Positions 1 through 32,000 of a DNA stretch of 32,000 nt are shown piece after piece. The DNA comes from Candidatus Saccharimonadota bacterium. GTDB lineage: Bacteria; Patescibacteriota; Patescibacteriia; 2-12-FULL-60-25. The notes beneath the pieces are model-generated. The model was not told the DNA's origin, searched no databases, and was given only the letters and a program-made list of their open reading frames with translations. A program made the position numbers and the translations under genes. Within the stretch, counting starts at the first letter, position 1. Each line of letters begins with the position of its first letter. The stretch spans positions 540,001-572,000 of the forward strand of contig JALHOH010000001.1 of NCBI GenBank assembly GCA_022843095.1, in the 5' to 3' direction.

Positions 1-1008
1 CGCATCATGGCCAACCCCGATCGGTTTGCGGCGGGGACGGTGATCGAATCCAAGGTCGACAAGGGCGAAGGGCATGTGGCGACGGTGCTGGTACAGACCG
101 GAACGCTTCGCCGGAATGATTGGTTGGCGGTTGGAAATGCCGCGTACGGTCGTGTGCGTTTGATGCGCGATTGGACCGGAAAGGCGTTGGAAGTGGCGCC
201 GCCAGGCACGCCAGTGAAGATTCTTGGATTCAAGGTCGCGCCAGCCGTTGGAGATATCGTGGAAGTGCCGGAAGATGTGAAGGCGCTTGAACAAAAGAAA
301 TCTTGGAATACGCGTCAGTCGACCGAGAAACTTACGGCGACGCAGGCGCAACCGGTAGAAGGGGATGCATCGCAAGAAAAGAAAACGTTGCATGTCGTGC
401 TCAAGACTGACGTGTTGGGTTCGTTGGAAGCGATTTTGGGGATGTTAGAAAAGATCCAGCACGAACTGGTCGCAGTGAAGGTGATCCAAAAAGGGTTGGG
501 GAACGTGACCGATGCGGACATCGAACGCGCGGCAACTAACCAGCCGTCCGTCGTGTACGGGTTTAACGTGTTGCTTCCGGCGACGATCGAAGCGCTTGCG
601 CGTGACAAGGGGGTCGAAACCAAGCTCGCAAAGGTGATTTACGATCTCTTTGATGACGTCGTGGCCAAATTGAACGCCCTGCTTCCGCAAGAGGTGATCG
701 TGACGGAAATTGGTCAGGCCGAAGTCGCCGCCATTTTCCGCACGGAAACGGGATCGATCATTCTTGGGGCAAAGGTGAAGGAAGGAAAGATCACTCCTGG
801 GGCAAAAGCACGTGTCTGGCGCGGGGAAACACCGCTTGGCACCGGGATCATCGAAACGGTGCAAATCGGGAAATCCGTCGTCAAAGAGGTGGCCGGCGGA
901 CAGGAATGTGGGATGCACTTCAAGGGAAAGGTGAAGCTGCAGCCTGGCGATCGTCTGGAAGCGTACACCGAAGAATCAAAGGCACGAAAAATCGAAAACT
1001 TCCGGTAA
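1..1008 (+). CDS. infB: Translation initiation factor IF-2, C-terminal portion (5' end outside window)
   Basis: The frame is open from base 1. The product (VIESKVDKGEGHVATVLVQTGTLRRNDW..., GECGMHFKG...GDRLEAY) matches the conserved IF-2 domain II/C1/C2 layout. The stop is at 1006-1008 and is followed by a hairpin. Confidence 0.9.
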   Translation, partial: RIMANPDRFAAGTVIESKVDKGEGHVATVLVQTGTLRRNDWLAVGNAAYGRVRLMRDWTGKALEVAPPGTPVKILGFKVAPAVGDIVEVPEDVKALEQKKSWNTRQSTEKLTATQAQPVEGDASQEKKTLHVVLKTDVLGSLEAILGMLEKIQHELVAVKVIQKGLGNVTDADIERAATNQPSVVYGFNVLLPATIEALARDKGVETKLAKVIYDLFDDVVAKLNALLPQEVIVTEIGQAEVAAIFRTETGSIILGAKVKEGKITPGAKARVWRGETPLGTGIIETVQIGKSVVKEVAGGQECGMHFKGKVKLQPGDRLEAYTEESKARKIENFR

Positions 1009-1013
1009 CAAAG

Positions 1014-1042
1014 AAACCCCTCTGCCGTGTGCAGAGGGGTTT
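1014..1042. terminator. Hairpin between infB and a convergent small ORF, possibly a bidirectional terminator
   Basis: aaacccctctg (1014-1024) and cagaggggttt (1032-1042) form a perfect 11-bp stem with a 7-nt loop. The hairpin is flanked by A-rich sequence on the left and T-containing sequence on the right. Confidence 0.6.
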
Positions 1043-1043
1043 G

Positions 1044-1262
1044 TTAGTAGCGGTTTGGATCTTTCGCAAGCCGTTCTGCCATGCGTTCCCAGTCGCGTTC
1101 GCACTGGCGTTCGTATTCTTGCCAGGCGATGGACCACCGGATCCTCTCCCGCCAGTACCACGCCCGCACCTCCGGGATGCGGTGGAGCTGGAACAGGGGG
1201 GTGAACAGGCCGCACACGAGGAGTGCGTGCAAAAACATCCAGCCGATAAAAAGAGCCACCAC
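1044..1262 (-). CDS. Small hypothetical membrane protein (72 aa, GTG start)
   Basis: The ORF has one hydrophobic N-terminal helix (VALFIGWMFLHALLVCGLFTPLF) followed by a Trp/Arg/Glu-rich tail. AAGGAGAG lies 6 nt upstream of the GTG start on the - strand. The ORF ends at the 1014-1042 hairpin. I recognise no homologous family. Confidence 0.45.
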   Translation of the reverse strand: MVALFIGWMFLHALLVCGLFTPLFQLHRIPEVRAWYWRERIRWSIAWQEYERQCERDWERMAERLAKDPNRY

Positions 1263-1350
1263 CTTCGTCTCTCCTTTTCCGCAGGGAATTGCGGGCTCCT
1301 AGCGTGGCAGATTTTCTTTTCCTTGTCGATGGTGGCTTTTTTTGCCCTGG

Positions 1351-1378
1351 TTGCGATGATTGTTCCGAGTGCTAAGAT
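1351..1378 (+). promoter_or_regulatory. Candidate sigma70-type promoter for trxA, with an extended -10
   Basis: TTGCGA (1351-1356), a 16-nt spacer, then TGc-TAAGAT (1370-1378). The element lies about 34 nt upstream of the trxA ATG. Confidence 0.3.
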
Positions 1379-1411
1379 GGGTTGGGGGTACCATTCTTTA
1401 CTGTTTGTGAT

Positions 1412-1735
1412 ATGGCACATGTTTTTACGGAAGCAAATTTTGACCAAGAAGTGTTGCAATCGAACGCACCGGTGTTGGTGGATTTTTGGGCGGAATGGTG
1501 CGGTCCATGCCGGATGATGGCGCCTGTAATCGATGAGCTTTCCCAGGAGATCCCAGAACAGAAGCTCAAGATTGGAAAATTGAACGTCGACCAAGCGGGG
1601 AGTTTGGCGATGAAATACAATGTCATGTCTATTCCCACCTTTTTGGTGTTTCAGGGAGGGCAGGTGGTGGATACGATCGTTGGAGGGATGCCGAAAGAGG
1701 CGTTTGTCCAAAAACTGCAACGGTATTTGGCGTAA
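1412..1735 (+). CDS. trxA: Thioredoxin
   Basis: The WCGPC active site sits in a canonical context (VLVDFWAEWCGPCRMMAP...SIPTFLVF). I prefer the ATG at 1412 over the upstream TTG at 1382, which would add a non-conserved extension. Confidence 0.92.
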   Translation: MAHVFTEANFDQEVLQSNAPVLVDFWAEWCGPCRMMAPVIDELSQEIPEQKLKIGKLNVDQAGSLAMKYNVMSIPTFLVFQGGQVVDTIVGGMPKEAFVQKLQRYLA

Positions 1736-1741
1736 TCGTGT

Positions 1742-2671
1742 ATGCGAAACGTCATCATTATTGGATCCGGCCCAGCGGGGTGGACGGCTGCGGTGTATGC
1801 CGCGCGTGCCAACTTGCAGCCGATCCTGTTTGAAGGCCACGAGCCTGGTGGTCAGCTCATGACCACAACGGATGTAGAGAACTTTCCTGGGTTTCCGGAA
1901 GGGATTCAGGGGCCGGAGCTCATGCGTCTCATGCGAGAGCAGGCAAAACGATTTGGAACGGAAATCGTCTCCGAATTGGTGGAATCTCTGAAGCCCATCG
2001 ATGGGGGATTTGAGGTCGTGGTAAAAGGGCAGGCACATCAGGCGAAAACGGTGATTCTTTCGACCGGGGCAACCGCGCGACGGCTGGGATTGGAATCCGA
2101 AAAAGCATTATACGGCAAAGGGGTTTCTGCCTGCGCGACCTGCGACGGGTTCTTTTTCCGTGGAAAAAAGGTCATCATCGTGGGGGGTGGCGATAGCGCC
2201 ATGGAAGAGGCGATGTTTCTGACGCGGTTTGCGGAACACGTGACCGTGGTGCATCGCCGGGCGGAATTTCGTGCGTCGAAAATCATGCAGGAACGTGTGC
2301 TGAACCATCCAAAAATCTCGGTCATCTGGAATGCGGCGATCGAGGAGATTCTGGGCGTGGATGTGGGGCATGTGACGGGTGTGCGGCTCAAGGATACGGT
2401 GACGGGTGAGACAAAGGAGATACCGATCGATGGCGTTTTTGCGGCGATCGGGCATGAGCCGAATGTGGCGCTCGTAAAAGGGTTGGTGGATTTGGACGAA
2501 AAGGGGTACATCCAAACCGTTCCCGGACGCGCGCTGACCAATATTCCCGGACTGTTTGCGTGTGGAGATGTTCAAGATCACCGGTATCGTCAGGCAATCA
2601 CCGCCGCAGGCAGTGGCTGCATGGCTGCGTTGGAAGCGGAGCGGTATTTGGCGGATCACGAAACAGCGTAG
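1742..2671 (+). CDS. trxB: Thioredoxin-disulfide reductase
   Basis: An N-terminal GSGPAG FAD motif, the CATCDG redox-active disulfide, a GGGDSAMEEA NADPH motif and a typical length of 309 aa. It lies 6 nt downstream of trxA. Confidence 0.93.
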   Translation: MRNVIIIGSGPAGWTAAVYAARANLQPILFEGHEPGGQLMTTTDVENFPGFPEGIQGPELMRLMREQAKRFGTEIVSELVESLKPIDGGFEVVVKGQAHQAKTVILSTGATARRLGLESEKALYGKGVSACATCDGFFFRGKKVIIVGGGDSAMEEAMFLTRFAEHVTVVHRRAEFRASKIMQERVLNHPKISVIWNAAIEEILGVDVGHVTGVRLKDTVTGETKEIPIDGVFAAIGHEPNVALVKGLVDLDEKGYIQTVPGRALTNIPGLFACGDVQDHRYRQAITAAGSGCMAALEAERYLADHETA

Positions 2672-2674
2672 TCT

Positions 2675-3895
2675 ATGTCGTTTCTCCAGCAAGCGTTTGC
2701 GCCCATTGAGGCGATTGCGGAACGGGTCGGGCTCGATCCATTTGTCCTTGCACGACTACGTCATCCTGAGCGGGTGTTGGATGTGCATTTTCCGCTTGTT
2801 CGGGACGACGGGACAAAAGAGATTTTGCGCGGCTATCGGGTGCAGTGGTCAAGTGCGCGCGGGCCGTACAAGGGTGGAATTCGCTTTCATCCGCAGGTGG
2901 ATATGGATGAGGTCGGGGCTCTCGCGTTCTTGATGGCGCTTAAATGCGCGGTGGTTGGGATACCGTACGGTGGGGGCAAAGGCGGGGTCGCGATCCATCC
3001 GAAGCAGTATAGCGACGCCGAACAAGAGCGAGTGATTCGTGGATACGCCAAGGCGATCGCAGATGGCATTGGGCCGACGAAGGATATTCCTGCCCCGGAT
3101 GTGGCGACAAACCCGCGGTTGATGGATGCATTTGCATCCGCATATGCCGAGGTGATCGGCCATGCAGAACCAGCCGTGGTTACGGGAAAAACGCTTGCAG
3201 CGGGTGGTTCAGAGGGGCGTGGACGCGCGACAGCGCAGGGCGGGTTTTATGTCTTGCAGCAGGTGTTGGAGGCGCGTCACATGGATCCAGAGTCACGGAC
3301 GGCGGTGGTCCAGGGTTTTGGTAACGCCGGGCAGACCATGGCGGAGATTTTGTTTCACCACGGTTTTTCGATAACCGCGGTCTCAGATTCAAAGGGTGGT
3401 ATTCGGCATCAGGCTGGGTTGGATATCCCGGCGCTTGTTGCCTACAAGGAAACGCACGGCTCGGTGATCGGGTTCCCGGGGGCAGAGCCAATCTCACAGG
3501 AGGAGTTGCTGGCAACGCCATGCGGAGTACTCGTTCCAGCCGCATTAGAGCGCCAGATTACCGTAGAAAATGCCGAACAGATTCGTGCACAGATGATTCT
3601 TGAATTGGCGAACGGTCCAACGACCGCAGAAGCGGATGTGATGCTTGCGAAACAGGGTATTCCCGTAATTCCGGATATTTTGGCAAATAGCGGGGGTGTT
3701 GCGGTTTCATTCTTTGAATGGGAACAGAATCGCGTAGGGGAGCATTGGACGGCGGCAGAGGTCGACGGGCGACTCCATGCCCTGCTAAAAGAAGCTACGC
3801 GGGATGTCCTTGCGACGGCAGAAGAGCTTGGGATGACTTATCGTGAGGCGGCGTATGCGGTCGCATTGCGGCGCATTGGTCAGGCGATGAAATAA
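2675..3895 (+). CDS. gdhA: Glutamate dehydrogenase (Glu/Leu/Phe/Val dehydrogenase family)
   Basis: Shows the GGGKGG catalytic-lysine motif, a QGFGNAG Rossmann motif and a C-terminal ANSGGV...EW motif. The ATG lies 3 nt after the trxB stop, so co-transcription is likely. Confidence 0.88.
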   Translation: MSFLQQAFAPIEAIAERVGLDPFVLARLRHPERVLDVHFPLVRDDGTKEILRGYRVQWSSARGPYKGGIRFHPQVDMDEVGALAFLMALKCAVVGIPYGGGKGGVAIHPKQYSDAEQERVIRGYAKAIADGIGPTKDIPAPDVATNPRLMDAFASAYAEVIGHAEPAVVTGKTLAAGGSEGRGRATAQGGFYVLQQVLEARHMDPESRTAVVQGFGNAGQTMAEILFHHGFSITAVSDSKGGIRHQAGLDIPALVAYKETHGSVIGFPGAEPISQEELLATPCGVLVPAALERQITVENAEQIRAQMILELANGPTTAEADVMLAKQGIPVIPDILANSGGVAVSFFEWEQNRVGEHWTAAEVDGRLHALLKEATRDVLATAEELGMTYREAAYAVALRRIGQAMK

Positions 3896-3915
3896 TCAGA
3901 TGGCGCAAGATACAC

Positions 3916-3940
3916 AAAACCCCCGGAAAACGGGGGTTTT
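3916..3940 (+). terminator. Rho-independent terminator of the trxA-trxB-gdh operon
   Basis: aaaacccccg / cgggggtttt forms a 10-bp stem around a gaaaa loop and ends in a T run. It starts 21 nt after the gdh stop. Confidence 0.8.
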
Positions 3941-4229
3941 GTCACGAGACAAGGGCTTTAGCAATCCGCACCCAAGAAACTTTTCAGGAGGAGAGTGCTA
4001 GTCCGGAGACCAGCCGCATCCTCGAATAAAAGTTCCATGCTTGTCGTGGATGCGGATTGCGAAAGACCTCGTTTCAACGGTCAGAAAACCCTAGCAAAAT
4101 ATAGTACGTTCGTCAAGGGTCTTTTGTGACACGTGGAGGGGTGGAAGGAATGTTCCCAGGGAGTAAAAAAAGGACGCCCGGGGACTGAAAATGGGCCACA
4201 CCCACTATTCTACTCCTGAAATTACAAGG
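3941..4229. other. Unassigned structured intergenic region (candidate sRNA or decayed gene)
   Basis: About 290 bp lie between two convergent terminators with no ORF of 60 aa or more. Complementary segments include gcaatccgca (3961-3970) with tgcggattgc (4051-4060), ccgcatcc (4014-4021) with ggatgcgg (4048-4055), and aaagacc (4062-4068) with ggtcttt (4118-4124). Confidence 0.2.
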
Positions 4230-4257
4230 AAAAGCGGCCTTTGTCAAGACCGCTTTT
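4230..4257 (-). terminator. Bidirectional hairpin terminator downstream of the vanW-family gene
   Basis: aaaagcgg ... ccgctttt forms a stem with an A run on one side and a T run on the other. It lies 10 nt from the stop of the 4268..6145 gene. Confidence 0.65.
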
Positions 4258-4267
4258 TTCTATGGGG

Positions 4268-6145
4268 TTAGTTCGGATTGTTCACGCCGGTCTCATCGAC
4301 CCCGGACTCTGAGCCGGCGGTAATTTTTTCCACCCCGACCAGACACACGGCGCCCCATGGACGATAGTAACTGTTGAACGTAGTTGAGGTTGCCGTTCCA
4401 TCGGCGTACTTCACGGAGTAATCAAGAGACGCGCTTGCTCCTGCGTGTGCCGATTCGGTGCATTTGATCTGTCCTGGTTTGAGTTCTGTGGTTTCGATCA
4501 GCTTTTTCGGCGGAGGGGGGACGATGTTGTAGATACGAGGTTTGCCGACGGTAGCGATACGTCCGTCCGAGGTCCCCCAAATCGTGTACGCGAGACGCGG
4601 ATATTTATTCTCCGTCGTGACAAGAATGTGGTGCCCAGTATCATTGCGAAAACGATAATCCGGAGAGGGTTCGTAGATCGTGGCGTCCGTACCAGCGGGT
4701 TCGTAGTAGCGCACGCGATAGCTGTGATTGCGTCGTTCAACAACCGGCAACCCGGCTTGCAGGGTCGTCCGGAAGATCGTTGTTCCGACCTGGCAGAGCC
4801 CTCCGCCGTATTCTGGTGTGGTTTTATTGCCCTTGATGACGAGTTCTGGGAGCCATCCGTTTGCTCCGTTCACGGCGCCGAGCACCGTGAGAAGAGAAAA
4901 TGTTTCACCGGGAGCAATCAGTGTTCCATGCACTTTTTTGGTACCAAGCGAGATATTGTGGCGGCGATTTGCGGGTGATCCGTCGTAATATGATACGCCC
5001 GTTCCAAGTGCTTCACGAATACCGAGACGTTCGGCGTCCGGTCCCAGGATCTTTGGGACACGTTTTTCGAGCGTGAGAGGGATGGTGGTACTACCGTTTT
5101 GCCAATAGGAGACCAGTGTCTGCACGGACGTGGCAACTGCAAGATCTACCCCTTCGACCGGGGCCGTAAATTCTACAAGTTTTCCTTGTTCATCCATTTT
5201 GAGAAAACCATCCTGTGCCGTTTTCATGAACGGGGTCAGCAGCGGACGGACGGAGCTCGCAAAACTAATAGGATCAACAGTTAACGCGTATCCTGAGCTC
5301 CCGCCATCCTGCGGGGGAACGGCGGTGAGCCATTCTGCGGCGGTGGAGCTCGAAATAACCCATTTCTTTTCATCCGTCGTGAGGGTGAGTGGGGGGTACG
5401 ACATCCAGCGAGCGGCTTCTTCGCGAGCAAACGTAAGATCCTCGGCCCGAATGGCAGCCTTATTGACCACACGTCGAATTTCGATGGTACGTGCTTCAAG
5501 TCGGGTGAGTAAATCGGTGGCATCTTGAATGGCTTGTTTGAGATCGTATGCAACGCCGTCTTGTTCGGGTTCGATAAAAATACGAAGCGTATTCGCCGGT
5601 TTTTCTACTCGGACGCGTAGGACGGCGTCGCGCGTTTCTTGTGGTTGGACGGCAGGGTCTTGTGCGAGCGCCGCTTCTAAACCCGCGTGGTCAAACGTGA
5701 CGGGGACAGGGACGGTTGTCCGATCCACCCGGAGACGCATCCGGTACAGAAAATCGGACCAAAATCGCCCCGTTCTTCCGATGGCGTAGGCGTTTTCAAT
5801 GGATGAATCCACATCGTACCGCGCCAGTTCTTTTGCGAGATCCGGGTCGGTGATTGGCGTAAGTGAGAGCGGGATTTGAAGGATTTTTCCGTCCAAGGAA
5901 AAAGAAAGTCCTTGCTGCAGTAACGCATCGATACGTTCATGGACTTTGGATCTGGCTTCTTCTCGCGTATATCCATCTAAGACGATCCCATCGATAGAGA
6001 CCCCGGGAAAGATTTTTCCCGCGTAGGTGCGTTCGTACCAAATACCTCCTGCCACAAAGAATCCGGCGAGCGCGGCATGGATGGCGATGACAACGCATGC
6101 CCAGACGAGGGTAACGCGCAGCCAAGGAAAGCGAGAGTCGTTCAT
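4268..6145 (-). CDS. VanW/YoaR-family cell-wall-associated protein with an N-terminal membrane anchor
   Basis: N-terminal TM helix (VTLVWACVVIAIHAALAGFFVAGGIW). The central region resembles the peptidoglycan-binding region seen in YoaR-like proteins. The VanW core is recognisable (GGGLCQVGTTIFRTTLQAGLPVVERRNHSYRVRYYEP). Confidence 0.8.
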   Translation of the reverse strand: MNDSRFPWLRVTLVWACVVIAIHAALAGFFVAGGIWYERTYAGKIFPGVSIDGIVLDGYTREEARSKVHERIDALLQQGLSFSLDGKILQIPLSLTPITDPDLAKELARYDVDSSIENAYAIGRTGRFWSDFLYRMRLRVDRTTVPVPVTFDHAGLEAALAQDPAVQPQETRDAVLRVRVEKPANTLRIFIEPEQDGVAYDLKQAIQDATDLLTRLEARTIEIRRVVNKAAIRAEDLTFAREEAARWMSYPPLTLTTDEKKWVISSSTAAEWLTAVPPQDGGSSGYALTVDPISFASSVRPLLTPFMKTAQDGFLKMDEQGKLVEFTAPVEGVDLAVATSVQTLVSYWQNGSTTIPLTLEKRVPKILGPDAERLGIREALGTGVSYYDGSPANRRHNISLGTKKVHGTLIAPGETFSLLTVLGAVNGANGWLPELVIKGNKTTPEYGGGLCQVGTTIFRTTLQAGLPVVERRNHSYRVRYYEPAGTDATIYEPSPDYRFRNDTGHHILVTTENKYPRLAYTIWGTSDGRIATVGKPRIYNIVPPPPKKLIETTELKPGQIKCTESAHAGASASLDYSVKYADGTATSTTFNSYYRPWGAVCLVGVEKITAGSESGVDETGVNNPN

Positions 6146-6156
6146 GGAGGGGGAGG

Positions 6157-6564
6157 TTATTCTTCTGCAACTGCGCGAATAGTGACGCGGTGTTCCATTT
6201 GGCGCAAGGGAATGCGGATTTCCAGGACGCCGTTCCGGATCGTGGCTTGAGTCTGGTCGGCAAACACATCTAGTGGCAGCACGATGGATCGACTAAAGGA
6301 GCCCCAATAGCACTCTCGGACAAACCAGTCCTCTTCAAATGCCTGGGCACGGTCTTCGCGTGTCCCGCGAATCGTAAGCAGGTCCCCGTTTAGGGCGACA
6401 TCGATATCTTCCGGTCGAACCCCTGCTACGGGAGAGCGAATCACCAGATCCTTTCCGTCACGAAAGACATCGAGTGCGAGCTCACCCTCGTTCAATGCAG
6501 GGGACCACGCTTCTTCCGGAGCTGGGGTGGACGCGTAATCGACGGGAAAGAATTGGTTGGACAT
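6157..6564 (-). CDS. Small heat-shock protein, Hsp20/alpha-crystallin family
   Basis: Alpha-crystallin domain (LALDVFRDGKDLVIRSPVAGVRPEDIDVALNGDLLTIRG ... GVLEIRIPL). I chose the ATG at 6564 (MSNQFF...) because the longer extension to 6654 looks non-coding. It lies 11 nt upstream of the vanW-family gene on the same strand. Confidence 0.85.
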   Translation of the reverse strand: MSNQFFPVDYASTPAPEEAWSPALNEGELALDVFRDGKDLVIRSPVAGVRPEDIDVALNGDLLTIRGTREDRAQAFEEDWFVRECYWGSFSRSIVLPLDVFADQTQATIRNGVLEIRIPLRQMEHRVTIRAVAEE

Positions 6565-6641
6565 AGAAGCATGATACCGCAAGTTGCGTCGTCCGAAAAT
6601 TCCCATATTCCATCCACAAGGACGTCTCCCGGTTCTGTGTT

Positions 6642-6657
6642 GAACGTGGTACACTGA
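6642..6657 (+). promoter_or_regulatory. Extended -10 promoter-like motif GAACGTGGTACACTGA upstream of the giant-protein operon
   Basis: TGg-TACACT (6648-6655) ends 4 nt before the ATG at 6660 and 16 nt before the ATG at 6672. A near-identical motif recurs at 26163-26180. Confidence 0.35.
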
Positions 6658-6659
6658 GC

Positions 6660-7400
6660 ATGCGGCATCCTATGCCTTTTGCACCACGCGAACGCATGCG
6701 CGAGTGGTGGGATTGCCTCACGGGCGAACAAAAATTCGCCGTGGGGGTATTTGCCGTTTTTGGAACGGCAACATTAGTGCTCTCCTATCAGTTTGTTCGT
6801 CTGCAGATTCAAGCTCCATTTACGGCCACGATCGCGTCCGTTCAAGGGCAGGATCGTACGTTTTTGGAGGACGAAGAATCGGTGGCGAAGAAGGAGCGAG
6901 CGCGCGACACGGATCAAGATGGTTTGAACGATTATCTTGAGAAGAACACGTATCGTACATCGATCTATCTTCGAGATACGGACTCTGATGGGATCCCTGA
7001 TGCCATCGAAGTGGCGCGCGGATCAGATCCGCTTTGCCCAGAAGGCAAGCCCTGCGCGCTACCGTTGAACGTGGATGGGGTAGCAACCTACACCACAAGC
7101 AGTGCCATGCTTCAAGATTTGGTCCAAACGCGTGATGTTCCGTTTATTGAGTCTGCGATGGGGGGTGGGTCTTCTACCCAAGGCGCATTGGATTTCCTTT
7201 CGTCGCCTCCTGATCCATCCACGATGAATGCGGCGCAGGTCCGTGCCTATTTGGTAGAGAATAATTTGGTCCGCGCCGATCAGATTCAAGGCGTTTCCGA
7301 TGCAGACATCCTTTCCATTTATCGATCCAGTTATAACGAAGTCGTTCGTTCGCAGGCGACGCCGAATGCGGTGTCCACTCCCGCTCTTCCAACCCCATAA
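6660..7400 (+). CDS. Membrane-anchored protein with thrombospondin type-3-like Ca-binding repeats
   Basis: One TM helix (FAVGVFAVFGTATLVLSYQFV). Two DxDxDGxxDxxE motifs are present: DTDQDGLNDYLE (6906-6941) and DTDSDGIPDAIE (6975-7007). The stop lies 5 nt before the giant ORF. The start is ambiguous between 6660 and 6672. Confidence 0.7.
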   Translation: MRHPMPFAPRERMREWWDCLTGEQKFAVGVFAVFGTATLVLSYQFVRLQIQAPFTATIASVQGQDRTFLEDEESVAKKERARDTDQDGLNDYLEKNTYRTSIYLRDTDSDGIPDAIEVARGSDPLCPEGKPCALPLNVDGVATYTTSSAMLQDLVQTRDVPFIESAMGGGSSTQGALDFLSSPPDPSTMNAAQVRAYLVENNLVRADQIQGVSDADILSIYRSSYNEVVRSQATPNAVSTPALPTP

Positions 7401-7405
7401 CTTCT

Positions 7406-10400
7406 ATGTTGCGCGCACTCCAACGTTTTTTTCGGACCGGTCTTGTGACCGTGGTCCTTGCGACCCTGGTGGCAAGTCCGCTCACGGTCGCGGCACAAGC
7501 ATCGCAAACCGGTGCCCCCATCAACCTACCGGCAACGGGGGCGGGATTTCCGGTGGTGCTCGTTGGAGGCGATCTGCATCGACTTGCGGAAAATGCCTAT
7601 GGATCCGTTTGGACCAACATCACGCGCGCGGTGTTGGTGGCATTTTTTAACGGAGCCCAGTTGTTTTTTGGACAATTAGCCTACGATGCCGCGAATGCGA
7701 TTGCGACGGCCGGAACGGGGCAGCAGCCGGTGTTTTACAAAAAAGGGTTCGATAATTATATCCGCGATGTGGCGGCGGATGCGGCGGGTGATTTCATGGG
7801 GTCGCTTTCGAATGAGCAGTTTTTCCGCACCCTAGGATTCAATCTTTGTCGTCCTTCGACAGGTGATCGTGGCCTGCTTCGGATTCAGATGTCTCTCGGG
7901 AACTTCTTCCCGGGACTGCAGGGGCGTTTTGAACGGCCACGGCCGCGTTGTGAATGGCAGCAGGTGGTTTCAAATTGGAATACGTTTGGAACGACGCTCT
8001 CACAGACCGACGTTTTTAAGGCGGTTGATTTTAGCTTTAATCCGAACGCAAACGACATTGGAATTGCGACCGGGATTTTTAACTTTAGCGCCGCTTCCGT
8101 TCAGGAGAAATTGACGGCGCAGCTGCTACAGCGTCAGGAAGGTCGTGGGATTCGCTCGGTTTCGAACATCATTACCGGGGATATTCGTACGCCGGCAGAT
8201 CTGGTTCGTGAATCGACTGCAGAATCCGTAATTCGTCAGCCAAATGCGACGCAGCGAGAACTGGTGGGAGCGGTTTTCACAACCGGGATGCAACAGGGGG
8301 CGCTTCAGTTGTTGCAATACACGGCGTCCATGTTTGTGAATACGCTTGCAAGCAAGCTCATGCGGCGTGTGTTTGAGACGGGGGTAGCAGGGAATATCGA
8401 TCTTCCACGTTCTGTTGCGTCACCGGATGTGATCACAACGGCTGGGAAAACAGATGTGCGCAATGCGAACATCGATTTGCGGACCCCGAATTTGTTCCGT
8501 GTTGCGACCTTTGATGCCATGGCGGACTTGGTGGCCTGTCCAGAAAATTCACGCGGCACCTGGAACTGTGTCATGGATCAATCCCTTGCACAGGCGCTTC
8601 AGAAACAGGGAGAGCAAGGCGCGATGACCATTCGAGAGGCGATGGAGCGGAATTATTTGCACGGGGACTGGCGCCTGATTCCATCAACAAAGGTGCGTGA
8701 AAACACCGATCCGTTGTGCCACACCTATGCGTACTGTGCGGGGAACCTGGCGAAGCTTCGCATGCTCCGCGTGTTGCCGGTGGGGTTGGAATTTGCAGCG
8801 AATAGCCCAGAAAACATCTCGCGATGTGCGAGTGCGCAAGGGTGTGTGACGTTGCGTGAAGTGGTGCAGGGGTTCCAAGACTGTGAAAATGGTGCTCGCT
8901 CGGCTTCAAAGCAATGGTGTCATTTAGTGGATCCGAACTGGGTGATCACGCTTCCGCAACAGCAATGCGCCATGAAGGGTTATAGCGATGTGTTGCTTAC
9001 ATCCCAGCTTGGGCAGCGCAAAGAAGAATGTTCGGACGTTCAAACGTGCTTGAAGCGCAATGATCGTGGGGAGTGTGTTGGAGGGTACGGCTATTGTGTG
9101 GCGGAAAAAACGGTCTATCGGTTTGGAGCAGATGAATGTCCGGCGCAATTTAATTCCTGCCGTCAGTACAAGTCGCGTTCAGGTGCGACGGTGGGCTATT
9201 TGCGAACAACGTTGGATTTTGGTCAGTGTTCTGCAGAAAACGCCGGGTGTATGTGGTATGCGACAGAGCGCGTCGCGACGACGGCGGGTGCGTGGGTTGG
9301 TACGACGACCACAGGGCCTCGTGTGTATCTTGATAAGACGATGGAATCTTGCTCCGCGCAGGATGATGGGTGTACGCAGGTACGCCGCGTGGCGATTGGG
9401 GAGCCGGCGTTGAATTTGGTGCCGAATAGTTCGTTTGAGAATCTCACGACGGATACTCCAGCGCAGCAGAGCGCGTGGCGCTGGTCTGCCGGTGGTGTGG
9501 ACGTGACGCGCGCCTATCGCGAACCGGTGGTCGCATCCGGACCGACGTTTGTGCATGGGACCAAGGCGCAGGAACTGACCACGGAATCAGAGGTCGCGTA
9601 TCAATTGTTGCGTGTCGGAGGCGAGCGAGTGTACACGTTGTCTGCGTATATTCGTGCAAAAAATGCGGCGCGCACGGCGACCTTCCGGGCGGTGTTGAAT
9701 GAGCATGAAGACGTGAGTGGGACAGATGCCATTCGTCGGGATGACGGTGGTCCGATGGGGCGCTTGTACCGCAGTCCGGGTTGTACAGTCTCTGCCGTGG
9801 ATCGAACGGCGCGAATTGGCGTGGATAACGGAACGGGCGCATATGATTCCTGGACGCGTGTTCAGTGTTCGTTCTTGACGACGAGCTCTACGCGCGCCGG
9901 GACGTTGTCGTTGCTTGGACGGGATATGTTGGTTGATGCGGTTGAGTTGGAAGAATCTGAATTCCCAACGGAATACGTAGAATCGATGGCAGAAGATTTG
10001 GCCGTCACGCACATCAAGCTTCCACCGGAAGAATTGCGTTGCACGGGCGCCGCAGGGGAACCCGGGGCGTGTGCGAATTTTGCGCGCGTGTGTCGCCAGG
10101 CGGATGCGGGGTGTGATCAGTACACGGATCGCGAAACCACAGAGCAGGTAAATGCGGTTGCCACCACCAACGACCTGTGTCCGGCGACCTGTGCTGGGTA
10201 TGCTGAATATCGCAAAATGGCCTCCTCATTTGACCTAGTTCGCGATTTGGATGGCCGATTTGATGATCCGGAAGATGCTTCCAGCACCTTCATGATTCCG
10301 AGTCGTGGGGAATTGTGCCGCGCCGAAGAGGTGGGATGTGAAGAATTTACGAATGTCGAATCCGCGGGGACCGGGGGCGAGCAAAAAGCGTACTTTACCT

Positions 10401-13400
10401 ACACACGCTCGTGCCGGAAGCCGGGACCAGATGCTACCACCTACTTCACGTGGGAAGGATCGGATGTCGCGGGCTACCAGCTGCGCAGTTATTCCTTGGT
10501 GCGTGCCGACGCGGGGACGGCGCCAAGAATCGTGATCAAGCGTCAGCCGGGAGACCTCTACTACAAAGAGCCGACCGAATGTAATGCGCGTTCGTGGGCG
10601 CGACAGGATGACCCGGATTGTCGCCAATTCTACGATGCGAATGGAACGACGTATTACCGCTATTTGTCCCAGACCGTTTTGTCGACGCCTGCGTGTCAGA
10701 CGTTCCGTTTGGCGATCACGAACCGTGCAGACTGTGAGAAGACGGACGGACAGTACAATGCCGGTGCAAATGAATGTTTGTACCAGGTGTTTGTGCCGGA
10801 ATCGCAGTCCTGTCGTGCGCAGGCGGCCGGATGTCGTGCCTATGCGGGTGCGCGTGCGGGGAATGCGCAATCGTTGTTGTCGCAGACCTTCCGCTCAGCC
10901 ACGGGGACGTTCGTGGGAGGTCGCCTTTCAAACGAATCGTTAATTTTCGGAGATCAATCGCTTCGGGTTGATGTTGCGGCGGGACGCGAAGCAGAAGCGG
11001 CGGTGCCGGTGCTTGGCACGAACGAAAATGAGCTGTACCAGGTGACGTTCTACGCCAAGGCGGTGAATCCGGCGACCGTCGAAGTGCGTGCGGTGAATCG
11101 CGATGGCGGATCGGAAAATAATCTTATCAACACCGTTTCACTGAGCCCTGACTGGCAGCGATTTACGGTCGGTCCGTTTAAGGGGATCATGGGTGAAGCA
11201 ACCACGACCCTTGCGTTCCGGGTGACGTCGCGACCTGCGGGTCAGGTGGTGTTCTTGGATGAAGTCAATGTCGTCGGGTTGCAGGACGTCGTCTACGCGT
11301 TAGAAGACAGCTGGACGGTGCCTGCCGAATGTAATCGGACGCAGTCTGGTGCCGAATTGCCGCAAGCCATGCTTGGGTGCCGGGCGTACACGAATCGCAA
11401 CAACCAAGAGGTTCATCTGAAGTCGTTCTCTCGGTTGTGCCGCGCGAACGCGGTTGGCTGTACGGCCTTCATTGATACGCGTAACTCTGCTTCGCCGTAC
11501 GCGCAGTCCTTTACTCGTGGAGATTCCCCGGCCGGATCGTTGGGGTATCCGACGGCGACCACCACGCGTTTGGGTGATCGGTATGTGTACGTGATTGATG
11601 ATCCAGCAAAGCGCTGCCGCGCCGAAAACGCGAGCTGCCGTGCCTTTGGGAAGCCGGTGTTTACGGCAGACCGTCAGAATATCCAGGACTTCCAAACCGT
11701 GTATTTGAAGGATGACATCACGAAATATGAAGCGGGATTGTGTAAGCCATCTGAGTTGTTCTGTGAAGAGTTTGAGGCAAAGGGAGGGAAGGAATACTTC
11801 CGTGATCCGCAGAATCATGCCTGTGAATATCGAACGGACGTCCAAAACGTCCCTGGATTCGCTGCGTCCACCAAGTATTCCGGGTGGTTCGTGAAGGGGA
11901 CTCCGGCAACGCCGTGCTATCCGAACCTCTTGGTGGGGGGCGGATCGTTCAACGTGGCATTGCGTGGTGACCGTGATTACGCGGGTTGGGGGGCAACGTG
12001 TGGTCAGCAATATGCGGAATGTACCGAATTCCGCGACACGAATGACAAGGATCGCTTGTATCCGTCCGGTCGTCCGTATTACTTCTTGAAGAACGAGAAG
12101 ATGGACACGCAGTCATGTAATGGACAGGTGGATCCGGCAAAGGGCTGTATCCTGATGCGCGACACCACGAATCAAACGGTGAATTACAGCACGCAGGCGT
12201 CGTATAAGAAATTCGAGAGTGCAGGTTCGAATAACCCGGTTTCGCCGATGAACTGCTCAGGCGGCGGTGAAGGGTGTCCGACGACGCGTGTGTGTCGTGG
12301 AACGATTACGTCTTTTGCGGCATATAACCAAACGCGTGGATTCGGAATTGGTGCACCGACCGTGTCCTCGAACCAGACATATGGATCCTGTACGAGCGAT
12401 GCGGACTGTGTCGCAACGGAGGTCACGAATTGCGCGGTGGTCGGAGCGGCGGAATTTGGTGCAAATCCTGGAGAAACGGTGTGTCGCACCTGGCGTCGGA
12501 CGAACGGAACCTGTCAGGCTCCCGTGCCGTTTAACGATGCGAACTTGATTGTGAAGGCGAAGATCGATCGTGATTGTGCGCAGTGGCTTGGGTGTTCGAC
12601 GGCAGAAACGGTGCTGGATCCGGCGACAAACCGCTACACGGACATCTGTACAAACCTCGCGCTTTGCGATGAAACCAGTAAGTCAGAAAATGATATCTTC
12701 TGTGCCCACTATGTCGATCGTTCGTCTACGACGACCGAACCGATCATGACGCGTGGTGCTTTCTTCGACATCAACCGATACGTCGGTCGTCAGGTAGGCC
12801 TTGGGCAAAAGGATTACACGGGTTACGCCATCCCGAACGCGTTCCAGGTGCCGGATTTTCAGACGCGACGTGTCGGAGTGGAGGCGAGTTCAGAGGATCG
12901 TGAGGCGGAATATAAGTACCGTCTAGCCTTGGATTATCGCTTGGTTGCGGCCGTCCCGATTCGAAACGCCAAGACGAATCTTGCCGCGGGTGCCGTTGAA
13001 GGACGATTGGTGTACGAAAGTCGTCGGAATCCAGGTCCGGATGAAGCGGTCATCATCCGCCGTGACGCAGCAGGAGACCTTGGCCGACGCTATCCGTTGC
13101 TAGACCTCTGTCGTCATGTCGCGACCGGTCGAGTGGGGTACTTTAACGCGAAGGATATCGATCCAGTATTGAGCAAGGATATCAATTGTTACTTGCCCGT
13201 TCGGGATACCAAGTCTTCGCCGACGGCCGTGGATAACTTGGATTTCCAGAACCTCTATCAGAAGTTCGCATTGGAAAATCCGAATGCGGATCGTGAGTTG
13301 ATGCGTGGGTACCCGGGAGCGGAATGTCGCGCGAATCCGGAATCTGATTCCCCGTTCCAGGCATCGTTTGTCACGGGATGGAATGATTCGGTTGTTCCTC

Positions 13401-16400
13401 CAAAGGCGACGGGTAAACAGCGTGGATACCAGGCGGCGAATACCTGTGAAAAAGGAGAAGACTGTTCCTGTACGTATAAGCGCGTTGAATACTTGGGAGC
13501 GGTGACAAGTAAGTTCTACAACTCGTTGTCCGAAAACATCCCACCAGGGTTGTGTCAGGGGGGACCGCGGGATGGGCAGATCTGTTTGCCGGAATCGGTA
13601 TACCGCGCTCCGTCCGCGGCAGATGCGTCGACGCCAGAAGGACAGGCGCGTGCAGCTGCGATTGCAGAGGCAAATGCAAAATACACCTGTGGCCCGTTAG
13701 AGGGGGGCGGCCGTTGCGTCCCATTTAGCCGTGTGACGTTGGTCCGCGGGATCTTTGGGCAGTGTCTGGAGCGGGACGTCACACGTTCACTTGGCGATGA
13801 CCAGGGGAATTATCCATGTCTGACGTGGAATCCAACGCCGATCCTGTTCGGTGACAAGGATAACTTCCACTATGATCCGCGCACCGGATATCAGCCGCCG
13901 CAGAACTCAGGACAGTACTATTGTTTGTCGCAAACGCGCGCCCCGTCATCGATTCGGTTGAACAATACGCACTTCCATGCGACGCCGTATGCGGGGGCGA
14001 TCAGCAAGTTGGATTACAGCGAAGATTACGTGCGCGGCAATGACATCTGTAGTTTGGTGTTGAACACCTGTACCCAAAACAAGCCTGGGTCGTACTTGGA
14101 CGACTCATCGCGCCGGCCGGAAGATACACCAAACTTCAATGATTGTAAGGAAGCGGCTGGGTTCCAGCGGTATCAGTCAACAAAGGAAGATGCGTCCGCG
14201 CTGCGTCTCATCAACACGGGACGGTACTCGGACAAGTCGTACACCGAAACATTCTTCAAGATTAATCCGCAGCGGTTTACAGATTTGCTTCAGGCGGGTG
14301 CAGCCGTGGGTTCTGAGCGTCAGGACTTGGCGACGCGTGATACGACTATCAGTTACCTCAAGATTTCCGCGATGGGAAATCCGAACGGAACGGGACGCCT
14401 TGCCTGTGGATACCAGTCAGATTGGGTGGATGGTATCGAATCTCCGGACTACGGAAATGAAGAGCAGTTGAAGGCGGCCGAACGGCAGTGGCGTGAAAAG
14501 TTTGAGCAGGAGTTCAAGGGGATCATCGCGCGCGGCACGGAGAAATTCTTGGCCACCAGCGATGGAAATGGCGCGCCGTTCCTCTTGAACTGTGTCGATA
14601 CGGCAGACGCGGGAGTCAGTACAAGTCGTGATCAGAAGTGTTTCTTCAAGACGTGGGAGGTGGGGTACCGAGCACAGTCGCAACGCGCGTTCATCGCTCC
14701 ATACGAGATCAACTCAAGCGGTGAGATCAATCGAGAGTCGATCCTGAATACGTCGACGCCGGCCGAAGATGATGACTTCACCTTCGAACGTCTGCGCGCG
14801 GAGCCGTACTACGCCTCGTGTGATGCGGATAAGCCATACTTCTCGATTCGTGCCGTGTTCCAGGCAAAGGCGAAAAAGAATGCGGGTGGCAATTGGATCA
14901 CCCCGACGAACACGAATGCGATCGAGACCCCATGGAACTTGGTTGGGTTCTGGGTGACGACCTGTGGAGGGAAGGCGAATGACTATCGGTGGATGTATGT
15001 CCATGTGGATGTGAATGCCGCGGATACCTGTCGTGAACTCGCCGAGGTCCGCAGCAAGGATTCCCGCGACAATGCCGCATTTACGGATCGTGTGTGGAAA
15101 GAATCTGGATTCGTAGTGCCAGAACTTGGGATCCAATACGGTGAGCGGTATGCGCCATTCTCGAGCGCGTTGAACGTCAAACCGGCCGGAAAAGATCCGT
15201 TGTTCATGACCGGAGGAGAATACGTGTCGCTCTCATCACAGGATGCGTCATTCATCGGATCTGGATACCGCACCTTCTTTAACCAGAAGGGGGCCGGCGT
15301 CCCGCCACGTGATCAATGGGCAAACCTGTCGAACCTGTTCGCACGTATTTACCGGGTGTATCAGTTCAACGAACAGCCGATCACAGCATCGGATAAGATC
15401 TGTGTGAATCAGGGAAGGTTGGCTGGGAAAAAGTGCGATACGAATACGCAGTGCCAAATTCAGGGTCAGTGTCAGCAGTCGGCGATCACCGAGACAGAAC
15501 GCAAGTCGCTGAAATTCTGTAACGCGCTTTCGGGGATCAACGCCGGGCTTCCGTGTAATGCGACAAGCGATCAAAACGACTTGTGTCACCAGGCGCCGCT
15601 TGCCCGCGACAGCGCTTCTGGTGACTATCAGCCGCTGCGTGAAGCCTGCAAGGTGAATCTGGCCGCCGGGTGGTCGAAGGCGGGAAATGGCTATACGAAT
15701 GCGCGGTTAACCGGAGAAGATGCGCGTCGCACCTTTGAAACGCGCGATGCCGCCTCCAGAGGAGCGTTCGTATGTGACAGCGGTTCGTTGCGCGCCGGTC
15801 AGCCGTGTAGCGCCGAAGCGACGGAAAGCACGCAATGTCCGACAAAGGTGACCGGGAAATGCGTGAAGCCGAATGTGTATTGTCTGAATTCATTACGTGG
15901 AGGGAGTAAGTACACAGGAAGTGTGACGTTCGAACAAGGGCGTTGCTCCATCACGGGATCATCAAAGGCGATCGCCGCGTTGAAGGCAGAACGCCAGCCG
16001 GATCTGATCCCCGTTCCGTCCGAAGTGTCTGCAAGACTTGGTATCAGATGCGCGGCAGGGGAAACGCCGTATTACTCCTTCGATGATCTGACGCTCAGCG
16101 TGTGGCAAAATGGGAGCGAAATCCAGTATCGCCAGCAGCACAACTTGGTCGGAGCAGAGCACGCGGGATGTTTCCAGGATACGGATTGCAACTTTGACGA
16201 ATGGAACATGTGGAGCACGGAAAACGTGCCGTACCTGAAGAGAAATACTGGTGCGTCGGAACGGAGCGCGGCGAATGATCGGTTCTATACCGAAGATGTG
16301 GGTGGGTATCTTTGGGGGCCAATTTACTCTGTTCGGTCAGCGGTTAACCGTGAGCGTACAGAGCTACCAGGACAGCCATCAGCACTCCGAACATGTCTTG

Positions 16401-18862
16401 TCGCACATGATGAATCGGGGAGTCGGTGGATCAATCCGACCCCTGGATCGGCAAATATCTCCTTGTGTCTTGGAGCGATACCGATGAACAAGGCGCAATT
16501 ACAGGGCGGATATCCAGGATATGGGACGGGGAATTGTACATTAGGGGGTGGATCAGGATGTCCGGGGCCTCATCTATATGGTCCGGTGGGAAGTCTTTCC
16601 GGAAGATTAGTGGCTACGGTGTGGAATAGTGACGCTTCTCGACCGGGGTTATGGCCAAGGAATTTCACCTACCAGTACGACACGATTCCAGGATCTAATC
16701 CGCCGCAGCCCATCTGTCAGACCGGGGCGGGAGGAGCTCAGGTTCCGCCAACGGATGAGCAGCGGGATGCGGGATTCACCTGCGCGCCGCAAAACTGGCG
16801 ACGAGTAGACCTAGACAACCGCCTGCCGTTCTTGCGCCATCGGGATGAGCTCATTCGGGCACCGGGAGTTGGGGAAGCTGGGAAGGGGAAGCCTAACGCG
16901 TCAAATATTCGTACAGCAGTTACACGTGCTCCTCTGACGAGTACTGATAACAATGGAACGGATGACGGCAACTTCTACCTGAACCTTGCAAAATGTGAAG
17001 CTGTGGACGACATGGCAAAGGTGATGGAAGCGCCGAGCGTCGAAGGATTTAACAAATCAGGTTCTATCCTTGCGACGGACGGAGGGACATCGAATCATTA
17101 CGGTCGTTGTGCAGGTGGGGTAAACGAAGGAAGATTATGCCGCGTTTCGGATAATGCAACCGTTTCGGGCGGGTCCGCGACACAGCGATTTGTTCCTTCA
17201 GTAAGTACGGAGAGCCCCTACTCCTGTGATGTCCCGAATGCGACGCCGCAAGAACGAACGGGATCGTGTGTGAACGTAACGGATGTCAGTAACACATCGA
17301 TTCGTGCACGATGCTTTGCCCCGGGAACGAGTCCGACGGCAGCGCAAGCGTCGGATCCAGAGTTCAACTTCTGTCTGCGTCCAGCCGGATACACGCCGCG
17401 GATTGATCTGTGCGCCAATCCGGAAGATGAGTACTGTGGATTGTTCGCCTTCAATCCCGCAAGTCGCGAATCGTATGATCCGCGTGGAACGGCACCGCTT
17501 CCGACGGACGTGACGGTCGGGCACTACACGCCGCTGTTCCTTGGAAATACCGACTTTGCCGCAAAGGATTATCGACATGTGGCGTACTACACGCCTAAGC
17601 CTCCACGCATCGCCGCTCCGGATATCCGGAACTGTGCATCGCCGGGGCAATGTCCGATCCTGAGTCTGGACAAATTCTCCTTGGATGGTTCGACGGAAGG
17701 GGTGACGACAGTGGTGGGCGGTCAGCATAAATCGACGGTGCGGTTTTATGCCTGGGCCGCGCACGATCAAATGCCGCTTCGTCGTCTCGTGATGGATTGG
17801 GGGGATGGGAAGCGTCTGGAATTGCCGGACGCCAAACTCAAGAACCACAAGCCATTCTGCGGCGTTCAAAAGGAATGTTGGTTGGATCCCGTCCGTGGTC
17901 ATACCGGTCTTACCTGCAGCACGGATGTGGATTGTCCGCCGGGTGGAGGAACCTGTCAGCCGATCGGAACCTGTGCACGTCGACCACATGTGAGTTGTCG
18001 CATGGATGACGATTGTACGGAGGGGGTTGGTCCGACGGCGCAACGGGATACCTGTAAAGTCCGCACGTTCTTTGGCAACAACGCAGACGCCTGTGAAGAC
18101 AACTACTTCGAGTTCACCCATGCATATTCCTGCACGGCGCGCTCGGCGAGTTTGCTTCCACGGTGTGACGCGCCAGAGAATACGGCGACCGTTCCTTCGG
18201 ATGTCCAGGCTGGACGCTGTTACTTCGGGGCGCAGGATCAGTTCTTCATGGACGGACCGTTCTCGGGCGGACGTCCGGCTTGTACCACAAATGACGACTG
18301 TGGCCGGTTGTACTCCAATAATGGAGGACCGGATCAGCCGTCGGACGTGGGGGTGATCTGTGGGGTGCCAACCACCGCCGGTCGACCAGCAACGCCGATC
18401 CTTGGCCGCTGTTCGCGAGATACCTCGCGCGCCTGCGATCCGAGCCGACCTGCGACGACGCAATGCGCTGCAGGAGACAGCTGTGTCGCCACCATCCTTG
18501 CACCGCCAGGAGGGTGCTGGGACGCCACGGCGCAGTCCTGTCGCTTCACTCCACGCATAATCCTCGAAGACAACTGGGGATGGTGTACGGGGGAATGTCG
18601 TGACACGCTCGCCGGAGGAAACGTCGTAAACTCCGCCAGCGCATCCGTCCGCCATCCGAACGGCGGATGCTATGCGGGGCAGCCGCTCTTGGCGACGAGC
18701 GATGAATCGAAGGTGAAGAGAAATAATCTGTTAGGTGCTTCAAGTGGAAGTGAGTTGGTACCGATCAGAAGTCAATGTGAAGCGGTAAATCCTAACCCAG
18801 ATCTTCCAAGTAATCGTCCTTGGATGGTCTATCAAGGATCCCTGCTCTTGCGAGCACGGTAG
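7406..18862 (+). CDS. Giant secreted cysteine-rich surface protein (3818 aa) with jelly-roll CBM-like and PKD-like modules
   Basis: An uninterrupted 11,457-nt ORF. It has a Sec-type signal peptide (MLRALQRFFRTGLVTVVLATLVASPLTVAAQA). Two modules resemble CBM_4_9: one opens with NLVPNSSFENL, and the other contains YQVTFYAKAV...VVFLDEVNV. A DWGDG PKD-like segment lies near the C-terminus. Cysteines are dense throughout and there is no C-terminal TM. Confidence 0.85.
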   Translation: MLRALQRFFRTGLVTVVLATLVASPLTVAAQASQTGAPINLPATGAGFPVVLVGGDLHRLAENAYGSVWTNITRAVLVAFFNGAQLFFGQLAYDAANAIATAGTGQQPVFYKKGFDNYIRDVAADAAGDFMGSLSNEQFFRTLGFNLCRPSTGDRGLLRIQMSLGNFFPGLQGRFERPRPRCEWQQVVSNWNTFGTTLSQTDVFKAVDFSFNPNANDIGIATGIFNFSAASVQEKLTAQLLQRQEGRGIRSVSNIITGDIRTPADLVRESTAESVIRQPNATQRELVGAVFTTGMQQGALQLLQYTASMFVNTLASKLMRRVFETGVAGNIDLPRSVASPDVITTAGKTDVRNANIDLRTPNLFRVATFDAMADLVACPENSRGTWNCVMDQSLAQALQKQGEQGAMTIREAMERNYLHGDWRLIPSTKVRENTDPLCHTYAYCAGNLAKLRMLRVLPVGLEFAANSPENISRCASAQGCVTLREVVQGFQDCENGARSASKQWCHLVDPNWVITLPQQQCAMKGYSDVLLTSQLGQRKEECSDVQTCLKRNDRGECVGGYGYCVAEKTVYRFGADECPAQFNSCRQYKSRSGATVGYLRTTLDFGQCSAENAGCMWYATERVATTAGAWVGTTTTGPRVYLDKTMESCSAQDDGCTQVRRVAIGEPALNLVPNSSFENLTTDTPAQQSAWRWSAGGVDVTRAYREPVVASGPTFVHGTKAQELTTESEVAYQLLRVGGERVYTLSAYIRAKNAARTATFRAVLNEHEDVSGTDAIRRDDGGPMGRLYRSPGCTVSAVDRTARIGVDNGTGAYDSWTRVQCSFLTTSSTRAGTLSLLGRDMLVDAVELEESEFPTEYVESMAEDLAVTHIKLPPEELRCTGAAGEPGACANFARVCRQADAGCDQYTDRETTEQVNAVATTNDLCPATCAGYAEYRKMASSFDLVRDLDGRFDDPEDASSTFMIPSRGELCRAEEVGCEEFTNVESAGTGGEQKAYFTYTRSCRKPGPDATTYFTWEGSDVAGYQLRSYSLVRADAGTAPRIVIKRQPGDLYYKEPTECNARSWARQDDPDCRQFYDANGTTYYRYLSQTVLSTPACQTFRLAITNRADCEKTDGQYNAGANECLYQVFVPESQSCRAQAAGCRAYAGARAGNAQSLLSQTFRSATGTFVGGRLSNESLIFGDQSLRVDVAAGREAEAAVPVLGTNENELYQVTFYAKAVNPATVEVRAVNRDGGSENNLINTVSLSPDWQRFTVGPFKGIMGEATTTLAFRVTSRPAGQVVFLDEVNVVGLQDVVYALEDSWTVPAECNRTQSGAELPQAMLGCRAYTNRNNQEVHLKSFSRLCRANAVGCTAFIDTRNSASPYAQSFTRGDSPAGSLGYPTATTTRLGDRYVYVIDDPAKRCRAENASCRAFGKPVFTADRQNIQDFQTVYLKDDITKYEAGLCKPSELFCEEFEAKGGKEYFRDPQNHACEYRTDVQNVPGFAASTKYSGWFVKGTPATPCYPNLLVGGGSFNVALRGDRDYAGWGATCGQQYAECTEFRDTNDKDRLYPSGRPYYFLKNEKMDTQSCNGQVDPAKGCILMRDTTNQTVNYSTQASYKKFESAGSNNPVSPMNCSGGGEGCPTTRVCRGTITSFAAYNQTRGFGIGAPTVSSNQTYGSCTSDADCVATEVTNCAVVGAAEFGANPGETVCRTWRRTNGTCQAPVPFNDANLIVKAKIDRDCAQWLGCSTAETVLDPATNRYTDICTNLALCDETSKSENDIFCAHYVDRSSTTTEPIMTRGAFFDINRYVGRQVGLGQKDYTGYAIPNAFQVPDFQTRRVGVEASSEDREAEYKYRLALDYRLVAAVPIRNAKTNLAAGAVEGRLVYESRRNPGPDEAVIIRRDAAGDLGRRYPLLDLCRHVATGRVGYFNAKDIDPVLSKDINCYLPVRDTKSSPTAVDNLDFQNLYQKFALENPNADRELMRGYPGAECRANPESDSPFQASFVTGWNDSVVPPKATGKQRGYQAANTCEKGEDCSCTYKRVEYLGAVTSKFYNSLSENIPPGLCQGGPRDGQICLPESVYRAPSAADASTPEGQARAAAIAEANAKYTCGPLEGGGRCVPFSRVTLVRGIFGQCLERDVTRSLGDDQGNYPCLTWNPTPILFGDKDNFHYDPRTGYQPPQNSGQYYCLSQTRAPSSIRLNNTHFHATPYAGAISKLDYSEDYVRGNDICSLVLNTCTQNKPGSYLDDSSRRPEDTPNFNDCKEAAGFQRYQSTKEDASALRLINTGRYSDKSYTETFFKINPQRFTDLLQAGAAVGSERQDLATRDTTISYLKISAMGNPNGTGRLACGYQSDWVDGIESPDYGNEEQLKAAERQWREKFEQEFKGIIARGTEKFLATSDGNGAPFLLNCVDTADAGVSTSRDQKCFFKTWEVGYRAQSQRAFIAPYEINSSGEINRESILNTSTPAEDDDFTFERLRAEPYYASCDADKPYFSIRAVFQAKAKKNAGGNWITPTNTNAIETPWNLVGFWVTTCGGKANDYRWMYVHVDVNAADTCRELAEVRSKDSRDNAAFTDRVWKESGFVVPELGIQYGERYAPFSSALNVKPAGKDPLFMTGGEYVSLSSQDASFIGSGYRTFFNQKGAGVPPRDQWANLSNLFARIYRVYQFNEQPITASDKICVNQGRLAGKKCDTNTQCQIQGQCQQSAITETERKSLKFCNALSGINAGLPCNATSDQNDLCHQAPLARDSASGDYQPLREACKVNLAAGWSKAGNGYTNARLTGEDARRTFETRDAASRGAFVCDSGSLRAGQPCSAEATESTQCPTKVTGKCVKPNVYCLNSLRGGSKYTGSVTFEQGRCSITGSSKAIAALKAERQPDLIPVPSEVSARLGIRCAAGETPYYSFDDLTLSVWQNGSEIQYRQQHNLVGAEHAGCFQDTDCNFDEWNMWSTENVPYLKRNTGASERSAANDRFYTEDVGGYLWGPIYSVRSAVNRERTELPGQPSALRTCLVAHDESGSRWINPTPGSANISLCLGAIPMNKAQLQGGYPGYGTGNCTLGGGSGCPGPHLYGPVGSLSGRLVATVWNSDASRPGLWPRNFTYQYDTIPGSNPPQPICQTGAGGAQVPPTDEQRDAGFTCAPQNWRRVDLDNRLPFLRHRDELIRAPGVGEAGKGKPNASNIRTAVTRAPLTSTDNNGTDDGNFYLNLAKCEAVDDMAKVMEAPSVEGFNKSGSILATDGGTSNHYGRCAGGVNEGRLCRVSDNATVSGGSATQRFVPSVSTESPYSCDVPNATPQERTGSCVNVTDVSNTSIRARCFAPGTSPTAAQASDPEFNFCLRPAGYTPRIDLCANPEDEYCGLFAFNPASRESYDPRGTAPLPTDVTVGHYTPLFLGNTDFAAKDYRHVAYYTPKPPRIAAPDIRNCASPGQCPILSLDKFSLDGSTEGVTTVVGGQHKSTVRFYAWAAHDQMPLRRLVMDWGDGKRLELPDAKLKNHKPFCGVQKECWLDPVRGHTGLTCSTDVDCPPGGGTCQPIGTCARRPHVSCRMDDDCTEGVGPTAQRDTCKVRTFFGNNADACEDNYFEFTHAYSCTARSASLLPRCDAPENTATVPSDVQAGRCYFGAQDQFFMDGPFSGGRPACTTNDDCGRLYSNNGGPDQPSDVGVICGVPTTAGRPATPILGRCSRDTSRACDPSRPATTQCAAGDSCVATILAPPGGCWDATAQSCRFTPRIILEDNWGWCTGECRDTLAGGNVVNSASASVRHPNGGCYAGQPLLATSDESKVKRNNLLGASSGSELVPIRSQCEAVNPNPDLPSNRPWMVYQGSLLLRAR
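9137..12031 (+). repeat. Protein-level repeats of a C-x6-C-x2-[FY] cysteine motif inside the giant ORF
   Basis: At least ten copies are readable: CPAQFNSCRQY, CSAENAGCMWY, CRQADAGCDQY, CRAEEVGCEEF, CRAQAAGCRAY, CRANAVGCTAF, CRAENASCRAF, CKPSELFCEEF, CGQQYAECTEF and the variant CSAQDDGCTQV. Confidence 0.6.
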
Positions 18863-18900
18863 GAAACATAAACACCCCATGCACGGGGTGTTTATGTTTC
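18863..18900 (+). terminator. Perfect 16-bp palindromic hairpin immediately after the giant ORF stop
   Basis: gaaacataaacacccc (18863-18878), loop atgcac, then ggggtgtttatgtttc (18885-18900). It starts 1 nt after the TAG stop. The 3' arm is T-rich, but there is no clean T run after it. Confidence 0.6.
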
Positions 18901-18922
18901 GTAACTCTCATTTCTGATCAAC

Positions 18923-18951
18923 AAAAAACCCGACCTGTCGAGAAGGTCGGG
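18923..18951 (-). terminator. Rho-independent terminator of the island lipoprotein gene
   Basis: cccgacc (18929-18935) pairs with ggtcggg (18945-18951), and the hairpin is followed on the - strand by a T run (aaaaaa at 18923-18928 on the + strand). It lies 22 nt from the stop at 18973. Confidence 0.7.
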
Positions 18952-18972
18952 GTGTGTCGGAACAAGGAGGGG

Positions 18973-19728
18973 TCAGCGCCGAGCGCCGAGCCAGGCCATG
19001 CGATGCATGACGTCTGGGATGGCGCCAGGGCTCATCGGGTCCGTTCCTACGGAGTAGTTCCGGATCGTCACGGCATAGCCGGTTGCATCCACCTCCCACA
19101 CGGAGGTCCTGAGCATGTTTCCCATCTGTTGGGAAAGTCCGACATTGCAGTAGACCTTGCGACCCACGCAGGCGCAACCGTTTTCTCCGCCCGGCACTGT
19201 CCAGCCGAATTGGAGTACGCCACTGAGTGTACCGACACTGAGCGCAACAGTTTCTCGCCCCATGTACGACCATCGTCCGCCGATCAACGTCTCTTCGACG
19301 TCGCAGGGCGCGGCCATGATGCCACGAGGAAGGTGTGGCGAGCAACGAGTGCCCGCGACCGGATCGCAGCTCATCGCAGCGCGGCAGCTGGCCTCCAGAT
19401 CTGCCATCTCGCAAAGTCGAGGAAGTTCGCTGACCGGCATCACCGGGCAGCTGCAGGTTGCGGCGCCGCGGCAGAGCGGATTATCGGGGTTCTGGTAGGC
19501 CACACAGGTGCCGCCCATCATCCCGCTGTCCATTCGGGCGTCAGGCCCGGGCTGAACCACGTCGGGTCCAGGGGTCGTCATGCCGTCGGGCTCGCCACCG
19601 GCGTCCGCCATCATCATGGCGTCCGGTCCGGGGGTCGTGCCTTCGTCAGGCATGTTCATGGGCTGGCCACAAGCTCCGGAGAGGAGGGCCAGCCCAAGAA
19701 GCGCGAAAAACACAAACCATCGCTTCAT
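18973..19728 (-). CDS. Secreted, probably lipidated, Cys-rich hypothetical protein
   Basis: Signal peptide ending in a lipobox-like LLSGAC (MKRWFVFFALLGLALLSGACGQP). A low-complexity PD/AG/MM linker is followed by a Cys-rich domain. A canonical SD, AAGGAGAG, lies 5 nt upstream of the ATG. GC3 is high. Confidence 0.7.
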   Translation of the reverse strand: MKRWFVFFALLGLALLSGACGQPMNMPDEGTTPGPDAMMMADAGGEPDGMTTPGPDVVQPGPDARMDSGMMGGTCVAYQNPDNPLCRGAATCSCPVMPVSELPRLCEMADLEASCRAAMSCDPVAGTRCSPHLPRGIMAAPCDVEETLIGGRWSYMGRETVALSVGTLSGVLQFGWTVPGGENGCACVGRKVYCNVGLSQQMGNMLRTSVWEVDATGYAVTIRNYSVGTDPMSPGAIPDVMHRMAWLGARR

Positions 19729-19850
19729 TGGGTCTCTCCTTGTTCAGTTGTGAGGTGCTCCTCAACAACCACGTTTCTAGTGTATCGAACGGCTAAAACC
19801 TAAGCAAAGGGATGTGGATAAGTCAAGGGAGGGGGGAGGTTCACATGTAT

Positions 19851-19880
19851 AAAAAAATCCCCTCGGAAGATTCCGAGGGG
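19851..19880 (-). terminator. Rho-independent terminator of the 19902..20789 gene
   Basis: cccctcgg (19859-19866) pairs with ccgagggg (19873-19880) around loop aagatt. The hairpin is followed on the - strand by a T run (aaaaaaa at 19851-19857 on the + strand). Confidence 0.75.
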
Positions 19881-19901
19881 GTGCGCGAGGACCGCGCGAC
19901 T

Positions 19902-20789
19902 TCAGCTCTGCTGCTTCGCGTCCGTCCCTGCGCTCCGAATCTGGAGCTTCTTCTGGGCGAGCGGGAAGATCTCGCTGTAGGGCGTCATCATGACACCCAT
20001 AACGTCGCTCGCGTCCAGCTTCCGCTCCACGCCGTGCTCGAGCGGCTTGGCGATGGCGCGGCAGAAGGCGCGCTTCCCGAGGTCGACGATCGTGTCGGCC
20101 TGGTCCTTCTTGAACTTGCAGCTGTCCACGAACTCGTGGGCCGTCGGCAGGACGGGGATCGGCTCGATGCCGAGGTCGCGCGCCGCCGCCTCGACCCCGA
20201 CGATGAAGTGCTTGCGCACCTCCGAGTTGGCCAGCCGACCGCGCGACGTCGTCGGCGCTTCCTTGGTCGTGACCGGCCACTGCATGGTCCGGACGCGGTC
20301 GCGAAACGACTTCTTCCACACCTTGTCCTTGAGCAGATCGCCGGGATCCTGGTGCACGAGGAGGAGGACGAGAAGAGCCTCGCCCCTCATCACCTGGGTC
20401 AGCTCCGTCTGGTGCGCCGAGGAGAGCTTTTCGGCGTCCAGAACCACGACGATGGGGCGCGGATCCGCAGTCTCCAAGCGGTTGAGGGTGCCCGCGTCCT
20501 TCGCGTAGATCGTCTCGACCGATCGCTGCAGGAACTGTCCCAGCAGCACGAGCCCGTTCTTCACGTTCACGAGCTCCTCCGGCGTGCAGTGGAGCGCCGT
20601 CATCTCGTGGCGGAACTCGGGGCGATTGAGCCTGTCCGCGAGACCCTTGCAGGTCATCACCTGCGGCAGGGTCAGGCAGTACTTCTCCGCCTCGCGACGT
20701 CGCTCCTCGTTCCCGGACTTGGGCTTCGACGCCACATCCGCCAGAACATCCGTCGCCATCGTTCCCATCGTCGTTGCCTGGATCGTCAT
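19902..20789 (-). CDS. Hypothetical protein, high-GC island gene (about 295 aa, family not recognised)
   Basis: This is the only frame in the region with balanced amino-acid composition and near-saturated G/C at third codon positions. I prefer the ATG at 20789 (MTIQATTMGT...) over the TTG at 20840. It contains a Walker-B-like PIVVVLDAEKL segment but no Walker A motif. Confidence 0.55.
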   Translation of the reverse strand: MTIQATTMGTMATDVLADVASKPKSGNEERRREAEKYCLTLPQVMTCKGLADRLNRPEFRHEMTALHCTPEELVNVKNGLVLLGQFLQRSVETIYAKDAGTLNRLETADPRPIVVVLDAEKLSSAHQTELTQVMRGEALLVLLLVHQDPGDLLKDKVWKKSFRDRVRTMQWPVTTKEAPTTSRGRLANSEVRKHFIVGVEAAARDLGIEPIPVLPTAHEFVDSCKFKKDQADTIVDLGKRAFCRAIAKPLEHGVERKLDASDVMGVMMTPYSEIFPLAQKKLQIRSAGTDAKQQS

Positions 20790-20953
20790 TTCCTTGTTCA
20801 CCTGTCTTGAAAGAACCACCACGTTGGAGCCCGTCTCCAACCACCGGCTTTTTGGGAAAAGCGTTGGTTACCATACGGATTTTACGCAGAATTGTCAAGT
20901 ATCTGTGTGCACGGCTTGACCCCCCGGTGCTTCGCGCGTATCCTTGCACTATT

Positions 20954-20998
20954 GACCTGTTCTGGATGGACAGGTCTTTCTTTTTCCTCATTTTTTCT
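20954..20998 (+). promoter_or_regulatory. Terminator-like hairpin plus T tract abutting the nusA start codon (candidate attenuator)
   Basis: gacctgt (20954-20960) pairs with acaggtc (20970-20976) around a 9-nt loop. It is followed by tttctttttcctcattttttct, which runs straight into the ATG at 20999. Confidence 0.35.
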
Positions 20999-22315
20999 AT
21001 GGCATCACCCATCTCGCTTGCGATGAAGCAGATCGCGGAAGAAAAGAACATTCCGTATCCGTCCGTTTTGGAGACCGTTGAATCCGCGCTTGCGGCGGCA
21101 TACCGCAAAGATTTCGGGAACAAGAACCAAAATATCAAGGTGGAGTTTGATCCGGAAAAATACGATGGCATGACCGGCGGCATTCGTGTATTTGATGTCA
21201 AAACCGTGGTGGAAGACATGGAATTGCCGGAGGATTATGCGGAACAGTTGGAAGCGGCGGCAGCTGCAGAAGCGGCAAAGCGTCGAGAGGATCGCAAAAA
21301 GGGGATTGTGACTCCGCGCCCGGCGGACACGGACTTGCCAACCGAAGGGGAATTCAAGTTCAACCCAAAAACGATGGTGATGATTTCTGACGCCCGCGAC
21401 TTAAAACCGGACGCGGCGATCGGGGAGGAGATTCGTGTGGAATTGTCCGTCCCGGCAGCATTTGGACGCATGGCGGCACAAACGGCAAAACAGGTGATTC
21501 TGCAAAAACTCCGCGAAGCAGAACGTGGCGTGATTTTTAGTGATTTCAAGGGTCGTGAAGGGGAGCTTATGAACGTCACGGTGCAGCGCCGTGAAGGACG
21601 TTTGGTGTTGATTGACCTGGGTCGTGCAACGGGAATCATGATCCCGGAAGACCAGATCGAAACCGAGCGCTATTTTCCAGGGACGCGGATCAAGGCGTTG
21701 CTGCGTGAAGTTGCGATGACGACCAAGGGGCCGGAAATCCGGTTGTCTCGCACGGCGCCGGCATTGGTTGGCGCATTGTTTGCACAGGAAATTCCGGAAA
21801 TCGCAAACGGTGTCGTCGAGATCCGGGAAATTGCGCGTGAAGCGGGGAGTCGTACCAAGGTTGCGGTGTCCTCCACGGACGAGCAGATCGACCCGATTGG
21901 GAGCTGTATCGGACAGCGTGGGACGCGTATTCAGTCGGTCATCCGTGAATTGGGCGGCGAAAAAGTGGATGTGATCGAGTTCTCGGAAGACGCTTCGACG
22001 TTTATCGCCGCGTCGCTTGCGCCAGCAAAAGTTTTGCGCGTGGAATTGGACGAGGATGAACACTTGGCGCGCGTATCGGTCGCGTCAGATCAGCTGTCGC
22101 TCGCGATCGGTAAAGGCGGGCAAAACGTCCGTTTGGCGGCAAAATTGACCGGGTGGAAAATCACGATTTTGGAGGAAGGTGGGAAGGCGGTTTCCGTGGA
22201 CGAAGTGGGTGTTCCGGCGGCGGACGCGACGTCCGATGTTCCGGAGACGGCGGCAGAAGCGGATGCGAAGGATGAAGACGTCTCACATCCGGTAGAGGCG
22301 ACGCCCGCATCCTAA
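20999..22315 (+). CDS. nusA: Transcription termination/antitermination factor NusA
   Basis: N-terminal domain (KQIAEEKNIPYPSVLETVESALAAAYRK), an S1 region, and two KH domains (IGSCIGQRGTRIQSVIRELGGEKVDVI and LSLAIGKGGQNVRLAAKLTGWKITI), followed by an acidic tail. I chose the ATG at 20999 because the upstream extension to 20774 crosses the island boundary and looks non-coding. Confidence 0.92.
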   Translation: MASPISLAMKQIAEEKNIPYPSVLETVESALAAAYRKDFGNKNQNIKVEFDPEKYDGMTGGIRVFDVKTVVEDMELPEDYAEQLEAAAAAEAAKRREDRKKGIVTPRPADTDLPTEGEFKFNPKTMVMISDARDLKPDAAIGEEIRVELSVPAAFGRMAAQTAKQVILQKLREAERGVIFSDFKGREGELMNVTVQRREGRLVLIDLGRATGIMIPEDQIETERYFPGTRIKALLREVAMTTKGPEIRLSRTAPALVGALFAQEIPEIANGVVEIREIAREAGSRTKVAVSSTDEQIDPIGSCIGQRGTRIQSVIRELGGEKVDVIEFSEDASTFIAASLAPAKVLRVELDEDEHLARVSVASDQLSLAIGKGGQNVRLAAKLTGWKITILEEGGKAVSVDEVGVPAADATSDVPETAAEADAKDEDVSHPVEATPAS

Positions 22316-22336
22316 CCCTCCATCCCGCCACCATTT

Positions 22337-23116
22337 ATGGGATCCATTTTTCAAACGGTGTTGTTTCAGCCCATCTTGAACCTGTTGGTTGGGCTTTACG
22401 ACGTCGTGCCGGGGAAAGATATCGGGATTGCGATCATCCTGCTCACCATTTTTGTCAAAGTGGTGATGTACCCGCTGACCAAAAAGCAGATCGAGCAGCA
22501 ACGTGCGTTGCAGGCGATTCAGCCAAAGATCGAGGAGATTCGATCGCGCTTGAAAGATAATAAAGAGCAGCAGGCGCAGGAACTCATGGAGCTCTACAAG
22601 CGCGAGAAGGTGAATCCGGCAGCCGGATGTTGGCCACTCCTGATTCAGCTCCCGATCTTCATCGCGTTGTATCAGGCGCTTTCAAGCGGATTGAATTCGC
22701 AAGGGCTGAACCTTTTGTATCCGTTCGTCCCAAATCCGCAGCAGATTGATCCGATGTTTCTTGGTTTCTTGGATCTGACCAAGCCAAGTTACGTCCTCGC
22801 GATTGCGGCGGCACTGGTGCAGTTTTGGCAGACCAAGCAGATCCTGAAACCGCCGGGGGCCACGGTGGCAGAACCGCCGAAAGAGGCGGAAGGGACGCAG
22901 GGCGCAAAAGATGAATCCATGGCTGCCATGATGAACAAGCAGATGGCCTACACCATGCCCATCGTGACGGCGGTCATTGGGTTTAGTCTCCCGGGCGGTC
23001 TTACGCTGTATTGGTTGGTGATGAGTATTCTGACGGTCGTGCAGCAGGCGGTGGTTTTGAAGCGCATCCCCCCACGTCTTGACCCGCAACTGGCGGAGAA
23101 AGAGCCGACTCGGTAA
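22337..23116 (+). CDS. yidC: Membrane protein insertase YidC (short Oxa1-like form)
   Basis: 259 aa with the conserved core: ILLTIFVKVVMYPLTKKQ...LQAIQPKIEEIRSRLKDNKEQQAQELMELYKREKVNPAAGCWPLLIQLPIFIALY. Confidence 0.9.
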   Translation: MGSIFQTVLFQPILNLLVGLYDVVPGKDIGIAIILLTIFVKVVMYPLTKKQIEQQRALQAIQPKIEEIRSRLKDNKEQQAQELMELYKREKVNPAAGCWPLLIQLPIFIALYQALSSGLNSQGLNLLYPFVPNPQQIDPMFLGFLDLTKPSYVLAIAAALVQFWQTKQILKPPGATVAEPPKEAEGTQGAKDESMAAMMNKQMAYTMPIVTAVIGFSLPGGLTLYWLVMSILTVVQQAVVLKRIPPRLDPQLAEKEPTR

Positions 23117-23161
23117 GATCCGACCGTTTTTCTAAGAAATCCAGCATTCTGGTTCACTTGT

Positions 23162-25171
23162 ATGAAACAGTCCTCTCAGTCCATGTCTTCGATTCGTCGC
23201 CGCGCAGGGTGGTTGCTTGCCTTGCTTGTCGTGACGGGGGCGATGGCGTATCCGGAGCCGGCGAACTGGCTCATTTGGCAGGCTGAACGCGTGTCCGGTG
23301 TGACGTTGCCGCGTATTCAGCTTCCGTTCGTGTTGGGCCTTGATTTGCAGGGAGGAACGTCGCTTGAATATGAAGCAGACGTTTCCAAAATCCCGGAAGC
23401 CGAACGCCGTGAAGCGTTGAATGGTGTTCGTGATGTGATTGAACGTCGCGTGAACGCCATGGGTGTCGCAGAGCCGTTGATCCAGACGACTCAGGCGGGA
23501 GATGCCTGGCGTGTGAACGTGGAATTGGCGGGTGTTCGTGACATCACGCAGGCGATCAAGCGCATTGGAGAAACGCCGATCTTAGAATTCAAGACGGAAA
23601 ACACCTCCACACAGCCAGAACTGACGGAAGCGCAAAAGAAATTACTCGCCGATACCAATGCCGCACGCAAGAAGCAGGCGGACGCGTTTTTGGTCGAGGC
23701 GCAAAAACCGGGCGCAGATTTGCAGGCGCTGGCAAAGCAGGCAAATACATCAACCGTCACCACGACGAATCTTGGATTTGTCCAAGGGAATCCGGCGTAT
23801 TCCGCGATTGCGGCAGAGGCGCGAGGGAAGTCTGCTGGGACGATCCTTGGCAAAGTGTTTGATGAAGAGCCGGCCTATGTCGTCGCCAAGGTGGATGAGG
23901 TGCGCGACGATAAAGAGGTGCAGGCGAGTCACATCCTTATTTCTTGGCAGGGGATCGAAGGGATTGGTTCGACGCTGACCAAAGAAGATGCACGTAAAAA
24001 GATCGAGGAGTTGAAGAAGCAGGTGACGCCGGCGAATTTTGCCGACATCGCCGCGAAGGAATCGCAGGAACCAGGCGCATCCGCCTCCAAGGGGGATCTT
24101 GGATACTTCGGGAAAGGGCAAATGGTGGATGCGTTTGAAAACGCGGTGTTTCCGATGGCAAGCGGAACGATCTCGGACATTGTCGAAACGCAATTCGGCT
24201 ACCACCTGATCCACAAGACCGGAGAGCGCATGACGCCGAATCAAAAGGTCTCTGTGCTTGCAGTGCTGAAGCTCACGGCAAACGACATCGCGCCACCGCC
24301 AGAACCGTATGTTGCAACACGACTCACGGGGCAGCACCTCCAAAGTGCGCGGTTAGAGTTCAATCCGCAGACGGGATTCCCGTATGTGGCGCTTGAATTC
24401 AATGAAGAAGGGGCGAAGTTGTTTGAAGAGATTACGCGAGACAACATCAATCGCCAGATCGCCATTTTCTTGGATGGGAACGTGATCTCAAATCCGGTGG
24501 TGAACCAGGTGATCATGGGGGGTCGCGCCACGATCGAAGGGCGGTTTACGGTTGAGGAGGCGAAGTTGCTGGCACGCCGATTGCAGGCTGGCGCATTGCC
24601 GGTGCCGGTGAAGCTCATTGCGCAGCAAACCGTTGGACCGACGCTTGGGACGGATTCGGTGCAACAGTCGTTGATGGCGGGGTTGATCGGGTTTGCGCTT
24701 GTCGCCGTGTTCATGATCGTGGTCTACCGTCTTCCGGGGCTTGTGTCTGTCCTGGCACTCGCGCTGTACGCCGCGGTGTCCTCTGCTGTGTTTAAGACGG
24801 TGCCGGTTACGCTTTCGCTTGCCGGGATCGCTGGGTTCATCCTGTCGATTGGGATTGCGGTCGACGCAAACATTTTGACCTTTGAACGGTTGAAAGAAGA
24901 ATTGGAGGATCAAAAGAAGTCGCTTGCGAACGCGCTTGAGGAAGCCTTCCGGCGCTCTTGGCTTTCCATTCGCGACGGCCACATGACGGTGCTGATCTCC
25001 TGTGCGGTGTTGTACTGGTTTAGCTCGAGTATCATTCGTGGATTTGCCTTGACCCTTGCGATCGGGACGCTCTTGTCTCTGTTTACGGCAGTCGTGTCCA
25101 CGCGTACCATGTTGCGTTTCTTGGTGCGGACGTCGGTTGCAAATAAGGGATGGCTCTTCTTGAAGAAGTAA
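23162..25171 (+). CDS. secD: Protein translocase subunit SecD with an inserted PrsA/parvulin-like PPIase module
   Basis: SecD hallmarks are GLDLQGG, ILEFK, LTGQHLQSA, IAIFLDGNVISNPVV, GALPVPVKL and VGPTLG, plus the six-TM C-terminal region. Residues of about 150-375 (nt 23609-24286) contain a canonical parvulin domain (ASHILISW...GDLGYFGKGQMVDAFENAVF...GYHLIHK). Confidence 0.88.
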   Translation: MKQSSQSMSSIRRRAGWLLALLVVTGAMAYPEPANWLIWQAERVSGVTLPRIQLPFVLGLDLQGGTSLEYEADVSKIPEAERREALNGVRDVIERRVNAMGVAEPLIQTTQAGDAWRVNVELAGVRDITQAIKRIGETPILEFKTENTSTQPELTEAQKKLLADTNAARKKQADAFLVEAQKPGADLQALAKQANTSTVTTTNLGFVQGNPAYSAIAAEARGKSAGTILGKVFDEEPAYVVAKVDEVRDDKEVQASHILISWQGIEGIGSTLTKEDARKKIEELKKQVTPANFADIAAKESQEPGASASKGDLGYFGKGQMVDAFENAVFPMASGTISDIVETQFGYHLIHKTGERMTPNQKVSVLAVLKLTANDIAPPPEPYVATRLTGQHLQSARLEFNPQTGFPYVALEFNEEGAKLFEEITRDNINRQIAIFLDGNVISNPVVNQVIMGGRATIEGRFTVEEAKLLARRLQAGALPVPVKLIAQQTVGPTLGTDSVQQSLMAGLIGFALVAVFMIVVYRLPGLVSVLALALYAAVSSAVFKTVPVTLSLAGIAGFILSIGIAVDANILTFERLKEELEDQKKSLANALEEAFRRSWLSIRDGHMTVLISCAVLYWFSSSIIRGFALTLAIGTLLSLFTAVVSTRTMLRFLVRTSVANKGWLFLKK

Positions 25172-25190
25172 TGTTGCTGCATGACACGTT

Positions 25191-26090
25191 ATGAAACTTC
25201 CAATCATTAAATACCGTGCGATCTGGTACGTGATCTCTGCGGTGACGGTCGGGATCTCCATCGCGTTTTTCTCGATGTGGGGATTAAAGCAGGGGATCGA
25301 ATTCACCGGAGGATCCCTCATGGCTGTTCGTTTTGAAGGGACGCGTCCTTCTGCGGCAGATGTGCAATCCGCGATTGATAGCGCCGGGGTCGACGTCGGG
25401 ACGCTGGTGTTGCAGCCGGTGGGGGAGACGGATATGCAGGTGCGTTTGAAGGCGTTGGATGAAGAGCAGCACGGCAAGGTATTTGGCGCCATTCGCCAGA
25501 AGTTTTCTGGGGCAACCGAGCTGCGCTTTGATTCCATCGGACCGGTGATCGGCGAGGAACTGCGCGATAAATCGATTAAAGGGTTGGCGTTGTCGCTTGG
25601 GTTGATTCTGGTGTACGTCGCCTATGTGTTCCGCAAAGTCTCGGTGCCGGTGCAATCCTGGAAATATGGGATTGTGACGATCGTGACCGCCTTTCACGAC
25701 GTGATCGTGCCAATCGGGGTCTTTTCGTACCTCGGTCACTATCACAACGTCGAAATTGGCACGCCGTTCATCGCCGCGATTTTGACCATTCTCGGGTATT
25801 CCATCACGGATACCATCGTGGTCATGGATCGTATTCGTGAAAATCTTCAAAAAATGTCCGGGACGTTCGAGCAGATTGTTGAGGCATCCGTGCAGCAAAC
25901 GATGTTGCGCTCCCTCTTCACCTCGCTTACGACCCTCCTGACATTGGTCGCCATCTTCTTGTATGGTGGACGATCGTTGCATGATTTCACCCTTGCCTTG
26001 ATCATCGGGATTGCAACGGGGACGTATTCTTCCATCTTCGTAGCATCGCCGTTGCTCGTAACGTGGCAGAAGTTCGCCAAACAACGATAA
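25191..26090 (+). CDS. secF: Protein translocase subunit SecF
   Basis: Typical SecF N-terminus (IIKYRAIWYVISAVTV...GIEFTGGS) and six-TM region. It lies 19 nt after secD. Confidence 0.92.
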   Translation: MKLPIIKYRAIWYVISAVTVGISIAFFSMWGLKQGIEFTGGSLMAVRFEGTRPSAADVQSAIDSAGVDVGTLVLQPVGETDMQVRLKALDEEQHGKVFGAIRQKFSGATELRFDSIGPVIGEELRDKSIKGLALSLGLILVYVAYVFRKVSVPVQSWKYGIVTIVTAFHDVIVPIGVFSYLGHYHNVEIGTPFIAAILTILGYSITDTIVVMDRIRENLQKMSGTFEQIVEASVQQTMLRSLFTSLTTLLTLVAIFLYGGRSLHDFTLALIIGIATGTYSSIFVASPLLVTWQKFAKQR

Positions 26091-26103
26091 GCGTTCTACA
26101 AAA

Positions 26104-26134
26104 AACACGGGCACATCGCCCGTGTTTGCGTTTT
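26104..26134 (+). terminator. Rho-independent terminator after secF
   Basis: aacacgggc (26104-26112) pairs with gcccgtgtt (26118-26126) in a 9-bp stem with loop acatc, followed by tgcgtttt. Confidence 0.75.
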
Positions 26135-26162
26135 CACACAGGACCGCCTACCGTCCAAAGAC

Positions 26163-26180
26163 GAACGTGTGGTACACTGA
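26163..26180 (+). promoter_or_regulatory. Extended -10 promoter-like motif GAACGTGTGGTACACTGA upstream of the T4CP-like operon
   Basis: TGg-TACACT (26170-26178) ends 10 nt before the ATG at 26189. It shares 16 of 18 positions with the motif at 6642-6657. Confidence 0.35.
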
Positions 26181-26188
26181 TCCCATCC

Positions 26189-27535
26189 ATGGACGAACAA
26201 CTTCTCGGCTTTGACCAAGGAACGACCTGGCAAAGTCATATCGACACCCTTCTTGATCTCGCCGGAAGCAATCCGTTTGCGGCGATGTGGTATTTGTTTG
26301 CCAATGGAGGGTGGATTATTTTTCTGTGGGTGTTTTTGTGGGGGGCAAAATCCCTCTACATGGATTACATCCAAGGAAAGAACGGCGCCAAAAAAGAGTG
26401 GATCTTGCTTCGTGTGACCGTTCCGCGTGTCTCCGAACAGACGCCGAAAGCCGCGGAGAATATTTTTGCGACGTTTGCGGGCGCACACTCACCGTTTACG
26501 TGGACGGAAACGTATATCCAGGGGGCGTGGCAGAGTCCGATTGCTATCGAAATCGCCTCTATCGAGGGGCAAGTGGGGTATTACGTCCATGCAGAACGTC
26601 GCCTGCGTGATTTGGTAGAGGCGGCGATTTATGCACAGTATCCGGATGCTGACATCGATGAAGTGGAGGATTATACAAATCCCGTTCCAAAAGATTTTCC
26701 TGATCAAGAGTGGGATTTGTGGGGGTGTGAGATGACGCCGGTAAAATCGGATGCGTATTCGTTGAAAACCTATTTGGAATTTGAGGATAAGATCAGCGGG
26801 GAGTTTAAGGATCCCTTGGCGGCATTGTTGGAAAATTTTTCGCGGATTGGTTCGGGAGAGAATGTCTTTTATCAAATCGTGCTGCTACCGACAGACCAGA
26901 AAGATTTCCGTGGGCGTGCGGAAGAGCAAATGAATAAGATAAAGGGCATTAAAAAAGAGGCAAAAAGTACCTGGGTTGATGATGTGCTGTCCTTGCCCGG
27001 TTTTATTTTGAGCGGCGTAATTGAGGCGCTTGGGTTTGGGGGTGGCGGTGAAAAGAAGCCCGAGAAAAAAGATGGAACGCCAAGGATTTTGACGCTTTCT
27101 CCACGCGAAAAAGAGGTGCTTGAAGCCATGGAGCGGAAGGCTTCCAAGATTGGCTTTTTGTGCAAAATTCGTGTGATTTACGCGGGGAAGAAGGAAAAGA
27201 TGAAAAAGGCGCGTGTTGTGCAGCCGTTTATTGGGGCGATCAAGCAAACAAATACGTTTGACGCGCAGGCATTGAAGCCGGAATCGAAGCGAGTCGGGGT
27301 GAATAGCGCCTTCTGGTTTTTTAAAGACTGGCGGAATGACCGTCGAAAAGAGCGATTGATTCGTGCGTATCGTGATCGTTCGGCAGGGGTGGGGTTGTCT
27401 CCATTCATGCTTTCTGCGGAAGAACTTGCGACGCTTTGGCATTTCCCAATTTTGACGCAAGTAAAAGCCCCACAGCTGCGCCGGACAGAAGCCAAGAAAG
27501 TTGAACCTCCCGCAAACATTCCGTTTGGCGGATAA
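26189..27535 (+). CDS. Hypothetical membrane-anchored protein, partner of the downstream T4CP-like ATPase
   Basis: I chose the ATG at 26189 (MDEQLLGF...). One long hydrophobic segment (AAMWYLFANGGWIIFLWVFLWGA) precedes a soluble domain of about 380 aa with a Lys-rich linker. I recognise no family. It lies 21 nt upstream of the ATPase gene. Confidence 0.65.
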   Translation: MDEQLLGFDQGTTWQSHIDTLLDLAGSNPFAAMWYLFANGGWIIFLWVFLWGAKSLYMDYIQGKNGAKKEWILLRVTVPRVSEQTPKAAENIFATFAGAHSPFTWTETYIQGAWQSPIAIEIASIEGQVGYYVHAERRLRDLVEAAIYAQYPDADIDEVEDYTNPVPKDFPDQEWDLWGCEMTPVKSDAYSLKTYLEFEDKISGEFKDPLAALLENFSRIGSGENVFYQIVLLPTDQKDFRGRAEEQMNKIKGIKKEAKSTWVDDVLSLPGFILSGVIEALGFGGGGEKKPEKKDGTPRILTLSPREKEVLEAMERKASKIGFLCKIRVIYAGKKEKMKKARVVQPFIGAIKQTNTFDAQALKPESKRVGVNSAFWFFKDWRNDRRKERLIRAYRDRSAGVGLSPFMLSAEELATLWHFPILTQVKAPQLRRTEAKKVEPPANIPFGG

Positions 27536-27556
27536 TCCGATCGTTTTAGCGCCGGT

Positions 27557-29824
27557 ATGCCCATCGACTATTCTCATGACCACGACAACGAAATTACCCT
27601 CTTCGGCGAGGTGAACTTTCGTAATCAGCGCCGCCGATTTGGGATCAAAACGGACGATCGTCGCCGGCACATGTACGTGATCGGGAAAACGGGCATGGGA
27701 AAAACAACCCTGCTTGAAAACCTGATTGCGCAAGACATCAACGCAGGACATGGATGTTGCTATATCGATCCGCACGGGGATACGGCGGAAAAAATCATCG
27801 ACTACATTCCGGCGAATCGTATCAACGACGTCGTGTATTTTAATCCGGCGGACGCGGAATTCCCGATGGGATTCAACATTTTGGAATTGGATAACGAAGA
27901 GCAAAAGCCCCTGGTTGCAAGCGGACTCATGGGGGTTTTCAAAAAGATCTGGCCTGACGTGTGGAGTCCGCGCATGGAGTACATTCTCATGAACTGCGTG
28001 CTCGCGCTGTTGGATTATCCCGGCGCGACGCTCATGGGGATCAACCGATTGCTCGTGGATAAAGAATATCGCGCACGAGTCATCGCTAAGATTCGTGATC
28101 CGATCGTGAAGACATTTTGGGTCGCGGAGTTTGCCGCGTGGTCGGAAAAGTATGCAACCGAAGCCATTGCGCCGGTACAAAACAAGGTCGGGCAGTTTTT
28201 GTCGTCGTCTGTGATCCGTAACATTGTGGCGCAGGTGAAATCCACCATGAATTTGCGCCGCATCATGGACGATGGAAAGATTTTGATCGTCAATTTGTCC
28301 AAAGGGCGTATTGGGGAAGATAACATGCGGTTGCTTGGGGGGATGTTGATCACCAAGCTTCAGCTGGCGGCACAGGAACGTCAAAACATGAAAGAGCTGG
28401 ATCGACGTGATTTTTACATGTACGTCGATGAGTTTCAGAATTTCGCGAACGAATCATTTGCAAGTATTTTGTCGGAAGCGCGTAAATATCGGTTGAATTT
28501 GATCGTCGCGCACCAATACATCGAACAGCTGGATGAAAAAGTCGCGCCGGCCATTTTTGGAAACGTTGGGACGTTGATCGTCATGCGCGTCGGAGCCAAA
28601 GATGCGGAGTTTATGGAGACGGAGTTTGCGCCGTCACTGACCCCGGAAGATTTGGTGAGTCTTGCAAAGTTCCAGATGTACATGAAGCTCATGGTGGACG
28701 GGGTCGCGACTGCGCCGTTTTCGGCGAATTCCATGCCTCCGATTGCGCAAAAAACGCAGAGTACGGAGAAGGTGATTAAAGTGAGTCGCGAACGATACGC
28801 CGAACCGCGCCAAATTATTGAAGAGAAGGTCCTGAAGTGGGCGGGGATGGAGCTTCAATTACCGGGGGCTGCGATTCCGAATCCGCCTACGCCAAGTTCG
28901 ACCGTGGTTGCGGTTTCGGATGCGGAAACGCCGGTTGCGCATGAGTATCCCCTCATTCAAACGGAAGAAGAAAAAGAGCAGTTAGAGCAGGTGGCGGCTA
29001 AGAGTCCTGTCCAAAAAGTGGAGCCGGTTGGAACGGAGACGGAGCCGACAGAGTACTTGAAGATTCGTCCGGAACGGATGGCGGCGATTCAGGCAACCGT
29101 AGACAAGGCGCTTTCTTCTGCGGGTCAGAAAAAGCAAAAGCCGAAGTTTACCTATTCCTGTTCACGCTGCGGGAAGCAATTTGAATTGGCGGTGCAGCTG
29201 GATACTTCGCGGCCGATCTATTGCACCGAGTGCCGCCCGATTATATTAGAAGAACGAAAAAAATCGGGGACGTCGATGCAGGAGTTAAAGAAAGCGCCGA
29301 TTCCGCCCGAACGGGCAGCACGCATGGAGCCGCGTCCTCCTCAAAAACCAGCGCAGAAACCACCATCTTCCGGGGCGCATCCAGAACCGAATCGTCCGAG
29401 GATCGTGCGGGAGACGCCGCCGCAAGCTGCTATCAAAATCGTATCGGCTGCAAACGACCAAGAAAAGGAACGAGAAAGTCTATTGGCAGAGCTCACAAAA
29501 ACAAAGGGATCACCCATTGAAACGGATAAGCGCGTGCTGGAATCGAAAGCAGGTCAGCCACGTCGTGATGAGCGCGGAAGGCGTCGACCGGATCGTCCAC
29601 GAGAGTCGCGTGCACCGGAGTCCTCCAAGCCCGCGCCGACGGTCTCGGCCCAGCCCATTTCTCCCGCAGCGCCGCTTCCGCCTTCTCCAACCCCTCCACC
29701 GCCCCCACCTACACGGATGCCAGTGGATGCAGATATCGTGGTGATGCCATCAATGGAGGAAACGCCTGATACAACTTCGGGTTCTGGGCACACGCTTCGT
29801 CCTGGGCAAAAGATTTCCTTCTAG
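27557..29824 (+). CDS. VirD4/TraD/TrwB-like (type IV coupling protein-like) P-loop ATPase with a C-terminal zinc ribbon and disordered tail
   Basis: Walker A GKTGMGKT (27683-27706). Walker B-like YMYVDEFQ (28415-28438), followed by SEARKYRLNLIVAHQ. CSRC-x17-CTEC at 29159-29233. The roughly 190 aa after the ribbon are Pro/Arg/Lys-rich. There is no N-terminal TM segment. Confidence 0.75.
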   Translation: MPIDYSHDHDNEITLFGEVNFRNQRRRFGIKTDDRRRHMYVIGKTGMGKTTLLENLIAQDINAGHGCCYIDPHGDTAEKIIDYIPANRINDVVYFNPADAEFPMGFNILELDNEEQKPLVASGLMGVFKKIWPDVWSPRMEYILMNCVLALLDYPGATLMGINRLLVDKEYRARVIAKIRDPIVKTFWVAEFAAWSEKYATEAIAPVQNKVGQFLSSSVIRNIVAQVKSTMNLRRIMDDGKILIVNLSKGRIGEDNMRLLGGMLITKLQLAAQERQNMKELDRRDFYMYVDEFQNFANESFASILSEARKYRLNLIVAHQYIEQLDEKVAPAIFGNVGTLIVMRVGAKDAEFMETEFAPSLTPEDLVSLAKFQMYMKLMVDGVATAPFSANSMPPIAQKTQSTEKVIKVSRERYAEPRQIIEEKVLKWAGMELQLPGAAIPNPPTPSSTVVAVSDAETPVAHEYPLIQTEEEKEQLEQVAAKSPVQKVEPVGTETEPTEYLKIRPERMAAIQATVDKALSSAGQKKQKPKFTYSCSRCGKQFELAVQLDTSRPIYCTECRPIILEERKKSGTSMQELKKAPIPPERAARMEPRPPQKPAQKPPSSGAHPEPNRPRIVRETPPQAAIKIVSAANDQEKERESLLAELTKTKGSPIETDKRVLESKAGQPRRDERGRRRPDRPRESRAPESSKPAPTVSAQPISPAAPLPPSPTPPPPPPTRMPVDADIVVMPSMEETPDTTSGSGHTLRPGQKISF

Positions 29825-29837
29825 GTAGGCTATTGTC

Positions 29838-30509
29838 ATGGAACGCGTGTCGTTCGAAACGAAAGACGGCGTCACGATCGTTGGATCGTGGCAACCGACC
29901 GCCGACTCATCCTCGGCGGTTTTGCTGTTGCACATGATGCCGAGTGATCGAACGAGTTGGGTGCATCTACAGTCGCTGTTGTCCGAACGCGGAATGGCTT
30001 CACTTGCGATCGATCTTCGTGGGCATGGGGAGTCATTGCAGCAAAGGAACCAGGCATTGGATTATCGGATGTTTTCGGACGCAGAACATCAGGCCTCGGC
30101 TCAAGATATCCAGGCAGCGCTTGCTTGGATGCAGGAACGGAGTGGCGTATCGTCTGTTTTTGTCGTTGGCGCTTCGATTGGGGCGAGCCTTGCGTTGCAG
30201 AGCGCGATTGCGGATCCACGGATTCATGCGATTGCATTGCTTTCTCCCGGAGAGAGCTATCGTGGGATACAGGCGTTTCCGTTGGCGCGTCAGCTCTCGC
30301 CGACTCAAGGTCTTTTTGTTGCAGCCTCTTCTCCAGACGATCAGGCTTCGTTTGAGTCAGCAAAGGAGATATTGCGTTTGGCAGGGCGTTCGGTGGATGC
30401 TGGGCGCTGGTTCGAGAACGCCGGTCACGGAACACAGCTATTCACCTCCCATCCGGAGCTCGCGACAGCGCTTGTCGATTGGATCGCGAAGGAACGTACA
30501 CGTCTATGA
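29838..30509 (+). CDS. Alpha/beta-fold hydrolase (substrate unknown)
   Basis: Nucleophile elbow GASIG in VFVVGASIGASLAL, an HGES loop after strand 3, a C-terminal AGHG histidine and a length of about 220 aa. Confidence 0.7.
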   Translation: MERVSFETKDGVTIVGSWQPTADSSSAVLLLHMMPSDRTSWVHLQSLLSERGMASLAIDLRGHGESLQQRNQALDYRMFSDAEHQASAQDIQAALAWMQERSGVSSVFVVGASIGASLALQSAIADPRIHAIALLSPGESYRGIQAFPLARQLSPTQGLFVAASSPDDQASFESAKEILRLAGRSVDAGRWFENAGHGTQLFTSHPELATALVDWIAKERTRL

Positions 30510-31318
30510 TTTCATGGCTACAAGGGATCGTGCTAGGAGCGGTTCAAGGATTCACTGAATTCTTTCCCGTTTCTTCAAGCGGGCATCTTATTCTTGTCCC
30601 GGTGTTGTTTGGATGGACAGATCAGGGTCTTGCGTTTGATACGGTCCTGCATTTGGGGACGCTTGCCGCTTTGCTTTGGTATTTTCGTGCCGAATGGTCA
30701 GGAGCGCTTGTCTGCGCACCAAAGCGATCCGAAGAGGGGGCCGCGGCGCGCGCATTTTTAGGGAAGGTGTTGGTGGCGGCGTTGCCCGTCCTGGTAGTCG
30801 CGTTTTTCGTCAATGATTATGTGGAGGCGTTTGCGCGCCGAAGTGGTCTGGTGGCCTTTGATTTGGCGTTTTGGGGATTAATGTTACTCGGTGCAGATCG
30901 GTTTGCGGCGCGTCGGCCTGCGTCCACACTCTCGCCGACATTTGAGCATCTCACCTGGAAACAGGCGCTCATGGTCGGTATTGCACAGCCACTGTCATTG
31001 TTGCCGGGGACGTCGCGTTCCGGGATTACGATGACGGCGGGGTTGCTGTCCGGTCTCCCGCGCCCGCTCGCGGCAAAATTTTCGTTTTTTGTGAGTATTC
31101 CTGTGACGGCTGCGGCGGGTGCACATGGGGTGCTTGAGCTTCTGACCGCTGACGGGGTCGCGTTCCCGGTGGTCCCATTGATTCTTGGATTTTTTTCCGC
31201 AATGCTTGCAGGGTCGTTCGCTATTTCGTTCTTAATCTCGTATGTCTCAACGCAACGGTTCGATGTCTTCGTATGGTATCGGTTGGCGCTTGCCAGCGCT
31301 GTGTTTGTGCTTGTGTAG
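30506..31318 (+). CDS. uppP: Undecaprenyl-diphosphate phosphatase
   Basis: Shows the BacA/UppP signatures: GAVQGFTEFFPVSSSGHL and the PGTSRSG motif (LLPGTSRSGITMTAGL). The ATG at 30506 overlaps the upstream stop in an ATGA arrangement. Confidence 0.9.
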   Translation: MISWLQGIVLGAVQGFTEFFPVSSSGHLILVPVLFGWTDQGLAFDTVLHLGTLAALLWYFRAEWSGALVCAPKRSEEGAAARAFLGKVLVAALPVLVVAFFVNDYVEAFARRSGLVAFDLAFWGLMLLGADRFAARRPASTLSPTFEHLTWKQALMVGIAQPLSLLPGTSRSGITMTAGLLSGLPRPLAAKFSFFVSIPVTAAAGAHGVLELLTADGVAFPVVPLILGFFSAMLAGSFAISFLISYVSTQRFDVFVWYRLALASAVFVLV

Positions 31319-32000
31319 CGCGCTCCTCTTGGGAGGGACGCCTCGAGATGCGGCAGCGGCAGAGCATCGTGATTCGGATGTAGACGGATTGTTGGACGAA
31401 TGGGAGGTCTCTATTTTTGGGACAGATCCAAGCAAGTTAGATACCGATGGTGATGGATACGCGGATCGTGAAGAGGTGCTCCACGAGTATGATCCACTCG
31501 CCCCAAAAAAGAAGCGCGCTCCCAAGGATTTTGATAAAGACGGCCTGAATGATCGACTTGAGTTGCTCTTTGGAACGGATCCGATGCAGGCGGATACGGA
31601 TGGGGATTCCTTTCAGGATGGGTTGGAAGTAGAGATGGCGTATTCACCAACCTCTACGGAGGCGATTCCGCTGGAAAAAAGCCTTCATATTATTCTGAGT
31701 ACGCAACGAATGGAGCGGCGTGTCATGGGGATCGCGATTGCTTCGTCACCAGTATCTTCGGGTCTCGCAAAAACACCGACACCCGTTGGAACGTTTAAGG
31801 TGTTGGATAAGCATCCGCGCGCGTGGTCGCGTTCCGCGAAGTTGTGGATGCCGTATTGGATGCATTTTTCCGGACGTGGTCACGGAATTCATGAATTGCC
31901 CGAATGGCCGGGCGGTCGCAAAGAAGGGGCGTCTCACTTGGGGCGTCCGGCGAGTCACGGATGTGTGCGGCTTGGGGTTGGGGCAGCAAAAACCGCGTAT
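31263..32000 (+). CDS. L,D-transpeptidase (YkuD domain) with N-terminal TSP3-like Ca-binding repeats (3' end outside window)
   Basis: I translated frame 3 by hand, as this ORF is absent from the track because it has no stop in the window. It reads MSSYGIGWRLPALCLCLCSALLLGG..., has four DxDxDG-type motifs (DSDVDGLLDEWE, DTDGDGYADREE, DKDGLNDRLE, DTDGDSFQDGLE), then the YkuD core ending in the catalytic SHGCVRL (31953-31973). An alternative ATG lies at 31242. Confidence 0.8.
   Translation, partial: MSSYGIGWRLPALCLCLCSALLLGGTPRDAAAAEHRDSDVDGLLDEWEVSIFGTDPSKLDTDGDGYADREEVLHEYDPLAPKKKRAPKDFDKDGLNDRLELLFGTDPMQADTDGDSFQDGLEVEMAYSPTSTEAIPLEKSLHIILSTQRMERRVMGIAIASSPVSSGLAKTPTPVGTFKVLDKHPRAWSRSAKLWMPYWMHFSGRGHGIHELPEWPGGRKEGASHLGRPASHGCVRLGVGAAKTAY

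Follow-up and report, generated by a model that had tools for sequence, protein, structure and literature searches.

The window, that is, the whole stretch of 32,000 nucleotides analysed in this work, harbors two adjacent genes on the + strand, the strand of all the features given below with their coordinates: a small gene at positions 6660..7400, coding for a protein of 246 residues, and a giant gene at 7406..18862, coding for a protein of 3818 residues. The two are separated by 5 nt, and the giant one is a single intact ORF accounting for 35.8% of the window; on all these points our data agree with the original prediction, which had assigned more than a third of the window to this ORF. The public annotation places the start of the small gene at the second ATG (6672), which yields a protein of 242 residues. 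The giant protein is identical to the public protein P0006, from an NCBI contig of 683,555 bp, of which the giant gene represents about 1.7%.

A promoter-like element had been placed ahead of the pair; the consensus scan retrieved no sigma-70-like site upstream of 6660 on the + strand, and the claim was not upheld. An extended -10-like sequence, TGgTACACT (6647..6655), recognized by eye 4 nt ahead of the first ATG, represents a weak lead. The perfect 16-bp hairpin expected after the pair was found directly after the giant stop codon (18863..18900), with arms at 18863-18878 and 18885-18900 and the loop ATGCAC; it has a fold energy of -28.2 kcal/mol with two flanking pairs, it is followed by no clean T-run, and it is likely to be either the end of the transcript or a stabilizer of it.

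The product of the small gene is predicted to cross the membrane once and to expose its ectodomain on the outside of the cell. According to the hydropathy scan, its sole hydrophobic segment, preceded by an Arg-rich N-terminus, spans residues 25-47 (6732..6800) and would represent the TM helix; the alignment of the homologs revealed that P53, in a "PF" motif after this helix, is invariant. The two DxDxDGxxDxxE motifs previously recognized in this protein fall at residues 83-94 and 106-117 (6906..7010), 23 residues apart, and match the Pfam model TSP3_bac (PF18884) in two stretches with a score above the gathering one (33 bits against a cutoff of 25; E = 5.4e-8); the small partner of locus L046 was assigned to the same Pfam family. 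Among 53 homologs, 40 harbor two strict copies of the motif 23 residues apart, 12 a single copy and one none; the Asp ligand columns are invariant in the alignment, and the loops are predicted to be Ca2+-binding sites. The protein also carries a C-P-x-G-x-x-C loop at residues 126-132 (7035..7055), both Cys of which are invariant, and, toward the C-terminus, a motif of about 35-40 residues delineated by the alignment (...LRxxLxxxGxxxxxxLxxxxDxxL...; 7215..7337) and present in two copies in two homologs. From its sequence pattern this motif looks helical; it did not match any PDB entry and is a candidate docking element.

With the bacterial TSP3-repeat envelope proteins (PF18884, and the TSP3-like segment of a biofilm-associated surface protein, PDB 7c7r/7c7u), the small protein shares the same DxDxDGxxDxxE loops; it differs in having only two of them in a single-pass protein without OmpA or other known domains, and in the addition of the family-specific C-terminal helical motif and of the constant pairing with a giant protein. 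Reading the translations by eye, TSP3 repeats apparently also precede an L,D-transpeptidase within the window, so that they would seem to be a module of general use in the envelope and not the signature of a specific tether.

The giant protein begins with a putative Sec-type signal peptide at residues 1-32 (7406..7501), with an Arg-rich n-region (R3, R7, and R10), a hydrophobic core at residues 11-29 (KD up to 2.0) and A-Q-A at residues 30-32. A signal peptide ending of the AxA type occurs in five of six aligned sequences, and a hydrophobic N-terminus in 111 of the 116 full-length members among the best-scoring 150 of the 1440 cluster representatives of the family. These features are those of a type I signal peptide; export through Sec is thus predicted, and the peptide would probably be cleaved. 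The absence of any later TM segment and of a wall anchor had also been predicted, and it agrees with our data: in the hydropathy scan of the whole protein, including its C-terminus, the segment at residues 8-32 is the only hydrophobic one, and the C-terminal LPXTG of sortase-anchored proteins is absent. The sole LPxTG-like string, LPATG at residues 41-45, lies near the N-terminus, lacks conservation, and was discarded as a sortase signal. As previously noticed, the protein is rich in Cys with a Cys-poor N-terminus: it contains 148 Cys (about 3.9%), only two of which fall within the first 370 residues. In an alignment of 29 giant proteins about 70 Cys columns are invariant, the most conserved columns being mainly Cys, Gly, Trp, and Tyr, and the sequence is consistent with an extracellular, disulfide-rich protein.

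As regards its architecture, the Cys-poor and strongly conserved N-terminal region, residues 57-325 (7574..8380), was modelled by AF2 as a helical domain (pLDDT 55-80) with the motifs AYDAANYIASGGKGQ and YTASxFLNTL. Two of its helices are conserved and hydrophobic, with a median KD19 of about 1.0-1.1, which is below the TM range; they were therefore rejected as a membrane anchor. This domain is followed by a Cys-rich alpha/beta domain, residues 370-560 (8513..9085), confidently modelled (pLDDT 85-97) and with no known fold, the Foldseek search having retrieved no match with E < 1. When the model of residues 1-700 was compared with PDB and viral structures, no match with E < 0.7 was obtained.

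The original statement that most of the giant protein resembles nothing recognizable was too strong in view of the core beta-rich region, residues 560-1620 (9083..12265), which is common to all the clades. Its AF2 model (pLDDT 81.3, pTM 0.67) is nearly all beta and comprises two jelly rolls along with small beta modules putatively stapled by disulfides, and the region is enriched in the motif C-x6-C-x2-[FYW] (nine occurrences against 0.5 expected from shuffles). The two jelly rolls, module 1 at residues 690-870 (9473..10015), which lies within the confident all-beta model, and module 2 at residues 1150-1312 (10853..11341), are homologous to each other (hhalign probability 92%, E = 7.6e-7). The family profile matched module 2 with the CBM4 of laminarinase 16A (1gui) with E = 2.3e-6; this was the only match obtained when phmmer and the profile were run against all PDB sequences. 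Probing Foldseek with the model of residues 560-1620 as a whole retrieved 4xuo (CBM22), 2zey (CBM16), and 1gui (CBM4) with probability 1.00 and TM scores, calculated on the target, of 0.65, 0.71, and 0.58, respectively, as well as CBM61, within the same range of scores. The model thus contains a beta-jelly-roll fold that can be superposed on solved CBM4, CBM22, or CBM16 modules of about 150 residues; compared to those carbohydrate-binding modules, the two jelly rolls of the giant protein are placed between disulfide-stapled modules, in a protein lacking a recognizable glycoside hydrolase. The Pfam model CBM_4_9 (PF02018) hit module 2 only, below the gathering score (18.2 bits against a cutoff of 25.9; E = 3e-3).

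The rest of the protein comprises a middle region with no recognizable domain, residues 1700-2650 (12503..15355), which is conserved in the Uhrbacteria-type proteins and, only in part, in the Falkowbacteria-type ones; an indel-rich variable region of about 650 residues, 2650-3300 (15356..17305), defined by the conservation profile; and a C-terminal region, residues 3300-3818 (17306..18859), that the alignments revealed to be conserved, with the motifs DWGDG, F-x-H-x-Y, DNWGWCTGEC, and a terminal RPW[IMV]V[YF]xG[SA]. The order WGDG...HxY...DNWG bears an unproven resemblance to a PKD domain with Cys-rich insertions; Pfam gave no PKD hit at E <= 1 either for the window protein or for eight compact C-termini of the Falkowbacteria type. 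The Pfam and NCBIfam scans of the whole protein and of ten tiles of 480 residues, a kind of search suggested together with the original prediction, did not retrieve any significant domain or catalytic family, nor any HemolysinCabind or Ig-like family in Pfam, and the Myxococcus Cys-rich repeat of NCBIfam (TIGR04201) scored 12 bits against a cutoff of 25 (E = 0.17). In all, about 2000 residues were assigned no fold by the Pfam/NCBIfam tiles or by the family profile against PDB.

The pair of genes is conserved across many ultra-small CPR/Patescibacteria. No giant gene lacking the small one was found: the latter lies directly upstream, on the same strand, at every one of those giant loci, in a set of 58, whose upstream DNA is readable, the one seeming exception being an N-masked stretch, and it is also present in all four of the more distant loci that were looked up separately. 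The spacing is short (median gap of 8 nt, range 1-45, in 53 loci), and the reverse search, with the small protein as a query, retrieved sequences that again adjoin giant genes. One giant locus was found per genome across class-level diversity. No conserved third gene was found; in several loci the convergent downstream genes are lipoprotein-like, with no sequence similarity to one another.

The family is not covered by any Pfam or NCBIfam model. An exhaustive profile search retrieved 1440 cluster representatives, mostly of 2600-4460 residues; among the best-scoring 150 of them, 116 are full-length, with a median of 3108 residues. Probing a word-indexed protein database with N-terminal giant queries, either a single sequence or a 50-sequence profile, retrieved only five truncated relatives, which implies that this database greatly under-reports the family relative to the exhaustive profile search. 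The full-length Uhrbacteria-type proteins share 41-48% overall identity, a value comparable to that of housekeeping envelope neighbors such as VanW.

These data also bear on the possibility, raised together with the original prediction, that the giant ORF is an assembly artefact, and on that of a decaying pseudogene staying open by chance. The homolog is indeed split or frameshifted at five related loci (L002, L006, L022, L023, and L043). However, intact orthologs of 2619-3755 residues occur in about 30 other species, from independent assemblies, and the dN/dS ratio between two close species pairs is 0.00-0.10 in all the 150-codon windows along the whole length of the gene; since both findings argue against an artefact, and since the identical protein is on record from the 683-kb contig and an assembly from an independent read set is 99.5% identical over the first 193 residues, this explanation can be considered effectively refuted. 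The indel-rich region, residues 2650-3300, has the highest ratios of the protein (0.04-0.10), yet these are still low, and, according to the sequence comparisons, the giant gene is under strong purifying selection.

The original prediction had also stressed that genes for envelope biogenesis cluster around the pair. The Pfam analysis of the window did recover VanW (with a peptidoglycan-binding domain), YidC, SecD, SecF, and BacA/UppP as neighbors; an L,D-transpeptidase catalytic motif, SHGCVRL, was recognized by eye in a frame running off the end of the window. The order VanW-HSP20-pair-NusA-YidC is that of Uhrbacteria-type genomes, whereas in genomes of the Falkowbacteria and Magasanikbacteria types the pair lies behind ksgA (together with Sua5 or LeuRS). 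The clustering is thus a lineage-specific synteny, and the argument drawn from it is weakened.

Concerning the known large surface proteins, the literature searches yielded a general observation on CPR (PMC4736985) but no paper on this family. In Peribacteria, large extracellular Cys-rich proteins of about 1655 residues on average, with 7% Cys, are encoded by a multi-gene cluster that varies between strains, and a role in attachment was proposed for them (Anantharaman et al. 2016; PMC4736985). These proteins and the giant protein have in common a CPR host, a signal peptide, a very high Cys content, a large size, and the lack of a functional annotation; the giant family differs, in a comparison made by description, in being a single gene for 2600-4460 residues with about 4% Cys, fixed synteny, and strong purifying selection, always accompanied by the small TSP3 membrane partner. 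The giant protein is a new variant of the large Cys-rich extracellular proteins already noticed in CPR.

Giant surface adhesins with an N-terminal retention module include the RTX adhesins (MpIBP/LapA) and Gram-positive giants such as Ebh. Giant surface proteins of Gram-positive bacteria are also represented by the "Giant" proteins of Apilactobacillus (PMC12863079). The general logic of these proteins is similar to that of the window protein: the N-terminal part, close to the cell, is conserved, the body is long, sugar-binding modules are present, the region toward the C-terminus is more variable, and a single ORF encodes thousands of residues. In contrast, RTX and T1SS signals, Ig-like extender repeats, and an LPXTG/sortase signal are all absent from the window protein, which carries a Sec signal peptide instead; its body is a series of unique Cys-rich domains rather than of tandem repeats, and its retention, if any, would make use of a separate small membrane protein. 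The top multi-domain Foldseek matches, i.e., Reelin repeats and Elapor1-type Cys-rich ectodomains (E from 5e-10 to 7e-7), likewise alternate jelly-roll or beta-sandwich units with small disulfide-rich modules; with TM scores of about 0.1 and rmsd values near 40 A, the resemblance is at most one of architecture and does not support homology.

On the whole, these results are best explained if the pair is a conserved envelope module of the ABY1-type Patescibacteria (Uhrbacteria, Falkowbacteria, Magasanikbacteria, and relatives). As to its function, our preferred reading, to which we assign a probability of about 0.45, is that of a surface protein that binds glycans and is kept at the membrane by its small partner, where tethering, ligand, and adhesion are all inferred. 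We can depict the following scenario. The two genes would be transcribed together and probably translationally coupled; the small protein would insert into the membrane by a single pass, with its N-terminus inside and, on the outside, the two Ca2+-binding TSP3 loops, the disulfide loop, a flexible linker, and the short helical motif. The giant protein would be exported by Sec, lose its signal peptide, and fold outside the cell into a chain of about 410 kDa made up of putatively disulfide-stapled modules; its Cys-poor N-terminal helical domain may dock on the small protein, thus keeping it at the cell surface. The two CBM4/22-like jelly rolls, perhaps together with the variable region toward the C-terminus, would then bind the glycans of another cell or of a polymer, so that the pair might act as an attachment or contact apparatus. 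A role in adhesion or host contact is suggested by the CBM-like modules and by analogy with what was proposed for other CPR proteins.

In favor of this reading, pairing is found at every readable locus and is kept where the gene context changes; the predicted signal peptide with its AxA-type ending, the invariant Cys columns, and the lack of later TM segments point to an extracellular protein; the intact ORFs and the low dN/dS ratios attest to a real gene under constraint; and the CBM4 match, the model with a pLDDT of 81, the Foldseek CBM matches, and the mutual homology of the two modules speak, at the level of profiles and models, for binding modules. Against it, the uniform purifying selection and the VanW-like identity are not what would be expected of a protein engaged in an arms race; the approximately 2000 residues with no assigned fold might accommodate an altogether different activity; toxins, phage baseplates, and enzymes contain CBM-like folds as well; the CBM_4_9 score is below the gathering one; and TSP3 repeats are apparently not confined to the pair in this genome.

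Some of these aspects would fit a housekeeping envelope scaffold, in which the giant protein would be a structural part of the envelope (a wall- or S-layer-associated framework or spacer), its CBM-like modules would bind the polymers of the cell's own wall, with the small protein as its link to the membrane and no role in host contact. One locus per genome in a fixed synteny among housekeeping genes across class-level diversity, selection that is strong and even over the whole protein, a rate of evolution similar to that of VanW and HSP20, the peptidoglycan-binding domain of the neighboring VanW, and the apparent TSP3 repeats before the L,D-transpeptidase, which suggest a wall-associated module, all speak for it. 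Nevertheless, a protein of 3818 residues with about 3.9% Cys is unlike the known S-layer or wall-scaffold proteins, the indel-rich 650 residues near the C-terminus fit a variable interface better, and the VanW neighborhood is not preserved outside the Uhrbacteria-type lineage; we consider the scaffold rather unlikely. A bolder version of the host-contact idea, which we regard as improbable, is that of a lineage-wide, previously undescribed host interface of ultra-small bacteria, in which a non-covalent TSP3 anchor would replace sortase/LPXTG or T1SS, and the N-terminal helical domain, which has no known fold, and the approximately 2000 unassigned residues of the giant protein would form a new machine for contact or penetration; by way of the jelly rolls this machine would recognize the glycans of the host, and the episymbiotic lifestyle would depend on it.

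Since CBM4, CBM22, and CBM16 are typical appendages of glycoside hydrolases and such modules are the closest structural matches of the giant protein, large parts of which have no assigned fold, the latter might also be a secreted or surface-displayed polymer-processing enzyme, directed to a polysaccharide by its CBM4/22-like modules and with an unrecognized catalytic domain in the remaining 2000 residues. This is decidedly improbable: no catalytic family emerged from the 480-residue tiles or from the profile search of PDB sequences, and top conserved columns consisting mostly of Cys, Gly, Trp, and Tyr are unlike a catalytic constellation. We give slightly less credit still to a toxin-like, membrane-active device that would breach the envelope of a host by means of receptor-binding beta domains and of an N-terminal bundle of helices, some of them hydrophobic and buried, as in the three-domain Cry, Vip, and binary toxins. 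The best multi-domain Foldseek matches of residues 560-1620 do include Vip4Da2, Cry1 protoxins, CDTb, and iota Ib (E from 4e-9 to 1e-4), and the N-terminal domain is predicted to consist of long helices, two of which are conserved and hydrophobic; these matches, however, have TM scores of 0.09-0.22 and rmsd values >20 A, so that they do not share a global fold and probably reflect common jelly-roll or beta-sandwich units. Moreover, the N-terminal model, whose helical part is of low confidence, has no toxin match with E < 1, and the conserved C-terminus and the single-copy synteny are unlike polymorphic toxins.

CPR/Patescibacteria represent a large share of bacterial diversity, and most of them presumably live attached to other cells; to our knowledge, outside Saccharibacteria hardly any of the molecules acting at this interface are known. 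A family with more than 1400 cluster representatives, no Pfam or NCBIfam model, strong purifying selection, and a constant small partner is therefore a concrete and testable candidate, and the pair may be, for an entire class of CPR organisms, a core structure of the envelope or of the contact with a host. The two CBM-like modules, the Cys-rich domain with its confident model, and the helical domain at the N-terminus are now defined as domains suitable for expression, and more than 50 paired sequences of the small and giant proteins are provided for complex prediction.

The gene for the small protein (6660..7400, + strand; 246 aa) and that for the giant protein (7406..18862, + strand; 3818 aa) are separated by 5 nt, and the giant ORF takes up 35.8% of the window, in agreement with the original prediction of one intact ORF exceeding a third of it. 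The perfect 16-bp hairpin proposed to follow the pair was also found after the giant stop codon (arms 18863-18878 and 18885-18900). On the other hand, the promoter-like element placed before the pair was not retrieved by a consensus scan, which gave no promoter upstream; the sole promoter-like element visible, by eye, is an extended -10-like TGgTACACT at 6647-6655. In the public annotation, the small gene starts at the second ATG (6672).

The giant translation is identical to the recorded protein from the 683,555-bp NCBI contig, and a separate read-set assembly, which includes the small gene, matches the giant at 99.5% identity over its first 193 aa. Scanning a single genome for each GTDB species retrieved 55 loci with giant homologues, about 30 of which harbor a single intact ORF (3047-3755 aa in the Uhrbacteria-type and 2619-2821 aa in the Falkowbacteria-type lineages). 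In five loci or assemblies (L002, L006, L022, L023, and L043), the homologue is split or frameshifted, with four frame changes in L002 between the equivalents of aa 875 and 1222 of the window protein; these cases may represent either assembly errors or gene decay. The Nei-Gojobori dN/dS, computed in 150-codon windows on two close species pairs (92% aa identity, windowed dS 0.2-2.1), is 0.00-0.10 over the entire length; therefore, the giant is protein-coding and constrained end to end. According to these data, the ORF is real, and the possibility of an artefact, raised in the original prediction, is effectively excluded.

A word-indexed protein database yielded only five giant relatives, all truncated (<=1092 aa), whereas, when 1.84 billion cluster representatives were searched exhaustively with a profile, 1440 passed E<=1e-3 and 1071 passed E<=1e-30; word-indexed searches seem to miss very long proteins. 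Among the best 150 of the 1440, 116 are full-length (2563-4463 aa, median 3108), with a median Cys content of 4.2% and a hydrophobic N-terminus in 111 of the 116. The hits are named Candidatus Uhrbacteria, Falkowbacteria, Magasanikbacteria, or "Patescibacteria group". Some of the loci (L004, L006, L008, and about 30 others) come from MAG records titled "uncultured Gammaproteobacteria bacterium", and one (L026) from "Gallionella sp."; the CPR-type synteny and gene content of these records point to Patescibacteria, which suggests that such labels are generic or mis-binned.

Probing with the small protein by tblastn showed that, in every locus having upstream sequence, a homologue directly precedes that of the giant, so that the check on conserved neighborhood suggested in the original prediction had a positive outcome; in L057, the sole apparent exception, the small gene is present and broken by a masked N run. 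Across 53 loci, the intergenic gap ranges from 1 to 45 nt, with a median of 8 nt. The Uhrbacteria-type loci share the order Trx-TrxR-(GDH)-VanW-HSP20-pair, and a distant 4463-aa member retains VanW-HSP20-pair-NusA-YidC; in the Falkowbacteria-, Magasanikbacteria-, and other types, the order is (Sua5/LeuRS)-KsgA-pair, and no downstream gene is conserved across loci. The clustering with envelope-biogenesis genes suggested earlier thus holds in one lineage only, the surrounding genes being different elsewhere. The persistence of the pair through the loss of all other synteny represents the strongest evidence for a functional partnership.

Both the window and the Uhrbacteria-type loci have genes for thioredoxin and thioredoxin reductase upstream of the pair, and a Falkowbacteria genome (L046) harbors a DsbA-like thioredoxin-fold protein (4179..4937, minus strand) about 4 kb upstream; a connection of these neighbors with oxidative folding of the giant is speculative. 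Furthermore, infB and nusA are often neighbors in bacteria; here the C-terminal part of infB (7..1008, +) and the downstream nusA (20774..22315, +) are about 20 kb apart, with the pair included. The listed nusA ORF has about 80 extra N-terminal residues, so that translation probably begins further downstream.

The only hydrophobic segment of the giant, at aa 8-32, ends in A-Q-A; no TM-like stretch follows it, and a C-terminal LPXTG is absent, as expected from the predicted signal-peptide-bearing protein without TM or recognisable wall anchor. The giant contains 148 Cys, only two of which are within the first 370 residues, consistent with the Cys-rich protein and Cys-poor N-terminal region described before. 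In the alignment of 29 full-length sequences, the invariant columns are chiefly Cys (about 70), Gly, Trp, and Tyr being the other common residues, a pattern that fits a disulfide-stabilised extracellular protein. The conservation profile distinguishes a core common to all clades (aa 50-1600), a middle region conserved mainly in the Uhrbacteria-type (aa 1700-2650), an indel-rich variable region (aa 2650-3300), and a conserved C-terminus (aa 3300-3818). The latter carries the motifs DWGDG, F-x-H-x-Y, and DNWGWCTGEC, which in Falkowbacteria-type giants are closely spaced and in PKD-domain order; since Pfam detects no PKD domain there, this likeness is a lead only.

Searching Pfam and NCBIfam with the whole protein and with 480-aa tiles gave nothing significant; the Foldseek search, also suggested in the original prediction, revealed CBM-type folds in the core. 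Structure models cover 1761 of the 3818 residues. For the N-terminal 700 aa (43 sequences), AlphaFold predicted long helices at aa 57-325 (pLDDT 55-80) and, confidently, a Cys-rich alpha/beta domain at aa 370-560 (pLDDT 85-97), neither of which has a structural match in the PDB or in a viral structure library; the helices at aa 75-93 and 298-320 are conserved and hydrophobic, below TM strength. The model of aa 560-1620 (mean pLDDT 81.3, pTM 0.67) is almost entirely beta and has 194 PDB matches at E<=1e-3. Those superposing well are single CBMs (CBM22 4xuo, CBM16 2zey, CBM4 1gui, and CBM61; TM 0.57-0.71 on target), and the family profile also matches the laminarinase 16A CBM4 in sequence (E 2.3e-6). 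The core contains two jelly rolls, at aa 690-870 and at aa 1150-1312, which are mutually homologous (hhalign probability 92%) and have no third copy elsewhere in the giant; they have a CBM4/22-like fold but fall short of Pfam recognition at the sequence level. Good E-values were also obtained for multi-domain matches to Elapor1, reelin, Vip4, Cry protoxins, and binary-toxin B components; with TM of about 0.1-0.2 and rmsd >20 A, these matches were read as shared building blocks and not as homology. Moreover, the motif C-x6-C-x2-[FYW] occurs nine times (0.5 expected from shuffles) at aa 578-1542 (window 9137..12031), each time after a beta-strand-like segment, marking small beta modules between the jelly rolls; this could be the signature of a small, disulfide-stapled hairpin module undescribed in Pfam.

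In the small protein, an Arg-rich N-terminus precedes the one hydrophobic segment (aa 25-47), and two DxDxDGxxDxxE loops (aa 83-94 and 106-117) give a Pfam TSP3_bac match above cutoff, which bears out the earlier description of this protein. Alignments of 54 and 30 homologues place first the TM helix and, shortly past the membrane on its outer side, an invariant Pro. An acidic linker then leads to the two TSP3 loops, spaced by 23 aa; beyond these are the invariant C-P-x-G-x-x-C, a variable linker of low complexity, and a motif of about 35 aa (LRxxLxxxGxxxxxxLxxxxDxxL), which looks helical from its sequence and is duplicated in two homologues. In the PDB, the profile matches Ca-binding loops only, namely those of a biofilm-associated surface protein (7c7r/7c7u), polcalcins, and an OmpA-family protein.

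The two genes form an obligate, tightly spaced pair with export signals, in which a membrane-anchored partner with Ca-loop motifs accompanies a multi-domain giant that is under constraint, rich in Cys, and endowed with two CBM-type folds. We propose that both genes would be transcribed together and that the giant would leave the cell by Sec, with cleavage after A-Q-A and oxidation on the outside. The helical N-terminal domain of the giant, Cys-poor and the most conserved, might dock on the small protein, perhaps on the C-terminal helical motif; this, in turn, would imply that the giant stays on the cell, where the jelly rolls, possibly together with the variable region, could attach to the glycans of another cell or to a polymer. 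We assign to this scenario as a whole a probability of roughly 0.45.

The strong and even purifying selection, the single, fixed locus, and the apparent TSP3 repeats on the L,D-transpeptidase of the same window speak for the main alternative, a housekeeping envelope scaffold binding the cell's own wall, which we consider unlikely, though less so than the other candidates. The approximately 2000 aa of the giant with no assigned fold leave some room for an enzyme with an unrecognised catalytic domain, which is improbable, and for a toxin-like, membrane-active device, which is slightly more so.

CPR genomes are known to encode large, exported, Cys-rich proteins, for which a role in attachment was proposed (PMC4736985); compared to the giant, those are shorter, Cys-richer, clustered, and variable between strains. 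The giant could not be assigned to the LPXTG surface proteins, the RTX/T1SS adhesins, or the Cry/Vip toxins, nor to the PKD domain or the Myxococcus Cys-repeat. In open-access papers and bioRxiv, we found neither an earlier description of the family nor any mention that it is paired with a TSP3 membrane protein. We place the giant, as a previously undescribed variant, among the putative giant binding proteins that CPR bacteria have at their surface or outside the cell, a kind already known; what is distinctive is the conserved two-gene organisation, together with several domains without any known fold.

As for the other genes, the one convergent with the pair (18973..19728, minus strand; 251 aa), served by a second terminator-like hairpin (18951-18929, minus), is lipoprotein-like at its N-terminus (LLSGAC) and Cys-rich in its C-terminal half; in L046, L060, and L061, small genes of lipoprotein-like type, sharing no sequence similarity, likewise converge on the giant from downstream. 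The region 19000..21000 represents the GC maximum of the window (0.61-0.62) and contains a large number of overlapping shadow ORFs. The best gene candidate there, 19902..20840 (minus; 312 aa), has no Pfam match and is followed by a terminator-like hairpin (19880..19859, minus), and the 480-aa minus ORF 19777..21219 overlapping nusA looks spurious. The ORF 31302..32000 (+), running past the window end, shows in translation several TSP3-type repeats (DVDGLLDEWE, DTDGDGYADREE, DKDGLNDRLE, DTDGDSFQDGLE), then an L,D-transpeptidase catalytic motif (...HGIHE...SHGCVRL); TSP3 thus seems a general ectodomain module of the envelope proteins of this organism. SecD (23162..25171, +) embeds a PPIC-type peptidyl-prolyl isomerase (rotamase) domain (aa 247-353) between the P1 N-terminal and P1 head subdomains. 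Finally, a 490-aa ORF with no Pfam match (26063..27535, +) precedes a 755-aa VirD4/TrwB-type type IV coupling-protein ATPase with a C-terminal zinc-ribbon (27557..29824, +), and a T4SS-pilin-like protein is encoded near the pair in L046 (1269..2063, minus).

What the first reader, a model, noticed from the sequence alone, without database searches (positions are those of the whole stretch)
26163..29824. Split type-IV-coupling-protein-like module: single-pass membrane protein plus TM-less VirD4/TraD-like ATPase, without any other T4SS gene nearby
Canonical T4CPs (VirD4, TraD, TrwB) carry their own N-terminal TM helices and sit within T4SS or relaxase clusters. Here the ATPase (Walker A GKTGMGKT, Walker B YMYVDEFQ, and a region resembling the all-alpha and TraM-recognition-like domains) starts directly with the soluble domain. 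The upstream, tightly linked gene encodes a protein with one long hydrophobic segment and a 380-aa domain of unknown family. The pair has its own promoter-like element and follows a strong terminator. I saw no VirB4, VirB6, relaxase or pilin gene within the window. This may be a self-contained two-component nucleic-acid or protein translocation device, such as DNA or RNA uptake in a nucleotide-auxotrophic reduced genome, rather than part of a conjugation system.
Basis: partly seen in the sequence, partly recalled or inferred. Interest (0 to 1): 0.7.

Follow-up and report, generated by a model that had tools for sequence, protein, structure and literature searches.

The report
Split coupling-protein ATPase in a CPR bacterium
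Two tightly linked genes in this ultra-small (CPR/Patescibacteria) bacterium encode the two halves of a membrane-anchored motor ATPase related to the "coupling proteins" of DNA-conjugation machines; it is real, widespread, unusually conserved and sits among housekeeping genes, but its cargo is unknown.

Summary
Gene A (26189..27535, 448 aa) has one N-terminal hydrophobic helix and a large cytoplasmic domain. Gene B (27557..29824, 755 aa) is a TM-less ATPase that matches TrwB/VirD4-type coupling proteins (T4CP) by Pfam, by PDB profile search and by predicted fold. No T4SS gene was detected in the window or within 10 kb of the pair in two close relatives.

- **A is not of unknown family.** It is Pfam DUF8128, and its model resembles the non-ATPase part of VirB4 (TrwK).
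- **A and B are two halves of one protein.** Many other CPR lineages, Bacillus phage G gp156 and an actinobacterial plasmid T4CP carry DUF8128 and the ATPase in one chain. That plasmid gene sits between VirB4 and a relaxase-like gene. The window's break falls in the inter-domain linker.
- **The pair is widespread.** At least 561 species genomes have A. B lies directly downstream in about 58 of 80 loci, often after yidC-secD-secF.
- **B is strongly conserved.** It is 77-84% identical where SecD/SecF are 52-65%. All 118 close full-length homologues carry a C-terminal zinc ribbon.

A 2025 paper already reports T4CP homologues in 96% of Patescibacteria, rarely near virB4. Related Uhrbacteria usually encode VirB3-VirB4-TrsD elsewhere. 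Verdict: a domesticated, split T4CP, a new variant of a known kind. The "self-contained uptake device" idea is untested.

The parts
22337..26090 (+). Upstream context genes: yidC (22337..23116), secD with an inserted parvulin PPIase domain (23162..25171) and secF (25191..26090). This order is conserved in front of the pair in many relatives.
   Evidence: Pfam hits. SecD-SecF lie directly upstream of A in about 45 of 80 loci. The same order is seen in L087 and L088.
26103..26134 (+). Terminator-like hairpin after secF: a 10-bp stem at 26103-26112 / 26118-26127, followed by a U-rich tail.
   Evidence: strand folding gave dG -17.8 kcal/mol and z -3.88, with 0 of 200 shuffles folding as well. The consensus terminator scan did not list it.
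26189..27535 (+). Gene A: a 448-aa DUF8128 (PF26449) protein, the membrane-anchored N-terminal half of the split coupling protein.
   Evidence: ORF. P0001 is 100% identical and carries PF26449. The family has 1,749 clusters at 50% identity. The AF2 model has pLDDT 80.8.
26258..26347 (+). Predicted single-pass TM helix of A (aa 24-53, LAGSNPFAAMWYLFANGGWIIFLWVFLWGA). The acidic N-terminus is inferred to face outside and the Lys-rich flank to face the cytoplasm.
   Evidence: Sequence. Long helix H29-68 in the model. Fused CPR homologues have a strongly hydrophobic N-terminal helix at the same place. The topology is inferred from the positive-inside rule.
26396..27448 (+). Cytoplasmic alpha/beta domain of A (about aa 70-420), with a VirB4 (TrwK) N-terminal-domain-like predicted fold. 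It includes a conserved central hydrophobic helix (aa 266-284) and the C-terminal EELATLWHFP motif.
   Evidence: Foldseek against PDB: the top 11 hits are all R388 TrwK/VirB4 chains (E 1.6e-5 to 2e-3, probability 0.99-1.0), and no other P-loop ATPase appears in the list. Foldseek against viral structures: phage G gp156 8e-17 and gp155 8e-7. Invariant residues are listed.
27536..27556 (+). 21-nt A-B spacer. A and B are in the same reading frame, separated by one TAA and seven sense codons.
   Evidence: Sequence. Across 60 loci the frames coincide in only 24, and gaps range from -4 to about +30 nt in most, so this is a real two-gene operon and not read-through.
27557..29824 (+). Gene B: a 755-aa TM-less T4CP-like ATPase with a C-terminal zinc ribbon and a disordered tail.
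   Evidence: ORF. Pfam, NCBIfam and PHROG hits. P0121 is 100% identical.
27581..28846 (+). TrwB/VirD4-like nucleotide-binding domain (aa 9-430). Walker A is at 27683-27706 and Walker B at 28415-28438. An all-alpha insertion (aa 114-238, nt 27896-28270) occupies the position of the TrwB all-alpha domain.
   Evidence: AF2 model pLDDT 89, pTM 0.87. Foldseek: TrwB E 8e-13, TM 0.60-0.62 over about 415 columns, then Cag-beta, HerA and DotL; no VirB4 in the top 50. Profile against PDB sequences: DotL 3.9e-10, TrwB 6e-9, VirB4 0.0035.
29159..29233 (+). Four-cysteine zinc ribbon (CSRCGKQFELAVQLDTSRPIYCTEC, aa 535-559).
   Evidence: Weak, sub-threshold Pfam/NCBIfam hits: Zn_ribbon_8, zf_Tbcl_2, CxxC-x17-CxxC. 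The motif is present in 118 of 118 close full-length B homologues but in only 1 of 92 fused-type proteins.
29252..29821 (+). Pro/Arg/Ser/Glu-rich low-complexity C-terminal tail (aa 566-755).
   Evidence: Composition P 19%, R 11%. The length varies among homologues, from 590 to 768 aa in total.
29838..31318 (+). Downstream context genes: alpha/beta hydrolase (29838..30509) and undecaprenyl-diphosphatase UppP/BacA (30479..31318).
   Evidence: Pfam. The same genes follow the pair in L087 and L088, and are themselves followed by YkuD and PBP5-like cell-wall enzymes.

Best explanation
The two genes encode one machine: a chromosomally domesticated type IV coupling protein (T4CP) that has been split in its inter-domain linker.

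**Parts.**
- A supplies a single-pass membrane anchor and a cytoplasmic DUF8128 domain whose predicted fold resembles the N-terminal domain of VirB4.
- B supplies the TrwB/VirD4-type P-loop motor with an all-alpha insertion. A linker, a conserved zinc ribbon and a disordered Pro/Arg-rich tail follow.

**Inferred mechanism.**
- A and B are made together from one operon. Their stop and start codons are nearly contiguous.
- A's cytoplasmic domain docks on B and holds an ATP-hydrolysing ring, presumably a hexamer as in TrwB, at the membrane.
- The tail and zinc ribbon recruit a cargo or an adaptor.
- ATP hydrolysis then hands over or pushes the cargo. DNA is the most likely cargo and protein is possible. 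The route would be the Patescibacteria T4SS core (VirB3-VirB4-TrsD-VirB6), which related genomes encode elsewhere.

**Shown here:** homology, fold, collinearity with fused forms, synteny, conservation and intact catalytic motifs.

**Inferred only:** hexamer formation, A-B docking, the identity of the cargo and dependence on the T4SS.
For: **T4CP identity of B**
- Pfam TrwB_AAD_bind, TraG-D_C and T4SS-DNA_transf all score above their gathering cut-offs.
- A profile of B homologues finds the T4CPs DotL (3.9e-10) and TrwB (6e-9), far ahead of VirB4 (0.0035).
- The AF2 model (pLDDT 89) matches TrwB at TM 0.60-0.62 over about 415 columns.

**A and B are halves of one protein**
- PHROG 5156 covers A at profile positions 68-323 and B at 407-806.
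- Phage G gp156 aligns to A through its N-terminus (3e-8) and to B through its C-terminus (31% identity, 2e-51).
- About 90 CPR proteins of 725-1,142 aa carry PF26449, mostly with PF10412 or PF12696, in one chain. They come from Berkelbacteria, Falkowbacteria, Saccharibacteria and Gottesmanbacteria.
- In the joint alignment, A's C-terminal motif directly precedes B's N-terminal FG..FGIK.DDRRRH motif.
- B lies directly downstream of A in about 58 of 80 species loci, with gaps from -4 to a few tens of nt in most.

**Conjugative ancestry**
- On Embleya plasmid NZ_CP108778, an 812-aa protein has a DUF8128-like N-terminus (hhalign E 2.9e-5) and a T4CP ATPase 33.7% identical to B.
- It sits between a VirB4-like ATPase with PrgI/VirB3 on one side and a Replic_Relax protein with an SLT/NlpC hydrolase on the other.

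**Domestication**
- The order nusA-yidC-secD-secF-A-B-uppP-cell-wall genes is conserved.
- In the eight nearest loci, B's ATPase is 77-84% identical, against 52-56% for SecD and 56-65% for SecF.
- The Walker A glycines and lysine and Walker B E292 are invariant, and D291 is nearly so.

**T4SS elsewhere**
- Uhrbacteria and ABY1 genomes list VirB3-VirB4-TrsD plus two T4CP hits tens to hundreds of genes apart (PMC12102498 supplement).
- VirB4 is found in 2,417 of 3,035 Patescibacteria assemblies and T4CP homologues in 2,918.
Against: - No T4SS gene is linked to the pair anywhere I looked.
- T4CP homologues occur in about 500 more Patescibacteria assemblies than VirB4 does. One Uhrbacteria assembly lists a T4CP hit but no VirB4, TrsD or VirB3.
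- The T4CP homologue of S. epibionticum is dispensable for epibiotic growth while the other T4SS genes are essential (PMC12102498).
- Conservation this strong is unusual for coupling proteins and fits a T4SS-independent housekeeping role at least as well.
- A-B binding, oligomeric state and cargo are untested.
- About 16 loci with full flanks have A but no B within 8 kb.
- The Foldseek output does not report which part of TrwK aligns with A.
Confidence: 0.6

Rival explanations
1. Exapted, T4SS-independent motor. The split T4CP no longer works with any T4SS. It acts alone, or with the Sec/YidC or cell-envelope machinery, as a housekeeping translocase in CPR cells. Possible roles are DNA or RNA import, chromosome handling at division, or export of a specific substrate. 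This is essentially the first reader's idea.
For: - The pair sits in a housekeeping context next to yidC-secDF and cell-wall genes in ABY1, and next to gyrAB, dnaX or ribosomal genes for the fused forms.
- Only 148 of 5,713 Patescibacteria T4CP homologues lie near virB4, and they occur in 96% of assemblies against 80% for VirB4.
- One Uhrbacteria assembly has a T4CP hit but no VirB4.
- B is far more conserved than SecD/SecF.
- The zinc ribbon is specific to this clade.
- There is a precedent in archaea: the VirB4-family ATPases CedB and CedD are domesticated for DNA import (PMC11868833).
- The 2025 authors themselves say that exaptation cannot be ruled out.
Against: - No channel partner is encoded with the pair. 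A contributes a single TM helix, which cannot form a pore on its own.
- All five ABY1 genomes I checked that carry the pair or gene A, or are Uhrbacteria with T4CP hits, except one, do have VirB4 elsewhere.
- Missing VirB4 in MAGs can reflect incomplete assemblies.
- The sec synteny is restricted to one class, so it may be historical rather than functional.
- The S. epibionticum homologue is non-essential.
Confidence: 0.27
2. The pair is a divergent, split VirB4-type assembly ATPase rather than a coupling protein. A would be the VirB3+VirB4 N-terminal domain and B the VirB4 C-terminal domain. It would energise assembly of a T4SS or pilus.
For: - The only significant PDB fold matches for A are TrwK/VirB4 chains.
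- A also matches the VirB4-like gp155 of phage G.
- VirB4 C-terminal domains are homologous to TrwB.
- NCBIfam VirB4_CagE gives a weak partial hit (1.2e-7).
Against: - B is much closer to T4CPs than to VirB4 in both sequence profile and fold, and no VirB4 appears in the top 50 fold hits.
- B does not hit AAA_10 or P-loop_TraG, which VirB4-like proteins do.
- Related genomes have a separate bona fide VirB4 with its own TrsD.
- In the Embleya cluster and in phage G, a VirB4-like gene and the DUF8128+T4CP gene sit side by side as distinct components.
Confidence: 0.06
3. The pair is a remnant of an integrated conjugative element or prophage, or a component of an anti-phage defence system (for example MADS mad8-like or HerA-like), with no host housekeeping role.
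For: - PADLOC mad8 hits at 5e-22, with weaker HerA and DndH hits.
- Homologues occur in Bacillus phages and on plasmids.
Against: - The chromosomal position is the same across many species and several CPR orders.
- Purifying selection is very strong, and the catalytic motifs are intact.
- No integrase, relaxase, other defence gene or compositional break flanks the pair.
Confidence: 0.03

Closest known systems
VirD4/TrwB-type type IV coupling proteins (TrwB of R388, Cag-beta, DotL)
   Same: - The P-loop nucleotide-binding domain has an all-alpha insertion in the same position.
- TrwB is the best fold match (TM about 0.6) and T4CPs are the best PDB sequence-profile matches.
- The Pfam TrwB_AAD_bind, TraG-D_C and T4SS-DNA_transf signatures are present.
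- There is a variable C-terminal extension, as in TraD and VirD4.
   Different: - The ATPase chain has no TM domain.
- The N-terminal part is a separate 448-aa protein with a large DUF8128 domain, not just two TM helices.
- The pair is chromosomal, sits in a housekeeping neighbourhood, and has no linked relaxase or T4SS.
- B is far more conserved than conjugative T4CPs usually are.
- It has a zinc ribbon and a Pro/Arg-rich tail.
T4CPs lacking a TMD that pair with an adjacent membrane protein (TraJ/TraI of pIP501; TraG-TraJ pairs of R27), as reviewed in PMC7434980
   Same: The division of labour is the same: a soluble T4CP ATPase is encoded next to a membrane protein thought to anchor it.
   Different: - Those partners are small membrane proteins (the review gives about 200 residues and up to five TM helices for TraJ-like proteins) inside conjugation operons.
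- Here the partner is single-pass with a roughly 380-aa cytoplasmic VirB4-NTD-like domain, and the operon is not in a conjugation cluster.
- I did not test homology between A and TraI.
Single-chain DUF8128+T4CP proteins (other Patescibacteria such as P0422, P0428 and P0449; Bacillus phage G gp156; the Embleya plasmid NZ_CP108778 812-aa T4CP)
   Same: - Both domains are homologous and in the same order.
- The CPR forms have an N-terminal TM helix.
- The Embleya protein occupies the T4CP slot of a monoderm conjugation cluster.
   Different: - These proteins are fused, whereas the window's version is split.
- The zinc ribbon is almost absent from them (1 of 92).
- ATPase identity to B is only 38-53% for the CPR forms and 26-34% for the phage and plasmid forms.
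VirB4 (TrwK of R388) and its split relatives TrsD+TrsE (pGO1/pSK41) and CedB+CedD (Sulfolobales)
   Same: - A's predicted fold resembles the non-ATPase N-terminal part of VirB4.
- In TrsD/TrsE and in CedB/CedD the VirB4 N-terminal domain is likewise distributed over two polypeptides.
- Ced is a chromosomal, domesticated DNA-import system.
   Different: - B's ATPase is T4CP-like, not VirB4-like.
- A shows no sequence-profile similarity to TrsD or TrsE.
- Related genomes have a separate VirB4+TrsD.

Membership tests
T4CP (VirD4/TrwB family) | RecA-like P-loop NBD of the TrwB type with intact Walker A and B motifs | tested here: met
   Pfam PF10412, PF12696 and PF02534 score above their gathering cut-offs. 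Foldseek finds TrwB at E 8e-13 and TM 0.6. The Walker A glycines and lysine and Walker B E292 are invariant, and D291 is nearly so.
T4CP (VirD4/TrwB family) | All-alpha domain inserted in the NBD | tested here: met
   Eight helices at aa 114-238 lie between the core strands. The roughly 415-column alignment covers nearly all of TrwB-deltaN70. Residue-level correspondence was not inspected.
T4CP (VirD4/TrwB family) | N-terminal transmembrane domain in the same polypeptide | tested here: not met
   B has no hydrophobic segment. The TM helix is in the separate gene A.
T4CP (VirD4/TrwB family) | Encoded with a relaxase and/or T4SS (MPF) genes | tested here: not met
   No such Pfam families occur in the window or within 10 kb in L084 and L086-L088. 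A less sensitive phmmer scan of 84 loci found no extra VirB4-like ORF.
T4CP (VirD4/TrwB family) | Couples a substrate (relaxosome or effector) to a T4SS channel | not testable with these tools
   This needs genetics or biochemistry. Related genomes do encode VirB3-VirB4-TrsD elsewhere.
TMD-less T4CP plus membrane partner (TraJ/TraI pIP501 type) | A soluble T4CP ATPase encoded next to a membrane protein | tested here: met
   A (TM helix) and B (soluble ATPase) are 21 nt apart. The arrangement is conserved.
TMD-less T4CP plus membrane partner (TraJ/TraI pIP501 type) | The partner is homologous to TraI/TraJ-type small membrane proteins and lies in a conjugation operon | not tested
   TraI of pIP501 was not retrieved. 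A is much larger (448 aa) and is not in a conjugation operon.
DUF8128 (Pfam PF26449) | Match to the family model | tested here: met
   Precomputed PF26449 is assigned to P0001, which is 100% identical to A, and to nearly all homologues. It is named DUF8128. The local Pfam copy gave no such hit for A.
VirB4 | N-terminal domain with the VirB4 fold | tested here: inconclusive
   Foldseek probability is 0.99-1.0 but TM is only 0.32-0.36, and the aligned TrwK residues are not reported. That no other P-loop ATPase appears in the list argues that the match is to the non-ATPase part. There is no sequence-level signal.
VirB4 | C-terminal ATPase of the VirB4 type (AAA_10 / P-loop_TraG) | tested here: not met
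   B has no AAA_10 or P-loop_TraG hit. VirB4 4ag5 scores only 0.0035 against 1e-9 to 1e-10 for T4CPs. No VirB4 is in the top 50 fold hits.
HerA / FtsK-SpoIIIE translocases | Family-specific ATPase signature and partner (NurA, or a multi-TM N-terminus with a gamma domain) | tested here: not met
   FtsK_SpoIIIE scores E 0.042, below its cut-off. DUF87 hits only the P-loop region. HerA fold hits are weaker than TrwB. No NurA is present nearby.
MADS defence system (mad8) | Co-occurrence with the other MADS genes | tested here: not met
   The mad8 profile hits B at 5e-22, but the neighbours are Sec, YidC and cell-wall genes.

The most novel reading that the evidence does not exclude
The DUF8128+T4CP machine, here in split form, is a near-universal CPR membrane motor that has left the T4SS. 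It performs a core task of the reduced-genome lifestyle on its own or with the Sec/YidC or cell-envelope machinery. An example would be importing nucleic acid scavenged from the host.

A corollary follows if DUF8128 is truly homologous to the VirB4 N-terminal domain. The family would then preserve an intermediate architecture between VirB4 and VirD4, which is relevant to how coupling proteins arose.
Probability: 0.22. Interest if true: 0.8.

Novelty: new variant of a known kind. Interest (0 to 1): 0.45.

Why it matters
Patescibacteria make up a large share of bacterial diversity and depend on host cells, yet how they exchange material with hosts is poorly understood.

A 2025 survey found T4CP homologues in 96% of their genomes, almost never next to virB4, and could not say what they do. 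This locus adds four points:
- Many of those proteins carry, or in this clade are split from, a DUF8128 domain with a VirB4-like N-terminal fold.
- The split version is a stable two-gene operon in a housekeeping neighbourhood.
- Its motor is conserved more strongly than SecD or SecF.
- It has acquired a clade-specific zinc ribbon.

Together these give concrete handles for testing whether this is the missing substrate receptor of the essential CPR T4SS or an exapted, independent translocase. The handles are the A-B interface, the zinc ribbon and the tail.

Tried and rejected
- **Flanks of the window's own contig.** The look-up of encoding contigs with the exact window proteins and with P0001 found nothing on record. 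I therefore could not read beyond the window and used close relatives instead.
- **Sequence search of A against PDB.** Neither the single sequence nor the profile gave a hit.
- **hhalign of the A profile** against pSK41 TrsD, pSK41 TrsE and phage G gp155 gave nothing. A is therefore not a sequence-detectable TrsD or VirB4-NTD homologue, and only the fold links them.
- **Programmed read-through.** A and B share a frame across a single TAA, which suggested read-through or a recent or erroneous split. I rejected this because frames coincide in only 24 of 60 loci and several pairs overlap by 4 nt.
- **tblastn of A against plasmids** found no match.
- **phmmer with pSK41 TrsE/TrsK/TrsD, phage G gp155, and Embleya VirB4 and PrgI** against all ORFs of 84 loci found only the B homologues themselves and one weak extra hit in L060. 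This is low-sensitivity negative evidence.
- **Literature searches** for 'DUF8128' and 'PF26449' found no papers. Wang et al. 2023 does not mention VirD4 or T4CP in its main text.
- **FtsK-replacement idea.** I did not pursue it because TM7x is reported to have ftsK, and I could not check Uhrbacteria.
- **Defence-system and mobile-element readings** were rejected on genomic context.

Full report
**1. What is in the sequence**

The window comes from a Uhrbacteria-like member of the CPR/Patescibacteria. The exact proteins are in NCBI on a 683,555-bp contig, and the nearest homologues are labelled Candidatus Uhrbacteria or Patescibacteria.

- B carries Walker A GKTGMGKT (aa 43-50) and Walker B YMYVDEFQ (aa 287-294).
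- B passes the Pfam gathering scores for TrwB_AAD_bind (9.2e-12), TraG-D_C (1.2e-6) and T4SS-DNA_transf (5.3e-5).
- B has no hydrophobic segment.
- A has an uncharged 30-residue stretch (aa 24-53). It is flanked by an acidic N-terminus and a Lys-rich C-side, and it is modelled as part of a long helix.
- A 10-bp hairpin with a U-rich tail follows secF (dG -17.8 kcal/mol, z -3.9).
- The consensus scan found no promoter between secF and gene A.

The rest of the window encodes the following genes:
- IF-2 (partial), a pyridine nucleotide-disulphide oxidoreductase, a Glu/Leu/Phe/Val-type dehydrogenase, a VanW-domain protein and Hsp20.
- A TSP3-repeat protein and a 3,818-aa ORF with no Pfam hit.
- NusA, YidC, SecD and SecF.
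- Then A and B, an alpha/beta hydrolase and UppP.

No T4SS, relaxase or pilin family was detected.

**2. Gene A is DUF8128 with a VirB4-like N-terminal fold**

The precomputed Pfam assignment for A and its homologues is PF26449, named DUF8128. The family is large, with 1,749 clusters at 50% identity at E <= 1e-3.

An AlphaFold2 model built on 28 homologues reached pLDDT 80.8 and pTM 0.76.
- Its only significant PDB matches are chains of TrwK/VirB4 from the R388 T4SS (E 1.6e-5 to 2e-3, probability 0.99-1.0, TM 0.32-0.36).
- The next hits are unrelated FAD oxidases, and no other P-loop ATPase is listed. I therefore infer that the match is to VirB4's non-ATPase N-terminal domain. The tool does not report the aligned residues.
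- Against viral models it matches Bacillus phage G gp156 (8e-17), phage JL (5e-16), phage Slash, and the VirB4-like gp155 (8e-7).
- Sequence methods do not connect A to PDB chains, TrsD, TrsE or gp155.

**3. Gene B is a TrwB/VirD4-type motor**

The model of aa 1-440 reached pLDDT 89 and pTM 0.87.
- It superposes on TrwB over about 415 columns (E 8e-13, TM 0.60-0.62).
- Cag-beta follows, then HerA and DotL. No VirB4 is in the top 50.
- Eight helices (aa 114-238) occupy the position of the TrwB all-alpha domain.
- A profile of 26 homologues finds the T4CPs DotL (3.9e-10) and TrwB (6e-9) in the PDB, far ahead of VirB4 4ag5 (0.0035).

**4. A and B are two halves of one protein**

- PHROG 5156, an 824-position profile, matches A at positions 68-323 and B at 407-806.
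- Phage G gp156 (825 aa) aligns with A through its N-terminus (E 3e-8) and with B through its C-terminus (31% identity, E 2e-51).
- Searching with gp156 returned about 90 CPR proteins of 725-1,142 aa. Nearly all carry PF26449, mostly together with PF10412 or PF12696, in one chain. They come from Berkelbacteria, Falkowbacteria, Saccharibacteria and Gottesmanbacteria. Most have one strongly hydrophobic N-terminal helix.
- In the joint alignment, A's conserved C-terminal motif (..EELATLWHFP..P.N.P) directly precedes B's N-terminal motif (FG..F....FGIK.DDRRRH.Y.IGKTG.GK). The break therefore lies in the inter-domain linker.

**5. Distribution, gene order and conservation**

At least 561 species-representative genomes encode an A relative, and the 80 best loci are Patescibacteria-type MAGs. 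Some are titled 'uncultured Gammaproteobacteria', which looks like a placeholder name.
- B lies directly downstream of A in about 58 of the 80 loci.
- SecD-SecF lie directly upstream in about 45.
- Stop-to-start distances are mostly -4 to about +30 nt.
- A and B share a reading frame in 24 of 60 loci, close to the chance value of one third. This is a true two-gene operon and not a read-through artefact.

About 16 loci with full flanks have A but no B within 8 kb. Their neighbours are glycosyltransferases and envelope proteins, not T4SS genes.

In the eight nearest loci, identity to the window's proteins is:

| Protein | Identity |
|---|---|
| B ATPase domain | 77-84% |
| A | 47-54% |
| SecD | 52-56% |
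| SecF | 56-65% |

More than 100 database homologues of B are 80-86% identical.

A CxxC-x17-CxxC zinc ribbon is present in all 118 close full-length homologues of B. It is present in only 1 of 92 fused-type proteins.

**6. Is a T4SS just outside the window?**

I could not read beyond the window. Two close relatives give the wider context: L087, and L088 from the complete 1.03-Mb genome CP060222.1.
- Their gene order is nusA-yidC-secD-secF-DUF8128-T4CP-(hydrolase)-uppP-YkuD-PBP5-like-radical SAM-mnmA.
- No T4SS family occurs within 10 kb on either side.
- The fused forms in a Saccharibacteria and a Falkowbacteria genome also sit among housekeeping genes.

**7. Links to real conjugation systems**

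On plasmids, B-like ATPases reach 41% identity in a Sulfitobacter plasmid, where the gene is a lone 395-aa ORF.

On an Embleya (actinobacterial) plasmid the match is 33.7%. That protein is 812 aa, and its N-terminus matches the A profile (hhalign E 2.9e-5, probability 74%). It lies in the cluster PrgI/VirB3, VirB4-like ATPase, [DUF8128-like + T4CP], Replic_Relax, SLT/NlpC-P60.

Phage G shows the same adjacency: the VirB4-like gp155 next to gp156.

The architecture is therefore the coupling-protein component of some monoderm conjugation-type systems. The CPR version is a chromosomal descendant of it.

**8. What is already published**

Quinonero-Coronel et al. 2025 (PMC12102498) report the following:
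- 5,713 VirD4-type T4CP homologues in 2,918 of 3,035 Patescibacteria assemblies, of which only 148 lie near virB4.
- VirB4 in 2,417 assemblies.
- The S. epibionticum homologue is not essential, unlike the other T4SS genes.
- Exaptation 'cannot be ruled out'.

Their tables give further detail for the ABY1 class, which includes Uhrbacteria:
- The four ABY1 genomes I looked up that match my loci are all marked VirB4-positive. L041 and L039 carry the pair. L075 and L078 have A without an adjacent B.
- GCA_000995135.1, the genome of my locus L041, lists VirB4 as CDS 288, TrsD as CDS 289, and T4CP hits as CDS 338 and CDS 366.
- Two Uhrbacteria genomes have VirB3-VirB4-TrsD plus two T4CP hits hundreds of genes away.
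- One Uhrbacteria assembly has a T4CP hit but no VirB4.

TM-less T4CPs that rely on a neighbouring membrane protein are a recognised subclass, for example TraJ/TraI of pIP501 (PMC7434980). Split or partial VirB4 N-terminal domains are also known in TrsD and in CedB/CedD, a domesticated archaeal DNA-import system (PMC11868833). I found no paper that mentions DUF8128 or PF26449.

**9. Interpretation**

The best-supported reading is a domesticated T4CP split at its linker.
- A anchors the complex in the membrane and contributes a VirB4-NTD-like platform.
- B is the ATP-driven ring.
- The zinc ribbon and disordered tail are candidate cargo or adaptor binders.

Whether it feeds the unlinked Patescibacteria T4SS or has become independent of it cannot be settled here. 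I favour T4SS coupling slightly. The observations that favour independence are the excess of T4CP over VirB4 genomes, the housekeeping synteny, the extreme conservation, and the non-essentiality of the S. epibionticum homologue while the T4SS itself is essential.

The VirB4-type, mobile-relic and defence readings are unlikely.

**10. Verdict**

The 'self-contained nucleic-acid uptake device' idea remains speculation.

The family is already catalogued and partly discussed in the literature. The points that appear to be new are:
- the split,
- the VirB4-like fold of DUF8128,
- the conserved Sec-adjacent operon,
- the clade-specific zinc ribbon.

This is a new variant of a known kind, of moderate interest.

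Noticed in passing
window 7406..18862 (+): A single 3,818-aa ORF with no Pfam hit at E <= 1e-3. It is preceded by a 246-aa TSP3-repeat protein (6660..7400). It may be a giant CPR surface protein.
   Followed up: partly
window 23162..25171 (+), SecD aa 247-353: SecD carries an inserted parvulin-type PPIase domain (Rotamase_3 1e-25) between its P1 subdomains. The same insertion is present in the relatives L087 and L088. This is in effect a SecD-PrsA-like fusion.
   Followed up: partly
window 27533..27559: A and B are in the same reading frame, separated only by TAA and seven sense codons. In L033 the homology even runs through a single in-frame TAG. Across loci the shared frame is no more frequent than chance.
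   Followed up: yes
L023, L025, L029, L051, L072 (A at about 8000-9400): In a subset of genomes the DUF8128 gene has no T4CP gene within 8 kb. Instead it sits in a conserved block: GT2 glycosyltransferase, sigma-70-r4/HARE-HTH protein, A, GT4 glycosyltransferase, DUF4012 protein, DUF11 protein. I could not determine where B is in those genomes.
   Followed up: partly
L001 (Bacillus phage G 89194..93336); L002 (phage CP-51 gp91): Jumbo phage G encodes a VirB4-like ATPase (gp155) next to a fused DUF8128+T4CP-like protein (gp156). In all, 33 phage records (31 from Bacillus phages, including SPO1-like Herelleviridae) carry related proteins of roughly 800-900 aa with no known function. The phage forms lack the N-terminal TM helix.
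   Followed up: partly
window 26984..27040 (A aa 266-284) and equivalent positions in gp156, CP-51 gp91, P0418 and P0422: A second hydrophobic helix in the middle of DUF8128 is conserved and is followed by a low-confidence Gly/Lys/Glu-rich loop. In phage G gp156 it is the most hydrophobic segment (Kyte-Doolittle 2.28). It could be a membrane-inserting element.
   Followed up: no
window 19000..21200: This is the most GC-rich stretch of the window (0.61-0.62, with negative GC skew). It has long overlapping ORFs on both strands (19777..21219 on the minus strand, 19812..20810 on the plus strand), none with a Pfam hit, just upstream of nusA.
   Followed up: no
L089 (Sulfitobacter plasmid NZ_CP081110, 99994..101181): The closest non-CPR relative of B's ATPase (40.8% identity) is a lone 395-aa ORF. 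It has no N-terminal domain and no T4SS neighbours, and it lies among transposases on a non-mobilizable plasmid.
   Followed up: partly
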